Positions 1 through 64,000 of a stretch of DNA of 64,000 nt are shown piece by piece. Where the stretch lies: assembly GCA_000091205.1 (NCBI GenBank), contig AP006502.2, one strand, 5' to 3'. The stretch comes from Cyanidioschyzon merolae. Its lineage: Eukaryota. The notes under the pieces are model-generated. The model saw only the letters and a program-made list of their open reading frames with translations. It made no database searches and was not told the DNA's origin. The position numbers and the translations under genes were made by a program. How positions within the stretch are numbered: position 1 is the first letter of the stretch; each line of letters begins with the position of its first letter.

Positions 1-3000
1 CATCGTACTCCGTGGGTGCTGGCCCACTACTGTCAACAGTCGCTTCAACATCATAAGCGTGGCTGCCGTTTCCCTGGAACAGATCTCGAACCGAGGCCCA
101 ACTGAAGTTTGGAACCGTGAGCGAGCTTTGAAGAGCGTACCACGGCGGCTCGCTAATTTCTGAGCTCGGCTCGCTGAAGGAGATAGAGCCCATCATACCC
201 CGGGTGCACTGCCCCTGCTGGAGCAAGTGTCGGAAGAGGTCGCGCTTCGAAAAAAGAACGGCTGTTCTGGTGCGAATCGCTGGCAGCATGTCCAACATGT
301 ACCAAAATGGACCGCTTCCATTCTAGTTGTAGCGCTGGTGCACCCTTGTTGCACCACAGATACTGTTTGTGAAGCATTGAGAAATATTCCAGTGGAAATA
401 TTTGACGCATTTGCGTAACTTGGCACTAGAATCACTTTGTAAATGTTTGTATTTTGGCAAACTGTCTTTCGGAGTATTGCGATTGATCACCTGATGTCGC
501 TGCCGCCAGCATATCGGAAGCGCTCGGCCCGGGCTGGTAAAGCGCTGTCTTGAGCCGTCCATTGCTTCCAGGCGGTACTAGGAAGTGCTCTGTCTTGATG
601 AACGGTCATCGAGCAGACGTCTACTTAGAGAGCCTGGTCGGTTTACCCCGCAGGCTCTGCTCATGGAATCGAGTTAAAGGTCTCTTCGACGCCTGATGCC
701 GTCTCGCTCTTTGGAGGGCAAAGAGCGACAACGCAGTGGACGCGGTGTACGTTGTTTTTCCCTAGCCGAGACCCCCACTCGCTATCTCCAGGCTTGTAGC
801 AGTGGCTTGAATCCACCGGGTCTACCACAGTTTTCACATACACGGCGCCCCGCGGTACGACATTACTGCCGCATACCCTCCTGAGTGAGGCGTGTGTAGA
901 AGTATAGCGCGAGTGGATCCAGAGATCGCTGTTTCCACATATCTGGACCCCGGGAATCACGATAAAACGCTTTCGCACCGGAGTAGTGGTGCGCTTGCGT
1001 CCGTGAAGAGACGCACCAGGGTGCCGAACCCACACCACATGCCGCGGGATAGACGATTCTCACTAATCTTTACAAATGGAACACTCAGGATTTCTCATAA
1101 CTTGAAAACGGATGAGCGTGCACCAAGCATCTTCACTAATCCGAATCAAGGACTGCAGGCCTGCATTGCTGCACTCAGTCACGTGTTAAAGGGATTCCTT
1201 CTGGACGGCTTCCTGGGCACTGGGCACGCGACATTCTTCGGAAATACGCTTTTGAATCTCTACATCGTTGGAAATGTCTTGGACGAGAAGCATATCGTGC
1301 GTATCATCGGGGGCAAGGCGAGGCAAGAGACGCTCCTGCAAAAGAGGCGCGTTCGAGGCGAATTCACCAGCGGACACATAGCTGTGGTGCCGGCTGCTTG
1401 CCCATAGAAATCCCTCGGGCTGATCAGATGGCGGACGATGCCAGCATGCGCTGCCGCTGAGCGCCCGCCCCCCGCTACATACGATGGATCTGTAACGCTA
1501 CGCGTCGTCATGCTGCATGACATGTTTATCCTGCTGTTGCGAACCTAAATTCCGTGAATGCTACTCGTGCAGTAGTACTTTTCAAAACCATTGGCTGTTT
1601 CAGGCTATCTAACCACCACCTTGTGACCAGGATATTCGTGTCACGCTCTTTTCACAACCAGATTCAATCCAATTTTGCTGTGGTGCGCTATGGGCATGTG
1701 TCCGGTTCCTTTCACCAGCGATCCATATCGTGGCACAGTGTCCCAGATGTTGTGCTGCTCGCTTGGATTGCACTGTGTTGAACCTTACACCGAAGCTCAC
1801 CAGTGTGCAATACCGAGCGAGCAGCTCGTTCGGCAATATGCGCGCAGCGCACACTGTTCCTTTCCGTTCTTTCCGAACCCTGACTCCGTTGTGCATACTT
1901 CTTCTTCATTCAGTGCCAGGAATACTGAACTCCTCCAGAGCGCCTTATTCCAGCGTGTTTCGTAGACACGTACTTGCTGCCGACAACTCCGAGCTACACA
2001 CTGAGCTGTAATCCAGAAGATTGTCGATCACGCACTTGGCGGCGCTTACCACTTCGCCTCCACACCGCTTGACTGCGTCAACAACACTCAAAGTAACGTT
2101 CACAGGTATTCCGGCGGCAAGCTCTAGACAGTCAGGCAACACAGTCGTCAGATCTGTGTTGCACTGCGATAGGGTTGGCATGGCAGCCTCAGTGTGCCAC
2201 GCCAGGAGACTCAAACCGAGTATCGTTAAAAAAAGCAGAACATACGGATGAGCGGAACGCATGAGTTTCGTATGGCGGTACCAAGTGACTGCTACCTTAA
2301 AAGCAAAATATAGTTGTCTCGGAGATATAGACGTGTCTCGATCCCGAGCACAGAGCACAGCGGCTCCATCACGATCGCGTTTTGTGGACCTCGTTGATGC
2401 AAAATCGACACAACGAGCTGCACAGCGTATCGAGTGCTGGCTGAAACACGTCCGTGTCGCGACGGTCTTGGCGGCCGCGATGTACTGTCCGTCAAGGGCA
2501 GACAGGTCGCAAATTGTTCGACGCTACGTGATTGATGTACGGAATCGGGTGCTGCGGCGTTCGTGATATCCATCGATACGCAGGTATGTGACGACCGCTA
2601 TCCCTTAAATCTGGAAATAACCCATAAACCCAAAACCATTATTTTCGTCGGGAATAAGTGTGCGATCCATGCGATAAGTGTTGCTCTCCGGTGGTGTCTC
2701 TTTGTCAGGTGATGCGCACGGAAGCGAGGCCCTTGCACCGCGAAGTCGTCGTACGTTTGGCGAGAAGTCGAAGGTAAGCACCAAGGTTTCGGTGGTAATG
2801 TTTCGAGGATATTCGATGTTCTCGAAGATTTTTTTCGAAGTTTGCGTATGTGCCGTCTACGCTCCGGGATGCGTGCTTCATTCTGTAGGAGAAATCATGT
2901 TTGCACGTGAAGGCTGGGCTGCTCCAGATCACCTCGTATTTCCATGGACCGCTCGAGGCTACAGATGCAGTTGCGAGCGATACGTTCTTTTCCCTAGTCC

Positions 3001-4951
3001 TAGTGGGGTAAAATCAATCGCGGTACCGACGCAGAAAAGAGTCGGTCTCTCATGCACGCGCGACGTGTGATGGATAACTGCGACAGAGCGCTGCATATGC
3101 TGAGCTGCTCGTTAACTGACGCTTGCTGTTGGGAACAGTTTCATGGTGGCATGAGTTCCGTTCCTCAAGGAAGAGTTTGATGTGCTGTATCATGGTCAAG
3201 ACCCGAGAAATTCGTACGTGTTGATCCAGAGCTTTATGCCAGCTCCATGGAATTCACGTCTCCGAGTATGCGATGATTGAGCTCCCGAGCCGATGGGAAA
3301 CGAGGCTGAACGACTCGAGCATGCGGGTTGATCCGGCTTAAAAGCGCACACTTAAAATTGGGCGCACGGCAAAGGACAATACCATACACGCCGTCAGCAG
3401 CGCTATTCAAGCAAGAGAAATCCAACTGCTCTGTGACACAGCCGTCTGGCCCCGGAGCTATTTACGCCGGCAAGCGGATACCACACAGATGCGCTGGCGG
3501 CACTGTCCGATGCATCCATGAGGATATGAGTACTCCAAACGAAAGCATGGACGTTGGAACGGGAGCCTTGCAACCAGAACAAGAAACGAGAGCCCGGTTT
3601 GGTCGCTGCAGTTGTTTGCAGTTGAAGAAAGGTCTGCAGTGAGGCGGCGGACTTTAGAAGCACAGGGATCTGTAAAATACTTGACCAGTCAATGTACGTT
3701 GTAGCGTCCGGCAAACGCGATACGCGAAGCCCGCCAGGAAAAAGGATAACACTGCAGATACACCGTACTGCGATATCGTATCCATCACAGCGAATCCGAG
3801 AGTCCAATCAGGCAGGGTCCCGTTTCCGCGGGAAACGCCGCGCAAGATATCAAGAACGCCGTGCAGACGACGTGATCAGGGCAGATACGTACACCGAAGC
3901 GTGGCTGCCAGCCATGCGCTCTTGGAGGCATCAGCAGTGTGCTCAAGTAGTCGTGACGCATGTCTTGGCTTCGAAATAAGTTCTGGGATTATCAAGTTGC
4001 GTGGATATGTATCCATTGAAATCTTGAAGTGAAATGCGGCATTCCGTTAGGGTACACAACGCCAAAATAAGCGTTCAAAGCGCACGCGGGTGTCCTGAGA
4101 GGCACGGTAGATGGCCCCGCCGTCGTGTCCTCGCACCACTGCAGCAGACGAGGCCGCTTTATTGGGAACACGGTGCCTAGCGTGATCCAGGCTGTTTTAT
4201 GCAAGAGAACATACCTGGTCAACCTGCCTCTGATTCGCTTCAGGAAACCGTCAGACTTGGCAGCATCAGGCTAGTGCGCGCGCCACGTGACTGCTGGTGT
4301 GGTAACCAGCAGCGCTAGTCTCTGCTCCGTTTCCAATTTTATACAGTGCGAACTTCTGCCTTCCTGGATGCGGATCAGCAGCTGTTTCCTTCCACATGAA
4401 ACTTAAGCGGCCAGATCAGAAAAGCATTTCATCGGTTATCAGCACCTTTATACGGAGTTTAGGGGTTCCCGTCTATGCTACCGTCGAAAAAATCATCATT
4501 TGCTGCACCGCCACGTTTTTTCAAAGTGCCCCCAAAACAAAGCTCCGACTAGCGCAGCTCCGTTTCACTCGCGTGCATCGCTGGACACGTCCGCTACGTG
4601 AGGCACCACGCAAACCTTGCTGCACCTCAGCATAGCGGAACAAAAGCTTTGACTTCAAACTCGACTGGTGCGCGCAGAAACAGTACGGACATTATGCCTT
4701 CGTCGACGATGTGCGCAGGCCAGCAACTAGACCAATACGCGTGCGCCCCAAACGGATCCAGCTGCGAAATGTATAATACTATATATTCACGAATATAAAT
4801 GTACTTTTCTTGACACATCCGCGGCGAGCACGGCGCGTGGCGTCGCGCACCGACTCCTCATCGTTTGTCCTAACGCTGGTAGACGAGTCTACAGTTCCGG
4901 GTATACGCGCTTTGCGAGCGTATTCCACGAGTGAGTCGCGTAGCGCCAAAG

Positions 4952-5353
4952 ATGGGTCGCGTTCGTACCAAGACGGTTAAAAAGTCAGCGCGCGTTATCA
5001 TCGAGAAGTATTACTCGAGGCTATCCGCGAATGATTTTCACACAAACAAGCGCGTGTGCGACGAGGTCGCCATCCTGCCCTCGAAAAGGATGCGGAACAA
5101 GGTAGCTGGCTTCATCACCCATTTGATGAAAAGAATCCAACGGGGTCCAGTGCGAGGAATCTCACTCAAGCTTCAAGAAGAGGAGCGAGAGCGGCGCATG
5201 GACTTTGTGCCCGACGTGAGCGCCGTGAACACGGAAACCATTGAGGTCGACCCGGACACGAAAGCAATGCTTCGGTCCATTGGGCTTGGCTCTATGTCTG
5301 GTGTTGTCGTGATCCAGCCAGGCGAGCGGCGCCCGTACCATACTAGGAAGTGA
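4952..5353 (+). CDS. RPS17: 40S ribosomal protein eS17 (RPS17), intronless. The true start is the internal ATG ([11 protein letters not shown]...); the 4931 GTG extension in the ORF track is spurious.
   Basis: Near-universal eS17 N-terminus [11 protein letters not shown], and HTNKR and [26 protein letters not shown] blocks; length ~133 aa typical. Confidence 0.9.
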
Positions 5354-6060
5354 TGTGCCCATAGATAGTACTGGCGCGCCAACCAAACCAACCAGCACTT
5401 CATCGGGACAGCGAGCGGTACCAGGCGAGTGCGTCAGTATGTGACGCACCAGGCACTAGATGCACCCCGCTTGGTTGCACGCGGACGTTATTCGCCACGG
5501 TAAGTAGAGTTTGGGTTGGTATGCGTGCATGGCACAGTGTTTTGCATATTTGGTCCAGCGTGCACTTTCGTTGTGTGCCCATGGCGATCTCTCAGCTAGC
5601 GACCGAGTTCGTCATAAATACTCTTGATGCGCATCAACCGCTTTCCATTCCCCTGCACCAATCATCCGAACTCGCCTTGCAGTCAGCGATCAACACCAAG
5701 CTCTTCAGGATTGGTGCGCGCTGCTCCAGAAACATTCGCGTACAGGCATGCTGAAATATTATGAGTCCGTCGTTTCACCCCAATTTCTCATGCATGACTT
5801 TATCAGAATTTGATGCTCATTATAAACGAGGCCGGGAATATCGTAACTTTTTGTCTCTCCTCGAGACTTTTGATATGTGAGGCTGGAGAGCCTTTTTCGC
5901 TCTGGGACATGTTTTTCATTTTCTGTCACGCGACGAAAAAGTGTAGGTCGTTGACTCCTCTCATTCTGGCCTACAGCAGCGCCAGAATAACGCAGCACCC
6001 GTCTTCGTTGTCGTCACAATTCTATGTGGTGCCTCGACATGGCCAGCCTGCCCTGCCCCC

Positions 6061-6224
6061 GCATCTGACACGCTTGCAGTGCAGCACTTTGTGGACCCGA
6101 GCAAGATACGACCTCCGTTCTTTTACTTTCGTGGCTTCCCCTGCATCTGACACACTTGCAGTGCAGCACTTTGTGGACCCGAGCAAGATACGACCTCCTT
6201 TCTTTTACTTTCGTCGCTTCATTG
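6061..6224. repeat. Tandem duplication, 82-bp unit x2, ~96% identical.
   Basis: gcatctgacac(g/a)cttgcagtgcagcactttgtggacccgagcaagatacgacctcc... begins at 6061 and again at 6143; read through by ORF 5810..6412 as a repeated peptide. Confidence 0.8.
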
Positions 6225-9159
6225 GCGATGACCCCGTCGTCATTCCATTCAAGTTCTTGAGGCGAATTCCGCAACACGAGCACGTCCACGACATCCGGGA
6301 TTCAGTGATGCCCACCACATCCACATCTAGAATTTCCCTCAACTTCTGTTTGATCGCTCTCCATGCACCGAGCGTACGACGGGATATCGGACGCTTAACT
6401 CCCTCACCCTAGTTTCCGAACTCACTCCATGACCGTCTTTTTGCCACTTGGCACAAGAAGGAGGTGCAGACCCCCTGGATTGCTTTCGGTTCGAAGAAAA
6501 CGTAAATAAAGGTCCTATCCAGGAACGGAAGCGCGTTTGTGGCCTCGTCTGACGTCCAATCTTTGAAAATCTCGTACATACGTGCTCTCAGTGTCTATAA
6601 AAACGGAAAGAAACAAGCATGTGAACTGGGTCAATATTCGCAAGATAGAATCTTAAGCATGTGGAAGTTCGCAAGCGCGTTCGCTACGCCTTGCAGCAAG
6701 TTGGCCTGGAAGACTCAACAAGCGAGACGACGGATTGCATTCTTTCTCGATTACGATCTCGTATGAAGGAGTTCTGCTACAATTTGAGAATGTGAACTTT
6801 TCCTTGGGTTACTTGTGCCCGTTTGTCGTCGTTTGTCTCCCCGGTGGAGTCGGGCGGCACATTTCTTCTGTATACCAGAGGATGTGTTGCACGTGTCCCG
6901 ACGGAATCGTTTTTTCCAGATGAAACGCACCTCCAAACGCTAATCTGGTCGAGAGACCCCAAGATTCCAGATAAGTTTTTCGTTGTTGTAGAGGACGTTT
7001 TCCAGTTTTCAATGCGTGGTATTTGATGCGTCTTGCGTCGACGCGTTTGCGTACATCACGCCGATGGAGTGCATGTCTATAGACCGACGTGCAGACGTCT
7101 CCCCGTCTTTTTGGACCAGCCACCTACTACTGGTTTCAACTCCTTCCCGTACAGTTCGACCCTGAGGGGTTGCCCCATAAAGCTGGATCGCGTCAGTCCC
7201 AGGGGTCTTCTTTGCAGCACCGCATATCAACTGACATTGATGGCGGCTTTGAAGTCTCGGTTCACAAATTCCATGCGTTTCTTGCTGGCGCCGCTGCTTG
7301 TACTCACCAGTGTAAATCATCCTCGAAGTCGTGGCGTCAGTGCTACACCAGTATCGTCGTCGCCGTCCCGTCGGGCAAACACCATTACTGGACTATCCCC
7401 CTACTTCGTCTTCGCCACTTGCTCTTTTCCGCTCGATGGTCGGCGAAAAGGGGAATTTTTCGTTTCCTTTCCGGGAGCCGGCGATGATGGCCCTTCAGGA
7501 TCCCCGACTTTCATATCCATACCTTTTCCTTGGGGTTTATCTCTTCAAATGAACGCACTTCGAACGCGTCTGCTATAAACCGCGAATAAGCATTTGGTGA
7601 CGCACATCTGGATGTGAATCACAATCGAGATGAAATCCATAGCATTGAACTCCTGTGCCATCGGAGCACCGCGAATGTCTGGCACGCGAGGCGCCCAGGG
7701 GACTGAGGTCCGTCCGCCCTACACCAGGGTTGCTGACCCGAACGCTGCGTACCGGAACCGCGAAGGAGCTTGCCAACTCCTTAGTCAATAGTTTGGTTGG
7801 GTTGTATTGGCGTACGCCATATTCGCCTGACTGCGTTGCAAGGTAGCGTAACTGCTTTTGAAACGGAGCTAGCCCTGGTCCATGGTTCGAACGTTGCGGG
7901 CGTGATGCGCGGCCCCATGCCCCGGAGGTTTGCCATTGAGGGCTTCAAGTTCTCGCTCAATTTGATCGTACCGTTTTGCGCTGTTGTGTTCTTTGGTTCC
8001 AGCGATCACTCCTGGCTCGAGCAAGCTGTCGAGCGGTGGCGCTACGTCCAGTATCCCGTCAACGAAGAGTCAACGCTGACCTCCGCTGAAATCACAAGAA
8101 GGGTGTTTAAACAGCCGAAAACCGGGGCAGCTGAGGACCATCGAAAGTGAGCGAGTCTCGCGAAAGGGCGCCGCCCTTGCGCCTTCCGGAAGACACCCGT
8201 CTGGTCACTCCCGATGAGGTTCTGCAATGTTGCTGACGATCTCAACAGCAGGATGCGTGGATGGAAGCGTGGGCTTGCATGCTCGTCGATACCTGAAATC
8301 GAAGAATACCCAGGCCTGCGCAGATAACAGCATCGGTTCAGAAGCCAAAGTCGCAGTCTCCAAAAGCAGATAAGAAATGACCTCGGAACGGCCGGCTGTC
8401 AGACACAGGCACCAGCCACCGCATATCGAAGAAGCTCGCTGGCCTCTATTAGACATCGTCATCTTACCCGAACGCTCACATCATTCCTTGTGAAAAAGCC
8501 ATGGACAACGTAACGCCGAGATCGAGGCCTCTGTGCTGCATAATGCTTGCAACGAGCACGTTGGTAATGTCTGGTGTCAGCGATTTCTCCCAAGCGCCAC
8601 AAGAGATAAACGATTGTATCTCAAGAGCTCACATATAGGGAACGGCTTGCCTCGTTCAGCGCTCGCTTCGAAATATTTTTAGCCCTGTCTGCGAGGCGAC
8701 AACGCGTATCGTAATGCAGATTTTTCTCTTCGACAGAACCTTGGCACAACCTAGCTATCCCCGATCGCAGCGCCTGTTCGCAGCGCACAGGGAAGCATCA
8801 ATCGTTCCACCTGCTTCCAAATTCCACAAGCCGTGCTTTCCCCCGAAGGAACCAGTAATTTTTACGCCATATCGTGCGCCGAGTGCATGCTGTGAACACC
8901 AGCCGTAGCGCCTAAACCGCTGGAGCAGGTGCATCACGGAGACGGAACTGCTCAGGCGCACCACTGAATGCGGTGCAACCAGGGCCACCAGCAGACGCTG
9001 CCTAAGCATCATTAGTCCCGGAATAAACCGCTTTGAAGACGAGTAGAGCAGGTCTCGCAACAGCACCTGCCACTGGGGGGATGGGTATGAAGCACGAGCC
9101 TGGGAGACTCGTCCGGCTCGCTGGACATTCCCTCGAGAATGTAAAGTTTCAGCAATACG

Positions 9160-11770
9160 GAAACCTTTCCCCTTTTTGACGTTTATCGTAAATGGGGAAC
9201 GAAATTGTTATATCGTTGCAATTAAGTCGTGAGTCTCTGTTCTTTTTCCTATAGTGCGATCGATAGGCGCACCTGGGATATCTGGCAGTCTCGAGACACG
9301 ACGCTCACGTCACCGTTGAAGGGGAACGCGATCCTGATCGTTATTATGTTGCTCTAATGTACGAGTAGTAGTTACTTTATAATCGTACCAAATTATAGTT
9401 TTTCAGGTCTATTGTGTTTCAGCCCTCAGGTTAGTATACTCAAGTGTTTTTTCGCGGTTTATGACAGAAGCGTTCAAAAAGCGTTCTTGTTCAAGAAACT
9501 AGAAAAGCAAAGTTATGGAAGAGGAAATGGAGGAGCATGAGGGCACAGCGTCGCCGGCTGCCAGAAAAAAACGGAAAGCATGGCGGAGCAAAGAGGAACA
9601 GGAAAAGACGAAGACGCGGAGGCCGGAGGCCCTACGTCGAAGGCAGCGATAAAGACGACAGTACGACGAGACGGCGGTAAAAGCCTGTCTTCTTACGCAT
9701 ATCAAGGATCCGTACAGGAGAAACCTGCGAGATGCCATCAGAAACCGAGTCGATTCGTACTCCAGGAGTGTTCGTAACGCCTCTTCAGGACTAATGCATT
9801 TGGTGAAGGAGATGTATCGCGACGTGGTGGATTCGAAACCTTCGAGATTACGGAGGAATTTTTCAACATGACCTTTATTCGCCACCTGATGGTTGGCAGA
9901 GGGGAAGCGTCGAAGAAAATGAGCGAGTGGAAGCCCTCCACAAAAAATTACGCCAAATGCCGCGTCGACGCTACTCTATACAAGGTTGATGCGGATATTT
10001 ACACCTACGGTGCGATGAAGAACCATTTGACCATGAACCTCAAACGCTTCATGATACGCGCCGTGTTTGCGCTCTACCCGGGCCTGTCTCGTAGAGGAAT
10101 ATGGACCATCGCCAATTGCATCACAAACGATAGTAAGAATGAACGGGGATCGAATTCGTCGACAAGATGACATCACACGGGAGAAAGAATAAAGATTCCT
10201 TCATCCGCGCGGCTATTCAAGAGCACCGTTCGGTCTTGGGGCTTGTCAACCCAGCAGAAAAGGTATCAGATATGAAAAAAAGATGGAGAAAGATGTTATC
10301 TCCTCATGCTGCGCTATTTCGTGTTTTTGACCGACGCCTCGAACGCAAAACAGAGATGGAGGTAGGTGCGGGACACAAAAGCAGAGTTGGAGCAACGGAA
10401 GGCTACCCTTCAGGCGAAGCGCTTCAACGTCTTTCGGTTATGCAACATCAAGTCGCACTTTGTGAATATCGACTGCAGAGTCGTTCATGGCATCATGAAG
10501 GATATCTGAACGGTGCTCGGTGTAAGCAGGGAGGAGTTCACCGGGGAAAACCGGGAGACGTACTGGAAGCATATCTTCGGCTTCAAACGTGTCAAAACGA
10601 GCAAGCAAAAGTATGCATAGGCATCAGCGAAAGCGATGGAGTAGCCACATGTGTACACTATCAGCGCCTTAGGGTGAATCGTCCTGTTCCGTCTTCAGTA
10701 TCGCCAGTGGCGAAGCATGAGGGAAACAAGAAGGCGGGTCCTACGACGCAGGAGGTGCGGGAGCATGACTTTGTGGTAGGCGCGAACCCCGGAAACACGA
10801 ATATCATGACCATCACAGTACCCAAGCTTGCGGAAGATGGTATTGAAGGCAACCTATGTCAAAAAGACACGCGTTTGTAAGGTTCTAAAGATAGAGACAT
10901 TACTGAGAATCGGGAATAATGAATGCAAGAAAGAAAATTGAGACATGGAATGCACGAGTGAGAGAGCACCTGGAAGCTATGAGCGAGGTGACGAGCCGAG
11001 GAACGGACTTTGGAGCTTTTCGGGAGTTTATGGATGTTCGTGTTGCCCATTGGGATGCACTGTGGGAGGAGTATACCAAGCCCCGGTGGGCTCGTCTGCG
11101 AAAGAATTTCTATTGTGGGAAGCAGCGGGCGTTCGCGAATTTTTTCAATCAGTTGAGTGCCCCGAAGGGGGACGAGAGTCAGAGGCTCGTAGTAGCGTAC
11201 AGAGCAGGGCGCTGGAAGATTCAAAAAGGGTGTACGCCAGCTCCAACGACGAGGGTGTACAAGGAGTGCGCACGTCGTTTCGTTACAATACCGATAGATG
11301 AGTTTCGAACATCGTATACACACCATGAGCTGGGTTGTACACTTCAGAGAGTGGAGATGCAAAAGTGCCAGAGGAGCCCTGAGGATATAGCAAAGTACGG
11401 AGCGCTGACGGAAGAGCAAATGGAAAGGAAGGCGAAAGTTCGAGGGCTACTCGCATCAGTGAATACAACGAACGGGAAGAAACGGATGGAATTCGTGAAC
11501 CGAGACTTTCATACCCCTATCAATATCAGGAGATGTGCAGTGCTGGAGAAAAGACCTCCAGAGTTGACGAGAGCCAACTTTGTTCGACAACCTCTCGAAG
11601 TCGATTTATATGAGAAGAAGTTGGAAGCAGTAGTAGGTGGCCGGTCGAGAAAAACGGGGAGGCGTCTGCACGTCAATTGGCGACTTTTTGTCTAGGGCGG
11701 GTTTCTCGCCACTACTGTACACCGCGGGTATCAACGTTTTTCTTCTGAAAGGCGTTTGTTTTCAGGAGTG
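9160..11770 (+). mobile_element. Compositionally distinct island carrying a Fanzor/TnpB-like gene relic; putative eukaryotic IS605/IS607-type element remnant. Boundaries are approximate.
   Basis: GC drops to ~40% in 9160-9520 and ~48% across the ORFs, against ~57-60% in flanking host genes; contains a RuvC-like TnpB/Fanzor homolog; no clear terminal repeats found. Confidence 0.4.
9515..11695 (+). pseudogene. Fanzor/TnpB-like (OrfB_IS605 superfamily, RuvC-like) gene, disrupted. N-terminal K/R-rich NLS-like region at 9515-9649 ends at an in-frame TAA, then the reading frame changes near ~9860, ~10150 and ~10900.
   Basis: ORFs 9868..10170, 10167..10880 and 10919..11695 are consecutive in different frames. 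The TnpB-like RuvC-I block reads VVGANPGNTNIMTI where GxDxG is expected. A YKECARRF..IDEFRTSYT..C block corresponds to the TnpB YK..G..vv.VdP.yTSq.C block. A RuvC-III-like NRDFHTPINI is at ~11498-11527. The N-terminus reads MEEEMEEHEGTASPAARKKRKAWRSKEEQEKTKTRRPEALRRRQR. Confidence 0.55.
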
Positions 11771-11771
11771 G

Positions 11772-13799
11772 ATGTCTTCCAGCAACACTGGGGTTCGTGT
11801 GCCCGCAGCCGCAAGTGACGTAGAAAGCACGGACACCGGCTATGAGCAGGATGAGGAGCAACTACCGAACCAGCAAGATAGTGAAGCAACGGATCCGGAA
11901 GTTCAGTTTGATGGCGGTACCGATTGGCTGAACTCTTCAGAGGCGGAACCAGTGGAGCTGTCGCGAGCGTATTCTGCTCCAGAGCCGCTGGATGAAGGGC
12001 CCAAACCGAACTTACTGGATATTTCATCTGCGTGGGGTCAAGACTTTGTAGAGCGAGCTGATTCCGAGCTCGAGAGCTACGCCGAGGAGCACCCAGGCCC
12101 TGAAGAACACGGAGCGTCGCAGCAAGAGAGACAACGTTCCAGGTCGTATCTGAGAGCGCTACGAGCGAAGATGGACCGTACCTGGCGTGCAGACTGGACA
12201 CATCGCCTGGGACGCACACTTGACGGCACGGTGGACAGAGCCCGGCCCTACTGGCGCCACCTACGAAGCTCGAGCGGCCTTCGACGTCGGGTGCTTTCTC
12301 GTTCGCCGTCGATGCTCCTTCAGAACCTGAACCACAGCCGCAAAATCATCGCTCGCAAGTCCGTGGAAGCAGCTTCTGAAGCTGCCGAGTTTATATCGTC
12401 ACCAACGCTACTATTCCGACCTGCCAAGATGGCGTTCGCTATTGCGTTCCCTCTGCTCATACCGCTGTTAATCACCCCGTGGCGGATTCTGTTGATCCTC
12501 TTCGTTTTTTACGCCGTCTGGTATCTTGTGGTCGCCGCGATTTTCGCAACAGAGGTGATGATGCGCCCGCCCTGGTACCGAGTTGGACTAGGTGGGCAAC
12601 TGCCGATGGTGGAGATCCCTCCGTACTGGCGCGGCGTTTGCCACAATCCGAAGCAGGATCTCCAGTTGGACTACGTTTCGGTTTCGTTTGAGTCTTTGCA
12701 TCCGCCTCGGCGGACACTGCGCGGCTGGTATATCCCCGCGGAAAGCACTGGAATGACTTTCGAGTCTGGGTCCGAACAGTCAGCCCCTGAAACGGGTGCA
12801 GCAAAACCCAGCGAGGCGAGCAGCGCAGACGCACCGAATCCACATGCAACAACACCGTCTGGTGAGCACGCGACGACGAGTCGCAGCCGAGGCACAACTT
12901 CGACGGGTCGGACCTGTGTAGTCTGTGTGCACGGGGCAGGTCGAGATCGCCGAAACTTCCTGCGCCACGCTGGCGCACTCCACCGCCACGGTTATGATGT
13001 GTTGCTGTTCGACCTCAGCGAGCATGGTCTCAGTGACGGGTCTGGTCGAGGAACCACTTTTGGTGCTCGAGAAAAATATGATGTGCTGGCGGCTATAGCG
13101 TATGCCTACAATGCCCTGCAAGCGGAGCGAATCGTTCTTCTGGGGACTTCAGCGGGAGCCTCTTCCTGCCTGCTCGCAGCAGCTGAATGGATCCGTTTGC
13201 ATCGATTCCTGAAACTGCAAATCGTCGGGCAGCGGCACGAATCATCGCAAGCGCTTAGTGAACAGCATTCTCTTGATTTCCCGGTACAGTGCATCATTGC
13301 AGAGAACCCGCTGGCCCGACCTGACGAACTCTTTATCTTCCATCTGGAGCGCCTCTCGCTCAACTACCTGCCAAAAGATTCGTATCATCTTGCGCGGAAG
13401 ACACTCTTCTGGTTTGCAAGCAGAGTGCTGCTGTTTCGTCTCGCATGGGTAGACCGCGAACCGAGCGCCGTACCAGGGTCTCATTTGCGCCGGCTCTGGG
13501 TAGTGATCAGCACCCTCAGTCGAGTGCTCGGAGGACGGACGCGCTGCGGCGCAGTCGACGTCATGACCGACATTCATTGTCCGTTGTTCGTTTTGCACGG
13601 CACCGGTGATGAAATCGTGCCCGTCGACCATGGCATGCGCATCTTCGCAGCGGCTAACGAGCCCCGTCAGCTGTGGCTCGCTCCGGACGCGGCACACTGT
13701 GCCCTGTTCGATCAGTATCCAACTGAGTGGGAAAATCGGGTTGTGGATTTTATCGAAAAGAGCCTGAGCGAAGAGTCGAATGCGAAATCAAGATCCTGA
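11772..13799 (+). CDS. Membrane-anchored alpha/beta-hydrolase-fold protein with acidic disordered N-terminus, transmembrane segment and C-terminal esterase/lipase-like hydrolase domain.
   Basis: HGAGRDRRNF...GYDVLLFDLSEHGLSDG matches the HG..fD.rGhG.S pattern, GTSAG is a nucleophile elbow, and VLHGTGDEIVP and AAHCAL fit the Asp and His sites. Hydrophobic stretch AFAIAFPLLIPLLITPWRILLILFVFYAVWYLVVAAIF. Start taken at the internal ATG 11772 because the 11637 start overlaps the upstream ORF. Confidence 0.7.
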   Translation: MSSSNTGVRVPAAASDVESTDTGYEQDEEQLPNQQDSEATDPEVQFDGGTDWLNSSEAEPVELSRAYSAPEPLDEGPKPNLLDISSAWGQDFVERADSELESYAEEHPGPEEHGASQQERQRSRSYLRALRAKMDRTWRADWTHRLGRTLDGTVDRARPYWRHLRSSSGLRRRVLSRSPSMLLQNLNHSRKIIARKSVEAASEAAEFISSPTLLFRPAKMAFAIAFPLLIPLLITPWRILLILFVFYAVWYLVVAAIFATEVMMRPPWYRVGLGGQLPMVEIPPYWRGVCHNPKQDLQLDYVSVSFESLHPPRRTLRGWYIPAESTGMTFESGSEQSAPETGAAKPSEASSADAPNPHATTPSGEHATTSRSRGTTSTGRTCVVCVHGAGRDRRNFLRHAGALHRHGYDVLLFDLSEHGLSDGSGRGTTFGAREKYDVLAAIAYAYNALQAERIVLLGTSAGASSCLLAAAEWIRLHRFLKLQIVGQRHESSQALSEQHSLDFPVQCIIAENPLARPDELFIFHLERLSLNYLPKDSYHLARKTLFWFASRVLLFRLAWVDREPSAVPGSHLRRLWVVISTLSRVLGGRTRCGAVDVMTDIHCPLFVLHGTGDEIVPVDHGMRIFAAANEPRQLWLAPDAAHCALFDQYPTEWENRVVDFIEKSLSEESNAKSRS

Positions 13800-16547
13800 T
13801 TCGGCCCTATGCAGTGCAATTGCTTGACAAATGCGAACGCTTCAGCTGAGCGAAGGACGCTTGCACCCGGCAGATACGCAAGGGCCGCACCACAGACCCC
13901 GGCAAGCGCCTCGTGCCGCAGGCCCGTGCTGCGACACCGACGAGGTACTGGGAATCTTTCGAAAAGGCTCGTGCGTGACGAGCTATGCGACGCTGTACCG
14001 TTCTGAACAGAGGGCAGCACGAATCCAGGGATATTGGCGGGAATGCCGCGTTTTGTGCACGTGCAAGCCGTCATGCTTGCGTGCACTCGCACAGAGACAA
14101 CACCATTGATCATCGACGTTGTCGTCGGTGGTCGCTTCCGGTCACATCAATAGAATCCACTCGAATTTCAATACGCTTGAATGCTTCGTGGTCCGGAATC
14201 GCTCCGACATTGTCGCCGAGAACCTCGTACACCAGGAATCAGAGCCGAAGCTTGTCAGTCGACTCACGAAGCAACGAATTAGTTTCCCGCTTGGCGATGA
14301 TCGTGGACAATATTCCAGAGTGCAGCGCGTTGCTGGGGCAGCTCTTAACAAACAAAGCACATCCAGCAAAGCTACTTGAGCGGATGCAGCACAATTCTCG
14401 GGTCCGATGCAGCGCCCGGAGCATGCACCACCGTCCACGGGCAGGCACCTGTTAACACTATCGCCCAGAGCCTGCATGCACTTCACAGGCGCTTTGCCGG
14501 TTTCCACGAGTCGAAGCTCATGCAATGCCAGGCATCAGGAGTACGTGGTGGCGACAACAGCTGCCTTGCGTCCCATTCGCCAGGGTCGTATCAGGGGCTG
14601 TGGCCGACGCTTCGTTCCAGCGCCTGGGCTCGTGTGCCATCTGCTGCCACAGCTGAGCTGTCGTGCGTGTGCTCAGAGTCACTGGGCACGATGCTTAGAT
14701 GTAGACAACGATACATTTGGTTCCGCACATCCACACAGTCGCACTGCGTTTCCCAAAGCGGATGACGCACATCCATGCCACTGGTCGCAGTCTGCGCACG
14801 AACAGAACAATCAGTAGTTATGGTGCCGGTGCCAGCGTCCGCAACCTGATGTCTATCACACGTACGGCTTGTTGTAGGCAGTGCAGGCATGTTGCCACAT
14901 GAGGATTCGTACCCGTTTCTTGGATGGGCAGAAAGCGAGCGTGAACGGGGCATCCCCGAATGCACGTCTGGGATCAACGACCGGGAAATCGTCCAGCATT
15001 CCGCGCACTATCTACCTCGAACTTCCACTACCCGTACTTGCCCTCGAAGATACTGGTCATTTCGTATGTTTCATCGTTCGTCGAGTCTACCTTGAGCGTC
15101 CGTCATAGCGTCAATGCGAACGCAGCTCGGAAACCGACCGGTTTTGCTTGCATCCGCGGGAGAGCGCACTATCGTCGCCAACGGTGTGCGAAGTTGCCTC
15201 GCGACTATTTCACTACCGCGGACAAGCACTTCATTCGACACGAAAGTGTAGACATTCTGTGGATCATGGCGACTGCTGCGGGTCGCTTCATGCGGTCGCA
15301 TGTGCTACTAGCTCCGTTTGGCGCACCGGAGCTCCAGGGCATCGGGTGTGAGAATCTGTGCAAGTTCGCATAAAGAGTTGGAACGTATTGCCACAGCGTG
15401 CTGTAGAATTTGCGACTACAGCGGTTCCGGCTTCGTGAGGCATTCCAGAAGCTGCTCGTGCCGCACGAACGCGATGTCAGCGTTATCGCTTCTAGCGCAG
15501 AGCACCTGCGACTACCACGCACGGAACCGAACTCCAGGTTCAGTAGAAACAACAGTTACAGTCAAAGGGACACGGACCGTTCAGACCTTCCGGTTGATCC
15601 GTGGCCAGCTCCTCCAGGCTAAAGACTCGATAGCCTTCCTCGGTTCGCGCTGATCGCGTTCGTGAAACTGGCGATGCTGCGTCCACACGCGAGTGTCTCC
15701 TGGGCAGCTGCTTCGTATCCTGCTTCGTCAGCGTTCTTTGGACTCCGATACGACCATCTTTCTTGGGAGTGTTGCCGAAGCGACGGAGGCTCCGTTCCGG
15801 CTTTCGATTGCCTTGGCTGCTTCGCGAACGTTGAGCAGCCGCGTTTCGCGTCAACTTTTTTGATGACTCGCGAGCGCGTTCGAACAATTCATCGAGCTGT
15901 TGTTGATCCTCTTGTGGTGGCCTGGAAACTGCAGGAGCTAGCCCCTGCTTCATCACAGCAAGCTTGGTGCGGGATCCGAACGTAGAAGCGCCCCAAACGA
16001 AAACAACGATACAGCAGTGACGGCGACTACAACCGTTGTACGGCAAGGCGCCAGGCTTAGCGTAGCGCGTTGCAAGCCGACGACAGCATTGTACGACGTT
16101 ACGACAAGCTGATCATCAATGCCCACAAGGAACACGTTGCTCTGGACTCTATTGTATTGGAATTAGGCTCGTGCTGGATATCGCGTATGAAAAGCGCGGG
16201 TTCAGGGGAGCTTCGATGCGCAGCAGTTTCCGTCTTTGCTGTACAGATCCCCTGGAGAAAAAACTTGTTCAACGCTGGTACATGCGACCTCCTTTTGCTA
16301 ACGCGGCGTTCTGCTTTACCCATTCTTACAGTTCAGCATGTTCCTGTACCAGAGTTCCAGCTTGCAATCGACCGCGCAACGTGGGTCGGCTGCTTCATCC
16401 CAATAACGATGCAGAACACGCGGTACTTGCGAATGCTGCAACGCGCTAACCCTCACGTTCCTGTCATAGATGCGTATGCGCTGCTGGTGGCACCGCAGTA
16501 CGGCGTCTCGTCCAGGTCATGAAGTGAATGTGCAGAAGAAATGGCGC

Positions 16548-17390
16548 TCATACTTTCTCGTACACGAGCAGGAACTTGTCACCCTGAACACGCGATACAC
16601 GACGGCCCTCGTCGGTCCAGTCCCGCACCGCAGCGGCATAGGGATCGTTCTTGAAGAACTGAATGGAGGCTTCGTCCGAGTCCTCTATCGGCTTCGATTC
16701 CGGAACCCGGTTTGGGTTATATCGGCTTTTGCCGTGACGCTCGATTAAGCGGCATTTACGCACGAAAAGTGCACTCTCTTCGAAGCGATCATGCATCCAT
16801 TCATAGAGCGCTTCTACGTCAGTAGAGGTATAGATGCGGCCGCCTCTTCGAAGCAAGTACGCATAGAGCGGCAACAAGGTCCTGGAGATGATTCGTTGGC
16901 GGTGCTTTTTCCGTTTAAAGTGTGGATCAGGATACGCAAAAATAAGCGCGTCCAAACTTGCACGTTCGATGTAGTTCCAAAGATATCGCTGTGCGTTTGT
17001 ATGCAGAAACGCAACGCGTCGATACGCTCCACAAGTGGAACGAAGCTCGAGCAGCTTCTGGTGTGCCTGTTGCCATACCGCAGTGCGAATCTCGAGGCCG
17101 AGCACGCAACAGTCCGGGGCAACACGCGTCGCTAGGTATAGTAACAGTCCTCCGTATCCGCTTCCGATGTCAACAACACGAACCTTGGGACTCGCTACTC
17201 CCGGAAAGACGCCAGTCCAGGTTACAAGTTTCGGACTCAGCGGAACTGCAAAGCCGCCAATAGCTAGCGGGTTTCGATGCGCTCGCGCCACGTACCCTGA
17301 ACGCTTGCTCGTCACGAAACGAATCTCAGCTTCGTCTCCAGAGCTTTGAACCACGTCTACCTGGCTGTGCTCGAGACCTGTTTCGGACAT
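16548..17390 (-). CDS. TRM8: tRNA (guanine-N7)-methyltransferase (Trm8/METTL1).
   Basis: VVDIGSGYGGLLLYL, GLEIR, FAYPDPHFKRKKHRQRIISRTLL..YAYLLRRGGRIYTSTDV are the canonical Trm8 motifs. Start placed at internal ATG (MSETGLEH...) giving ~280 aa. Confidence 0.85.
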   Translation of the reverse strand: MSETGLEHSQVDVVQSSGDEAEIRFVTSKRSGYVARAHRNPLAIGGFAVPLSPKLVTWTGVFPGVASPKVRVVDIGSGYGGLLLYLATRVAPDCCVLGLEIRTAVWQQAHQKLLELRSTCGAYRRVAFLHTNAQRYLWNYIERASLDALIFAYPDPHFKRKKHRQRIISRTLLPLYAYLLRRGGRIYTSTDVEALYEWMHDRFEESALFVRKCRLIERHGKSRYNPNRVPESKPIEDSDEASIQFFKNDPYAAAVRDWTDEGRRVSRVQGDKFLLVYEKV

Positions 17391-19962
17391 GGCGCAAGTG
17401 CACAGCGCACTGCGTCGCCGCTGGTGACAAACGCACCAGCTGGGTGTATGTCCAGGAGACGTTGCCAGCGTCTCAACTGGTGGTTTCGAGTGTGGTATGC
17501 GATCAGCGAAAACGAACAAACGTTACACTCGGATGCGCAACGCGTTCCGAGAAGCCGAAAGAGACCTCAGTCGCTCCGGATACGATTCTGGATAAAGAAA
17601 ATCTCAGAGCACGATTGCTCAGGAGAATACGGAAATGTCGGAATAAGAAATGGAACCGGTTCTCCAACATAGCATGACACACGCTTATTATTGGGTCGCT
17701 TTCCGTTGTTTTCAACGCAACGCTTTACAGGATGATTGCATGTACGCTTCGTTTTGCGACCTCTTATACCCTGTTTCAAATACACTGGAGTCTCCTTTGT
17801 CTCCAGCGCCGATGTCAGCAGGCGAGGCATGTTGAAGGCTGCGTTATCGCCCCCATTTGCGAGCACTGAGCTCTTGGCAACGGGGTTCATACACAGACGG
17901 TAGTTACGATCGACGCCTCGATTAGCATTTTCATCTCGTTTGTACACAGCCGCAATACGCTATTCGCAACGGTGACACTCAACTGCGGTCAGGTGTTCCG
18001 CGATGCGTCCACCATGCATACTCCTACGAGAGTCGCCCTAGTGCGCGTGAATGCTTGCCTCAACGCTCGGTGCATGCCCTTGACTGTACGAGGAGGCTGC
18101 TCTCGATGGCTTTTTTCCATTGGCGGGCTGTGTGCCGTACCCTACAATCAGGGGCTACTTTCAGGCGATACCCTCGACGAGTACTGTGTCCGCTGCACGC
18201 GCAAACGCATGCTGCTCTATTCGATAGGGGATTGGTGGTGGAACGCGATGGTGTCCATGATGAGACAAATACCAGATGGAAAATTCTAGGTTGGTGATCA
18301 AGTCGTGAAACTTTGATCCGTGTAGGCTCTTTTCATGCAAAGCGATGACGCAAATTGCTCTGGAGGCGGTCGTTGCAATGAATCAATTCCGAGTCCGAGT
18401 CTTTTTTCCATGGAAATGAAAGAGACGAGAGCCCCCGGGGAGCATGCCCCATTAAGAATATATAATGGTGGTGGAGAATCCTTTTTTATGGATGCACACA
18501 CAGAGAGAAAGATTCGTCGTTCCTACGAAACAGATAACTTGACTTGACGAGTTCAACGATCTTGAGGCACGAGCTTGTGAACAAGCCCTCAAGGGACGAC
18601 ATCTAGTTTTTGTCCTCGTTAATCTAGTGGCGCAAGTGCTGCGTCAAGGGCCTGTTTTGAAATAGACGCATTGAAAAATTGAAGGACGCGTGACCTGAGC
18701 ATCCTACACGTACGTTTATATGAAAAGCGGAGTCTTGTACTTGCGGGTAATGTGACGATATCGCTTATTTTGCGAGTCCTGGTGCAAGGGCGTCGCTTAT
18801 GATCTTGACTCCCGTCCTATGACGAATTCCATCGGCACGGTGTCGAAAAAGTCGCACCGAAAATACAACCAAGAATCTCAAAACTCCCTATGAATCGATA
18901 AACCCTATTCTCTATCGTCTGAATGCCCAAGCTATACATCTAAGAAAAAGGTTTGGAAAACATCGAAAACCGGAATTAGAGCAAGCAGTTCCGTGCTCTG
19001 TTTTCATCTAAAAGGAATGTAGACGCTAAAGGTAAACATCATAACGCGTGTACCCAATTTTTGACGCAACACATTCCTGTTGTTGCATCCGAGCCCACTT
19101 GTCGTTTACTGTCGCCAAATGGAACAGATGCTGAACGCTTCAAACGCTCGCGAGAAACCATACCCCCGGTCGTGGGCTATCACAGATGCGGCTACGACCC
19201 GATTTCAACATATGCCCAAAAACGTACTGCTTCCAAAAGACTGTCCAACTGGATGAGGTTTCGAAAGGTTTTGTGGCATCTCGAAGAACTCGAAGAGTCG
19301 CGCACGTGCCAACTACTTTTTGTTCTCCACTGTAGTCGCTAGTGCGACTCCACCAGATATTCTTGTTGCATGCATGCATGCATGCGAGATTAGTCCAAAG
19401 TTCAAGCGCGCGTTGCGCTTTTCACGATGCCAATACGATAGCACAGAGATCGCATCCAAAGACAGATTCATATCAAAGGGTTGGAGAATTCTTCATATAC
19501 CGTTTCATAAACGTTCGTCACACATGCAAACTAACAAAGCGCAAAAACTCGACATGATACGATTTTTTACAAAGTACAACACTTGGATCCAGTCGCACTT
19601 CTCGCTACCAAGCACAAATTGCGATCGGATATATCTTTTCAAGAACTGCATTTTATGGGCGCATCATGTCCAGATCGTCTACGGGTTCGAGTCGCCTCGA
19701 AATGCCACCAGCGCTGACCACTATGCGGTACAGCTCATGAGGCTCAGGTCGCGGGGTGCGCTACATATGCAGCCATTCCCTGAATGGATGGTTCGAGGTA
19801 CGAATCCGGATGTTCCCGTTCGTACAAAGGTAGCCCTGGCAGCGTTCAGGGTGTGTCTCCTAGGAGCCTGCTGCCACATTGGGCGACTTAATCACTGCCT
19901 AACTCGCATGGGTAGTTGCACCGACGATCTTGTCGAAAAGCATCAGCGTCATTCCATGCAAC

Positions 19963-21519
19963 CTAATCATCCATGGTTGGTGAAAACGGAAGCGGCTCGA
20001 TCATCACCTCATCGTGCGCGGTTGCACCAGACAGGGTGTTCATATTTTCGAGGAACGCTCGGCGCATATCATTGACCTTTTCGTGCTCATCCGCAATCAC
20101 ATGTTCGTACTGAAGCATCGAGGGACTCGTCACCGAGCTTTCACTCCAACAATCCGGAGCGATGCCCGCAGAGCGCAAAAAGGTCTGGCGCTCGCGGTCC
20201 GCGCGGGCACGCTCTAAACGAACCACACTGATCGTATCCGCTAACAACTGCGAGGGACTCTGCTCTCCGTGGATCGCCGCCTGGAGTACAAGGTCACGTA
20301 CTGCCACGTATTCGGCTTCAAGAACGAGGAGCCGCCATTCTAACGCGTCGTACACGAGTAGCTGAGCAGCTCGCATGCTCCATCGCACACCACCCAGAAG
20401 ATCACGTATTTCAAGCTCCGTTCGTCGCGGAAATTCCTCCAGGGAGAACACAGCAGTGTACGCTGCGACTGCTAGGACCTGCTCCCACTGCTGAGCCCTT
20501 GGCTCATTGCAGGCCCGCATTGGTTTGCCCGTCGACACATCTATCGGCCGAAATAGAGGTCGTTCAAAGTCGCTGGGTGCAAGCCCAAAAGTCATCGACG
20601 GTTCGTGAGCCTTAGAGGCGATCTCGCTGCGCCTCTCGCGGAGCACTTCCTGTTCAGTCGATCCGGCGTTCTCCGCGGCACCGCGGAGCGGGTGTTTCGC
20701 ATTTAAAGCGATGTAGCGAACGAGATAGATGAGCATGAGGAGCAGCTCGTCAGCATTCAAGGCCAAATAGTCGGAAACGAGTTCCAGCCATTTGCTTACC
20801 GTGGCAAGAGGATGATCGGTAAACGGAGTCACCAGCGTCGAGATCAGATACTGAAGAAAGGCTCGTGTTTCCCGGTTCGATTGAACCAACGCGATTCCTC
20901 GTTCGATCGGGTTCACATACATTGTGTCGGTTCTTGACTTGAGAAGTTCTAATATACCCGGCGGGCAGAATTCTTCAAGTGCTGATGACCAACGATCCTG
21001 TTCCGACACGACTCTCCCGAGCGACGCAGAGGCACCAGTCAGCAAGTTAAGCAGCTCCGCAATGGGCAGGTCGTTTCGGGCCCGTGGCGGCATGCCACGA
21101 GGCACACTTCGCTCTGGAGTGAACCAGCGCGGCCTTCCATATCGTGCAAACTCGCTTACAAGTGCAACAACTTCCGGATTGTGGAGAAGCTCCTGTTCCG
21201 AAGAGCGTACCGCTAAACCAGCGGCAGGCTCGCTGCCCGCAGCTTCGCGACGCTTCGCCTTGCGTTCGGCTTGCTTTGGCAACGCCGTCTCTGAGTACTC
21301 CACTGGAGCGCGCGATACGACTCGTTCTGAACGACGTCGACTGGTACGAGGCTGTTCCCCAAAGCCCGAAAGACTCGCTTCGTTTTGCACTAGAGGGAGC
21401 GCTTGCCCTTCAGCTGTTACCGGCAAGTCTGGTACAACATGGTCCACGTTATGACCTGCGCTTTGTCCAGACCCCAGAATGTCGGCTCCACGCTCCAAGT
21501 TCATAGCGAAGGGATGCAC
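19963..21519 (-). CDS. Hypothetical protein, 518 aa, no recognisable domain.
   Basis: Long uninterrupted ORF with host-like GC; no motif recognised by eye. Confidence 0.45.
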   Translation of the reverse strand: MHPFAMNLERGADILGSGQSAGHNVDHVVPDLPVTAEGQALPLVQNEASLSGFGEQPRTSRRRSERVVSRAPVEYSETALPKQAERKAKRREAAGSEPAAGLAVRSSEQELLHNPEVVALVSEFARYGRPRWFTPERSVPRGMPPRARNDLPIAELLNLLTGASASLGRVVSEQDRWSSALEEFCPPGILELLKSRTDTMYVNPIERGIALVQSNRETRAFLQYLISTLVTPFTDHPLATVSKWLELVSDYLALNADELLLMLIYLVRYIALNAKHPLRGAAENAGSTEQEVLRERRSEIASKAHEPSMTFGLAPSDFERPLFRPIDVSTGKPMRACNEPRAQQWEQVLAVAAYTAVFSLEEFPRRTELEIRDLLGGVRWSMRAAQLLVYDALEWRLLVLEAEYVAVRDLVLQAAIHGEQSPSQLLADTISVVRLERARADRERQTFLRSAGIAPDCWSESSVTSPSMLQYEHVIADEHEKVNDMRRAFLENMNTLSGATAHDEVMIEPLPFSPTMDD

Positions 21520-21747
21520 TTACTGCTCCATGAAATGCGCTGCTGGAGGATTCTCAGAATAGCATCCGCTAATGCCGTGGGCGAATACGGATGTAGACGA
21601 GCAGGCAGCTGCTGGGCGCACCGCTGGTGTTCGGTGTCGAACTCGGTGCGGGTGGCGTTTCATGCTGGACCGCTGGAAGCGACGAGCGTAGCCTCGGTAC
21701 CCAGTGAATAGCAGCTTCAACCAAGTTTCTATTGTCGTATAAGAAAA

Positions 21748-22313
21748 TAATGGAACAGTGAACTGCTCGTTCTGGTCCTGTATTTCCATTTGTTTCCGAT
21801 CTTGTTCTTGATAAACAGTTCAACAACCGTACAAGTGCAGTCAGGGCTTTCAGAATCATAGGTCGTTTGAGGCTGGTCGGTTGTCTGTTCAGAGAGGCGC
21901 TTTCAACGCACTGACGCTGGGATTCCCTATACCACCGGTATCAGGATGACTCGCGCCACTGCTGAACAGGGGTTCGTAAGAAACCGGACACCATGATCGA
22001 AATCGAACGTGCAAGCCGCCAATCTTTTAATCTTCTTACGTGTGGCGTGCTTGGCTCACGCATGCTTCTAACTATCGATGTCTCCGTTTCGAAGCAACTC
22101 GTGAGCGCAACGAGCCACGTCAGTGACTGGACGACGAAAAAACTCGGCATCATTCTCTGACGACTCGATTGCAAGCTCACGCCGAAAGTTCACGGAAAGT
22201 TTCACGTCGAAGGATCGACTTCGCTCGGAGCAGAAATCCTCCTCGCTTTGTGGCCATCGATGAAACGGCATTCGACGGCACTAGCATCTCGATGCCTCTC
22301 AGGGGGTATGCTC
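21748..22313. repeat. Dispersed repeat family, copy A (~566 bp), ~98% identical to copy B.
   Basis: aacagtgaactgctcgtt...cagggggtatgctcc shared with 30463-31025; the ORF track shows matching 79-aa, 67-aa and 75/85-aa ORFs in both copies. Confidence 0.9.
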
Positions 22314-25300
22314 CCAAAAGTTTTTTACCAAAAGGAATGTATCGTAAAGACAAAAGTCAGAGTGTTCGCGAAAGAGCCTTATGCTGTGTCTGCTAGATAG
22401 CAGAAATTGGCCTCACATGTGTTGGTCAGTCGTTGTCGGGTCAGCAGCAGCATGATCCCCGCTAATTTCAGTCCTTATTCTGAACATTGATCACTCAAAA
22501 CAGCATGTATCAAACGTGTTCCACGCGACCGTCTCCTTGTCAATCACTTCCATTGCATACGTTCGCCAGGAAATGCAGTCAGACAAGCCACCAGGTGTGA
22601 GAATTTCATATCCTAATTCTCTACGGTGATCAAGGGACACGGGTTGGCAGCGAATGCAGCACTGATACCGCAGAACATCCCGTGTTGAAAAACCCACCAA
22701 CTTTTTTTCGAACTACGACGCGAACTATTATTATGAAAGGACCATGTGTTCCTCTCACTCGATTACATGTCATTTGGACGAGCTGCTAGACCTCGATACG
22801 GCCAGTTAAATCAAGGCAAACCCATGTTTGTCAAGAAGAGACAAGCGAGCATTCGGACAACACCAGCCCTGGCAGTGTTCGAATCATGCGGTCGCCTGCA
22901 AATCGCCAAACGAACAGGGTCGTTCAGCACCTCTTCCTTCTTCGGAACATGCTTCGTGGCTTCTGCTTCCGCAATCTTCTGCCCTGGTCGTAGACAAGGT
23001 CGCTTTGCATCACCATAAAGCGGCAAAGGAGTATCCTGATAGGATAGGCTTTGAGCTGCTCTTCGTGCGACGCCATGCTCTCTGGTTCAGTCCCATTCAA
23101 GGCATGCGTATTGATGGCATACGCCTCTTCTGGTCTCGCGGATCACTAAACGGGGCCTATGCATCCGTGACACCGAAATATGCAATATAAAATATAGGAC
23201 TGCGAAGTTGCTTACTCATGCAAGTCTCGTCGAACTCCGTTCGCTTTGATGCACCTCGTCAAGCAACGATGAACAGCCGTTCCAGAGGCCCGACTGCCAG
23301 CGGCCCCATTCCTCAGAATACTTTCCATCAGACGCCCGTGCGACTACACATCTGATGCTCGGGACAGGAGATGCAAGCGGTCTGGTCATTGGATCAGCAC
23401 TTTGAACACGCACTTCCCAGAAAACCCTGACGCCTCGCTGCGACACCACGGCGATCGATAGACCCACAGCGCAGGTGCTCTGGAATCTCATGCCAACCTC
23501 GAGCCGAAAATCAAATGTTAATGAAAGACGAGCGCTTCGCATGGAGCGCCATGTGGGCGTCAGATCCTCGTCTTACTTGCCCAAACAAGTGGAGACAACT
23601 CGGAGCGGCGCCTCTGGTGTGGATCGAGGCAAATGACCAGTTGGTGTGAAAGAAATAAAAGTGGCAGCGACCTTGGGCGAGAGATGTCGCAACGAGAGTG
23701 CGCGTCGCTTCAGATCGTCTACGCCCGTGTGCTGCTCTCTGCTTCGCAATGATGGATGCCGTATTCCGAGAATAGATGAAATCTGGTGCCTGCTTTGCTT
23801 GCATTTTCCGCTACGGTATTTTCGTGGACCGAACCCGCCAGAAAGAAAGCAGATCCAAGCTCTCTATGCCTACGTCCTCGCTTTCTGAGGCAGTTGTTCA
23901 AAATGATCCCCTCTTTGCCAGACCGGGGCCCATTCGATTCCCGTCGACACTTGTTCCCTGTAATGTACACCCTGCTCCTTGGGGTGCTTCCGGTCTACAC
24001 AACCAAGTATGACGCGATCGAATCAATCCACATAGAGCATCGGCGCAGCTGGTTCAAAGTCTCTGGTTTACAGGGAGGAAATCGGAACCAGTCTACAACG
24101 ACGACAGAAACCGATGTCATTTCCATCTGCATGCATTTTGTTGTGAAACCTAGGCCTAACTCGACCAACGATACCCATTTTTTAACCGCTCAAGCCCGAT
24201 ACAGGGAAAAGCTTCGATAGATACGCGTGGATCCTGAGTTTCGGAACATCACACCCGCTACCGAGCGCTTCATAATCCAGGAAGTAGCCTAGGACACGGA
24301 CGGAAAGCAGATCAAGTTGTTCGACTTTTCCAAAACTCGATATTTCCCGAGTTGCCGCTCGACTGTAACGCGCGGAGGCGTACCAACAGGTGAACTGGCG
24401 GCGTCAGAGCCCAGCTCAACGCCCTGAGCACCGTTTCGAGCGGACACGGATGTTGTACGATTCATTCATACTGTACGTGGGCGTCCAAATGGCTCATGTC
24501 GATGACTTATGGCAGAAGGATATGCACTTGCGCTGGTGTCGGGAACGATCCCGGCTGTACGGAGGCAGCTAGCGTGTATCCACCGACTTTTCAATGCGTT
24601 GGAAACGCGTATGACCGATATGGCGCGTCGTTCGGTGGTGGCATCTTGCGCTGGACCTGTCGCAGAGCACAACGTCTGCAATCGTGCTCCTTCGACCAAC
24701 GTGTGCAACAAGCGTGCGGGCCGATTCTGCACGACTTTTATCGATGCGTCTAGAATGACATGACACACATCACGAACTTTTGTGCGCGAAGACGCTTTTA
24801 GAAATGAAGAGCGTGAAATAGCGCCGGATGCATGAGACGATGTATAGGGCAGGCTGGCCGAACCTCAGATGGCGAGGCACTCGTATATGAGAGGCTCGGT
24901 ATGGTGGGGCTTCACAGGCAACAACGCTTGCCAGTAGGTTCTCAACGGAAACTCTAATGCTTCGGTGAACATCTGGAAATATCTCGTGCTTTCGAAGAGA
25001 TTCGGGCGGGTTCGTATCTAGCGAACGTTCCAGGTAAGCATATAATGCGAGCGCGGGCACGATGCTGAGACGCTGAAGACGTGCGATGACAAAATTTATC
25101 CAGCCAGGAGACAGGGACAGAGAACACTGGATTCTTGCCTGGTGCGACGCACTCTAGCGGCACGTCTCAGCAATCCAGAACGGCTCTAACGCCGCGTATA
25201 TACAACGGGAAATGTTGTCCTTGGCAATTGGTGTGAATGATTACGGCGTTTCGTTATTCAGCATTACCAAATATATCCTATCTGATTCCAAATACATGTC

Positions 25301-25351
25301 ATCATCGGAGCGATCGTGAAAGTGGATGCGTTTCCGCATTTTACCGTATGG

Positions 25352-26248
25352 CTAGAACTGCGTAGGGTACGTCGGTGCTTCGCCAGGCAGCGCAGACTCG
25401 AACGCACCAGCAGACGCTTCCCAGCTCGAAACAGCGGCTTCATGCGGGACTGCTGCGGCGCTCCACTCCGTTGGGCCAACAGCGTATGCACCCATCGTCA
25501 TCATCTCGCCAAAGTTTCCCCCAGAGAACATATCAGCTGGACCGGGAACCGTAGATGCTGCTGCTGCCGCCGCCGCAATCGCTGCTGCCTCCGCCTCTCG
25601 TGCTGCCGCGGCCGCTTCTTCCTCCTTCTTCACTTCTTCAATATCTCGGTAGAAGAAGAGGTCCACCATAACATCCCAGTCGCCAGTTGCGGGAATTTCA
25701 CCGCGCAGGCGCAACACCTGCCGACAAAGCAGGTACCACATCAGTGCGATGCTCGCCCTGGACTTGTTATTGCACGGAATCGCGACGTCGATCAGCTGTA
25801 AAGGCGAGTCTGTATCACAAAACGCAATCGTGGGGATATTCGCATAGGCCGCTTCCCGCACAGGCTGTGCGTCTACGCGTGGATCAGTGACGATCAACAA
25901 ACGCGGTTCAGTGAAACGCCGCTCCATCTGGTTCGTAAGCTGACCCGGCGTCCAGCGGCCTGCGCAAGCTGTCGCACCTGTATACTGCGCGAACTTGAGC
26001 ACCGCTCGCTGCCCATACGGCCTCGCCGACACGGCCACCACGTCTGCCGGCGTGTCCACTGCTGCAACTATTCGTGCTGCAAGTTGCAGTTTCTCCCAGG
26101 TTTTCGAGAGGTCAAAAATATGCACACCGTCCGCTCTCCGCTTAAATACATATGGAGACACGAGACAGTCACAGTTTTTCGTACCAAGGTGCGTGTTGCA
26201 CGCGAGCATTTTCGCAATGTCGTCTTGACGCGAGGCTAGCGTCGCCAT
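25352..26248 (-). CDS. RPSA: 40S ribosomal protein SA (uS2 / RPSA / laminin-receptor type) with Ala/Glu-rich C-terminal extension.
   Basis: [69 protein letters not shown] conserved blocks; start at MATLASRQ. Confidence 0.9.
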
Positions 26249-26415
26249 TTTGCGTGTTCCTCGCAGCGGCCGCCCCGACGTTCCAGTCACCGCAGAAACC
26301 GAAGATGTCCTAGAGAAGAGACGTGTGGTGCTGCGCTGATCAGCGCTAGAGTAAGCACCTTTTTACCGATTTATCCTCTGTTGGCAAGTGAGCACGCTTT
26401 AGAGGATGCTGTCCA

Positions 26416-27717
26416 GTGCACGTACGCACCCGCGTCTACACCCAGCGACTTGGGAAACGCTGCCCCGATGAGCCTGGCTCATGTGGCTGGTCAAGAGCGG
26501 CCGCGCTCAGGGACGCCCGCCGCGACGCAGAAAAACTGTATAAAAAGGACATAACATGTCACGTGACCCACGAGTTTTGCCTTCTGAGGCACGGCAGGCG
26601 TGTCCGTTTCGCTTTGAGCTGTATGCGTCAGAGGTACCGGGTGGCAGTGCGAAACGCTCGATTCTTGCACCTACTTGTCCTGTTTGGGGTGTTTGTTGTG
26701 TCGTTAGCGATTTTATATGCGTCTTCTTTGACGCAGTTAGACGCTGGGAAGCAGGATACACGTTCTGCTGTAGCAGAAGCAGCGCGTGCCCAGCAGCGAC
26801 TTGTTCGACTGTACCGCAAAGCACTTTCGTTGGACGATCCCACGCACTGTACGTTCATCATAGGTGTGGGCCTGCAGCCGAGAGGACAAGACTTGCGCGG
26901 TCTTTTCCAGCATTTTGGTGCCGGCCGCTGGTTTCGGAAACCTCGCGTGTACTATTATGGCGGGCTCAGCGCGGATGCGCTTCGACTTGCCCACGGAGCG
27001 CGTCGTCGTGCTTCCCGGAGCGATATCCTATTTTCTCGTCCGGAGCGTGATGGCGCTATCGACGGCGTGATAGGCTGTGCTGTATCGCACCTGCTTGCTG
27101 TACGCAGCGCTCTGCAGCGCGGCTGCAAAACAGCGTTGTTTTTGGAAGATGACACATCTCTGGGCCTTGTGCGCTACTGGGACAAGCCCGTGGCGGCCGC
27201 TATTCACGATTATGCCTCTGATGAGTATCCGGTGCTACAAATGGAGCTCAAACTCCGTTCCTTTCTGGAACGGGGCGATTCGGGAGCGCTCGGTCTCGAG
27301 CACCTTCCCGTTCGATGCGGTTGGCGCCACACTGTGCCGCACCGCTTCAAAGTAACGTATGGAACGGGTGCCTACGGCATGTTGCGTACTGGCATGGAGC
27401 GGACGCTACAGCGTTTCACTGCCAATGAGGCGTTCGCAGGACGTGCTCGTGCCTCCCATCTGGGACCGGTTGATGTGTCCAAGGTCATTGCGGCAGGCGG
27501 TCACGCCGACGTTTACGTGATTTTGAACGCGACAACGACGAAAGTGCTCTGGCCTCCGTACTTTCACGAAGCGTTCGACTCAAAAAGTATCGTTCGACCC
27601 CGAGAGGGACGCGGAAACTCCCACCAGCCCCAGCACATCGCCTCTGCTAGATACGCAATCAAGGCGAATATGCGCTGGGCGGAGGCTTGTCGAGAGTACG
27701 TCCTCGAAAATGAATAG
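26416..27717 (+). CDS. Putative glycosyltransferase family 25 (LPS/collagen beta-galactosyltransferase-like) type II membrane protein. Tentative.
   Basis: N-terminal transmembrane segment LHLLVLFGVFVVSLAILYA. GVIGCAVSHLLAVRSALQRGCKTALFLEDD resembles the GT25 G..GC.lSH....a.I.EDD signature. Confidence 0.5.
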   Translation: MHVRTRVYTQRLGKRCPDEPGSCGWSRAAALRDARRDAEKLYKKDITCHVTHEFCLLRHGRRVRFALSCMRQRYRVAVRNARFLHLLVLFGVFVVSLAILYASSLTQLDAGKQDTRSAVAEAARAQQRLVRLYRKALSLDDPTHCTFIIGVGLQPRGQDLRGLFQHFGAGRWFRKPRVYYYGGLSADALRLAHGARRRASRSDILFSRPERDGAIDGVIGCAVSHLLAVRSALQRGCKTALFLEDDTSLGLVRYWDKPVAAAIHDYASDEYPVLQMELKLRSFLERGDSGALGLEHLPVRCGWRHTVPHRFKVTYGTGAYGMLRTGMERTLQRFTANEAFAGRARASHLGPVDVSKVIAAGGHADVYVILNATTTKVLWPPYFHEAFDSKSIVRPREGRGNSHQPQHIASARYAIKANMRWAEACREYVLENE

Positions 27718-28343
27718 TGTATTTTTGTACAACAATCAAGCTGGTGACTCGAAAAACAAAACTAGACAAGACGGTGAACGGTGCCGCCCGATGATGTCGA
27801 CGACCGAACGCGGGCACTGCACCCGTCCCGAAGCTCGCGACGCCAGCTCTTGCGCATAGGAAGAAGCGTGCGAAACATTCATGTATCTGGGTGACGAGAT
27901 CACGTTGGAAGAGCAGCTCATGATTCGCAAAACATCGCCTGCTCGAGTTCGAACAGGATACTGCGCGCGGTTTCCGATGCACAGCGCTTTTGGGACCGGA
28001 GCCGAACGTACAACTGCATCATCAGATAGCTCTGGGAACCGTGGTGAACGGATCGCTTTCTACGTTTAGAGGCGCTGCCAATAGCACAGCATAAAACCAA
28101 AATCGGCTGAGGACACTCGACCTGCGCATGCCACGCATCTAGCAGGGTTGTTCACTGGCTCGCATCGAGCGCACTAAAGGCTTCTCGTGCGATACGTGCT
28201 TCGAGCAAGCCTCGAGCACGCTTTTCGACTCTCGTTCCGGTGAGATTTCCACCAGCGTGGGTGCTTGCATAGAAGCATCCCTCTACATGATATCCACAGC
28301 GGACACGCACATCTAGAAAACAGAGACATTGGCTCAGTGTTTT

Positions 28344-29588
28344 CTAGGAGAGCTCTTCCATAATTGCATCCATTTTTTCGATGACTGCAGCTGTGAACTG
28401 TTTCGTGGTCGCCTTGCCGCCCATGTCAGGAGTGCGTATATCCGTCTCCTGGTACACTGACATCACCGCGTCCTGAATAAAATCGGCGAAATCAAACATT
28501 TTCAGGTAACGCAACATCATGACGCCAGCGAGGATCGTTGCGGTCGGGTTCGCGATTCCCCGCCCCGAGATGCCCTTGCCAGCGTGTCGCACGCCCTGCT
28601 CGAACATGGCACCACTAGGGCCGATATTTGCGCCGGGAAACAGCCCCGTGCCGCCACCTAGACTTGTCGCTACGCTACCAACGATGTTTCCGTAAAGGTT
28701 CGGCAACAGTACAACGTCGAATTGCTCGGGGTTGCTCACCATTCGCATACAGGTCGCATCAACAATCATGCTTTCAAACTCGATAAAAGGATACTTGGAA
28801 GCAACATGTCGTGCGCATTCCAAAAAGAGACCATCCGCCGACTTGAGAATATTTGCCTTGTGAACACAAGTCACTTTCTTACGGTTATTTCGCATCGCAT
28901 AACGAAACGCGTACTCCGCAATGCGCAACGAGTGCTCCTCGGTCACAATCTTGAGCGACTCCACCACACCGTCGACGGCCGAGTGCTCGAGACCGCTGTA
29001 CTCCCCTTCCGTATTCTCTCGAACTAGAACAATGTCGATATCGTCGTATTTGGCCTTGACGCCCGGCATCGGGAACACGTGAACCACGTTCGCGAAGAGA
29101 TCGAATCCCCGCCTCAGGAGGATATTGATCGATGTGCCCTTGAAACCATAAGGTGTGTGAAAGGGTCCTTTCATCACTAGTCGATTTCGATTTACTGCAT
29201 CAATCACGGATGCTGGCAAGCCCTTCTCTGGCTCGGGAATATGATAGGTCTCGAACTCGACGGGTACATGTGCGGCCTCGAAAACCGCTACCAAAGCCTC
29301 CATGCACTCGGGCCCGATACCCTCGCCCGGCAGCATCGTTATCAGTTTCGTGTCGCCGACAGCAGTTGCCGCTGGATACACGTTATAGACATCGCCGTCG
29401 ATCGACGTTGGCGAGATAATCGGCGAGCCCTGCCGAAGCGCCGGTGACACAAAGCGACGTACGTCGGTGATATCGTGGCCCTGCGCTGAGCCACTCACAA
29501 ATCTACGCAAAAACTGCCCTCGACACAAAGTGTCCAGCGTGCACTTTCGAAAACACGTCGCAGCTTGACGAAGAAGTGTGTGCACCAT
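28344..29588 (-). CDS. IDH: NAD-dependent isocitrate dehydrogenase subunit (IDH3-like), mitochondrial.
   Basis: Strong collinearity with IDH3 alpha: LPGEGIGPE, VRENTEGEYSGLEH, HKANILKSADGLF, LPNLYGNIVGS, IANPTA..LAGVMMLR, TPDMGG; N-terminal presequence-like region. Confidence 0.85.
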   Translation of the reverse strand: MVHTLLRQAATCFRKCTLDTLCRGQFLRRFVSGSAQGHDITDVRRFVSPALRQGSPIISPTSIDGDVYNVYPAATAVGDTKLITMLPGEGIGPECMEALVAVFEAAHVPVEFETYHIPEPEKGLPASVIDAVNRNRLVMKGPFHTPYGFKGTSINILLRRGFDLFANVVHVFPMPGVKAKYDDIDIVLVRENTEGEYSGLEHSAVDGVVESLKIVTEEHSLRIAEYAFRYAMRNNRKKVTCVHKANILKSADGLFLECARHVASKYPFIEFESMIVDATCMRMVSNPEQFDVVLLPNLYGNIVGSVATSLGGGTGLFPGANIGPSGAMFEQGVRHAGKGISGRGIANPTATILAGVMMLRYLKMFDFADFIQDAVMSVYQETDIRTPDMGGKATTKQFTAAVIEKMDAIMEELS

Positions 29589-30462
29589 TGCCCTTGGGTA
29601 CAGGAAAAAGACCCGATCGCAACTGACCCGTGGTACGCTTTGTCGCGCTCGCCGGGGTTCGACGCTCGCACCAGCTTCGACTCAGCACGGACGCAGAACT
29701 CGTAGAGTCTCTCCCGAGACTGTTTTGACGGTGCTCTGAATTAGCGGATCAGGGTTCGTTGGCTTCGATTAGGGGAAAATCTGCCACTTGATCCCGTTCT
29801 AGAAAAGCGAACGCGAACGCGCTACCACCGTTGTGCACCAATAGGCACGGGGTGGCGTTCGAGCATGCCGTCCCGGGCGTTGCAACGTTCGCCGATAATG
29901 TGTCAAACTTTGTTGGCGCTTTTTCTTACCAGGAAAGTCAACGAAAAATGGATACCCAGGGTGGTTTTTAAAAGTAGGGCCAAATCAGTGAGCTATTTGC
30001 GATAGCTGACCCTTGTGCTGGAAGTCTGGAAGAACACTTGCAGTTAGAGGCCGGGTCGTCTTCGAACAACTGTGAGAAATATGCATCGTTAAGCGACACG
30101 CTACAGAGAACGCTGGGAACCGCGTCAGTGTGCACCTGTACCTCTTTACTGTACAAGGCCTCAGCAACGTTGATGCAAGCCCTGATGAAGAGCTTGCTCG
30201 CTTTCGTCTACGCGTTTCACGGTCGTTCGAATGTTCGGAAATGGTCTGTGCGTTCACCCCGGACGCGGATTCCGTTGTAACCGTGATATGTTCTGGAAAG
30301 AAGGGACGCGACGAACTGGTGGCGGGCGCGTCTTCTTTTCTCTTTGCTATGATAAACGGAAACTGGAGCAACGAAAACCCAGGCGATCCGTTTCCAGCTT
30401 GTACTCGTTCTCTTCAGTACATTAGTGTTCGCCTGCACTGCATCTAGGTTTACAAAAAACGA

Positions 30463-31140
30463 AACAGTGAACTGCTCGTTCCGGTCCTGTATTTCCATTT
30501 GTTTCCGATCTTGTTCTTGATAAACAGCCTCAACAACCGTACAAGTGCAGTCAGGGCTTTCAGATTCATAGGTCGTTTGAGGTTGGTCGGTTGTCTGTTC
30601 AGAGAGGCGCTTTCAACGCACTGACGCTGGGATTCCCTATACCACCGGTATCAGGATGACTCGCGCCACTGCTGAACAGGGGTTCGTAAGAAACCGGACA
30701 CCATGATCGAAATCGAACGTGCAAGCCGCCAATCTTTTAATCTTCTTACGTGTGGCGTGCTTGGCTCACGCATGCTTCTAACTATCGATGTCTCCGTTTC
30801 GAAGCAACTCGTGAGCGCAACGAGCCACGCCAGTGACTGGACGACGAAAAAACTCGGCATCATTCTCTGACGACTCGGTTGCAAGCTCACGCCGAAAGTT
30901 CACGGAAAGTTTCACGTCGAAGAATCGACTTCGCCCGGAGCAGAAATCCTCCTCGCTTTGTGGCCATCGATGAAACGGCATTCGACGGCACTAGCATCTC
31001 GATGCCTCTCAGGGGGTATGCTCCAAGAGGCTCCCCGTCTCTTCTATTTGCATGGAAATGGATTTTGGACTCGGACATGAGTCACCTACGTAATCCATTC
31101 CAATGCAGAGTGCGTCTCCGCTCTACATACACGTAGCGTA
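30463..31140. repeat. Dispersed repeat family, copy B. Core 30463-31025 is ~98% identical to copy A; the 3' extension to ~31250 is shared at lower identity with copy C.
   Basis: Direct sequence comparison with 21748-22313 and 37400-37700. Confidence 0.9.
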
Positions 31141-31922
31141 GACGGACCGAAATCTCTCGACGTTCTCTCGGGCCTGGATTTTGCCTCCAGTACCTGTATC
31201 ATCATGGAGAACGTCGTGTTCCCACGATTCTCTACCGAATCTATAAAGCATGTGCGTGCTCTTCGATCTGATATACTGCTCGCCTGAAAGGATGTCCCAG
31301 ATGAAGCGCGTGATCTTCACGTTCGGCACCGGGAGCTGCTACGGAGGTAGAACATTCAGGCAAGCCTTCTGGAGCCGTCGAGGACACGTGCCGAGCATTG
31401 AAGCAAACGCTCACGCAGCACACGTCAGCGCTAAGAGGAACTGGTTTGGCAGGCACGTATCGAACACCTGACCACAGCCAAATGTCACCACTGCAAAGAA
31501 GGGCACATCGAGCCTGCGTCCAAAGAAAATGAACAAGTAGATGCCGTGCATCGATCCCGACTAACTTCTATCCATGAAATGCGATGACCACATCGTAAAC
31601 AGGAAACTCGGGCTATGAGCACTGCAATCCCAATCCCTGGACTGTTGACATCGTATCTGAAGCGAAAGGAGCGACCTGCCGACTGAACGCCGAACTTCAG
31701 AGAAACGGGAAAAGATCGCAATCGCGGGACGATTCCGCAACAACAGGCGCTCGTGACAAATAGAAGAGACCCAAACTTTCATGCAAATATCCTTGTTAGA
31801 CGACACGTTCCATTTTACGCTGACACAGGTGTAGCATCATACATCGGAACCCTACACGGACACGGTCAGAGTGCATACGCATCCAGGCGTGTGTCGCCAC
31901 CGTGCCTAATGGTATCGTGATT

Positions 31923-33239
31923 TTACAGGGCATTGAGAAACCCGTCGACATCATTTGCCGCTGCCGCTTCCTCAAGGCGTGCTACGTTCGCCTTGGGACG
32001 CGTACGTGCCAATTCTTTGAGCTTATTCTCATCATGCTCAGTGCCGCTCTCAATGAAAGTTCCAACAACATGACCGTCCTGATCAATCCAAACTGCAACA
32101 AGCTTTGGGTTCATTTCACCAACAACAATCGTCTTTGCTTGCGCCGGCGTATCTCCCCAAAACTTCCATGACAGGTGAAAAACTCTGCTGTAAAAGAAAG
32201 GCAGATAGTCATACGGCTCCGTGGTGGCTCCCATCATTACATCCACTGCATGCATGGCGGACTGTCTGGCGTGACCCACGTGCTCCACCCGTGCCATGCG
32301 GTTCCCGTACATTTTCAGGGGAAAGGTGATCACATCGCCAGCGCCGAACACATCAGCATGCGAGGTGCGTAGATGTCCGTCGACTTTGATCCCGCGAGCC
32401 TCCATCGCCAATGCCCCCTCAAGGAGCGTTGTCCGAGGCTTGGCACCGACACCTACCACGACGAGGTCCGCCTCGAGCACAGGGCCATTCTTCAGGCGCA
32501 CGTACTTCACTTGACCGCTTCCGTTCTCGTCAGCGAAAGAATCCACGACGGTGCCCTTGATGAAGTTCACTCCTTTCTGCGCATAGATGCGTTCATAATG
32601 TGCTGCAATCTCCGGAGTAAACAGGCGTGCCATCACGTGCGGCTCCGGGAATACCATCGTCACACGAACGCCGTTGATGACCAGCGCTGCAGTGCACTCA
32701 AGCCCAATGTAGCCTCCGCCCACAACAACTGCATGCTTGCCAGCGCACGCTTTCATGGCCTCGTAGAGTTTGTCGGCCTCAGCAATTTCTCGCAGGTAGT
32801 GGATGCCGCCGAGGTGTGCACCCTGCATGCCTAGCTCGTCGAGATGGAGCGCGTCCGATCCAGTTGCGATGAGGAGCTTTCCATAGCCGTATTTGCTGCC
32901 GTCCTTCGCCGTCAGACACTTCGAATTCAGATCACAGTCTACGATCTCGGTGGAGAGCAACAGATCGATGCCGTTCTTGGCGTACCAGTCCGGCGTCTGT
33001 GGTGCGCCACCGCCGGCAACGCAGGTGTGAAAGGCCGGTAAGCGCGTCGGCGGGTTCGCCGTCAGGTACGCCTTGGACAGCGCAGGACGCTCGTATGGTG
33101 CAACAGATTCGCGCGATATGACCGCTAGTTTGTGGCCGCTCAGTCCGTGCTTCTCAACAAACTGGCGCGCAGCATAACCAGCGGCGTTTCCCCCGCCGAG
33201 GATGACGTACTCATAAGACTTTACCGACGTGGCGCTCAT
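31923..33239 (-). CDS. MDHAR: Monodehydroascorbate reductase (NADH), plant/algal type FAD-dependent pyridine-nucleotide disulfide oxidoreductase.
   Basis: YEYVILGGGNAAGYAARQF, PYERPALSK, HAVVVGGGYIGLE, FGAGDV and overall length/collinearity with MDHAR; start at MSATSVKSYEY. Confidence 0.8.
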   Translation of the reverse strand: MSATSVKSYEYVILGGGNAAGYAARQFVEKHGLSGHKLAVISRESVAPYERPALSKAYLTANPPTRLPAFHTCVAGGGAPQTPDWYAKNGIDLLLSTEIVDCDLNSKCLTAKDGSKYGYGKLLIATGSDALHLDELGMQGAHLGGIHYLREIAEADKLYEAMKACAGKHAVVVGGGYIGLECTAALVINGVRVTMVFPEPHVMARLFTPEIAAHYERIYAQKGVNFIKGTVVDSFADENGSGQVKYVRLKNGPVLEADLVVVGVGAKPRTTLLEGALAMEARGIKVDGHLRTSHADVFGAGDVITFPLKMYGNRMARVEHVGHARQSAMHAVDVMMGATTEPYDYLPFFYSRVFHLSWKFWGDTPAQAKTIVVGEMNPKLVAVWIDQDGHVVGTFIESGTEHDENKLKELARTRPKANVARLEEAAAANDVDGFLNAL

Positions 33240-33580
33240 GACCAGGCAGCGCTTACAGACAGAGCTTAAACGCGTAGACCCCTTGACTTTAGGAGCTGAA
33301 ACACCTTTACCAAATAGCCTTTGGTGGTTTCCGAGCTTTTCCAGGAAACACACAAAGGAACTGAGGTGGCTTCGAGTCACCAGCCGGTGTACCTCGAGCA
33401 TGAAGCGGCAATGGACGCTTCAGGTAATGGTGCCGAACGCTCGGGATCTTGCGAATAGCGCTCGGGAGACTATTCGCGGTGTTGCCGCTGCGGCATTGCA
33501 ACACCAGTATCCATGTCATCCATGGGGGCACGTTGTTGCACTGAATCAGAGTTCATTGGAATGCGTAACAATAATAGTAG

Positions 33581-33860
33581 TCGTCGATCGTCAGAAGAGA
33601 CAGTCCTGCCATGCTCTGTTCTCGCGAAGCATTGATAGATTCGACCAGTACCCAACTGGATACGCAATGGTTGTCGATCGTCAGAAAACATAGTCCAGCC
33701 ATGCTCTTCTCTCGCGAAGCATTGGTAGATTCGACCAGTACTCAACTGGATACGCAATAGTTGTCGATCGTCAGAAAACATAGTCCAGCCATGCTCTTCT
33801 CTCGCGAAGCATTGATAGATTCGACCAGTACCCAACTGGATACGCAATGGTTGTCGATCG
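33581..33860. repeat. Tandem minisatellite, 90-bp unit x ~3.1.
   Basis: ttgtcgatcgtcag recurs at 33581, 33671, 33761 and 33851; units are >90% identical; it lies in the divergent intergenic region between MDHAR (-) and the HAT-repeat gene (+). Confidence 0.9.
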
Positions 33861-34204
33861 TCACCGGGGCGACTTTTGTTCGTTCCTCTTCGAGCATCAA
33901 CTTCTGCTCGACGCACTGCTTCCAATATCCAGACACCACAAACGCCCAAGGATCCAATGCTTGCTTTCTTCTTGGTCATACACTGCATCACCAAGAACGC
34001 GATAAACTTGGAACAGAAAGTGACATAGCAATCATCAGCAGCTGCTGTAGCTCCATAGAACGCTCGAACGCTGGTGAGGGCGCTCGAGCCGTGCGCTCAG
34101 CGCCAGCGGCAGTCGAGGCACCCGCAACATCGTCAACCGGCAACGGCAATCACCGCGTGCTCCCCTGAGACAGTTTTCACGGTTATACTGTATATATTGT
34201 CGTT

Positions 34205-36595
34205 TTGTTTCGACTTGGCCGTACTGCCTTTTCGACTGTTCTTCTGCACAGACGCGGTCGTTTGGGGCAAGATCCGTTCGTGCTCGGCTCTATGGTTGTA
34301 AGGTGTCAGCGGTACTGCGGTCGAGGCCACGCTCAAGCGTCATGTTTCGTGAGTGTCCTTGCCCGCCTTGAGCAGACACAGTTGCGACACTTTTGCCGGG
34401 CTGGTACCTTTTCTACACGTCGAGTTTGTCCCGCAGTGCATCAGAAACCGTTAATCGTTTGCTCTGGTGACGAGCGCAGGGACCCGCCGCACAGTTTGCC
34501 CAAGACTGACGGTGAGAGGAACAAGAGAACCAGTCGTTTCACCGAGGAGGAGCTACGGCGACTGTCGCAACTGGTCCAGGCAGAGCTCTTTCGCGATGAA
34601 CAGAAGCCTTTGGATGTTCTAGCGGATGCAGACTTGGCGGGGAATGCGTCTTCTGGGGCTCACGCGACGCCGGTTCGGGTGAACGTTGACCTGGGGCTCT
34701 ACAGGGCTCGCCGCGCGGCACAACGTGGCCGCTTTGACCTTGCTCGTGCTTTGTATTTGCGTTGTTTGGAGTGGGACGTAAGCGAAGGCCGCGCTTGGCT
34801 CGGACTCGCCCGCCTTGCAGAACGTGCCAATAACTTCGCTCTTGCACGTAGGCTCTTCCAATACGGGGTGCGGTTCGCAGCGACAACGGTGACGGCGACA
34901 ACTCCGGGAACTGGTACCAGCCAGGACGCAACTGTATCGGAAAGGGCGACGTCGTCGACTGAGGAGGAATCGCGCCCTGCTTCTAGGGAGACTGCGAACG
35001 CGCGCAGGCCAAGGCGTGCACGCGTAGCACCGACGTTGAACGGATCACCATCCGTCAATATTCATCTCCTACAGGCCTGGGCGGTTATGGAGGAGTCCGC
35101 GGGCAACGTGGATCGGGCGAGAAAGCTCCTTCGTTCGGCGCTTCGGGCGGCACCACATCACGTCGCATCGCTGGTGGCTTTCGCCATGCTCGAACATCGC
35201 CAAGGAAACGATGAAGCCGCGTTGCTCTATGTCTCAGAAGCGAACAAAGTCGATCCTGAGAACTACTATGCTTTGCATGTACGGGGCCTCATTGAATGGC
35301 GGGCTTTCCGTCGGTACGAAGTTGCCCGTCGTGCTTTTGAAAAGAGCCTCGCACTTAATCCCTCCAATTCCGTGACGTACCATGCCTATGCTTGTATGGA
35401 GGCCTGGGCCCTGGGCAACGTCCAGCGCGCACGCGAGCTCTTTGATACTGCTTTGAAGAAGGGGAATCCACGGAATCGTTTCATCCTGCAGAGCTGGGCG
35501 CTTTTAGAGGCCGAGAAAGCTGATGATCTGCAGGCAGCTCGAGCGCTGTTCGCAAAGGGCACGCAGGCGCACCCACGAGATGCAGCGATCTGGCAATCCT
35601 GGGCACTCGTCGAAGCCCGGAGAGCTAAAGACGTGGAGAAAGCTCGAAAACTGTTCGCTGCTGCGCTGCACGCAGACCCACAGCATTTGGCAGCGTGGCA
35701 GGCGTGGGCCATGCTAGAAGCCGACGCATCCCGCGGTGGCAGCGGCATCGAGGAGGCCCGGAAGCTCTTCCAGAGAGCAGTGTGGGCAGCACCGGATTCG
35801 CCCGATATCGGTCGTGTCTGGCATGCCTGGGCAACAGCGGAGTTCACCTACGCTCGAGATCTGGAAAGGGCCCGGCGCTGTTGCCAACTGGGCCTCGAAG
35901 CCGAGGAACGAATCCGCGATCCGGCCAATACCAGTGACGTTGACGGAAGAGCAGTATGGAGCCCGTTTGGTGTTTCGCCAGGACAATCCGGCTCGGGGAC
36001 CAGCGTCCAGAATTTTATGGTCGAGACTGAGGGTATCCAGGATTTACCGCTGATTGCAGCTGGTTCCTCGTATTTGCGAAGACAGCGATTGCGGGGACGT
36101 GGCGGTTCTTTGCGGAAGCGCTCGCAAACACGCTGCCGCCACGGTGCATTGCCGATGCTATACACACTCCTGGGTCAGATTGAGGCGCTGTGCGAGAACA
36201 TTGCAGCCGCGCGTAGATGCTTTGAAAAAGCTGTGGAAATGGATCCTGGCAATTCCGATATCTGGGAAGCGTACGAGAACATGGAGAGGGATCACGGCGG
36301 CGGTGCCGTTGCAGCGCAAGCTGTAAGTCAACGCGCCCTCATCGCCACGAGTGCTCTGGAGAGGAGTCGAGCGCGGATCGCAGCCGCCAGGGCCACAGAC
36401 CTGAGCCAAGATGACAACACGAACAGGATGAATGAGCGCTCCACAGACCCCGCTCTTTCCGTGAACGAGCTGCCGATCCAGCTCACTGAACCGCAACCGG
36501 GAGACTTTGCCTCAACTGGCACCTGGATTGAGTATCGGGAGCTGTTACGACTGAGTCACTCGGAGGTGACACGACGGCTCCGCCAAGGCCCGTAG
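34205..36595 (+). CDS. HAT/TPR (half-a-TPR) repeat protein, RNA-processing type (HCF107/Mbb1- or crooked-neck-like), possibly organelle-targeted.
   Basis: Repeated WxxWAxxEA/LE...ARxLF units, e.g. WQSWALVEARRAKDVEKARKLFAAAL, LQSWALLEAEKADDLQAARALFAKG, WQAWAMLEA; Arg/Ser-rich presequence-like N-terminus. Confidence 0.7.
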   Translation: MFRLGRTAFSTVLLHRRGRLGQDPFVLGSMVVRCQRYCGRGHAQASCFVSVLARLEQTQLRHFCRAGTFSTRRVCPAVHQKPLIVCSGDERRDPPHSLPKTDGERNKRTSRFTEEELRRLSQLVQAELFRDEQKPLDVLADADLAGNASSGAHATPVRVNVDLGLYRARRAAQRGRFDLARALYLRCLEWDVSEGRAWLGLARLAERANNFALARRLFQYGVRFAATTVTATTPGTGTSQDATVSERATSSTEEESRPASRETANARRPRRARVAPTLNGSPSVNIHLLQAWAVMEESAGNVDRARKLLRSALRAAPHHVASLVAFAMLEHRQGNDEAALLYVSEANKVDPENYYALHVRGLIEWRAFRRYEVARRAFEKSLALNPSNSVTYHAYACMEAWALGNVQRARELFDTALKKGNPRNRFILQSWALLEAEKADDLQAARALFAKGTQAHPRDAAIWQSWALVEARRAKDVEKARKLFAAALHADPQHLAAWQAWAMLEADASRGGSGIEEARKLFQRAVWAAPDSPDIGRVWHAWATAEFTYARDLERARRCCQLGLEAEERIRDPANTSDVDGRAVWSPFGVSPGQSGSGTSVQNFMVETEGIQDLPLIAAGSSYLRRQRLRGRGGSLRKRSQTRCRHGALPMLYTLLGQIEALCENIAAARRCFEKAVEMDPGNSDIWEAYENMERDHGGGAVAAQAVSQRALIATSALERSRARIAAARATDLSQDDNTNRMNERSTDPALSVNELPIQLTEPQPGDFASTGTWIEYRELLRLSHSEVTRRLRQGP

Positions 36596-37399
36596 AGCGA
36601 CCAGATGCGACTGTATTAGGTGGCTGTTTACAGAGCGGGCCTCTGCGAGGTTTCGGTCAGGCAGGGTGATCCGTCGTGCACGGAGGCGTTGTGACAAACC
36701 TCAGTGCTTTCGAAGCATGGACTGCGCCACATGATGGTCGCGCTTTTCGAACAGCGCTTGGCGAGCTTGACGAAGCTCGTGCCCCCAGCGTCGCTTTGCT
36801 GCGTTTGACAATCAGGGCAATGCCTGGTACAATGGGGCATCGTTTGCATGTGGTTCGCATGAAAGTCGACGTTGCGACGGGGACGGCGAGACCCTCGCTG
36901 CGACGCCGGTGTCAGATAAACGTGGAACTCTGAACTGCTGGCCGTGTTCCTGCTTTGACATTTTTTGCGACTGTTTTCCATACGTTCAGTCTCAAGTTGC
37001 AAAGGGCAGCAATAAGGGCTTGAGGATCCAATCGTTGTCCCAGGATTCGCAGTTGTCCTGTCGGTGTGGCGCCTTCAAATATCTCCCGTTGGAATTCGTT
37101 ACTCTACGGTTATCAAGATAATTTGCGACGCCCCCGAAGAAGCGTTTCACAACACAACCAACATCACGCTCCAATGCTTACGTACAAGCCGCCGCTCTGC
37201 TCTTATCCTTATGAGAAACGTGATCAATTCATGCATGCTTCTTGCTCCCGATCTCATCATTTCAGGGTAACACTCGGGCGCAGCAATTCGCCCTGCCGGA
37301 TTGACAAGCGAAACCAGACGACCTTAAATGAGGACCTTTTCACCAGCTCATTCCGAGAGCTGGCTGAACGTGTCATGTCAACGAATCGATTTACTCCGA

Positions 37400-37700
37400 A
37401 AGACAAATCTGCCTGTCCATGTGTGTATCGACGAAATGGCATTCGACAAACTCATGTTACGTTGTAGGGAATATACTCGAAGAGACTCTCGTCTCCTCTG
37501 CTTGCATGAAAAAAAGACTTGGACTCGGACATGAGTCCTCGCAGCGAGCGCCTCACTTCTAGAGTGCGTCACAGCTTTGTACGCAGTAATCGTAGACGAA
37601 TCGAATTTTCACTGGTTGTTCTCCAGCCTGCGTTTCCCTTGCGGTACTTGTGCCATCATGGACAATGATGCCATCCACATTTCGACCATCGAATGGAGCA
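37400..37700. repeat. Diverged (~70%) third member of the dispersed repeat family, copy C, carrying the conserved GGACTCGGACATGAGTC motif and flanked by a (TG)n microsatellite at 37716-37731.
   Basis: catcgacgaaatggcattcgac... and ...ttggactcggacatgagtc...agagtgcgtc...cgtagacg blocks are shared with copy B (30990-31150). Confidence 0.6.
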
Positions 37701-39238
37701 GCGTGCACCTATGTGTGTGTGTGTGTTCGTGCATCGTACAGCGCGCTCGCCGAAACGCTCGCCCAGAAGAAACCCCTGATCGCAGGGTACAGGAAACCGC
37801 TTGGAAACGGAGGAGAGCATTGAGTGGTTCCTTCTGTATCGGCCAAGGGCATCTGTCGAGCGACGAAGCGAGCGTTCACGCTACCCAAAGCGGTTCTCCG
37901 AAAACGGAGTGTCATGGACGTTTGAGAATACCTCACCACAGCCAAGTGGCACCACTGTGAACTGCGCACTGAGCCTGTATACAAGGAGGATAGGAGTAGC
38001 GAGCGGAGCGCAGGTGCAGCTTCCGCCCTGGCGTGAAATACGAACAAGACGGCCAAAAGTGCCACGGCTGGACTTTATCGCCGCGATGAACTCCCGTCGA
38101 CGGCTGACAATGAACCCGGAGAGAATTGTACGGCCGACGGTTGCAACGCAGGATACAACAGGTCACAAAAGGAAGCATGCACATAAAAATACCGCCATGG
38201 CTGCTGTGCGCAGCAACGAAAAAAGACCCAAACTTTCCACGCGAGCTCGCTGCCCGGTCCCATTTTGTTCCTCGTACGGGTGTTGCGCGGCGCGTTCCGC
38301 ATGCAAGGCCGCCGTTCCTTCGAAGCAGATCGAGCGAAATCTGGTAGGCGGACAGCACATGTCGCGGGCCTCTGACGTGTCCCCGCTCTGATCCTGATGA
38401 GCGTTTCGCTCGATCGCCTCAGATGTTCCAATCGAATGTCGTGGCAGCCTACAGCGCGGCGATCGTGGCGCGCACGGCGAAACGTTTCGTCCACAAATAG
38501 AACCGTAGTTTCACCTGAATTATGTTCCACCACCAGACGCGTGTCCTCAAACGCTTTTCGCGGTTTATAACAGATACGTCTGAAGTGCGTTCATTTGATA
38601 CAATATAAAATCTGAAGGATCGTTATGGACATGGAAGACGGGGATTCTGGATGGTGGTTGTCATCGCCGAGTTCGACCAGGAAATCAAAAAAATCCTCTT
38701 CTCGCCGACTATCGAGTGACCAGGGGTATGTGATGAAGAAATTGGAGAGAAAGGCGAGAAAAGGTGCCTGCCCGACGTGACGATGACGGGACTTCCGTGA
38801 TTCAGAGGGCGCGAGTTCGACGACTGCGTCTAAAGGTGCGTTCTGGCAGTGACAGGGAACGCACAGAGTTCGTGCACCCAGACTTTAACGCAGCGATGAA
38901 TACCAGGTGATATGAGGTATTGCACACGCGACCCGACGAGCAGAGACGATCCACCAGCTTTGTCGGGCAGCCTTTCGGAGTCGAAGTGTGCAAGGAGAAG
39001 CTGAACCCGATACAGCACGGGGGCCCGTCGAGACAACCAGGAAGGCGTCTGCAGTTGCGAGTCATATCGACCCTCTGTGGTCGTGAAACGTTTTTCGTTT
39101 TATCGGACAGTGAGAACCGGACACGTGTCCGCGTGCGATCGCAAGCGACTGGCGTCGCATCGTTTTGCGATACGCTTGCCAGAATCTTTTCGAATTCTTG
39201 TTCTAAACGCGTGCATTATTGTGCGTTACAGGGATACA

Positions 39239-39595
39239 ATGGGAAAGTCAATAATCGCTTTCTGTTTCATGTTCATCGCACTCCTGGGCGGTGCAGTTGC
39301 GTTGCCTGTTCTCCGTCAAACGATGCTGGACGGTGGACCGAACCCTTTCGTGCCGTCCGGTGGCAGTAGCAGTACGGGAGGGAGCTCGAGCAGCGGCTCT
39401 GTCTATGGCGCTCCGACGGATAGCTCTGCAACGCGTGCACCCGTGACGTCGACTGAAACCACTATCCCCCGGGATACGGCGCCAACGCTGGTAGGTGGTC
39501 CCTTCGCCAGCGTCCTCCCGAGCCCGAGTATGATGCCCAGCCCCAGCATGATGGTGAGCCCAGGCGTGGGCACCGGGATGATGACAATCGGGTGA
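39239..39595 (+). CDS. Small secreted Ser/Thr/Pro/Gly-rich protein, mucin-like. Tentative.
   Basis: Signal-peptide-like MGKSIIAFCFMFIALLGGAVALP followed by a low-complexity S/T/G/P tract with SPSMMPSPSMMVSPG repeats. Confidence 0.3.
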   Translation: MGKSIIAFCFMFIALLGGAVALPVLRQTMLDGGPNPFVPSGGSSSTGGSSSSGSVYGAPTDSSATRAPVTSTETTIPRDTAPTLVGGPFASVLPSPSMMPSPSMMVSPGVGTGMMTIG

Positions 39596-40000
39596 ATGGG
39601 TATGCGCTTATGAGCAGGGTGGCGACTCGCTTGAATATTCGAAACAATGGATGGTCTGGGCGCCCGCATCACGGTTCCGTGTTCCTGTCGATTTCACGTG
39701 CTTTGGCCGGGAAAAGGTACGGTACTGGTGTTAGCGGGCGGGCGCAGGACGACCCACTCGTAGATGTTTATGGTTGATCGAGAGGCGTTCCGATCTTTGG
39801 ACAGTGTAATTATCTCTAGCACGCCCGTGGGGACTGCATTACGGAAAGAAACCATGGAACGAAGAGGTACCTTCCATGCCGAATCTGTTGTAAAATTCTT
39901 TCCAGGTTTTCTAACATCATCAAGAAGCAGCATTCGCCCCAGGCCCTCAACCTCGCATTCTTCAATCCTAAAACCACGCTGAAAACCCTGTCCTTTACGT

Positions 40001-41452
40001 TCAACTGCCCAGAGGTTGCGTTGATGCCGGCTGCGGTGTATAGTAGAGAACGGCGCGCTCGTTCCGCGGTTGCAACGGGCGCACGTTTGGTTGGCCCTGC
40101 TGCGCTGCCAGGATGCGATCCACAATTCGCTGCGGCAACGAGTCACGATGGGTCAACACAATCCACTTGATGTTCTCCGAGCAAGGCGGCATCGTCAGGC
40201 TGCCTCGGTAATAGAAGAAGCAGGGCCGTGCCTCAGGGTCCAGCTCCTCGGCGGCCAGCGCCATGCCTGACTCGATTTCTCCGGCTGGCGATCGTGATGC
40301 CAGTGATGCTGCAGTGTTTTCTCGCAAGAGCGTATCCGCAAAATTGAATTCCACGAAGCGTGTGGTTCTCAGTCTACCGGGCCGAGATGGTGCCGTTTGG
40401 CTGGTCGCTGTGCTCGATGGTGGTAGCGACGAGTTCGATGCATCGGCGACCAGAGACTCAGCGTGGACACTGGCACGCGTAGCGCCGGCGGCTGCTGAGG
40501 TGTAGGTCAGCGAGGTCTCGCCATTCGTTGCGCCTGCATCCTTCTGTGCCGGAGGCTGACCAGCTGGTGCTTCATCCAGCAGCGAGAGCAGCTCATCGAG
40601 CCAGCGTGGAACCGCTGTATCAGGCGCGCCTACTGCCGCTGCGCCCGCACCGCTTCCGCTGCTCGCTGGGTTCGCCTCGGGAACCGCACGCCAGATGCGA
40701 CCAATCACGGCAACATCGTTCTCATCCGCCACGTTCCGAAACACGGCATGCATTTCGAGGTCACCACGGAAACGTTCGATGACATGCTCGCTCTGAGGTG
40801 CATGGAAGTGAATGTTCACCAGGCGATACTGTTGCACTTGCGCGTCGCTGAGTTTGACTGGAGTCGGCGCCTCAGTTGCCACAACCGATGTGCCATCGCC
40901 ATCAGTCACCTTTGGGAGCTCTGGAGGGATCTCTCGTAATATCAAGGTCGCTGCTGGAAGCGGCGCTTCAAAGCCGGTGACCGGCGGTACATCACCGACA
41001 ATAGGCGGTGGTGGCGGAATATACTGCTCGAACATCGCCAACGGCGGTTGAACGCCCGGTGGAGACGGCTCGAGACGTTTCCACTGCGCAACATTACTCC
41101 GTATCTCGAACGGAGCGGCCGCAGCCGAGTATTCAAAACGCAATGCTTCTCGCTCCGAAAGTGCTATTGGCGACTGGAAACGTCCACAAGAGCACAGACG
41201 ATATGCGTCAGCGAGACTGCCCCATTGGGACGGCCCTCGCTCTGACCCGTAGTCCCAGCAGAGGTTCTGGTTGCCTGACGCAACCTTCGGGCTTTGCGTA
41301 TCAGGAGCCTGCGCTTGCGTGGATGTCTGCCTTTGTCCGGATCCCGCGAGGTTGCTCGTAACGTTCAGGGCACCAGCGGCTGGAGCAGGGCCGCCCTGTG
41401 CGTGCACGAGAACTGGTTGGCCTAGAAGAAGCGCCGCGGAAAGAAGCGCCAT
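40001..41452 (-). CDS. Alpha-type carbonic anhydrase, secreted, with large low-complexity insertions.
   Basis: Signal peptide MALLSAALLLGQPVLVHAQG. CA-alpha blocks WDYGSERGPSQWGSL, CSCGRFQSPIAL, NIHFHAPQSEH, EMHAVF, YYRGSLTMPPCSENIKWIVL. Start could alternatively be the ATG at 41521. Confidence 0.8.
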   Translation of the reverse strand: MALLSAALLLGQPVLVHAQGGPAPAAGALNVTSNLAGSGQRQTSTQAQAPDTQSPKVASGNQNLCWDYGSERGPSQWGSLADAYRLCSCGRFQSPIALSEREALRFEYSAAAAPFEIRSNVAQWKRLEPSPPGVQPPLAMFEQYIPPPPPIVGDVPPVTGFEAPLPAATLILREIPPELPKVTDGDGTSVVATEAPTPVKLSDAQVQQYRLVNIHFHAPQSEHVIERFRGDLEMHAVFRNVADENDVAVIGRIWRAVPEANPASSGSGAGAAAVGAPDTAVPRWLDELLSLLDEAPAGQPPAQKDAGATNGETSLTYTSAAAGATRASVHAESLVADASNSSLPPSSTATSQTAPSRPGRLRTTRFVEFNFADTLLRENTAASLASRSPAGEIESGMALAAEELDPEARPCFFYYRGSLTMPPCSENIKWIVLTHRDSLPQRIVDRILAAQQGQPNVRPLQPRNERAVLYYTPQPASTQPLGS

Positions 41453-42902
41453 GACCGCTCCTCGATCCCACGAAAGCGCTATTCGCAATAGCCTCTTGGA
41501 GCCGTTTCCAAAATTGGCCATTTTCAATGCCGAGAAAGAGCAGAGCTTGGAGTGTCGCCGCAGGTGCAGGTCACGCGTCAGCGCGCAACGCTGAAGTTTC
41601 GTGGAGAGAAACCGCTTTGAGTTTCGTCGGAAACAAGCTCTACACAACAAGAACCCCATAGATCAATATATCTTGACAGAGTCTCCGATCCTTGAGTTGA
41701 ATTAAGTTGAATTAAGCGTACGTTCGCGAAGTATCGTGTCTTAAAGCGCTGAACAACGGTTCAGGTAAACGCTTCGAATATCAGCGGACGCGAAGCACGT
41801 TAAGCGCTGCGCCCGGTGGCGGCTCTCGGGCACGCCCCTGGTGTCGATGCGGCTGCTCTTATGGGGTATCGTTTACCAGCGGTATGAGCATTTCAAACGC
41901 ACAGCTCTGCTGAATTTGTGTGCAAGCAGCGCAAGTGTAAGTACAGTAGGTTGTGAATGGTCAGGTCGAGTGCGAAGCTTAGAGTCGGGAGCACATACCT
42001 GTGCTGTTTTGATCGAAGAGGGTTCCGCGCAGGTGCGCACTCCCGCGACGCTGGAGCTCCACGACGTGGACGACCCGCAACCCGCGGTGTGTCTGTTCGT
42101 TGCAGTAACCAGCATAAACGCCTCTTGGGGTGTATGCGTTCCAGAAAAGAGGAAGGCTGGCTTTCCAGGAAGCCAGTACGAGCTACCTCAGCCACGTTGA
42201 GAGACTTCAAAGTTAGTATGGGAACTGCTTCAACCAGGTAAGTGTCCCCGGCTGACGTCCAGCTGACATGATCGGTTACAAGTACACGTTTTCCCGCATT
42301 CTACAGCAGCAAAAGTCTCTGGTGTACCTAGGAAACGCTGCTGTGGACACACGTGGGCGACCCGGTCGTCGAGGTCACTCCGATCTTGTATGCATATCGT
42401 GAACGCATCCAAGCGTTTTTATGGATGCATGCGCATACGAACGCTTGCACAGATGAACGCGCGTACATAGAGACCCATGTTTATTATGAGATACACAGTC
42501 GAGCGCACTCATCGATGAACGTACGCGCATATACATACATGGTGCCAGTGACCTGCACATATGCGTAGAGGCACGGCTGCCGCCTAGGTGAACGCGCGTA
42601 CGCCGTTGCGCTTCCTGTCCTGCCAGAAGCTCACGAACAGCTGCTGTCGCATCGTACCTTGCAGCAGCGCATGCGCCCTGCTTTGCCTCGTGCCGCATGC
42701 TCGCGGAGTATGCAGCGTTCTACCCAGTCGTACCTTTGACGGATTTCGTTGCGTGGCAGCAATGGAGCATGTCGCAGGCATCGACCGTACCGTACGGTTC
42801 GTTGCTGGCCTCGTGGCACAGAGCGCATTCACTACATCGAGGAGGCGTCGCATGCTTCGCGCTCCGTAGTTCACCTGTAAATGTATACAGCAGTTTTTGA
42901 AT

Positions 42903-43113
42903 GAGATTCGATTGAGGTCACTCCATCATACTGGTACTATTCAGGAAAATTCGATTTCTCTAATGAACATATACGCTGTTGCCTCTGTCGATACAGGGCC
43001 TCGATTCCATCGAGGTGACTCCACTACACTGGTGCAATTCAAGAACTTGTTCGATTTCCCTAACGAACATGTACGCACTTGCCTCCATCAATACAGGGCA
43101 TCGATCACATTGT
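42903..43113. repeat. Diverged tandem duplication, ~105-bp unit x2, ~75% identical, immediately 3' of the 746-aa gene.
   Basis: gattcgattgaggtcactccatcatactggt...atacagggcctc is followed by gattccatcgaggtgactccactacactggt...atacagggcatc. Confidence 0.7.
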
Positions 43114-43137
43114 TCCCTTGGTCGAGTCCCTTTGCGG

Positions 43138-45378
43138 TCACTGGAACAGCTCCGCCGCCTGTACCACGTCGGCAAGTACCAGCTGTGCAATTTCGATACT
43201 AGACATTGCTTCGCCACGAAAACAGGTCCGATGCCATTGACCACTCTGCTTCCATTTAACCACTATCCTGAAATCCGACACTGCACCTTCGCCGAGCCAG
43301 GACAGTTTGCGGTCGACTTGGGCTAGCCCCACCTGCATCGATGCGTTTGTCGGGCCACGAATGACGACGCTCTGGCTCTCAGATGATTGCGCTTCACGAC
43401 CAGATGTTTGAGGCGCTTCCTGAAAGACGTTGACAAAACGAATCAGATGGTTATCGGGGCACTCGAGGCCATGCGCGTTCGTTTCTTTGGGATCGTGCGT
43501 ACCCGTGAACCGGACTAGAAACTGAAGAACGGTTTCGTTGGTCCGTGCCTGTTCGAACAGGCTCTCGTACAAACTGTCCAAGGATGAAATACCATCGGGG
43601 CTATCCATAAAGTTCCGGGATGTCATAAAACGGTGAAATGACGAGACATTGGTGGCGTCTGTGGGATACGTCTCCGCGTGCCCAGGCGGGGGAAGAAAAG
43701 TTGCCGGTTCCTGTTCGAATAGAGAACGACATCCCACGAAGGGCGAGTCTCGCAGTCGGTGTTCTACGCAATCGAGGTCGCATCCCGTCATGCTCTGACG
43801 TGATTCATCGTAGAGAGGTTGTATACACACACGTGCATCACGGACCAGGTTCAGATCAGTGAAACCGAGAGCACGCGCGCAGACCATCGCTCGAGTGGCA
43901 CAGAGAATGCCGGAGAGCTCCTCGCGGCAGTCCCAGGTCTCGAGATGCCCAGCGGAGCGCGATTCCCGCACAGCAGCGGAAAACGAAAGGCCGCGTTCCA
44001 TTCGCTCAAGAACGTGCCCGATCCCCGGGCTCATGACGGCTTCGAAGCACACCAGGTTTGGCTTCATCTTCGACAAATACTTGAGAAACGCCAGCAATGG
44101 AATATCTGCACCAATGGCTGCATTACTGTGAACCGCGGGATGACGCAGAAGGAATCCGGAGGCTTGCACTGCAAACTGCCTGTTCAAGTTAGTGACTTGC
44201 GGATCTTGATCCGGATACAAGCGATTGATGCGCTCGAGCAGGCCCATTCCAGTCTCGTCAGCGGTTTGCTCTTCGTGTGGCGCCGCAAAGCAAACAGCGT
44301 TCGCTGAAACAATGCGCACTTTTGGATAGAATTGTCTGACCAAGGCAAGCAGCGCTCCCGCATGCGCTGCTTGACTCGTGTCCACGACAACTACGCCATC
44401 GAGACACGGCACCTGCGCAGCGCCGACTGCCGGTCGCACGTACGCAGGGCCAGATGATGAGAGCCTGCCAGTCGCAGCCGTTGACGCCAGCATCGATCGC
44501 AGCGCTGCCCACAAGCTTGTCGTATGCTCGTCTCCGGTATCGCGCGCTGATGTATATGTGAATTCCGCGCCTTCGTGCCAAAGCTTGTTGATGTCATGGA
44601 CAGTGGCAATAGGTTGCCAGTGAGTCGGACCGAAGGATATCCCCACAAGCTCTAGGACTATCCTTTCATCTTCGTAGAAGACGGCCGGCACCGCAGCTGT
44701 TTCGCAAACGTCGACCGCAGCAACTGAGCGGCCGCTTTGAGTGTCCCATGCTGCTTGTGCAGCCAATGTCTTCAGCATGAGACCGACAAACGCAGGTCCA
44801 ACAGTGCCTCCGGCAAGCAGGACAACGCCAACCTTTTTCTTCGCTCGTGCAGGCTCGAGCCACTGGTCTGCTTCGACTACTCTGGACAGATCGCAATCCT
44901 TCGGCGCCGCGCATATCGAGAGCGTCAAGTGGGCCAAGCGCTCGGCAAGGCTTTGCAGCAGGGCCCCGCGCTCAAAAAGCTGCTTTGCCGATGAAGCAAT
45001 CGAGCTAGAGCGCAAACCCTGCCCTACTTTGAAAGTTCGTTCCTTGGGTGGCTGTTCCAAGTCGCACGGCGTCGGTTGAACGCAGTCCTCGGCGAGCGCG
45101 CTAGGCGTTTGCGTCCGCTGCTCTTGGCTGATCCGTTGCGTCTCCAGTCCAGAACTGTCAGGAAGCGTTTCGAACCGTTCTCCCCGAGAACGAAAACGTG
45201 GCTCCTGAAGGTTTGGACCGGTCTGGACGCTCGTGAGAAGGCCCCGCAGTGTGTGGGATAGGAGGTCCGGGCCGCCTTCCAGCTGTTGCAGAAGTTTTTC
45301 GATCCCTTGACGAACTTCAGCGAGCCAGGACTCCAGATCAGGAGCAGACCCAGAGACCGAGGATGCATGGGCGTCCAT
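43138..45378 (-). CDS. Hypothetical conserved-looking protein, 746 aa, no confident family assignment.
   Basis: Long ORF with host composition; Gly-rich loop KKVGVVLLAGGTVGPAF and several Cys/His-containing blocks, but no motif I can name with confidence. Confidence 0.5.
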   Translation of the reverse strand: MDAHASSVSGSAPDLESWLAEVRQGIEKLLQQLEGGPDLLSHTLRGLLTSVQTGPNLQEPRFRSRGERFETLPDSSGLETQRISQEQRTQTPSALAEDCVQPTPCDLEQPPKERTFKVGQGLRSSSIASSAKQLFERGALLQSLAERLAHLTLSICAAPKDCDLSRVVEADQWLEPARAKKKVGVVLLAGGTVGPAFVGLMLKTLAAQAAWDTQSGRSVAAVDVCETAAVPAVFYEDERIVLELVGISFGPTHWQPIATVHDINKLWHEGAEFTYTSARDTGDEHTTSLWAALRSMLASTAATGRLSSSGPAYVRPAVGAAQVPCLDGVVVVDTSQAAHAGALLALVRQFYPKVRIVSANAVCFAAPHEEQTADETGMGLLERINRLYPDQDPQVTNLNRQFAVQASGFLLRHPAVHSNAAIGADIPLLAFLKYLSKMKPNLVCFEAVMSPGIGHVLERMERGLSFSAAVRESRSAGHLETWDCREELSGILCATRAMVCARALGFTDLNLVRDARVCIQPLYDESRQSMTGCDLDCVEHRLRDSPFVGCRSLFEQEPATFLPPPGHAETYPTDATNVSSFHRFMTSRNFMDSPDGISSLDSLYESLFEQARTNETVLQFLVRFTGTHDPKETNAHGLECPDNHLIRFVNVFQEAPQTSGREAQSSESQSVVIRGPTNASMQVGLAQVDRKLSWLGEGAVSDFRIVVKWKQSGQWHRTCFRGEAMSSIEIAQLVLADVVQAAELFQ

Positions 45379-45939
45379 GGTTATCTGTTTTTCTGTAAAG
45401 ACAAGAGCGTTTACAAGAACCCTGATTTTACCACATACGAGATTTCACGTGCATCTCAAAGCGAGCGCTCTGAAACTAGCGTCGCACCGCTGCGACCCGC
45501 ATGGCTGCTCCAAGCCAGAGTAGATCTGACCGCAATCCGAATAACGAATGGCTGTGACACGAAAACGTGTCCACGACGCATCATTCGCGCCGATCTCCGA
45601 CGTCTTTCTTTTGGGTCACGAAGGAGTAGAAATACATGCTTGGCGATCGAAGATGGTGATAGGGAACTTTTCTAACCATAATAGTATCCAATTGTATATT
45701 AAGGTCTCTAATAAACAAGATTTCCGTGATCCAAGATGGTGATACGGAACTTTTCTACCCATACCAGTATCAAACTGAATTCATGGTACATGTTTGTATC
45801 TAAAGGACATGGTGTTCTGGCTTGCTCGTAGCTCGATCCATGCCCGCACAGGTACGCGCACAGTCGTTTGCCACAGACTCCGTCTGGTTCGCACTTGCGC
45901 TTCACGTATGGGTTGGCTCATGCGTGCACAAACTGACGC

Positions 45940-46770
45940 ATGTCTCAGTTAAACGCAGTTTTTAGAGCGAGAGCTTTGTTTAGAGTTGCTGCGTGGCCGG
46001 GGTTCAGTCAGCAGACGCGACCTGTGTCCGGGGCGTGTTTGCACACGTGCCAGACGTTTGACCTGCTTGCAACAGAGCACCTGTGGCGCCGAAGCTGCCT
46101 CGATGTTGAAAACGCTTTCAAGGCGCACATCATACAGCGACGTTGGAAGAGGAGCAGCTCAAAACGAGCACCGGCAGTGACGTCAGCGGAGTCGACTGGC
46201 GACACGACCGACTGGGCACGCTGGCTCCACGAAGCAGAGGCGCAGGTGCGTTCTACACACACCGCGCTGCAGCGTGACCTGGACTCCATACGCACTGGAC
46301 GAGCAGACCCCGGGCTACTCGACTCGGTCATCGTTGTGCTGTCAGACGGTTCGCGCGTGCCGCTACGGAAGCTGGCACATGTCTCGCTCAGAGATCCACG
46401 TACGCTGCAGGTGCTCGTCCATGATGCCTCGTGGGCGGGAAACTGCGAGAAAGCAATCCGGAGCGCTGGTCTCGGCTTAAACCCGGTCGCTGGCACCGGC
46501 AATGCAAGTCATGCGCTCTTCGTGCCGGTACCGCCACCATCAGTCGATGCGCGCCGCCAAATGATCCGTCTCGCATCACAGCGAGCAGAAGAAGCTCGAA
46601 AGGCTATTCGTCTAGTTCGACGAGACCTACTTGAACAGATTAAATCACACGTTATCCGCGAGGATGATCGCTTTGCGCTCAGAGAGAAGGTAGAAGTCGA
46701 GGTCCAGCGCTGGGTCAGAGCCGTCGATCAAGTCCTCCATGCCAAGGTTCGTGAACTCGAGCACCACTGA
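45940..46770 (+). CDS. RRF: Ribosome recycling factor (RRF/frr), organellar.
   Basis: IRTGRADPGLLDSV, PLRKLAHVSLRDPRTL, IEKAIRSAGLGLNP, EEARKAIRLVRRD and collinearity with bacterial-type RRF; ~90-aa N-terminal presequence. Confidence 0.8.
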   Translation: MSQLNAVFRARALFRVAAWPGFSQQTRPVSGACLHTCQTFDLLATEHLWRRSCLDVENAFKAHIIQRRWKRSSSKRAPAVTSAESTGDTTDWARWLHEAEAQVRSTHTALQRDLDSIRTGRADPGLLDSVIVVLSDGSRVPLRKLAHVSLRDPRTLQVLVHDASWAGNCEKAIRSAGLGLNPVAGTGNASHALFVPVPPPSVDARRQMIRLASQRAEEARKAIRLVRRDLLEQIKSHVIREDDRFALREKVEVEVQRWVRAVDQVLHAKVRELEHH

Positions 46771-48131
46771 TGCATCCGCTTTGCCGAGCGATCGTGTAAC
46801 AAATGGACGCCGTCGCACTCCCTCTCCACCAGCAAGAAAGCATGCTATCCTCGGGCACCAATGCCTGAGATCCAGGTTATCTGCGAAGATAATCATGTGG
46901 GTCTTGTTTAGGTCAAGCATTGACCACCGGCGCGTGAGATTTAGACCATGCTAACGGACAATCTTGAGAGAATTGCGTAGGTTCAATGATGCACAGCGTT
47001 TTGTGCGATTAAGCGGAAGCAGGGTTTCCTCACTTTCAGCAAGATACGCGCAGCACCTGGAGACGCTGTCTGGTGGGCAACCTCTATCCGTCGTGGCGAT
47101 CGCTCCATTTGTGTTCGTCTGCGTGGATTCTGCGCGATGATCCGAACAACATCGGGGACTCCAACGCCAGCGCAAGTGGGTGCCTCTGTATGGAAACTTG
47201 CTCGGGTGCGGGTCCAAGAACTCGACAACGACTTTCATCTGAAGCGTGCTTTAAAGTCTGCCAGCGCTTGGCGAACGCAGTACTGACGGGCGCCTTCATT
47301 TCAGGAAGAAGAAACACACTCGCCCCTGCGAATAGGTCGTCGCCTTTGATACCACGCAATCCGAATAAAGCGGATTGTTTCCTTCAGAATTTGGGCAGAG
47401 CCTAGGAGGAGGGCAACCTCGCAGAATGCAGCCTGTTGCAGGAAACACTGGAAGATTCCTACATTGGTGCAGGCATTTCGATGCCACGTAGGTCCTAGAT
47501 GGAGCACGTTTCGGGCGGGATGCCCGCAATACAAGCGCGCGAACCTTCGGCACAGTCCTGAGGAGCTCCGGAAATACCCGGAGAGGCAGCGAGTGACTTG
47601 AGCTCCGAAAAATCGTGTTCAACTCGACGAGCGCAACACCGACTTCGAATCCGTCGCGGAATGAAACTGGAATCCTGGCGAACGCGCTGCAATGCCCCTT
47701 GTTCAGAGCAGATCGTCTGTAACGTACTCGATCGGACGAATGATCATTCACGAAGTAGATTCTGGTCTGGGGTTCCTAAACCCGAACGTTGGTCACTTTC
47801 CTACATAACGGTTTTTAGCATCTGCGCATCCTGGAGATCCCTGGTTCGATGCAACGATCCCTTACCCCCAGACATAATCGCATCTCCTTCGAGAAGCCGA
47901 ACCTAACGGAAGCAGAGACCCGACTTGCGCCTCTCGTGGATACGTCTCGACGCTCCGTCGTATGGGCTGACCACACCCAACATCCCCGCTACCGATTCGA
48001 GCGAGAGAGAATGTTTTACGGGCATGCCATTGTCCGGCGCATAGCACCTAGCGCTCATGGATGGTATACGATCGACCTCTAGATCCAAGCATCGATTCCG
48101 CGACTGAAAAGCCGGTGCTCCCTGGAGCGCC

Positions 48132-49355
48132 TCAGCTCATCGCCTGCGTCACCGGAGCATCATAGTTGCTGATCGCTCGCTTCCGATCGATGCGCTTGAG
48201 CAGACCAGCCAGGGTACGCCCGGGCGCGAGTTCAAGGAAATTTGTCCGATCACCGTGGTCCATAATGGCGGTCTGGATGCAGGCCTGCCAACGAACTGGC
48301 GCAGTTAGCTGCTCCACCAGGCGCTGTTTAATGGCATCTTTCTGATTTTCGTGAGGACGTCCCGTCACGTTGCACATCACCGGGTACTGAAGCGGCAGAT
48401 TCACGTCGATCGTTTGCAGCGCATCCGCCAAACGATCCGCTGCTGGCTGCATGAGCTGGGAATGGAACGCTCCAGCAACGCTGAGTTCCGTCGCCTTGAG
48501 GTGCAATGTGGCCGTCGCATATTCCATGGCCCTCCGGCAGGCGTCTTTCGATCCACTGAGTACGATCTGGCCTGGGGCATTAAAGTTTGCAGGGACAAGA
48601 ACCTCGTTACGCTTCCGGCACGCTTCACAGAGGTCCATAGCTTGTTCCTCCGAGATGCCCAGAATAGCGACCATGGTTCCCTCTGAGTCCTCTGCTGCTT
48701 TCTGCATAGCATCACCGCGGATCGTGACGAGTTCCAGGCCGGCTTCGAACTCGAACGCTCCTGCGAGCGTCAGCGCAGTGTACTCGCCGAGGCTCAGGCC
48801 CGCCGTCGCTGCCACGTAACTCGGTTCGCGACGCGTGCCAGGTGCGAGCTCGAACTGCTGTAGCCCGTACCAGCAGGCCAGTGATGTCACAAAAATCGCT
48901 GGTTGCGCGACATCCGTTCGATCGAGGACGTGCTTCGGGCCGTTGAACATTATATCCATCAAACTTTGACCATTCGGTAGACGAGAGCGTCCCAGGTAGC
49001 GATCTGCGCGTTGAATTATCTCCCGTGCTGCGCTGGATGCCTCGTACCAGGCGCGTCCTTGGCCTACCGTCTGCGCACCCTGACCCGGACAAAGCACTAC
49101 GACAGGTTCGCCTTCGCGCATGTGTAGCGTGCTGGCGTGGCTCCAACGCGTGCCGTGTCGCTCGCTGAGGCGGCGCACAGGCGCCACCACGAACCAAGGC
49201 GCCGCGGCCGCTGCTTTTCGCCACACGGTGCGCAGTCGTTTGTGTTGAGCGCACTGCAGTACAGGCCGCACGCCAGTGCCAACGCCGGCGCCCTTACTGA
49301 CGGACACGAAACCCACTGGGGTTTCCATACACCAAACCGTTGCAGTGAAGTACAC
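48132..49355 (-). CDS. FABD: Malonyl-CoA:ACP transacylase (FabD), organellar type II fatty-acid synthase component.
   Basis: VVLCPGQGAQTVGQG matches the FPGQGsQ motif, GLSLGEYTALTLAG the GHSLGEY motif, and GAFHSQLMQP is present; N-terminal presequence-like extension. Confidence 0.8.
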   Translation of the reverse strand: MYFTATVWCMETPVGFVSVSKGAGVGTGVRPVLQCAQHKRLRTVWRKAAAAAPWFVVAPVRRLSERHGTRWSHASTLHMREGEPVVVLCPGQGAQTVGQGRAWYEASSAAREIIQRADRYLGRSRLPNGQSLMDIMFNGPKHVLDRTDVAQPAIFVTSLACWYGLQQFELAPGTRREPSYVAATAGLSLGEYTALTLAGAFEFEAGLELVTIRGDAMQKAAEDSEGTMVAILGISEEQAMDLCEACRKRNEVLVPANFNAPGQIVLSGSKDACRRAMEYATATLHLKATELSVAGAFHSQLMQPAADRLADALQTIDVNLPLQYPVMCNVTGRPHENQKDAIKQRLVEQLTAPVRWQACIQTAIMDHGDRTNFLELAPGRTLAGLLKRIDRKRAISNYDAPVTQAMS

Positions 49356-51381
49356 GAGTGCCAGCGCAGCGTCAGCGCACGATGCCTAGCTTCGACGTAC
49401 GCGTCGCCAGCACCGCTGCCAATACGACTCCGCGTCAGAGGGCCGTGTACGGGCGTGATGCGCACAGACGCCCATTCCTTTGTCCATTTTATTCCTATAT
49501 GTACTAGTACAGAGATTTTGCAGCCGCCGCGCGCAACGCTCCGGATGACATGCCGTATCAGCGGCGGTTTCGCTCGCCGATCTGGAAAGCACCCGCAACG
49601 ATTCCGCTGTTGCAGGACCAGGCGACGCAGCGCCCAGCCCTGGCACTCACGGACGCGTCTGCTACCAGTGCGTGCTGGGTACGCGCAGCGTTCCGTGCGG
49701 TTTGGCAGGTGTGCGTTCACCTTGGTGTCTGCAGGATACCTGGTCCTGAAGTTCGAGTCGATCTTGAGCTCATCAATTCTTAAAGCTTAATTCCTCCTTC
49801 TGAGCTCTATGGTTACCGCGGCAGGGTCGAGCGTCCAGAGAAGCAGCGTGCATTCGATGACCCGGCTCTATGTATCAGATTAAACGGGCACCCTGAAGTG
49901 CTCACTATCTTCCTGATTTTCGATTCCTTTTTCGAATTTTTTCCCAGTGCACAGCCTTGCAGTTCGAAATGGAGCAAGAAGGACTTTTGTATTCATGTGT
50001 TGTTTTGGGATTTTTGGTCGATGTTTTTTCGAAGGGGCACCTCTGTCGTTTCGCCCATGAACCTTGATACGTCACCGAAATCAAGATGAATCGCGATGCC
50101 TTTTAACAAGCGTTTGTGAAATCACCGGTGTCACCATCCAGTTCATACGTGCACCGATTACGCTACTCCTCTGCTTATGTTGCGCATACGTAATCACGAA
50201 TGCTTCACGTTCCCAATGCTTCCGTGTCAGGGTAGCTCATGGACGCAGCAAGGCGCGCACCTGGACGGACGACGACCAATACATGGCGTCGTCCAGTGAC
50301 GACATCATCACAAGCCCATGCCGAAAGTCCTCAGAACTTGTCATGTCAAGCAGTCGATGCCGTTCGAAGGACGAATCCGTCTCTCGCCGTGGCAGTCCAT
50401 AAAACGTCATTCGACAGCCGCGGCATAATAGCTCTGTCTGGATACGCACCCAGCTGCTCCGGTCGCTTCTATTTCCTCGGTAAATGCCTTCGACTCGAGT
50501 CATTGCAGCGATCGCATCCAGCGCAGAGCGCGTCACCGCTTTGCACACAGGGAGCGTAGACGGATCGACGTTGCTCGACTTGATCGCGAGCGTGGACTTT
50601 TTTTCTCGTACTTGTGTCACCATGGAGGACATTGCGTTGCGTAAATCGTCTATCGGCTAGAACAGCATGCGCGTGTATTTTCAGCGGTCAAAATACTCGT
50701 CGAAGGAATCGCATAGATGAAGCCACGGATCGTAGGATACGGTACCGAGCACGGAAACCAATGAAGCATCGCGTGGAGCCTGCTGTACCCGTCCAGGGTG
50801 TGCATAGAGCAGTGAAGCAAACGTTCACGCGGCGCATTGCCGCGCTCAGACGAGGATGAGGAGGAGCTCCTGTGAACGTTTGAGGGCACCTCATCACAGC
50901 CAAGTGTCATCGTTGCGAACGGCACACGGAGCTTTTCGACAATGAAGATGCAAAACGGCGAGCGACGCATAGATTACATTCCGCGCCTGTGCATTCCATG
51001 TGTCGACAAGCGCCGCAATCAGCGAAACGGGGACTAGAACGCTACGATCAACATCTCCCGACTGTTGAGAACAGAACTGGAAGCAAAGCAGAGACCTGCA
51101 TACTTAAAAGCGGAGATGAGATCAAAAGGAAGCAGTCGCAGAAAAACCTCGCAGAGGCTGGTATGAACTACAGTCGGCATAGATCCAAACTTCATTGCGT
51201 ACGCCCGTGTTGGAAGACCTGTTCCATGTTATTCTCCCAGGGGTGCGGCAGCGAGTACGTCATGCAGTCCCCATGACAAAGGCTGACGACCATGAAGAGC
51301 GCGCCACAAAGTCTCCCTCGACGGTAATCCAGTGTCGCATATGCCAGTGGTTCACGCATCGGACGCCCGCGGCAGTGTCGC

Positions 51382-52113
51382 TTACACTCCGGATGCTTCA
51401 GCTACACTCGCTGCATGCGCGTCATGCGCAGCATCCACAGTTCCGTCATCGTCTCCGGTGTTCGATGTCTCCGCTGCGGGCGCTGCCTGAACACCATTCT
51501 CCATGCCTTCGTTTGATAATGTCTCATTCGCTTGTAAGACCGATGATAAGTGCCCTGTTTGCGTGGAAGGCAGCGTTGCCGACTCTGGCTCGGTACCATT
51601 GACGGCTCCCGCGCTATCGCTCGACGGGAGCGGCGCAGAGGCGAGCTTCGCACGGTTGCCCGCCGGTTGCACCCGCTCGAACCCGGGAACTTCCTTCTCC
51701 CAAAACGGCACCGTCCGCGGCACGAACTGCGGTTTCGAGTTTCTATAGCGGTAAACGGAAAAGGCTGCTAAACAAGCCAAAACACCCCCAGCTAGACCCA
51801 GGCCTTGAATAACTTGTCGGTTACTCGTATCCGAGTGGTCATCGAGGTAGTTGCAAAAGTCCGACTCGCCGGGGCCCACCTCGTGTCCTTCGGGTAGGGG
51901 GCTAGTTGGCGGTTCGTCTGCCGTCTGAATGTTGGACTCTGCTCGGATCTGGCGCGCATAACGTACCAGTTCTTCAAAAGTCGCTTCCCTATGGTGAGAC
52001 GCGCCTTCGCTGGCAGCCGCACTGAACGTCCTGCGCCAGAGGCGACTGCAGGGTCGCGACAACGTCCACAACGTACTGGCCCGGAGAGCAGACTGCCTCA
52101 AGACGGTTCCCAT
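51382..52113 (-). CDS. Hypothetical single-pass membrane protein with presequence-like N-terminus.
   Basis: ORF with one hydrophobic segment GLGLAGGVLACLAAFSVY; no domain recognised. Confidence 0.35.
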   Translation of the reverse strand: MGTVLRQSALRASTLWTLSRPCSRLWRRTFSAAASEGASHHREATFEELVRYARQIRAESNIQTADEPPTSPLPEGHEVGPGESDFCNYLDDHSDTSNRQVIQGLGLAGGVLACLAAFSVYRYRNSKPQFVPRTVPFWEKEVPGFERVQPAGNRAKLASAPLPSSDSAGAVNGTEPESATLPSTQTGHLSSVLQANETLSNEGMENGVQAAPAAETSNTGDDDGTVDAAHDAHAASVAEASGV

Positions 52114-53225
52114 ACCGCGAGTGACAGTGCTTCGCTAGTATCACCGCTTTATCGCTAGACTCCACCAGAAAGACTCTCCTGCGTTGCTCTTCCTGTCGTG
52201 CGTTCGAGCTGGAACGCTGCTCGTTGCAAAACAATACTCCGTTCTCGCCAGCGCTGCCAATGGAGGCGAGGCGAGGTAGCGACAGGCTGCCGCTGCAAGT
52301 CCTGCGTAGCGAACGTGCAGCAGAGAGGGTTGAGTGCCTTTCACGTATGTCAGGTTGCGTATTGCAGGATGCTTTTGGATCCTAGCTTGGGATGGTGCAT
52401 AGCGTCTGGCTGCTCTGTGAGGGACGTCGCCGTGTGGGCCTGTACTCGCTGAACGATTGTTACGGGCACACAAGCGCTGGGAACTGTGTGGCGCCCCAGT
52501 CATCACAGTATCCGCCTTACTACCGATCACTCAGACCTCCGTAACATTGAATTACTCCATCAAGGTGTGTCGTTTCAAATTCTGTACTTGTTGATCGCAA
52601 TTTCTTGTTTCACGCTCTCGCGGTGCGGTGTCAGAGAGGAAGCTTGACACCCGCCTTCGAAACTTAGCTCCAAGGCCATCGGCGCTGTTTGGACGCCATA
52701 TTCTGATCCTGAACGCAGTAACCAACTTTTTTATCGTAGAGTTCGAGCGTTTCTGAGGTTAATGTCGCCGTTCGCGGCTCGACATGCTCCATGCACAACT
52801 GAGCTGGCAACCTCGTTCAGTGTCGTTTCGCGTACCCGATACATGAGTGGAACGCACCACCGAATGAAACAGAAAAACTGTTGGCTAGCATTCCATGTTC
52901 CGACACGCCGTTGATAGCCCGATGAAGAGGCGCCGAAGGAAGCCCTTTACATGAACATATCGTTATCGCGTATCCCAAAGGCACCGTTTCCATGCATCCT
53001 GCCGAGTTCACGTCCGTCGAAGCACCAGTGCCTCGCAATCACCAGAACAGTCTCCACAAAACAAAGGATTCTACCTGACCGGTGACCATTGAACGTTCGT
53101 AGACGTCAACGGAAGTGAAGTGCTTCCTCTGCGGAATTCCGGTCCGCTGCCTCGGCCCTTGCCTTCCGACAGCGTGACGGACATCGCCTTCATGCGACCT
53201 CTATTGCGCAACGATCTTCAGCTTT

Positions 53226-54344
53226 TTACTTTGAAGCCTCATCTCCGTTCTGGCCAGTTGGCGTGTCGTCGTCCGGCGTCTCGGTAGCATTGAGGTCTGT
53301 TTCCGCAGCGGACGCACCTTCAGACGATGCTGGCGCTGCCGGACCTGGACCTGGACCCATCGATACAGCACATACGGCAGCACGAATGAGGGTGCTCTCC
53401 ACTGCTCCTTCTTGCGTGGCTTGACCCGCGTGCACGTCCCGCATGATGTAACCTTTCTGGAATACATGGGTGATATAACCCTCGGGGTGCTCTGTTGACT
53501 CCACCCTCTGGATCGCTTCATGGATTTTGGGATCAAACTGCATCCCAACTGGATCCAGGGTCTCCACACCAATCTTTGCGAATGCGTCGAGCACTTGCTT
53601 GCAGAGCACCTGATAATTTTGATGGACCTTCTGTGCCTCCTCACTCTGAGGTTTCAACGTCTGCGCCGCTCTGTCGAAGTTGTCGATCGCCGGTAGCAAC
53701 TGTTGCACAGCGCGCATTCGACCGCGCAGTTCTTCCTGCTGTTTCTCACGTGCAACACGGCGCCGAAAGTTATCAAAGTCTGCAGAGAGACGCAGCACCG
53801 AATCACGTTCCGAGTCGGCAGCTTTCCGCGCGGCCTCAAGCTCTTCTCGCAGCGACTGCAACTCTTTCTCCAAAATTTCAATTTTTCGTTTCAGAAAAGG
53901 CGGCGAGTTCAGCAAATCCTCACCTTCCATTGCTTCTTCTTCTCCTTCTTGTTCTCCAGTTGTCTCTTCATGAGTAAGGTGCGTCTCGTTCTCGGCTTGG
54001 CTGCTGGCGGCTGCGTCCGCACCTTTCGCACCATCGTGGTTGCTCGGAGGCTCCGAAGGTTGCGCTTCACTCGCTGGTTGTTGCTCACGTTTCTTTGGGC
54101 CAGCATCGCCGCCTAAAGCCATGACGTACCCGTTGTTCGAGCGTGCTCTCGCGAACGCCAACCTCGTGCACTTACCGTACGTTCTAGAACGATCGAAAGA
54201 GACAGGTGACTGACCCTGGACGCGAAAGCACCGCCTCGTAAGCGTCCCTGCGCCACGCACCGTGATCGGCACGAAAGCCACGAGCCTGAACCCGGATGTA
54301 TCCATAATACCGACCGGTACAAAAGCAAACCCCTGAGCCAACAA
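53226..54344 (-). CDS. GRPE: GrpE-type Hsp70 nucleotide-exchange factor, organellar.
   Basis: Coiled-coil region then RLSADFDNFRRRVAREKQ, QLLPAIDNFDRA, FDPKIHEAIQ, VFQKGYIMRDVHAGQATQ (GrpE signature); acidic low-complexity N-terminal region after a presequence. Confidence 0.75.
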   Translation of the reverse strand: MLAQGFAFVPVGIMDTSGFRLVAFVPITVRGAGTLTRRCFRVQGQSPVSFDRSRTYGKCTRLAFARARSNNGYVMALGGDAGPKKREQQPASEAQPSEPPSNHDGAKGADAAASSQAENETHLTHEETTGEQEGEEEAMEGEDLLNSPPFLKRKIEILEKELQSLREELEAARKAADSERDSVLRLSADFDNFRRRVAREKQQEELRGRMRAVQQLLPAIDNFDRAAQTLKPQSEEAQKVHQNYQVLCKQVLDAFAKIGVETLDPVGMQFDPKIHEAIQRVESTEHPEGYITHVFQKGYIMRDVHAGQATQEGAVESTLIRAAVCAVSMGPGPGPAAPASSEGASAAETDLNATETPDDDTPTGQNGDEASK

Positions 54345-54645
54345 AGTGCCTATCCAGACTCAACGTTTGCTTCGCGGAGTTTAGGACTTCACCGAACACC
54401 AAACACCAAACATCGCACGCGGCAGAGTGTGGCGGACGACGGCTGCCGACGGACGTCGAGCACCGCGGAAAGCAGCGCCTCCAGGTCCGCATCCAGTACG
54501 GCTCGTTGGTACGGCTGGTTCATCGAGACGCTGCGATACCTACCAGGTGCTTGCGTTTAGCAGGTGATTGCTAGGACGCGGGTTTTTCTATCCATCCGAA
54601 AGCGAACTTGTAACAAGTTCACTCTCTAGGAGCGAGTTCTGGGAA

Positions 54646-57186
54646 ATGGCGAAGCGACCGGCGAGTCATCGGCGGAACCCCGCCAGCGTGGCGCTCCAAC
54701 CGTACCTGGAGCTGCTCACGAAACAGCTCCTAGAGCTGCGGGATCGTCGACCTCATTGCGTCACGGACAACGAAGCCCTGGAAATAGACGCTGAAATCGA
54801 TACGCTTTGTGCGAACTTGTTTCAGGAACTCAGTGGAAAACAGCTTCTGGTGTTACGCGACGTAGTGAACGCACGCCTCATGGAACAACTGCTCGGACTG
54901 CTGCTCGCGCCGCAGAGTGGTACCATGGAAGCGCTAACAAGCAGGGCTGCAGAAGCTGTGTCTGCTCTGATGGCTGGCCCCTGCAGAGCGGCACTTATGC
55001 GTGCGAGCTCGGAGACTACGTGGATGAAACTCCTTCTGTGTGACCCGATCGGGAGTCATGTGCTGCAGAAGCTGCTATGGCGCCTCACAGAGCCGGACCT
55101 TCACCAGGCCATTACTGGAGCTCTGGTGCACCCGAAGGAGCACACCTCAGATGACGGGCAACTTCAGCGGCTGGTGCATGCAGCGCGAGCCGTTGCAGAT
55201 GCCCTGGAGTCGCTAAGCAACTGGTGGTTTGCCCCCGTCGTCGATGACGAGCCTGAGCATACGCCCCTGGATCGAGCGGGTTGTTGGTTCACGACCATGG
55301 TGCACCCGAGTGGTACCCATGTTTTGCGAGCGTTCCTCCTGGTTATCAGCGCCCTTCCGGCGCGACGTTTTGGCCCTGCACAGAACTGGCAAACGCATGC
55401 CCTGGAGCAGTTTCTGAGCGGAGACCAGCCGGTGCCGACAGCACCCGTGTGCCCAGCTCTCCTCGTGAACAAAATTATCCCATCTCTTACAGGTTTATCA
55501 GTGCAAGCGCTTCGACGTCTCATGCGCTATGCACCGGCGTCTGCGACACTGCAGACGCTCCTTCTGGCAACCGTGCAGGTTCATCGTCATCACTGTGACG
55601 CCTCCGATGATGGCGATGAAACGAATGGTACCGAGACGAGTGGATCGCGTGTGCGGCGCCACTACGGGTACCAGCTGATCGCTTTGTTCCTCGGGGCAGC
55701 CCGGGAGGATTTGCTAACTGGCCCCGCAGCGAGTCGTCTTTTGGAGCTAACCCTCCGGTGTGCGTGCGCATGGTCGAACTCGACCGAGCGAGGTTCCTCA
55801 CCAGATATCAGAAACCTTTTGGAGGCATTTTATGCAAAGCACATGTCCGGAGCGGAACGCCTGCGACGCCTGTATCTGCATCCCCGAGCGAACTACTGCG
55901 TCCAGGGTCTGCTCTACAGCGCCAATTTGGGACTCGTGCAGCGCATGCTGGTGGATGATGCGCTCCTCGAGCATCTCGAGGCAAGCAAGCGCGCAACCCA
56001 TCCCGAACCGCGGCATGATCGAAGTGGGGTCCTTTGTGCCGTCCTCAGAGCCGTGCTTCGCGCCAGCGTCGCGAGCGATGCTGCTTTGACGCATCTCGTC
56101 CAGTGTACGATTGCCGCTGCGGAGCAGTGGGTTGGCGTTGGCGCTGTGGATACGCAAAAGGCGACGCAGCACAACGTACGATGCATTATGCAGACGTTGT
56201 TCCCAAATGACGATGAATACGAGCCCACGGGTACCCAGAAGCGTACTCGCGCTGTTGCTACGTCCCCAGCAGCCGTCGAGGCATCAGAGCGCGCAGCGGC
56301 ACGCGGGTCTGTGAATGGATCCCTCCTGCTACAGCTGCTTGTGCATCATTCGAGCGCTGTGCTGCACGCGTTCACGCAACTGGATTTGCCAGAGCTGCTA
56401 ACCATTGCAAAGGACATGGTTGCCTGCCACGCGTTGCTTGCTTACTTGGACGCCGTGGATGCCCGACAAGCGGAACGAATCCAAACGCGCGCGCAGCTCT
56501 ACCGGTGTATACCGCGTGTTCTCGAGTTGGCGAACTCCGCTTCAGGGTCTCGATTTTTGGAAAAGGCTGCTCGTTTTATGCAACAGGACCTCGTATGGCA
56601 GCGAAAGGTGACGGAGCAGCTAGCACCGGCGCTGACAATGCTCGCAGGAACGCACCATGGAGCGCGCTGTATCCGTTTATTTCAAGTACGGCTTTGGCTC
56701 GATTACCCGCAGCTCTGGCTCTCAACTCGGCGAAAACAAGCGTCTGTCAAACGCGTCCTGTCGGAGATCTTGGAATCGGATACCAATGATGGTTCGTTAT
56801 CGCGACCTTCGCGGGATCATCGAGCTTCGACGCGTGCGTCCGCCAAAGGCCACCCATTGAACGCAGCGTCCGCGTTCCTGCACTCTGGCTCGAGTGACGG
56901 TTGCTCGCTTGACCAGAACGCCGAACTCGAGCGTCCGCAAAAGAAGCCATCATTGTTGGCGAGCGACTCGTCCGGAGATCCTAGTTGTGACGCTGAGTTT
57001 TATGCCAGTTTGGCTCGACTCGATCCGCTGCACTTTACGCGAAAGGATTCGTCGTGTACCACAGAGAAACGCTCGGTGCCTGCAGTGCAACCGCTTCCAA
57101 GCACGAGCGTTCGATCCACGGACTTGGCACCGGTCCTCGAGGCCATTCACCGAGCCAGTACAGCAAAGATGGGGCGCACGCCCTAG
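54646..57186 (+). CDS. Large alpha-helical repeat protein with Puf/Nop9-like RNA-binding repeats. Tentative.
   Basis: CDPIGSHVLQKLLWRL, ANYCVQGLLYS and GSRFLEKAARFM resemble degenerate Pumilio/Nop9 repeat cores; start chosen at MAKRPASH. Confidence 0.45.
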   Translation: MAKRPASHRRNPASVALQPYLELLTKQLLELRDRRPHCVTDNEALEIDAEIDTLCANLFQELSGKQLLVLRDVVNARLMEQLLGLLLAPQSGTMEALTSRAAEAVSALMAGPCRAALMRASSETTWMKLLLCDPIGSHVLQKLLWRLTEPDLHQAITGALVHPKEHTSDDGQLQRLVHAARAVADALESLSNWWFAPVVDDEPEHTPLDRAGCWFTTMVHPSGTHVLRAFLLVISALPARRFGPAQNWQTHALEQFLSGDQPVPTAPVCPALLVNKIIPSLTGLSVQALRRLMRYAPASATLQTLLLATVQVHRHHCDASDDGDETNGTETSGSRVRRHYGYQLIALFLGAAREDLLTGPAASRLLELTLRCACAWSNSTERGSSPDIRNLLEAFYAKHMSGAERLRRLYLHPRANYCVQGLLYSANLGLVQRMLVDDALLEHLEASKRATHPEPRHDRSGVLCAVLRAVLRASVASDAALTHLVQCTIAAAEQWVGVGAVDTQKATQHNVRCIMQTLFPNDDEYEPTGTQKRTRAVATSPAAVEASERAAARGSVNGSLLLQLLVHHSSAVLHAFTQLDLPELLTIAKDMVACHALLAYLDAVDARQAERIQTRAQLYRCIPRVLELANSASGSRFLEKAARFMQQDLVWQRKVTEQLAPALTMLAGTHHGARCIRLFQVRLWLDYPQLWLSTRRKQASVKRVLSEILESDTNDGSLSRPSRDHRASTRASAKGHPLNAASAFLHSGSSDGCSLDQNAELERPQKKPSLLASDSSGDPSCDAEFYASLARLDPLHFTRKDSSCTTEKRSVPAVQPLPSTSVRSTDLAPVLEAIHRASTAKMGRTP

Positions 57187-59625
57187 CATCCGGGGCAGCG
57201 CGAGACACCGAATAGGTGGCGGGAGCATCCGAACGAGCCCCGTGGTATCTCAACCTGGGGCAAGCGCTGGCGAGCCCATTCAGCTGGGTCCTTGATCGAC
57301 GACAGCATCGCCTGCGGTGACGTGTTATACGCATCCAGAACTGCAGCGTGGATCTGGGCGAGACCCATTACGTACTGACATCCCGGAGCGAATGCACGAT
57401 GTAGCCACGCAGTGCTCGGGGATGCTTCTCTTCCACTGTTGGGGTTCGTTCGACAGAGGCGTGCGCTCCCAGCTTGCCCTGGACGAAAAGGCGGCGCGGT
57501 TCCACGTAGACTCTTTGAGGAAACCTGTTGCTTTGTTCTGGCGACGTAGGCAAAGCTCCATGCTCTGTAGCGATATTCTAGCGGACATGTGGTATTTCGA
57601 GAACGCGCATGTCGCTGAATAGCATCCAGGTCGTCATCATTGCATGCAGCTCATAAAGATATTCCATCGCATCGAGTTTTGCCCGTGGACTGGCCGACGA
57701 GGTGCCCGCAGCGTCGGTACCAGCCCCCAGCGTACTCCATCGGGCGTTGTGTGGCACTGGATGCACGTTTCCGTTGGGTATACCCATTTCGTAATCGAAT
57801 GGAATGGACCTACGAAGTTAACTCAGGTGTACATGCGCAAAATTTGGATTGCTTCGCACTGTGATCAACAACAGCCTTTGCGGGCGTTTCCTGCCACTGC
57901 TTCCTTCTCCTCTCGTATTCTGACTCGAAATACGCCGGTCGCTCTGTTTCTTCCAGCACTGTTGGATGCAGTCAACGGATGTTTATGATATCTTTAGGGC
58001 GCCCCGATGTTGCTGCGTCTGCCAGCTGTTGGGCACGAATCCCATGCACAGGCACGAGCAGCGGTCTACGCTTCCCTTGTCATTTTCTTGTTCTTGAAAT
58101 GAAGCTTCGGTGCGCGGTTTGCCGCGATGACACTTGACTGCGGTCAGGTATTGCCGTACTTACTCCAGAACGCCTCCTTCAAAGGCCTACCCTCCGGCGC
58201 TCGAACGCTCCCGTTGATGGGCTCCTCCTATGCCGGCACCCGGTGCCGTGCCCTGCGTCCGGGGGCTTGTTCTTGGTAACCGCCTTGGCGAACGTTCTTT
58301 TCGCTCCATTCGATGACGCAACCTTCTTGCATGCTTTTCATTTTCTAAAAAAGCTTTCGAAAACTATGCCGATGAGCGTTATGAGGGTCGAGGTGCCCTG
58401 CCCACACATAGGCGGAGTGTGCACGTTTTCCACCAGCTTACGATAAAGTAGCCACGGCTTCCGAGACGCTCTGGGGTTTCACTCGCACATCGGACCATGC
58501 CCCGATCCGGTTTCTTCCGCTGAGACGAGTATGATACGCGTGCAAGTGGAGCTTTTGACTATAGACGCCATTCGGAGTGTTCGAAACTCGTGCCTCCAGA
58601 GCATTGTCGTTTACCAATGGCGGAGATGGATCGGACGCCACTGCGGATTTCGCAGAAGCGCAGGTGCCAACGTTCGCTCTCCCCGCGTCCGGGCGTGCGC
58701 CAAGCGCACCAGGGCGCAACTCCGAGAAACCACACTTCTCTACTGCTTGACATACCGCCAAGTGTCTCCTCTTGTGCGCTATGTGACTGTCGTGAGGCAT
58801 CCAGCATTTTCGCACTCGATGATGATCGACAATCCCTGGTCATCAATCATAATGGACGACAATGCATCTGCTCGCTATAGAGCAAATATCCCTTCCCTCC
58901 CTTTTTGATTGTCCTTCACACCTTCCTTCGCCTTCCGTCGTTATTCGTTCCTCCAACTGCTTCTGAGCGCCTTCGAGGCTCTGGGCGAAACGTGCCTAGT
59001 TCGGATTCTGGGATTCGGGGAAGTTCGGCTGCGTCTGGGTATCGCCCTGTTCGCGATGGACTCCTAGTTGATCGCTTCGCGCTCTCGCAGGCAGTACGTC
59101 TGTCTGTACGACTTGCAGGCTCCGAAAATGAGTGTGTACTCCGACCCCGTATCAGATGAAGCATTCGTCGAGCCGACGCCCTCAGTATTACGGGAAAGCC
59201 CTTCCATTTCCGTGATGCAGCGGCACCGGCGGCATAGGCGCTACAGCGGACGGTCAAAGCAGGCACTCTGCTCTCGATAGAATTTACGAAACAACCAGGA
59301 CATCAAGCAACAGGTGATGGAACTTTCAGGTAAGCTGCAGCATAATCATGAACGCTTTTTCGATTATGAATACCCATCTATCCCACAAACTGGGATATCC
59401 ATAGTCCATCGAGCTCTTTCATCATTGGTAAAAAAGATCACCGCTGCCGTCGCTCAGCCGACGCCTCCGGGCACCGCGGCACGAAACGGGACGTCTCAAT
59501 CAACGTTTTCGTTGTGCTGAGACAACGTATCCGTCGGATAAACGTGTTTGACACGAGTGCGTTTCAGCTGTCGTTCGCATAAACCATTCGAAACAAGGCA
59601 CGAGAATACTCAACTCTGATTACCC

Positions 59626-60366
59626 GTGATGGACCCTTTTGGTTCCGATCGATTCTTCCGTCCGGAGACGTTCAAGAACTTCCGGGAGCTGACACCGGCA
59701 GTCCGCCAACACTTGGCCCTCGTGTACCGCACTCTGTTCTACGCGGTTGTTTGGGCTGCTCTGGGTTGCTTCGTTCAACTGAACTACGGTGCGTCGTTAC
59801 CACTGCCGACTGGGCTTCTCACGACACTGGCTACGTTTGGGACGTTGTTTTTATGTAACTCGGGCGGCCTCTCGCTGGAGACCAGACAACGGCTGTTGAT
59901 GCTGTTTGCTGCGCTTCAGGGGTATGGTGCGGCACCAGTTGTTCAAGTCGCCCTTGATGTGGACGAGTGGCTGCTGCTCCAAGCGCTGCTCGCAACTGCG
60001 GCAGTTTTCGGGGCTTTCTCGCTGGCTGCACTGCACGCGAAACGTCGCTCGTACCTCTACCTGGCGAGCTGGTTGGGTAGCGCGCTCTCTGTTTTGACGT
60101 TTTTGGGGCTTTGGGGCCTGATAACCGGCGGCCTCGGTGACTGGAGTCTGGCTGTTCTCATTTACGGCGGTTTGATGGTATTCGCTGGTTATGTGATACT
60201 GGATACGCAAGTGATCGTCGAGCGCGCCTCCAACGGCGACCGGGACCATGTGCGACACAGTTTGGAGCTCTGGATGGATCTCTTTGCCATATTCGTTCGA
60301 GTTGTGATCGCGATGCTTCGCAGCCAAGAGACGCGAGAGCGTCGTCGGCGAGAACAGCACAAGTAG
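59626..60366 (+). CDS. Bax inhibitor-1 / TMBIM family membrane protein.
   Basis: Seven hydrophobic segments and the C-terminal BI-1 signature ILDTQVIVERASNGDRDHVRHSLELWMDLFAIFVRVVIAMLR followed by a basic tail. Confidence 0.8.
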   Translation: MMDPFGSDRFFRPETFKNFRELTPAVRQHLALVYRTLFYAVVWAALGCFVQLNYGASLPLPTGLLTTLATFGTLFLCNSGGLSLETRQRLLMLFAALQGYGAAPVVQVALDVDEWLLLQALLATAAVFGAFSLAALHAKRRSYLYLASWLGSALSVLTFLGLWGLITGGLGDWSLAVLIYGGLMVFAGYVILDTQVIVERASNGDRDHVRHSLELWMDLFAIFVRVVIAMLRSQETRERRRREQHK

Positions 60367-61244
60367 ACTCGCGAGAGCGTGTTAGTGGAACGGCGCAATG
60401 GTTCAGGCGCCAGTGCATCCGTGGACCGCGCTCGGGATACGGTAGTTGTCGCGGCATCAAGGGCTCTGTGAGCGGGGACGCGCCACCCATGCATACACAT
60501 CAAAAACTTTTCGTCGTCCTATATTAGAAAGCACTGTGCATCTCTTCGCTGATGAAATATCGCAGTGCAGCAGCACCAACGGGCCACAGGGCGCGCGTAA
60601 AGCGAGCAACAAGGTTCCGCAGAAAGTCGTTCAGCAACTTCAAGGAGAACAGGGTTTGCCCGCGGCAAAACGTTCCCCGCCACGCATGTCGTGTGTTTGT
60701 GATCCAGACCAGCACTACGTATCAGGTCTCTTCGATCATTCGGTAAAACTTGCGATGCCTGTGCACTAAATCGAGAACCAAAAACACAGACAAATTTTCG
60801 AGAAGCTATCGCCCATGAGCAATCGGTGCTGGTAACGTCGAGCGCTACACACGGGGCAATCCTGGATGCTGAGACGATCATGCATGGTTCTGGTACAGGG
60901 CCCATGAACTTCTTCGTTCCTGGACAGGGGTTCAATACACTTGTGAACACATGACACCATCGAAGCGTGTTCAGCTGATTCCATCGCAACAGCGCTTCGC
61001 ATAGCAGAGCTCGATTCATGCCGGTGAAAGCACCGTGGGTACGAACGCCTCGTACCAGCGGACTCGAAAGGGTGCGCTCCGACGCAATACAAGCATACGA
61101 GGCTGAGCGGATACCCCCTTGCCCCCGCCCCGGCTACGACAACGCCACAAGGCCACCAGCAAGACGTACTGGTGTCGCTCTGGTCAACACCATGACTCAC
61201 GCCTTCGTCGCCTATGACGCTCCAGAGCCTAATCAATGCTGCAT

Positions 61245-62729
<1,485 letters not shown>

Positions 62730-64000
62730 TCAGTTAGCAAGAGCCAGGGACACCGCAGGTTTCGCCAAAATACGTTGGGACGTTTCTGGGGCGCGGCAGT
62801 TGTCGCTGGGGAACTGCTTCGAAAGCGAATCGCAGCATTGAGGCGCAGCACGCTGCCACTCCTCGTGCCTTCGCTGCTGGAACAGAGCGATTTCTCGGGA
62901 GCGGCTTATAAAGTGCCCCGTAGGATGCAGAAGACTGCTGCATCTCGGAACACGCTTTACTATCGAATGATAAGGAACACTTGTCGTTCATTAACTGTGG
63001 AGGGAAATCGTTTCTGGTCCACGCACCTGTCTATATACGGCGCTGCAGCGTGCCTGCATTGCTGAGTTGTACCGTGCAAGTGCCTTGCTGCAGGCGCGAA
63101 GAGAACGCCGCCTCCTCTGACCAGTGATTTTCGTCATAGAAAGCCTTTGGGGTTTCACGGCAATGTCCGCACGAAGCACGAGACGATTCGATCGAGTCTT
63201 CGCCGGGCACCACGTCGCTGGACGCTCCGAAAGCATGAGACCTGTTCGAACGCTGACCAAAGCGTTCAAGTCTCGACGCAGAGCGTGCTTGCGCGCATGG
63301 TTGCAGGAGGAATCACGCCAGAGCAGGGTGCTCACCTTCGATATCCTCGCGGTCTGACAACCGTGTAGCGTATCAAACACAATATCTGGTGCGTCCGTCT
63401 CTAGCTCATGCTCTGCCTCTCTGCCCGTTTCATCATCCTCCTGTGTTCTTCATTCGCGGATGTTGTCCTGCACGCAACGATGGGCATCGTACAGAATCGA
63501 TGCCTTTGCTCGTTCGACGCTGCCCTCTAATGAGCAGTAGTGCAGGATTTTTGCGATACACCAATTCTAGCGCCAGAGGCTACCAAGATACGATACGACT
63601 CGTCGGACATTTTCCGCTACAACGCATTGAGCGATTTGGAGGACGCACGCTTTTGGCGTCCGCACAACAGACACCGTTGCGTATCCTAGCGGTGTCGTAT
63701 AGACTCTGGTTAAAGCTCCTCTGCATGAGCCATTTGGACGCTAAGGTACTCCCCGAATAAAGCGTACAGACCATGCTGCTTGGCCCCGTGCGGAGCCCAG
63801 TATGTCGAGCCTAGCCCTGTCGCCGTCGTTTCTCTAGTTGGAATGCGTGCCGGCGTCGAGCAGGCCTGTCTTGTCACTATGGAGATCGCTGGAAAATATG
63901 AGACGATTCATGTTGGTTCCATTCTGGTTATCGGTTCCGTCCTGTTGATGCTGAGGTACGGCGACGACGATGATGCCCTGGCACCCGGGATCCGTGCCCT

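Follow-up and report, generated by a model that had tools for sequence, protein, structure and literature searches.

A decayed CMe-1A repeat with a Fanzor1 pseudogene in the nuclear genome of Cyanidioschyzon merolae 10D

The closest described system is CMe-1A of Cyanidioschyzon merolae, an element of about 3 kb with a 3169-bp consensus encoding a 734-aa Fanzor1 protein, present in about 150 copies that are about 80% identical to the consensus, and having neither TIRs nor a determinable TSD (Bao & Jurka 2013, Mob DNA 4:12, PMC3627910). Some copies were reported to be intact, CMe-1 was classed as Fanzor1, and a 635-bp segment within the 5' non-coding part is common to TE-N2_CMe (PMC3627910). The sole gene of CMe-1A codes for a Fanzor1 protein, a eukaryotic protein related to TnpB and Cas12 of bacteria. 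In other members of Fanzor1, RNA-guided cleavage is established (Saito et al. 2023, PDB 8gkh; Jiang et al. 2023, PMC10530073). By homology, intact CMe-1 would be an RNA-guided DNA endonuclease whose split RuvC (D-E-D) may bind a guide RNA that arises by transcription of the element's own 3' end, and guided cutting of matching DNA could lead to persistence or spread of the element.

The window is the whole stretch of DNA analysed here, 64,000 nucleotides in length. Six proteins encoded in the window, RuvBL2 (XP_005539403.1), a hydrolase (XP_005539386.1), MDHAR, IDH, carbonic anhydrase and AK-HSD, were identical over their full length (100%) to RefSeq proteins of C. merolae 10D, all on one 1.62-Mb contig, indicating that the host is C. 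merolae, as for CMe-1A. An oomycete, Nannochloropsis or thraustochytrid source is rejected by these exact matches. The segment at about 8728-11768 is almost certainly a CMe-1A copy that is dead; the repeat is old, multicopy and Fanzor1-carrying and belongs to the nuclear genome of this strain. With the CMe-1 sequences taken from PMC3627910 (additional file 3), a global alignment of the window copy to the CMe-1A consensus ran end to end with 84% nucleotide identity over the aligned columns, consensus 1-3169 corresponding to window positions of about 8728-11754, and about 120 bp of consensus 226-366 were deleted in the window copy. The repeat unit (about 8728 to about 11768) is thus larger than the interval 9515-11695 in which a previous sequence-only reading had recognised a degraded Fanzor/TnpB-like RuvC pseudogene in an intron-poor eukaryote. 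That recognition is borne out by 74% amino acid identity of the frame-repaired protein to the published consensus protein CMe-1, together with profile and fold matches. The features are as follows:

About 8728-11768, + strand: near full-length degraded CMe-1A copy, Fanzor1-carrying, without TIRs (global alignment to the 3169-bp consensus)
8728-9514, + strand: non-coding 5' portion, consensus 1-905 (consensus alignment)
9515-11695, + strand: Fanzor1 pseudo-ORF, equivalent to consensus ORF 906-3110 (734 aa) (codon-by-codon comparison, family-profile matches)
9560-9649, + strand: K/R-rich N-terminal stretch ARKKRKAWRSKEEQEKTKTRRPEALRRRQR, NLS-like by composition only (translation)
9650-9652, + strand: premature stop 1, consensus GAA (Glu46) to TAA (codon comparison)
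9831-10874, + strand: span with nine 1-nt frameshifting indels, plus 18 nt lost in frame at 10015 (consensus alignment)
10507-10509, + strand: premature stop 2, consensus AGT (Ser338) to TGA (codon comparison)
10779-10793, + strand: RuvC-I, GANPG where the family has GADPG, catalytic Asp to Asn (alignment A2, codon comparison)
10886-10906, + strand: cluster of three stops in the conserved RFSRARYYRESG segment (codon comparison)
10919-11695, + strand: longest surviving ORF, 258 aa, C-terminal third of Fanzor1 (ORF map)
11294-11320, + strand: RuvC-II, IDEFRTSYT, catalytic Glu kept (alignment A2, codon comparison)
11498-11527, + strand: RuvC-III, NRDFHTPINI, Asp kept, conserved NAA changed to HTP (alignment, codon comparison)
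11696-11768, + strand: 3'-terminal non-coding tail with short hairpins (copy comparison, folding)

CMe-1A carries a single Fanzor1 ORF, no recognisable TSD and no transposase gene, and mapping of ORFs in the window copy and in L003 revealed no second gene within the shared 2.5-3 kb. The family is multicopy, with 258 protein clusters, 439 metagenome stretches encoding a relative (search with the single protein P0002) and at least five further fragments within the same window. Two older Fanzor1 remnants were also observed in the window.

Everything the earlier reading had quoted from 9515-11695 (+ strand), namely the motifs, the TAA at 9650 and the four coding pieces in frames 2, 1, 0 and 2, is present at the places given, the pieces beginning at 9515, 9868, 10167 and 10919 (frame as coordinate mod 3). 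The frame switches it had placed at about 9860, 10150 and 10900 correspond in the consensus alignment to 1-nt indels at 9831, 10144 and 10874. The lesions are real, but their extent had been understated by six further 1-nt indels (9916, 9942, 10275, 10326, 10369 and 10610), four further stops and two in-frame deletions, one of 18 nt at 10015, the other of 3 nt at 11471. Two pairs of indels, 9916/9942 and 10275/10326, are compensating. Because of the indels at 10369 and 10610, frame 1 is the true frame between these positions, and the 237-aa ORF at 10167-10880 is therefore not a single coding piece. The clustered stops are codon 465 TCG to TAA (10886), codon 467 GCG to TAG (10892) and codon 471 CGA to TGA (10904). 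With nine frameshifts and five stops, the intact ORF of a Fanzor1 gene is lacking. The N-terminal stretch described earlier as K/R-rich and NLS-like is indeed there, its consensus counterpart being GKKRKTVPSPEEQEKTKKQKREARRQRLQ; its likeness to an NLS is one of composition only.

Among the RuvC motifs, the RuvC-I-like block quoted earlier reads VVGANPGNTNIMTI at 10773-10814, and YKECARRF lies at 11258-11281. In the family alignment A2, D484 (RuvC-I) and E656 (RuvC-II) are invariant and D725 (RuvC-III) is found in at least 90% of the sequences, whereas the D-E-D triad of the window copy is broken by Asn at RuvC-I, with E and the second D kept. Judged from its sequence, the locus is a Fanzor1 member by descent and not a functional nuclease, because of this Asn at the RuvC-I position. 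With nine single-base frameshifts, five stops and the first catalytic Asp changed to Asn, the window copy is incapable of RNA-guided cutting.

A contig from a Yellowstone metagenome (L001) was 99.4% identical to the window over 5.5 kb and had the same lesions. An assembly error behind the frameshifts and stops was rejected, since the lesions are common to this independent assembly. Between L001 and the window, 23 differences were counted in the element (7.6 per kb) and 5 in the adjoining hydrolase CDS (2.5 per kb), and the 258-aa ORF differed from its Yellowstone ortholog by 3 synonymous and 5 non-synonymous changes, a ratio from small counts that is consistent with neutrality. The decayed state predates the split of the Naples (10D) and Yellowstone populations, with neutral drift afterwards.

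These data also bear on the rival view of a functional or domesticated gene, with introns or programmed frameshifts behind the frame changes, or with host co-option of the intact 258-aa C-terminal ORF. In favour of this are the survival of the 258-aa ORF, which is 98% conserved in the Yellowstone relative and could in principle be translated, and probable transcription, since only about 4-18 nt separate the end of the element from the hydrolase ATG. On the other side, introns were rejected, as a 1-nt indel against the consensus accounts for each frame change and none has a GT...AG interval, five stops lie in frame, three of them inside 21 nt, and Asn stands in place of the catalytic D. The 258-aa ORF is without RuvC-I and has no annotated protein in strain 10D; its 3:5 ratio, together with substitutions four times as dense as in the hydrolase CDS, fits neutrality, though from small counts, and its 98% conservation only mirrors the 99.4% genome-wide identity. 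As the substitutions relative to Yellowstone look neutral, there is no sign of domestication, and a functional or co-opted gene is very improbable. Of the two options left by the earlier reading, a pseudogene or a domesticated copy, the former holds and the latter finds no support, given the stops, frameshifts, D-to-N change and neutral substitutions, so that a dead CMe-1A copy remains the preferred reading.

The assignment of the pseudogene to the Fanzor1 family is firm on the grounds of sequence profiles and predicted fold. In a search with A2, a profile of 63 diverse relatives, against PDB, matches were obtained to Parasitella Fanzor1 (9cf0, E = 3.4e-21), Spizellomyces Fanzor1 (8gkh, 6e-12) and Guillardia Fanzor1 (9cer, 2.5e-7), with the RuvC-I, II and III motifs in register. 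On the window, A2 matched at 9596-9838, 9835-10617, 10554-10823 and 10874-11596, the last with 238 bits and E = 6.5e-74, far beyond chance. The comparison with the Fanzor1 fold, consisting of REC/WED and a split RuvC, was made on an intact close homolog, P0121, a 55-76% identical relative standing in for the window pseudogene, whose AlphaFold2 model (with A2) had a pLDDT of 82 and a pTM of 0.80. In Foldseek, the seven best PDB matches of this model were all Fanzor1 chains (E 1e-16 to 2e-13, probability 1.00), with target-normalised TM up to 0.74, while Cas12, TnpB and Fanzor2 came below Fanzor1 with E of 3e-3 or worse. HMMER against Pfam (OrfB_IS605, Cas12f1-like_TNB), a check proposed in the sequence-only reading, reached no significance: no significant family was found with Pfam on the four ORF pieces and 11 close homologs or with NCBIfam on three homologs, and the best match to a curated model was PF07282 (Cas12f1-like TNB) in a distant relative (E = 0.0023; 18.5 bits, the cut-off being 26.3). 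Since the Pfam models are non-significant, this check alone would give a false negative. Some family members are labelled by Pfam, as DUF8286 only.

Cyanidiales are known for horizontally acquired genes, and together with the weak PF07282 matches in relatives this could point to a TnpB of prokaryotic type (IS200/IS605 or IS607), or else a Fanzor2, gained by horizontal transfer instead of a Fanzor1. Against such an origin, which is highly unlikely, TnpB (8h1j) and mimivirus Fanzor2 (9b0l) match the RuvC core only, with E = 0.02-0.03 versus 1e-16 for Fanzor1, the protein, at about 730 aa versus about 400 aa in TnpB, has a long, helical N-terminal part that aligns with Fanzor1, neither TnpA nor a serine recombinase lies in or beside the element, and CMe-1 is Fanzor1 in the published classification. 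A chance match of short motifs in a protein of an unrelated family would agree with the curated-model results (DUF8286 included), with the finding of nothing relevant when the profile A1, an alignment of close copies only and too shallow, was searched against PDB sequences, and with the uninformative AlphaFold2 model from A1 (pLDDT 40), but it is refuted by the A2 matches to three different solved Fanzor1 proteins and the Foldseek result, and the sequence is the same as that by which Fanzor1 was defined in C. merolae (PMC3627910), leaving it next to no probability.

The ends of the element were compared among about 30 copies, indicating that the element is probably about 10 nt longer at each end than the published consensus; no inverted-repeat relation between the ends was seen in these copies by inspection. 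At the 3' end, a GGCG..CGCC hairpin lies directly past the stop codon, and a terminal stem-loop, CGTTTTTC-TTCT-GAAAGGCG, is located at about 11733-11754. The copies run 9-16 nt beyond the published 3' end, the tail in the window being TTTGTTTTCAGGAG with its end at about 11768, and the hydrolase ATG is at 11772. The 3' tail is conserved among copies with a terminal stem-loop of 8-10 bp, and in one subfamily the terminal hairpin is swapped for a different, equally strong one, giving two sequence versions. A 0.5-kb derivative family was also observed, which keeps only a piece of the 5' leader and the CMe-1A 3' end. For the last 275 nt of 27 copies, RNAalifold gave a weak consensus (-4 kcal/mol) with little covariation, for which reason no omega RNA is claimed, and Rfam gave no family over the whole window.

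It is a tentative and rather doubtful proposal that the CMe-1A family, as distinct from the dead copy, moves or acts via its conserved 3' terminus. The proposal is based on the shared stem-loop and 9-16-nt tail, the absence of TIRs and TSD, and the retention of the 3' end by the 0.5-kb derivative, features which would fit single-strand, hairpin-guided (Helitron-like or IS200/605-like) Fanzor1 transposition or an unusually compact omega-RNA scaffold in a zinc-ribbon-less Fanzor1 clade. Neither is on record for C. merolae.

Being amenable to genetic work, having a tiny genome and harbouring about 150 copies, of which some were reported as intact, the alga C. merolae could suit the study of what Fanzor1 does for a transposase-less transposon. 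Curated Pfam and NCBIfam models miss the CMe-1 Fanzor1 clade entirely and automated annotation would leave such loci unlabelled or as DUF8286, so that recognising them needs a diverse-relative profile or structure comparison; the recognition by eye of a frameshifted Fanzor from its RuvC motifs proved correct. The novelty implied by the earlier reading did not hold, since this exact family in the same genome is already known, having been described and phylogenetically placed in 2013 (Bao & Jurka). As a discovery the locus is of little weight, since the 2013 paper already covered the family with its Fanzor1 protein, the number of copies and the odd lack of TIRs and TSDs, and the copy is an inert relic.

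In comparison with known systems, bacterial TnpB (ISDra2, 8h1j) and Cas12f have in common with CMe-1 the RuvC core and an NRDxNAAxNI-type RuvC-III, and the weak PF07282 matches of CMe-1 relatives fall at the equivalent position, below Pfam thresholds. However, TnpB is half the length of CMe-1, which resides in a eukaryotic nuclear genome with no TnpA partner, and the TnpB and Cas12f fold matches to the CMe-1 homolog cover only about 270 columns with E of about 0.02. The window pieces and close homologs missed the Pfam thresholds of OrfB_IS605 and PF07282, CxxC pairs are absent clade-wide, and no adjoining TnpA (Y1 HUH), serine recombinase or IS ends were found inside or flanking the element, both in the window and in L003.

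The solved Fanzor1 proteins SpuFz1 (8gkh, 9ceu-9cez), PpFz1 (9cf0-9cf3) and GtFz1 (9cer-9cet) are like the CMe-1 family in overall fold and in the split RuvC with D-E-D, and their FxGxIxTDG segment before RuvC-I aligns with the conserved one of the CMe-1 family. Sequence identity to the CMe-1 family is only 12-15%, and the solved proteins are biochemically characterised, whereas the CMe-1 family is known here from sequence and predicted fold. SpuFz and PpFz have a CxxC...CxxC zinc ribbon between RuvC-II and RuvC-III, while the CMe-1 clade is without it in the alignment, so that the activity of the CMe-1 family could differ.

The closest system remains CMe-1A/CMe-1 (Bao & Jurka 2013). The nine frameshifts, five stops, RuvC-I D-to-N change and loss of about 120 bp set the window copy apart from the consensus, whereas the genome, the single-ORF organisation, the 5' non-coding region and the 3' tail are alike, and the 84% identity of the window copy fits the roughly 80% reported per copy.

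The degraded gene that the sequence-only reading had proposed at 9515-11695 (+) belongs to an element already known from this well-studied genome. The window copy is dead; both the observation and its interpretation were judged correct. The region descends from a Fanzor1 gene, carries inactivating lesions and is multicopy. The name Fanzor was coined by Bao & Jurka (2013, Mob DNA 4:12; PMC3627910), who list a single C. merolae Fanzor1 family, CMe-1A; its roughly 150 copies each share about 80% identity with a 3169-bp consensus, and its protein product has 734 aa. CMe-1A has no TIRs, its TSD was not determinable for those authors, its 5' 635 bp are common to TE-N2_CMe, and some copies are still intact (PMC3627910). 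Compared with their consensus DNA and protein (supplementary files of PMC3627910), window about 8728-11754 matches consensus 1-3169 at 84% identity, with about 120 bp of consensus 226-366 missing, and a transposase gene is absent from the repeat unit. The quoted motifs, the four ORF pieces with their frames and the early stop were all present in the pseudo-ORF:

9515 (+), start of ORF piece, frame 2
9868 (+), start of ORF piece, frame 1
10167 (+), start of ORF piece, frame 0
10919 (+), start of ORF piece, frame 2
9560-9649 (+), N-terminal K/R-rich stretch
9650 (+), in-frame TAA
10773-10814 (+), RuvC-I-region block VVGANPGNTNIMTI
11258-11320 (+), YKECARRF and IDEFRTSYT
11498-11527 (+), NRDFHTPINI

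The three frameshifts and one stop named in that reading are real, and the list is incomplete. Alignment to consensus 906-3110 revealed nine 1-nt indels (9831, 9916, 9942, 10144, 10275, 10326, 10369, 10610 and 10874) together with two losses that keep the frame, of 18 nt (10015) and 3 nt (11471), and codon comparison with the consensus revealed five premature stops (9650, 10507, 10886, 10892 and 10904). Relative to the consensus, the RuvC-I Asp is changed to Asn and NAA of RuvC-III to HTP, and the window protein shares 74% amino-acid identity with the consensus protein CMe-1. Since the true reading of 10369-10610 is frame 1, the 237-aa ORF at 10167-10880 is partly a chance ORF.

Curated profiles (Pfam and NCBIfam) gave nothing significant for the ORF pieces or close intact homologs, and the family claim was borne out by other routes. 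With the 258-aa ORF as protein query, 258 clusters were retrieved, nearly all unnamed metagenome proteins, and the frame-repaired 726-aa query led to the near full-length relative P0121 (752 aa), whose precomputed Pfam label is DUF8286 only. A profile of close copies found 1511 relatives among 1.84 billion representative proteins, many of them intact and of 600-700 aa. Intact members from the search with the 258-aa ORF carry VVGADPGNTNIIT, IPVDEFRTSYTHHELGC and VNRDFNAAINIRRCA, the D-E-D RuvC pattern. In A2, an alignment of 63 diverse members, the RuvC-I Asp and RuvC-II Glu are invariant and the RuvC-III Asp is near-invariant. Against PDB, the A2 profile matched the Fanzor1 proteins of Parasitella parasitica (9cf0, E = 3.4e-21), Spizellomyces punctatus (8gkh, E = 6e-12) and Guillardia theta (9cer, E = 2.5e-7), and in all three the catalytic motifs lined up; on the window it scored 238 bits (E = 6.5e-74) at 10874-11596, with three upstream segments also significant. 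AlphaFold2 reached a pLDDT of only 40 with a shallow close-copy alignment, and pLDDT 82 and pTM 0.80 for P0121 with A2. The best seven Foldseek matches of this predicted structure in PDB were Fanzor1 without exception (E = 1e-16 to 2e-13; highest TM 0.74), while Cas12, TnpB and Fanzor2 begin only at E about 3e-3. Together, the profile and Foldseek matches establish the Fanzor1 reading, as judged from sequence and modelled fold. The results contradict a prokaryotic TnpB or Fanzor2, and also a chance motif match.

The window RuvBL2 is identical to 10D XP_005539403.1 (478/478), and the hydrolase directly downstream of the element, MDHAR, IDH, carbonic anhydrase and AK-HSD match 10D proteins exactly; all six are encoded on one 1,621,617-bp contig. 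These matches identify the window as nuclear DNA of C. merolae 10D.

11772, ATG of the alpha/beta-hydrolase gene XP_005539386.1, directly downstream of the element

Only about 4-18 nt (window 11755-11774) separate the element's 3' tail from this ATG, so the hydrolase gene would have to take its promoter or 5' UTR from within the decayed element; the Yellowstone contigs L001 and L002 show this layout too. L001 is 99.4% identical to window 8500-14000 and shares its lesions except for two extra 1-nt indels. The two differ at 23 positions in the element (7.6 per kb), against 5 (2.5 per kb) across the hydrolase CDS, and the surviving 258-aa ORF shows 3 synonymous and 5 non-synonymous changes. Though small, these counts agree with neutral decay and show no sign of selection. 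The annotated 10D proteins include neither ORF, the 258-aa one among them. Of the two fates suggested earlier, the pseudogene is upheld, and domestication is unsupported in view of the lesions and of these small counts. Introns or recoding as the source of the frame changes, and assembly error, are contradicted by the results.

More fragments of the family were detected by tblastn at other window positions, indicating a dispersed repeat. An isolated fragment at 59005-59409 (-) matches only CMe-1A consensus 19-417 (77% identity), a part common to the separate repeat TE-N2_CMe according to Bao & Jurka. Two much more divergent remnants (about 27-38% amino-acid identity) were seen by family profile or tblastn only:

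23177-24602 (+), divergent Fanzor1-like remnant
63138-63757, possibly to 63998 (-), divergent Fanzor1-like remnant

Because Bao & Jurka list a single C. merolae Fanzor1 family, the two remnants may be what is left of older families that have gone unreported. The related metagenome contigs stem from a few JGI projects, one of which, Ga0078972, is a Yellowstone metagenome. The majority of the 258 clusters are pieces only 150-450 aa long, which means that pseudogenes also make up most copies in the Yellowstone populations. Even P0121 (contig L003, 5920-8360), which is longer than any other 'intact' homolog found, is damaged, with a frameshift just past the start-codon region and a Gln-to-stop change 37 codons before the normal end.

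A short repeat family of about 0.5 kb, related to CMe-1A, was also observed:

window 7132-7635 (-), 0.5-kb repeat
window 38509-39008 (+), 0.5-kb repeat
metagenome contigs L008 6293-6444, L018 7687-7791, L040 7873-7999 and L072 7874-8000, 0.5-kb repeat

Its 5' piece holds part of the leader and the ORF start (consensus about 835-970) and its 3' piece the element's final about 250 nt (consensus about 2840-3092), joined by a 130-150-nt segment without consensus match; between the two copies in the window, which are colinear, identity is 67%. The family has the look of a non-autonomous deletion derivative that was amplified and has retained the 3' end.

Between their RuvC-II and RuvC-III motifs, SpuFz and PpFz carry a CxxC...CxxC zinc ribbon, whereas the CMe-1 clade has none among the 63 diverse representatives of A2, sampled from the 1511 found; a conserved VRGLLWCxST segment stands in its place (P0121 residues 656-725 region). 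PF07282 gave sub-threshold matches only, and the missing ribbon probably accounts for this and other curated models overlooking the clade's proteins. Many Yellowstone copies carry an about 23-aa unit (...KHEEKKEADPATQEVQDNDFVVDA...) in 2-5 tandem copies directly upstream of RuvC-I, where the window copy and the Bao & Jurka consensus have one each; the P0121 model predicts disorder for the repeat, with pLDDT below 50:

L003 7130-7420 (P0121 residues about 385-469), tandem 23-aa repeat; also in homologs P0004, P0008, P0052, P0069 and P0131

By analogy with characterised Fanzor1, intact members would be RNA-guided dsDNA endonucleases whose guide RNA would come from the 3' end of the element (PDB 8gkh; PMC10530073). 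A search for an omega RNA gave no match in Rfam and a weak consensus only with RNAalifold. In a comparison of window 11733-11768 with about 30 copies in the contigs L004-L083, copies extended 9-16 nt beyond the published 3' end, in a tail of either the TTTGTTTTCAGGGG or the TTGTTGGTG type. At the 5' end, most copies follow on a T-rich stretch some 10 nt long. The 3' terminus forms a stem-loop, CGTTTTTC-TTTT-GAAAGRCG (8-10 bp), which one subfamily has swapped for a different perfect hairpin, CGTTCGA-CTT-TCGAACG, suggesting that the hairpin itself matters. Considered alongside the absence of TIRs and of a TSD, the 3' hairpin and tail resemble the ends of Helitrons or IS200/605-type elements, or a terminator or guide-RNA element.

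Follow-up and report, generated by a model that had tools for sequence, protein, structure and literature searches.

Cyanidioschyzon merolae harbours CMe-1A, a family of Fanzor1 elements (Bao and Jurka, 2013; PMC3627910), published as comprising ∼150 copies that are ∼80% identical to the consensus, ∼3 kb in length, free of TIRs and with one Fanzor1 ORF. Structures have been solved for the Fanzor1 proteins SpuFz1 (8GKH), PpFz1 (9CF0), and GtFz1 (9CER). In SpuFz1, D383, E541, and D606 form the published Mg-binding triad (residue numbers from PMC10432273), of which E541, located in LLDEYKTS, is the relocated catalytic Glu (PMC10432273, PMC11423790). In all Fanzors, the canonical RuvC-II position is occupied by a small residue, and a downstream Glu is used instead (PMC10530073, PMC10711439); many of them, but not all, possess a C4 zinc finger (PMC10711439). 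ISDra2 TnpB and IS200/IS605 TnpB (OrfB_IS605, Cas12f1-like_TNB) are described in the literature as homologous RuvC nucleases with the same motif order, whose guide RNA derives from the 3′ end of the element. TnpB1 is prokaryotic and, unlike the CMe-1A family, has both a Glu at the canonical position and a C4 zinc finger.

The window analysed here, a stretch of 64,000 nucleotides of C. merolae (contig AP006502.2), contains a CMe-1A-type Fanzor1 element (Table 1). Its extent is indicated by the blastn depth against 80 related loci, which climbs from ∼8870/9260 and ceases at ∼11720–11760; the conservation profile was used for the left extent (∼8870), and similarity is lost beyond ...GAAAGGCGTTTG in the right-end alignment. 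Protein homologues number 235, with E-values down to 1.7e-166, and genomic matches more than 405; the similarity between the window and its homologues is far beyond chance. The locus belongs to the multicopy CMe-1A family as one of its copies, matched on the published description (same host, multicopy, ∼3 kb, a single Fanzor1 ORF, and old copies ∼80% identical to the consensus). The element size and the absence of TIRs, a property taken from PMC3627910, fit the window copy, and this comparison by published description detected no difference between the two. The family has been in the literature since 2013, and the window locus adds one decayed copy to it.

Two internally deleted copies, in which only the 5′ and 3′ portions are left, are also present in the window at 7083–7596 (−) and 38555–39057 (+). 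They resemble the Ghost Spu-1 elements of S. punctatus, which are Fanzor elements without an ORF (PMC10432273), although the Spu-1 ghosts are flanked by 30-nt inverted repeats and CMe-1A has none. A hydrolase gene starts ∼12 nt downstream of the Fanzor1 element, and a RuvB-like helicase ORF in the window is an exact match to C. merolae 10D BAM83367.1.

Table 1. Features of the CMe-1A-type Fanzor1 copy; positions are those of the window.
Feature	Position	Strand	Remarks
CMe-1A-type Fanzor1 element copy	8870..11750	+	left end approximate; right end sharp to ∼3 nt
Degenerate Fanzor1 coding region (very probable pseudogene)	9515..11695	+	alignable over its full length with the consensus CDS (784 codons); 83.8% nt identity
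RuvC-I, G-A-N-P-G	10779..10793	+	Asn codon AAC (10785–10787) in place of catalytic Asp (consensus GAC)
Lesion cluster between RuvC-I and the remainder of the RuvC domain	10875..10906	+	1-nt deletion at 10875, then TAA, TAG, and TGA stops
Residual open ORF, C-terminal third	10919..11695	+	258 codons; begins at an ancestral internal Met
Canonical RuvC-II strand, VVAYRAGRW	11189..11215	+	within QRLVVAYRAGRW; aligns with TVVMGDW of SpuFz1
IDEFRTS, relocated catalytic Glu intact	11294..11314	+	Glu 11300–11302; aligns with E541 in LLDEYKTS of SpuFz1
TNB zinc-ribbon equivalent without C4 site	11318..11470	+	THHELGC...EMQKC...RGLLASVNTT; second Cys (EMQKC) at 11354–11368
RuvC-III, NRDFHTPINIRRC	11498..11536	+	Asp 11504–11506 kept; aligns with D606 of SpuFz1; NRDF at 11498–11509
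Conserved 3′ untranslated tail to element right end	11696..11750	+	conserved in ∼40 copies; flanks diverge beyond

Fanzor1 homology and frame integrity

Searches of Pfam, NCBIfam, and PDB with the window ORFs returned no relevant match, and neither did a PDB search with the profile of the close family alone. The TnpB models of Pfam and NCBIfam (OrfB_IS605, Cas12f1-like_TNB) matched neither the window ORFs nor members of the family, and distant relatives reached only sub-threshold scores against Cas12f1-like_TNB (18.5–18.9 bits; cutoff 26.3). The Fanzor1 link emerged only once distant relatives from a representative search were added. The resulting profile A2, which comprises the family and 40 relatives in an alignment of 44 sequences, matches the three solved structures, PpFz1 (9cf0, E = 1.8e-21), SpuFz1 (8gkh, 3.1e-14), and GtFz1 (9cer, 9.6e-6), with similarity spanning the REC/WED and RuvC regions. 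Judged by this profile similarity, the window locus is a Fanzor1 homologue, in agreement with the original prediction. Because the AlphaFold2 model built on a 25-sequence family alignment was unusable (mean pLDDT 39, pTM 0.21), residues were mapped through the profile alignment to the solved structures, in which an offset of +394 to the numbering of 8gkh_P yields D383, E541, and D606.

The consensus, taken as the majority of 57 full-length copies, is a single open frame of 784 codons. Relative to it, the window copy has nine frameshifts (indels at 9832, 9914, 9948, 10144, 10275, 10327, 10369, 10611, and 10875) and five premature stops (9650, 10507, 10886, 10892, and 10904), which break the gene; the window copy is unable to make a Fanzor protein. 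The region is very probably a pseudogene, i.e., an old CMe-1A Fanzor1 copy that decays neutrally. These frameshifts and stops, absent from the original prediction, are the main evidence for a dead gene, ahead of the motif changes, and they bear out its proposal of a dead relic. Lesions are present in every one of the 57 sampled full-length copies (minimum 1, median 7). In the 5′ part, substitutions relative to the consensus are distributed evenly over the codon positions (88/81/100). Hypermutation of this part was considered and rejected, the substitution spectrum being unremarkable (transitions 51% vs. 60%).

All motif strings that had been quoted from this copy are present on the + strand (Table 1), but they do not share a single reading frame: GANPG lies in the frame of ORF 10167–10880 and the remaining motifs in that of ORF 10919–11695, with the 1-nt deletion and three stops (10886, 10892, and 10904) between them. 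Where homologues encode LLRFSRARYYRESGIM, the window reads VRF-stop-R-stop-RHY-stop-ESGIM after the frame change; at 10904, the L001 orthologue has CGA in place of the TGA. A still functional Fanzor1, in which the frame changes represent introns or programmed frameshifts and the Asn of RuvC-I is tolerated as in GtFz1, is extremely improbable. Although a GT...AG pair at 10877–10929 (53 nt) would connect both main frames, homologues and the consensus are colinear through this supposed intron and encode the interrupted segment straight through, on which ground the intron was rejected, and eight more 1-nt indels and two more in-frame stops are located upstream. Very few introns are present in C. 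merolae.

Catalytic motifs of the RuvC domain

The RuvC-I column aligns with SpuFz1 D383 and with the DPG of PpFz1, supporting the original reading of the ANPG block as homologous to RuvC-I with Asn replacing the Mg-binding Asp. In the family (n = 57) this column contains D in 49 copies, N in four, H in two, and A in one; the family consensus is GADPG, and D-P-G is thus found in the family and not in the window copy. The replacement of the Asp by Asn is real erosion and specific to the window copy. GtFz1 functions with Asn as its third triad residue, and D606N raises the activity of SpuFz1 (PMC11423790), which might suggest that such a residue is tolerated; however, this precedent concerns the third triad position and not RuvC-I, where an Asp-to-Ala exchange inactivates ApmFNuc.

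Loss of the RuvC-II Glu, which had been called from the canonical strand, does not hold. An acidic residue occurs at this strand (family VVAYGAGRW) in no family member, and the Arg at 11201–11203 reflects a copy-specific Gly-to-Arg change in a column with G in 103 and R in nine of 120 sequences. The Glu of IDEFRTS, relocated as in all Fanzors, is intact in the window copy, where IDEFRTSYTHHELGC starts at 11294; the alternative Glu of Fanzor1 is described as lying six residues ahead of the first zinc-finger position. The corresponding residue of (V/I)DEFRTS is E in 110 of 120 family members and invariant among the 44 sequences of A2. Retention of the RuvC-III Asp, by contrast with the call for RuvC-II, was correctly predicted: N-R-D is present at 11498–11506, but the conserved N-A-A that follows the Asp is H-T-P in the window copy (11510–11518), in columns where the family has D in 83, N in 74, A in 85, and A in 83 of 94 sequences.

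In the aligned columns, the window Asn corresponds to SpuFz1 D383, the E of IDEFRTS to E541, and the D of NRD to D606, and the D, E, D triad is invariant in the A2 alignment; the counterparts in the 784-aa consensus are D481, E653, and D722. Of the triad that had been named beforehand for a check by alignment, the Glu and the RuvC-III Asp are in place and the RuvC-I Asp is replaced by Asn. The solved Fanzor1 proteins and the CMe-1A family have in common a DPG-type RuvC-I, an N-R-D RuvC-III, a non-acidic canonical RuvC-II residue, and a catalytic Glu in D/E-E-[FY]-[RK]-T-S, whereas the window copy differs from the former by the Asn for the RuvC-I Asp and by its frameshifted gene. Beside frameshifts and stops, copy-specific substitutions have struck conserved positions, i.e., Asp-to-Asn in RuvC-I, Gly-to-Arg adjacent to the canonical RuvC-II position, and NAA-to-HTP after the RuvC-III Asp. 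Comparison with other genomic copies, as had been recommended, separated the copy-specific Asp-to-Asn change from the lineage traits of the Glu and the zinc finger. Of the four features originally listed under erosion, one (Asp to Asn) is real decay, two are lineage traits, and the fourth, the kept RuvC-III Asp, is correct.

The residual ORF and its history

The C-terminal ORF is free of frameshifts and stops relative to the consensus, with no lesion in the last 258 codons and 14 in the first 526; under uniform lesion placement, the chance of such a lesion-free end is ∼0.001–0.01. Divergence from the consensus declines from ∼0.19 to ∼0.09 at the ORF start (codons 520–540), a drop that might point to constraint. 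Against this, the codon-position divergence of the 3′ part (0.085/0.066/0.171) equals the family norm (0.094/0.070/0.171), and its third positions have no excess divergence like that seen 5′. The orthologous copy in L001/L002 is 99.44% identical overall, a shallow comparison (0.56% divergence) with low power. Between strains, the element differs by 0.88%, the ORF by 1.03% (eight differences, five nonsynonymous and three synonymous), the frameshifted 5′ part by 1.0% (14 differences, including two indels and a polymorphic stop), and the flanks by 0.48%. This shallow strain comparison provided no sign of an open frame under purifying selection at the orthologous locus; the open part of the gene is confined to its last third. 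As an explanation, selection acting on the 258-codon ORF was rejected, because the third-position bias equals the family norm and the strain comparison shows no constraint.

The original prediction also offered an exapted, binding-only derivative, an option disfavoured by the lesions and by the strain comparison. We regard it as very unlikely that the C-terminal ORF, or a catalytically dead Fanzor, has been kept by the host to bind nucleic acid, with the downstream hydrolase gene as a conceivable target. The ORF does remain open despite the lesion-riddled upstream two thirds, divergence falls about twofold at its start, it retains the relocated Glu as well as the RuvC-III Asp, and the insertion is common to two environmental strains. 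Yet the ORF lacks WED, REC, and the RuvC-I strand and, from the architecture in PMC10432273, would not form a RuvC fold alone; it evolves between strains at the rate of the frameshifted part and twice that of the flanks; highly conserved columns have changed (G to R and NAA to HTP); the last third is lesion-free in eight of 58 copies; and the exact sequence of the ORF is not among catalogued proteins.

A mosaic copy, whose 3′ third (from ∼10900) has a separate history, e.g., because a younger copy recombined with it or served as donor in gene conversion, is a possible refinement of the pseudogene reading, with a probability somewhat below even. Such a history would explain both the lower divergence and the absence of lesions in the 3′ third without selection. 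It is in line with the divergence step at codons 520–540 and with the 5′ excess, which affects all codon positions equally but is missing from the 3′ part even at third positions; an equal or larger 5′/3′ divergence ratio occurs in four of the other 57 copies. However, no donor copy with more than 86% identity was found among 57 copies, and the step may be due to chance or local rate variation. That third positions of the 3′ part lack this excess speaks more for a mosaic history than for selection.

The zinc-ribbon region and the ancestral element

The zinc ribbon of the window copy had been described as reduced to single cysteines by decay. The single cysteines are real, but the family consensus (THHELGC...EKC...RGLLALVSTT) has the same arrangement; the first Cys of known Fanzor1 proteins aligns with His, and the second Cys pair is absent. 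Among 101 distant relatives with both flanking motifs, both Cys pairs are found in only one and the zinc finger is absent in 100, which indicates that the missing C4 site is a trait of the whole clade and not decay of the window copy. Solved Fanzor1 proteins carry a CxxC...CxxxxC zinc site whereas the CMe-1A family and its clade do not, and the Fanzor-defining motif of Bao and Jurka (2013) includes a C4 zinc finger that the C. merolae family lacks. The His-His...Cys...Cys arrangement in CMe-1A might be a replacement of the zinc ribbon.

The clade around CMe-1A comprises 1517 clusters at 50% identity (E ≤ 0.001), mostly environmental. That CMe-1A belongs to a large Fanzor1 clade that has dispensed with the TNB C4 zinc finger while its D/E/D triad stayed invariant, with codon-position patterns that show long purifying selection, is put forward tentatively, as a rather doubtful proposal. 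This proposal concerns the family and not the dead window copy.

The ancestral element probably encoded a Fanzor1 of 784 aa whose N-terminus was basic and NLS-like. Its RuvC-I was of the DPG type, the canonical RuvC-II position was taken by a small residue, VDEFRTS carried the relocated Glu, RuvC-III read NRDFNAAINIRRC, and a C4 zinc finger was lacking. Judged by homology, this protein would have been an RNA-guided DNA endonuclease whose guide RNA came from the element's 3′ end. The 3′ tail (55 nt) has a sharp end and lies where a Fanzor guide-RNA scaffold would end. It contains a GGCG...CGCC hairpin that is paired in 35–39 of 39 sequences; RNAalifold predicts short helices only, the folding energy per copy equals that of shuffles (median z = −0.1), and Rfam has no match in the window.

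Since 2023, the relocated Glu has been textbook knowledge on Fanzor, and the window copy, as one of ∼150 decayed copies, is of little importance itself. Applying the TnpB/Cas12 motif yardstick to Fanzor leads to false inactivation calls, for the canonical Glu and, in the CMe-1A clade, for the zinc finger; in pseudogene calls, frame integrity and comparison with the family consensus should come first. As a by-product, this study yields an intact consensus sequence, reconstructed at 784 aa, for a Fanzor1 that lacks a zinc finger. If the proteins of this clade are active, they would be RNA-guided nucleases without the zinc ribbon once thought to be strictly conserved in TnpB/Fanzor.

A decayed copy of the CMe-1A element

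The RuvB-like helicase ORF in the window and the Cyanidioschyzon merolae 10D protein BAM83367.1 are identical, and further housekeeping genes of the window are single long ORFs too, which fits a red alga with few introns. Searching proteins with the translation that bears the motifs returned 235 homologues, all metagenomic, at 55-98% identity, and a metagenome contig scan gave >405 genomic matches. Bao & Jurka 2013 (PMC3627910) described CMe-1A as a C. merolae Fanzor1 element with ~150 copies, each ~80% identical to a ~3-kb consensus, with no TIRs and with TSDs undetermined. The window locus, in which similarity to other copies runs from ~8870/9260 to a sharp end at ~11750, is a member of this family as a pseudogene; the family and its relocated-Glu active site are both already published.

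A majority consensus built from 57 full-length copies forms one open frame of 784 codons (MKKQVDD... to ...SWRRFV), to which the window copy is 83.8% identical. The original prediction read the locus as a relic and was right, given nine frameshifts and five premature stops (see table); these decisive lesions were overlooked there, and of the four arguments it gave for this reading, two were wrong. Every string that it quoted was located on the + strand. The motifs are split over frames, with GANPG in an ORF at 10167-10880 and the rest in a different frame, in an ORF of 258 codons (10919-11695), and upstream to 9515 the protein-like translation switches among all three frames. Between GANPG and the 258-codon ORF, other copies encode LLRFSRARYYRESGIM, whereas the window copy reads VRF*R*RHY*ESGIM after the frame change; a 53-nt intron joining both frames was ruled out because other copies are coding there. 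All 57 copies sampled carry at least one lesion (median seven), and the window copy is an ordinary decayed transposon gene without the capacity to encode a Fanzor protein.

Motifs, lesions and related relics in the window
Feature	Position	Strand	Remark
GANPG (RuvC-I)	10779-10793	+	Asn codon AAC 10785-10787
VVAYRAGRW (canonical RuvC-II position)	11189-11215	+	
IDEFRTS (alternative Glu)	11294-11314	+	
THHELGC	11318-11338	+	
EMQKC	11354-11368	+	
NRDFHTPINIRRC (RuvC-III, NRD)	11498-11536	+	
1-nt frameshift indels, n=9	9832, 9914, 9948, 10144, 10275, 10327, 10369, 10611, 10875	+	vs consensus CDS
Premature stops, n=5	9650, 10507, 10886, 10892, 10904	+	vs consensus CDS
Internally deleted CMe-1A copy	7083-7596	-	pieces near 5' end and 3' end only
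Internally deleted CMe-1A copy	38555-39057	+	pieces near 5' end and 3' end only
Divergent Fanzor1-like relic	24364-25000	+	broken across frames
Divergent Fanzor1-like relic	63186-63998	-	broken across frames; continues past window end

Catalytic residues and the zinc finger

No Pfam, NCBIfam or PDB matches to the window ORFs or the close family were found. A profile search over 1.84 billion representative proteins yielded 1517 relatives, and the profile of alignment A2 (four family members and 40 distant full-length relatives) matched the Fanzor1 structures of Parasitella parasitica (9cf0, E=1.8e-21), Spizellomyces punctatus (8gkh, E=3.1e-14) and Guillardia theta (9cer, E=9.6e-6). The aligned residues 777, 935 and 1000 of chain 8gkh_P become, minus a 394-residue fusion offset, D383, E541 and D606 of SpuFz1, which coordinate two Mg ions (PMC10432273, PMC11423790). 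By this profile alignment the window copy has the Asn from GANPG at D383, the Glu from IDEFRTS at E541 and the Asp from NRD at D606; the D/E/D columns are invariant in A2.

The Asp-to-Asn change in RuvC-I is real: the family column holds D in 49 of 57 copies (N 4, H 2, A 1), and consensus GAC has become AAC. The Asn also occurs in the orthologues L001 and L002 from environmental strains, because strain differences spare that position. In GtFz1 the third triad position is naturally occupied by Asn, and the D606N change raises SpuFz1 activity above that of the wild type (PMC11423790), so Asp to Asn need not mean inactivation by analogy; unlike that position, the RuvC-I Asp has no known case of tolerated replacement, and its Ala mutant is inactive (PMC10530073). 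Since the gene is broken, the catalytic effect is moot in the window copy.

The claimed loss of the RuvC-II Glu did not hold. As a class, Fanzors replace the canonical Glu with Gly or Pro and rely on a conserved Glu reported ~45 residues downstream, mutation of which inactivated ApmFNuc (PMC10530073); Yoon et al. define Fanzors by DPG together with this alternative Glu, placed six residues ahead of the first Cys of the zinc finger (PMC10711439). No acidic residue occurs in the family consensus VVAYGAGRW, and the alternative Glu, 33 residues downstream, is intact in the window copy and conserved in 110 of 120 members. The Gly-to-Arg change adjoining the canonical position is copy-specific (family G 103/120, R 9/120). 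As predicted, the RuvC-III Asp is retained, followed by H-T-P in place of the conserved N-A-A.

The degenerate zinc finger is correct as a description of the sequence, but not as erosion of this copy, since the family consensus itself reads HHELGC...EKC. Throughout CMe-1A no second Cys pair occurs (RGLLALVSTT); among 101 relatives with alternative-Glu and RD motifs, from the 149 best representative relatives, one has both pairs, and at the corresponding residues known Fanzor1 proteins read CPRC...CTNPNC. Comparison with other family members leaves D to N as a copy-level change, whereas the Glu and zinc-finger traits are family-wide. The wider clade (1517 clusters at E<=0.001; full-length members ~600-740 aa, representative relatives P0121-P0269), known only from metagenome and Logan assemblies, retains DPG, the alternative Glu and NRD without a C4 zinc finger, LLWCxST being conserved instead. 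This differs from the defining Fanzor/TnpB motif of Bao & Jurka, which includes the C4 zinc finger (PMC3627910), and no description of its absence from CMe-1A and this large environmental clade was found in the Fanzor literature consulted. Judged from these sequences, the absence is a property of the family and not particular to the window copy. Precomputed annotation places Pfam PF26935.1 on several family members (P0007, P0020, P0021 and others); rescanning P0007 and P0046 with hmmscan against Pfam-A gave no match.

Constraint on the 258-codon ORF

The original prediction also allowed for an exapted, binding-only derivative. The last 258 codons carry no disabling lesions, compared with 14 in the first 526, and divergence from the consensus falls from ~0.19 in the 5' two thirds (9515-10900) to ~0.09-0.10 in the 3' third (10919-11695), with a step near codons 520-540. 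By codon position, the 3' part (0.085/0.066/0.171) shows the same third-position excess as the pooled family (0.094/0.070/0.171), which therefore reflects selection in active ancestors and not after insertion. The 5' part lies above the family norm to a similar degree at each codon position and the 3' part shows no excess, third positions included, a contrast that appears to point to a mosaic history and not to protein-level selection. Exchange between copies, by recombination or gene conversion, is suspected behind the step; no donor copy was found among the 57. The 5'/3' ratio is equal or larger in four of the other 57 copies, and the last third is lesion-free in 8/58.

The window and contig Ga0078972_1001132 are 99.44% identical over 13.4 kb, with the insertion common to both; between these strains the element differs by 0.88% and its flanks by 0.48%. 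The 258-codon ORF has eight differences in 777 nt (five nonsynonymous, three synonymous) and the broken 5' part 14 in 1404 nt, two of them indels; at 10904 the other strain still has CGA in place of the stop. Because these differences match, the ORF drifts as fast as the plainly dead part, a comparison of little power at such shallow strain divergence. The WED and REC regions are also missing from the ORF taken alone, as is the RuvC-I strand. Exaptation of the window copy or its ORF is unlikely.

The ancestral element and related relics

The 784-aa protein of the CMe-1A ancestor would, from its homology to SpuFz1, PpFz1 and GtFz1, have been an RNA-guided DNA endonuclease. Its reconstructed consensus has a Lys/Arg-rich, NLS-like N-terminus, ~25-aa tandem repeats of variable number directly before RuvC-I, and an active site of DPG, alternative Glu and NRD. 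The acidic repeat unit (KDEEKKEADPATQEVEDNDLVV..., window 10700-10780) varies in copy number between copies (loci L005, L008, P0005), with one unit in the window, three in the consensus and ~6 in some copies, counted by eye; the last unit itself supplies the NDFVVGADPG strand, and the tandem units explain doubled blastn depth at 10700-10780. By analogy, the guide RNA would be derived from the element's 3' end, where the 55-nt tail beyond the stop codon shows conservation that stops at a sharp boundary; a search of this tail for structural signal gave nothing convincing. This scheme is not applicable to the window copy, which is unable to encode the protein.

An alpha/beta-hydrolase gene (ORF 11762 to 13799; annotated Abhydrolase_1 on the orthologous contig) has its ATG (11762) only ~12 nt past the right end of the element (11748-11764 region), and transposon sequence now makes up its upstream region. 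As this ATG adjoins the element, the would-be Fanzor guide sequence, immediately 3' of it, covers the start codon.

Both internally deleted copies retain consensus nt ~175-314 and ~2346-2587 and are similar to the S. punctatus 'ghost' Fanzor elements that lack an ORF; alternatively, they possibly reflect the relationship that Bao & Jurka noted for TE-N2_CMe. Over the RuvC region the two divergent relics share 27-38% amino acid identity with the consensus of CMe-1A, which suggests that the C. merolae genome has a second and older Fanzor1 family.

Follow-up and report, generated by a model that had tools for sequence, protein, structure and literature searches.

An ancient, inactivated CMe-1A Fanzor1 copy and its AT-rich, probable promoter leader in Cyanidioschyzon merolae

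In a 64,000-nucleotide stretch of Cyanidioschyzon merolae DNA (contig AP006502.2; hereafter, the window), an AT-rich segment at positions 9160-9520 (+) precedes a Fanzor-like coding island, which raises the question of what such a drop in GC content marks. A preliminary description, made from the letters of the sequence, read it as the ORF-free, compositionally foreign left edge of a recent insertion from a virus, transposon or other donor, and proposed that it could represent a transposon end or a promoter. The trough itself is borne out by computation. Its GC content is 40.7%, compared with a mean of 0.545 (sd 0.039) for 361-bp windows across the 64 kb, and both an exhaustive 361-bp scan and a sliding GC profile place the minimum of the whole window here; equally low 361-bp windows make up 0.02% of the total, every one of them overlapping this segment. 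The left flank (8800-9159) has a GC content of 56.1%. The contrast with the neighboring genes had been somewhat overstated, at about 48% for the Fanzor ORFs and about 60% for the hydrolase gene, where 50.3% (9521-11700) and 57.3% are computed. The absence of ORFs was also confirmed, with none of at least 60 aa on either strand inside 9160-9498. The second-lowest GC region of the window lies at 18251-19738; within or beside it is a dispersed repeat (17886-18591) with a partner at 37329-37881 (-), the two being about 65% identical and present as well in two metagenomic loci (L041 and L054).

The island is a single degenerate copy of the Fanzor1 transposon family CMe-1A, which was described from the same organism by Bao & Jurka (2013, Mobile DNA 4:12; PMC3627910). 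When the 3169-bp consensus from Additional file 2 of that study is aligned to the window, it covers positions 8728-11754 over its whole length (consensus 1-3169) at 83.8% identity, with one 120-bp deletion: consensus 1-240 corresponds to 8728-8967, the deletion follows, and consensus 367-3169 corresponds to 8974-11754. [quoted passage not shown] The window copy shares the published layout, consisting of a TE-N2_CMe-like 5' module, an AT-rich leader, a single Fanzor1 ORF and a short 3' end without terminal inverted repeats, and differs in being dead and in having lost 120 bp of the 5' module. This module (consensus 1-635) occupies 8728-9244 (+), the lost segment being consensus 246-365, and the Fanzor1 pseudogene runs from an ATG at 9515 (consensus 906) to a stop at 11695 (+).

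Within this framework, the AT-rich stretch corresponds to consensus 551-911 and is composite. The TE-N2_CMe-like module ends within it, contributing the first approximately 85 bp (9160-9244), and the remainder (9245-9514, consensus 636-905) is the leader of the Fanzor unit. Position 9160 therefore does not stand as the left edge of the element, which starts at 8728, although the stretch does hold the left boundary of the Fanzor unit, at about 9245-9256.

The pseudogene carries 9 single-base frameshifts, an in-frame TAA near 9650, and deletions of 18 bp and 3 bp, and is thus no longer an intact ORF; in a three-frame translation, a TnpB/Fanzor-like protein is spread across three frames. The RuvC-like catalytic D ... 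E ... RD series is represented in the family consensus by GADPG, DEFRTS and NRDFNAAINI. In the window copy, the RuvC-I motif GADPG has become GANPG (a catalytic D-to-N change) and NRDFNAAINI has become NRDFHTPINI, so that this copy is catalytically dead, although the family retains the full set. A protein search found only metagenome relatives, in which GADPGNTNI, DEFRTS and NRDFNAAINI are intact, and a profile search of 1.84 billion representatives yielded 1390 relatives of the family. A 45-member family profile matched solved structures of Fanzor1, a eukaryotic TnpB-like RNA-guided nuclease, from Parasitella (9cf0, E = 1.9e-19), Spizellomyces punctatus (SpuFz1, 8gkh, E = 3e-11) and GtFz1 (9cer, E = 3e-6). 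PDB sequence searches with the consensus protein alone or with a shallow 17-sequence profile gave no Fanzor match, and Pfam searches with the ORF pieces and intact homologs returned no significant domain, PF07282 appearing only below threshold. An exact look-up of the 746-aa ORF retrieved no record, and an AlphaFold2 model from a shallow alignment was unusable (pLDDT 31). In intact members (P0001 and P0003; L001 11224-11376 and its equivalents), the RuvC-I motif is closely preceded on its N-terminal side by 1 to 6 tandem units of about 25 aa, KHEEKKEAxPATQEVxxNDxVV; a single such unit is present in the window copy, at about 10709-10785. A Replitron or other HUH-type element was also considered and set aside; the literature reports none in red algae.

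The boundaries of the element were examined by comparing 71 related loci from hot-spring metagenomes. The homology common to all copies begins at about 9245-9256, which coincides with the published 635-bp junction at window position 9244, and upstream of this junction at least four module classes recur among the copies, the TE-N2 module being one of them. Among the copies examined, only about one in three has a TE-N2_CMe-like module ahead of its Fanzor unit. With the 635-bp module being just one of four or more alternatives, the part present in every copy begins at consensus position ~636-650, a point absent from Bao & Jurka (2013), and the variation of the upstream modules between copies leaves the true element termini uncertain. 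On the right, the boundary common to all copies lies at 11754-11756, and the closest subfamily remains alignable to 11770-11771.

Several other pieces of related sequence were noted. Solo TE-N2_CMe-like copies or fragments occur in the window at 59005-59409 (-), corresponding to consensus 19-417, and at 14982-15110 (+), corresponding to consensus 60-185, and a TE-N2 core of about 190 bp (consensus ~84-270) is found in both orientations beside many Fanzor units in the related loci. Two repeats of about 500 bp, at 7083-7635 (-) and 38509-39008 (+), are 67% identical to each other and fuse consensus 833-969, comprising the last ~70 nt of the leader and the first ~60 nt of the ORF, to consensus ~2840-3092. 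These repeats, of which further copies exist in loci L013, L056 and L058, resemble the ORF-less 'ghost' elements of Spizellomyces.

The low GC content of the leader is an inherited property of the family. The consensus leader has a GC content of 0.43 over positions 636-905 and 0.38 over 700-905. For the 200 nt upstream of the ATG, 28 non-redundant copies give a mean of 0.369 (range 0.335-0.455), so that AT-richness characterizes the consensus leader and every one of the 28 copies examined. Decay of the window copy was considered as a source of the AT-richness and rejected, as it is matched in the consensus and in every other copy. A GC-richer 5' part, containing the best-conserved block GTTGAAGGGAAACGCGATCC (about 9315-9334), is followed by approximately 200 bp at 37% GC. 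Across 30 copies, mean pairwise identity is 0.72 in the leader, compared with 0.84, 0.86 and 0.76 at codon positions 1, 2 and 3 and 0.74 in the 3' tail. The leader thus falls just below third codon positions and well below positions 1 and 2, which indicates that most of it drifts near-neutrally; on this pattern, only short blocks of the leader can be functional, whereas purifying selection acts on the protein. Two parts of the leader are better preserved, namely GTTGAAGGGAAACGCGATCC close to the 5' boundary and the final ~70 nt. Within the latter, 14 of the 28 copies have the motif TATATAA at -56 to -61 relative to the ATG, most of the others have near variants, and an A-rich tract follows. 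At the aligned position, the window copy has the degenerate TATA-like motif TTTATGA (9458-9464, +), 57 nt before the ATG. Judged by motif and position, the leader most likely represents the promoter and 5'UTR of the Fanzor gene, and the promoter role proposed in the preliminary description is accordingly plausible. Promoters of host genes in the window have AT-rich patches of a comparable kind.

Taken together, the AT-rich 360 bp are best explained as the 5' noncoding region inside an ancient, inactivated CMe-1A copy, the leader probably serving as promoter and 5'UTR; a probability of roughly three in four is assigned to this reading as a whole. The TE-N2_CMe-like module, which stands ahead of the Fanzor unit in the subfamily of the window copy, supplies positions 9160-9244 as its final part; positions 9245-9514 are the leader borne by every copy of the unit, its low GC having come with the family and indicating neither decay of this copy nor a foreign origin. 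In intact copies, the leader would act as an RNA polymerase II promoter, with a TATA box located approximately 60 nt upstream of the start codon and, downstream of it, a short 5'UTR rich in A, while the GC-richer first ~90 bp may hold a left-end sequence used in mobility. With its TATA box, ORF and catalytic site all damaged, the leader in the window is now presumably inert.

Giving mobility the leading role is a rather unlikely alternative, in which the leader, and especially the ~90 bp at 9245-9340, would be chiefly a left-end cis element for mobilization, with the AT-rich part a mere spacer. The sharp start of homology at ~9245-9256 across four upstream module classes, the location of the most invariant leader block within 9245-9340, and a short GC palindrome at the boundary, GCGCTC-GGT-GAGCGC in most copies, are all in line with such a role. 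However, the palindrome is lost in several copies with no compensatory changes, no conserved motif lies 5' of the boundary, and no transposase is known for the family (PMC3627910). A comparison of the left end with the reverse-complemented right end revealed no terminal inverted repeats: the score was 15, where the null mean was 13.9 and 30% of shuffled sequences did at least as well. Nor was a left end of the IS200/IS605 type recognized, given that the boundary palindrome is not kept in all copies and that no 5' motif is common to the four upstream classes; a left-end hairpin with covariation was likewise tried and discarded as inconsistent across copies. A left-end function is in any case compatible with the promoter reading.

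A recent insertion that brought in compositionally foreign DNA, whether from a virus or from another donor, is a very unlikely explanation of the trough. That an insertion took place is supported by synteny. Five ORFs of the window, including the hydrolase, are identical to C. merolae 10D proteins (BAM83350, 83356, 83357, 83359 and 83367), and the element lies between the gene for ribosomal protein S17e (4952-5354, +), which serves as the upstream syntenic anchor, and the host alpha/beta hydrolase gene BAM83350, annotated as 'unknown hydrolase' (11772-13799, +; ATG at 11772). The spacing of these two genes is 6.4 kb in C. merolae, versus 660 bp in a related species (L078, from Logan SRR7903764) and 342 bp in Cyanidium caldarium (L079), and no Fanzor homology was found at the locus in either. 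The hydrolase of L078 is 62% identical to its ortholog in the window, with a conserved start codon. The insertion is thus specific to one lineage. This finding, the position of the trough as the GC minimum of the window, and the known presence of Fanzor genes in large DNA viruses (PMC3627910) could be read in favor of foreign DNA.

Neither recency nor foreignness withstands closer comparison, however. Divergence of the window copy from the consensus amounts to 16%, and its closest match among the other copies reaches only 76-78% identity; in addition to this divergence, it has accumulated the 9 frameshifts, the in-frame stop and the D-to-N catalytic change described above. The same dead copy occupies the same site in hot-spring metagenome contigs that are 99.3-99.6% identical to the window; among these conspecific contigs, all of which carry the copy, no empty site was found. 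Composition at synonymous sites is host-like: the consensus CDS has a GC3 of 0.614, compared with 0.595 in host genes, and its RSCU correlates with that of host genes at 0.68, a value inside the span of 0.60-0.84 seen for individual host genes. The Fanzor CDS owes its lower total GC to codon positions 1 and 2 (GC1 0.55 versus 0.65 and GC2 0.40 versus 0.48 in the host), reflecting a Lys/Glu-rich protein. Host-like codon usage is what the preliminary description itself had named as evidence against a foreign origin. Furthermore, the family is resident in the genome, with its ~150 published copies (PMC3627910). The insertion is therefore an old one, and the leader belongs to a long-established CMe-1A copy.

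Some further features of the intergenic region were recorded. A tandem duplication of an ~85-bp unit (6053-6220, 94% identity) is located between the S17e gene and the Fanzor element, and nothing in the related loci compared matches the remainder of 5355-7080 and 7640-8727.

A structured noncoding RNA encoded in the leader, such as a Fanzor guide RNA, is highly improbable. The leader is free of ORFs and alignable in all copies, which speaks for such an RNA; even so, RNAalifold found no consensus structure in it (6 pairs, -2.2 kcal/mol over 355 columns), the leader of the window copy folds no better than shuffled sequences (z = -0.19), and its conservation does not exceed that of third codon positions. 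Rfam, tRNA and telomere-repeat scans of the window returned nothing. Characterized Fanzor1 loci have their guide RNA at the right, 3' end and not on the 5' side (Saito et al. 2023, PMC10432273), and it is at the 3' end that the CMe-1 family has conserved hairpins. In the window copy, the 3' noncoding end (11696-11771, +) contains two of them, a GGCG...CGCC hairpin and a terminal hairpin of 9-11 bp. By analogy with those loci, this end would be the expected site of a putative guide-RNA (omega RNA) scaffold. The terminal hairpin at the 3' boundary forms in three sequence variants with shifted registers, and its covariation in RNAalifold is weak.

Least probable of all is that the trough belongs to the host's own intergenic or promoter DNA and simply happens to lie next to the Fanzor gene. 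Stretches of 150 bp upstream of host genes in the window do similarly drop to 0.34-0.45 GC, as in the divergent promoter at 45378-45940. However, at least 28 non-allelic copies, as well as the published consensus, carry this very sequence ahead of the Fanzor ORF, and the syntenic intergenic regions of the two related species have a GC content of 55-57% and are unrelated in sequence to the leader.

Comparison with known systems places the CMe-1A leader in a broader context. Like CMe-1, Spu-1 of Spizellomyces punctatus, which encodes SpuFz1 (PMC10432273), is a multicopy, single-ORF Fanzor1 element of about 2-2.5 kb that is accompanied by short ORF-less derivatives ('ghost' elements); in both, a noncoding 3' end with a stem-loop, a predicted one in CMe-1, lies beside the flanking DNA, and the proteins are homologous, as indicated by the profile match to 8gkh. 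In contrast to CMe-1, Spu-1 possesses inverted repeats of 30 nt and, on the 5' side of its left end, a conserved CA; the guide RNA of CMe-1 is putative. MCi-2 of Mucor circinelloides (Bao & Jurka 2013, PMC3627910) resembles CMe-1 in having a common Fanzor-coding 3' region, varied 5' regions that recur in subfamilies, and fuzzy 5' ends, whereas its copies are 99% identical and flanked by target-site duplications of 11-12 bp, in contrast to the old CMe-1 copies, in which no duplications were seen.

Two observations concern the arrangement of copies in the related loci. Fanzor units often lie ~700 bp downstream of the right end of another copy in the same orientation (L004, L035 and L057/L069 in class A; L019 and L032 in class B). 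Copies of classes A and B share from 56 to ~820 bp of upstream module, a fuzzy 5' extent resembling that of MCi-2. At the opposite end of the window copy, within 11754-11775, the hydrolase start codon (11772) lies 0-17 nt past the right end of the dead Fanzor element.

A broader proposal is tentative and, as a whole, more doubtful than not by a wide measure: that the mobile or amplifying unit is the 2.5-kb Fanzor unit starting at about 9245-9253 and not the 3.2-kb consensus, that it spread by a one-ended, replicative or homing-type process, and that the 3' end of the window copy was possibly co-opted as promoter or 5'UTR of the hydrolase. Such a mode of spread is hinted at by the existence of at least four upstream modules, the fuzzy 5' extents, and the units located ~700 bp past another right end; if true, it would be a mode not yet worked out for Fanzor1 elements. 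As to the hydrolase, its ancestral upstream region of 342-660 bp has been displaced by more than 6 kb, so that its promoter and 5'UTR may now consist of transposon sequence.

The 2013 publication already covered the family, its copy number, its approximate structure and its assignment to Fanzor1, and it is to be expected that a transposon gene has an AT-rich promoter or leader in front of it; the discovery value of the present identification is accordingly small. Its use lies more in calibration: in this compact genome, a local GC trough flags the probable internal promoter region of a transposon and not a recent transfer, and the lower GC of the Fanzor ORF reflects amino acid composition while its synonymous sites are host-like. 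For Fanzor mobility and for gene regulation in C. merolae, the points of interest are the alternative 5' modules of the family and a host gene that now has transposon sequence for its entire upstream region.

Follow-up and report, generated by a model that had tools for sequence, protein, structure and literature searches.

Ectopic gene conversion and concerted evolution have been described for the Ty and delta elements of yeast, for primate Alu repeats and for segmental duplications, and gene conversion normally requires an identity far above 55-60% to start. Cyanidioschyzon merolae is reported to lack classical non-homologous end joining (NHEJ; PMC6635534), and homologous recombination and gene conversion are in routine use for its transformation (PMC3764038), so that template-dependent repair is the expected route in this host. 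The published repeat inventory of the species comprises 26 non-LTR elements, eight class II elements and 253 copies of a 'WSV486-like' repeat, the 'novel interspersed repetitive element' of Nozaki et al. (2007), which has a mean length of 3.2 kb and a truncated open reading frame (ORF) weakly similar to wsv486 of WSSV; no LTR elements were found (PMC1955436). The P-MITE survey gives no MITEs for C. merolae (PMC3964958), the Ensembl repeat track, which is mostly the product of RED, masks 28% of the genome, and annotation of the species may miss unknown repeat types (PMC5405695). Rudenko and Korotkov (2024) claim that many C. merolae repeats are too diverged for standard tools (PMC11050394). Here we describe a near-identical repeat pair, copies A and B, in a window of 64,000 nucleotides (the whole stretch of DNA analysed) from a 1.62-Mb chromosome of C. 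merolae 10D. On balance we favour the view that both are relics of an old transposon family, kept alike by repeated ectopic (non-allelic) gene conversion, over an origin in recent transposition.

A reading made from the sequence alone had singled out two ~566-bp copies, ~98% identical and 8.7 kb apart, at 21748-22313 and 30463-31025, and both the pair and, to within a few bases, its coordinates are borne out. Tracts A (21754-22314) and B (30463-31024), of 561 and 562 nt, are direct repeats spaced by 8,709/8,710 bp, and are 98.4% identical by pairwise alignment, with eight mismatches, one one-base indel and a longest identical run of 246 nt. When aligned with 100-nt flanks, identity opens at AACAGTG (21754/30463) and closes at GGGGGTATGCTCC (22314/31024; terminal letters ...GCTCC), and the flanks of the two copies are unrelated to each other on both sides. 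A repeat search of 20-33 kb recovered the pair as collinear blocks at 21745/21820-22119 and 30454/30530-30829, with a 1-nt indel between them, and detected no inverted repeat inside the 566-bp segment. There is no third high-identity copy of the segment within the window. The gene context described in that reading likewise stands: A lies by the start of the 518-aa gene, CMT409C (BAM83353; hypothetical, 513/518 aa; 19963-21504/21519, minus strand, exact protein match), and B between the genes for NAD-IDH (BAM83356; 28344-29588, minus strand; ORF, Pfam and exact protein match) and MDHAR (BAM83357; 31923-33401, minus strand, exact protein match). No annotated protein gene overlaps either copy, since the protein accessions run consecutively. 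The 8.1-kb segment between A and element B (22315-30447, hereafter S) holds a gene-free 3 kb, the gene for ribosomal protein S2 (25352-26248, minus strand; ORF and Pfam), a 433-aa ORF (26416-27717, plus strand) and the NAD-IDH gene. The gene-free part, from copy A to the ribosomal protein S2 gene (22315-25351), shows the highest between-strain substitution density among large intergenic segments (38/3037 and 25/1965).

A and B are members of a diverged, non-coding dispersed family with a unit of ~1.37 kb, a description of which was not found in the literature. Relaxed BLASTN with the A/B repeat returned full-length matches at three further intergenic places, at ~60% identity, where 30 shuffled queries and the reversed one drew a blank, and an extended query showed element B (30443-31836) and elements C, D and E to be colinear over 1.2-1.44 kb at 60-61% identity (E-values 1e-83 to 1e-96). 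End to end, element B is 56-61% identical to C, D and E by relaxed BLASTN, MAFFT and nhmmer, and it keeps matching the family beyond 31024, where the A/B tract ends. An nhmmer profile built from these four elements finds four full copies in the window, namely B (30448-31826, plus strand, 1,379 bp, with its left terminal repeat at 30448-30465 and its right at 31807-31826), C (36909-38277, plus strand), D (17635-19013, minus strand) and E (49872-51239, plus strand), the last three placed by BLASTN, MAFFT and profile alike. It also finds two fragments: A (21754-22314, plus strand), which is the 5' ~570 bp of an element and covers profile positions 23-625 only, and F (57794-58339, minus strand), a 3' part covering positions 840-1409. 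Environmental contigs place members G and H just beyond the window end, and a further member (L038/L041/L049a) lies on a separate environmental contig. Full copies (B, C, D, E, G and L038) are uniform in length, at 1,368-1,379 bp, and their homology stops at identical termini, outside which the flanks are unrelated. The contig L049 carries a full copy (4008-5409) and partial matches at 8862-9266 and 9886-10663, that is, three family matches inside 7 kb, which suggests that family copies cluster locally there too. As to a segmental duplication that takes in flanking unique sequence, the outcome named beforehand as counting against a mobile origin, two high-identity copies are indeed what the window holds, but the unique flanks form no part of the duplicated sequence; segmental duplication was rejected, since only a portion of a single family element is shared at high identity, between flanks that bear no relation to each other.

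Unconverted pairs of copies have pairwise identities of 0.53-0.59, with no substructure. Of the columns aligned among five independent copies, fractions of 0.244, 0.376, 0.274 and 0.106 show agreement of five, four, three and two copies, against 0.238, 0.391, 0.281 and 0.089 predicted by a uniform-rate star tree of equal mean identity. Such values fit a single ancient burst and subsequent neutral decay that has carried each copy ~25% from the ancestor. A protein-coding reading of the family was tried and rejected on several counts: tblastx among the copies gives matches in all frames, with frame switches; the copies have no ORF at a common position; conservation across the family has no 3-base periodicity; the 10-copy consensus, of 1,376 nt, contains 11-15 stops in each frame and no long ORF; and neither consensus ORFs nor real ORFs match Pfam. 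Rfam gave no match at gathering level across the whole window or at E-value level in element B, and a tRNA scan found nothing. The 79-aa minus-strand ORF noted at the outset is found in A and B alike, and the suspicion that it is a by-product of identity is supported, in that the paralogs have no common ORF, no period-3 signal and no Pfam match.

The left end of the 10-copy consensus, GTGTCAGATTAAAATGGAAC, matches the reverse complement of its right end, GTGGCAGAATAAAATGGAAC, at 18/20 bases, a terminal-inverted-repeat score reached by 0/5000 shuffles; decayed versions of the terminal repeat are visible in each family copy, and the ends of the unit read GTGTCAGA...TCTG. The sequence-only reading had reported no terminal inverted repeats and copies that begin after an A-rich stretch. 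The first statement holds for the 566-bp segment but not for the 1.37-kb family consensus, with its 20-nt terminal inverted repeats, and the stretch ahead of each copy turns out to be the decayed left terminal inverted repeat. Flanks of the same copy match no better than flanks of different copies at k = 6-10, a comparison for target-site duplications that has little power in copies decayed by ~25%. On the strength of its terminal inverted repeats, discrete ends and star-like tree, the family most likely consists of what remains of a non-autonomous class II (DNA) transposon after one ancient burst. A solo LTR or LTR retrotransposon was rejected as its source, as the unit is without TG...CA ends, and a SINE or 5'-truncated non-LTR retroposon was rejected in the absence of a poly(A) or simple-repeat tail at either end; moreover, A has the left end of the family and F its right end, and 5' truncation alone cannot produce both.

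The family resembles non-autonomous class II elements with terminal inverted repeats in its dispersed intergenic copies, discrete common ends and uniform length, and likewise in its ~20-nt consensus terminal inverted repeats, lack of coding capacity and star-like burst phylogeny. It departs from MITE-like elements in that its 1.37-kb unit exceeds the usual MITE limit (<800 bp), and in the great age of its copies, at ~25% from consensus. Like the repeat of Nozaki et al., it is unclassified, interspersed, specific to C. merolae and intergenic; in size and ORF content, however, it does not fit the published description of that longer repeat, having a 1.37-kb unit bordered by terminal inverted repeats and no conserved ORF, and it is denser here, with eight members in ~73 kb against ~1 per 65 kb. 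The families of Rudenko and Korotkov are position-weight-matrix constructs of <=600 bp that cover coding DNA too, and the portion of that study considered here sets out no ends, terminal repeats or consensus like those of the 1.37-kb family (PMC11050394).

Comparison between strains bears directly on how A and B came to be near-identical. Orthologous loci were taken from many Cyanidioschyzon metagenome assemblies, and A and B occupy constant sites in every environmental strain sampled. At nine sites in 21770-21807, the A copy of 10D and five environmental A copies share one state and 4/4 environmental B copies share another, yet in 10D the corresponding patch of B (30479-30516, plus strand) has the A-type base at all nine. 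Across this left block, A matches 10D B at 60/63 positions, 10D B matches environmental B at 53/63, and A matches environmental B at 52/63; the left blocks of A and of B are each ~75% identical to the consensus. The simplest reading of the nine-site patch is an A-to-B conversion specific to the 10D lineage, and the left-block result is robust given that the 10D sequence is finished and that, in the assemblies, unique flank is no more than one k-mer away from this block. Of the data compared here, only the sequence of 10D and the left block, which is linked to its flanks, escape the caveat of assembly merging. An indel/SNP at 21818-19 is B-type in 3/6 A copies and so is polymorphic among A. In the core of the repeat, eight sites separate strains whereas 0-1 separate A from B on one environmental contig, figures to be read with the proviso that assemblers may merge near-identical sequence; in 10D, A and B differ at six core sites, and their alleles are a mosaic of those found elsewhere. 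Set against two environmental strains, 10D has 0.95% and 1.45% substitutions in converted tracts and 0.37% and 0.23% in unconverted family DNA, making the tracts 2.5-6 times more diverged (P = 0.009 and 1.6e-6), as would be expected if conversion moves paralog differences around. Both 10D and the resolved environmental contigs have the arrangement repeat-S-repeat with parental flanks and no flank exchange. The A/B tract is bordered on the left inside the terminal repeat, and on the right where A's homology to the family ends.

The number of sequence contexts in which the repeat occurs was surveyed with a 47-nt pattern of 23 family-invariant positions, which in the window picks out elements A to E, against no match predicted by chance. 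Over JGI metagenome contigs, the pattern hits 18 loci; those that carry A/B-type sequence have it in the context of A, of B, or of a hybrid with A on the left and B on the right, with no third context. As the scan is insensitive to diverged paralogs (~0.1-1% expected per copy), it is uninformative on family size, and the statement that there are only two high-identity copies applies to the window and a small number of metagenome assemblies.

A second case lies further along the same region. Element E carries a 636-bp tract (50068-50703, plus strand) that is 98.4-98.9% identical to element G, which is known only from environmental contigs, with ten assemblies carrying it, and sits ~18 kb downstream in the same orientation, just past the window end (tract at ~68.26-68.90 kb on the window scale; L051:3784-4419). 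Outside the tract, E and G are ~55% identical over their first 200 bp and last 550 bp, with flanking identity ranging over 0.4-0.65. E/G is an independent second conversion tract, cleaner than A/B in having diverged homology on both sides, and shows that the conversion process acts on the 1.37-kb family in this region.

Under ectopic conversion, a break in one direct copy would be repaired by synthesis copied from the other copy, 8.7 kb away in the case of A and B, without crossover, and in a host without classical end joining such repair would presumably be homology- or microhomology-primed copying. Crossovers would go unrecovered because they would delete the IDH and ribosomal protein S2 genes, which are essential, and if conversion maintains the 98% identity then that identity does not date the copies. 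In several respects these tracts behave as do those known from Ty/delta, Alu and segmental duplications: sharp blocks of near-identity stand inside diverged paralogs with flanks unexchanged, paralogs within a genome share strain-variable states, and the partners lie in cis, kilobases apart. They differ from known ectopic conversion in the low identity of the tract flanks, which at ~55-60% falls well short of the presumed requirement for homology, in the truncation of partner A at the very point where the tract ends, and in a host that lacks classical NHEJ (PMC6635534). To reconcile the low identity with initiation of conversion, either the A/B pair may from the outset have been more similar than typical paralogs are, or repair may tolerate very diverged templates; alternatively, short conserved blocks may serve as microhomology for invasion at ~55-60% identity. 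The left block, in which A and environmental B are 83% identical against an expected 58% (P = 4e-5), fits a pair that was already closer than typical paralogs.

What copy A was before conversion is the question on which the best-surviving alternative turns. A's segment corresponds to the 5' ~40% of the 1.37-kb unit, and nhmmer run with --max, as an unfiltered profile search, detects no family homology to the right of 22314. At 21737-21756 (plus strand), A has a decayed left terminal inverted repeat, GTATAAGAAAATAATGGAAC, which matches the consensus GTGTCAGATTAAAAT at 10/15 outer bases at a fixed position (P ~0.008). The outer 15-17 nt of A and B are ~72% identical, with several substitutions and a 2-nt indel. 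The tract thus opens inside the terminal repeat of two separately diverged ends, and A is a 3'-truncated family member, or at least much older than a divergence of 2% implies. The idea that A was newly copied from some arbitrary part of B was rejected, as the high identity starts within terminal repeats that have diverged separately. In a subtler form of the same idea, a single event of templated break repair or of template switching during replication placed ~570 bp of B's 5' part at the A site, and later conversion merely polished a copy of intermediate or recent age that was never an independent family insertion. This would account for the abrupt stop at 22314, with no family homology past it, for a left block whose identity (83%, A against environmental B) clearly exceeds the 58% usual for independent paralogs, and for A and B being nearest same-strand neighbours. 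It sits poorly, however, with outer ends that differ between A and B and yet each resemble the consensus terminal repeat, and with a left edge that coincides with the family terminus, as a random duplication breakpoint would not. The identity of the A and B sites in all sampled strains further requires any such event to predate those strains. We consider a one-off duplication of this kind unlikely, and continue to favour homogenisation of two old family members by ectopic conversion.

It is less likely again that the 8.7-kb unit comprising S and one repeat is a cassette that enters or leaves by recombination between the repeats, through Campbell-type integration or as a pop-out circle, such that contigs running from MDHAR to CMT409C via a single hybrid repeat represent real empty or excised sites. 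Such hybrid junctions occur in contigs of four assemblies (L001/L048, L002, L014 and L033) for which different assemblers were used, many assemblies give S alone as a contig of 8.2-8.85 kb with ends inside the repeat (L023, L024 and L047 among them), and one of these contigs, L023, has a 141-nt terminal overlap that would close it into an 8,709-bp circle. A de Bruijn graph, however, yields just such contigs for a repeat-S-repeat arrangement; S contigs co-occur with hybrids in the same samples (L047 with L001, and L024 with L002); and eight contigs (L003, L006-L009, L017, L018 and L040) resolve repeat-S-repeat as in 10D. Loss of S would also remove IDH and ribosomal protein S2, and the analogous E/G hybrid (L046) would delete ~18 kb that include TIP49/RuvBL, GrpE and NOP9, an implausible loss for a haploid. 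The S contigs in the same samples and the loss of essential genes entailed by the E/G hybrid make a real 8.7-kb deletion unlikely, and contigs that skip 8.7 kb or 18 kb are probably graph-resolution chimeras. In practical terms, many public metagenome assemblies of C. merolae contain contigs that the 561-bp and 636-bp tracts have broken or rendered chimeric.

A still less probable proposal is that the repeat is a functional module, such as a common promoter or enhancer or a non-coding RNA gene, whose identity is kept by selection. The left ends of A, B and E do face the 5' end of a divergently oriented gene, and between-strain divergence is lower in unconverted family DNA than in the pool of 'other intergenic' DNA. 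The deficit vanished, however, in a segment-by-segment check of intergenic DNA, in which family elements (0.2-0.65%) fall inside the intergenic range of 0-2%, because the pooled excess comes from a few hot spots, namely 22315-25351, the 33.4-34.2 kb array and 54345-54567; selective constraint on the family was rejected on this ground, and between-strain rates per segment give no evidence of selection on family elements. Against a functional module there are also the column spectrum, which is that of neutral, uniform-rate decay, the different gene context of C and D, the lack of an Rfam match, and the converted tracts, which are more and not less variable between strains. Least credible of all is recent transposition of an active ~566-bp element (a SINE, MITE or solo LTR), for although it would produce a near-identical pair with unrelated flanks, the window and the Cyanidioschyzon metagenome contigs yielded just two high-identity contexts, the segment is the 5' part of a longer unit into the remainder of which B runs colinearly, it has no poly(A) tail, TG...CA ends or inverted repeat, both sites are filled in all strains with paralog-specific edge differences fixed in the environmental ones, and the other members of this old family, at 55-60% identity, are ~42% diverged from each other. 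Of the two origins that had been offered for the pair, recent transposition or gene conversion, only the second is thus upheld.

The description of this genome as repeat-poor holds at high identity only, for the window contains at least three diverged dispersed families. The second of these, at 7086-7635, 38509-39053 (inverted), 9401-9577 and 11428-11674, is 63-73% identical over <=560 bp and unrelated to the 1.37-kb family; one copy lies 200 bp past element C. A third repeat pairs 24229-25204, which sits between A and B, with 63028-63993 (inverted, and reaching the window end) at ~59% identity over ~1 kb. Tandem repeats also occur: between the MDHAR gene and a TPR/HAT-repeat gene lies an array of 3.1 copies of a 90-bp unit (33583-33863; 93% matches), and the intergenic segment around it (33.4-34.2 kb) is a hot spot of between-strain divergence (16/803). 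There are small tandem duplications at 6056-6220 (82 bp x 2, 95% matches) and 42905-43110 (~100 bp x 2, 78%).

A 98% identical pair in a supposedly repeat-poor genome looks like a young mobile element, and here its identity would instead reflect repair-driven homogenisation of very old copies. Families of elements with terminal inverted repeats and concerted evolution of dispersed repeats are both known kinds of phenomenon; what is unusual is the low identity of the tract flanks. In this region, the intergenic DNA of C. merolae consists largely of repeats too diverged for standard detection, and one family with clear terminal inverted repeats is present where surveys gave no MITEs and eight class II elements. 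More tentatively, and with considerable doubt on our part, C. merolae may routinely repair breaks in intergenic relics by copying ~0.6-kb tracts from paralogs that are ~55-60% identical and lie 9-18 kb away. If so, this repair would be homeologous and probably microhomology-primed, and the family would constitute a natural record of ectopic repair, with two events preserved within 73 kb. Two tracts between ~55% identical paralogs offer a testable handle on break repair in what is reported to be the sole free-living protist that lacks classical NHEJ.
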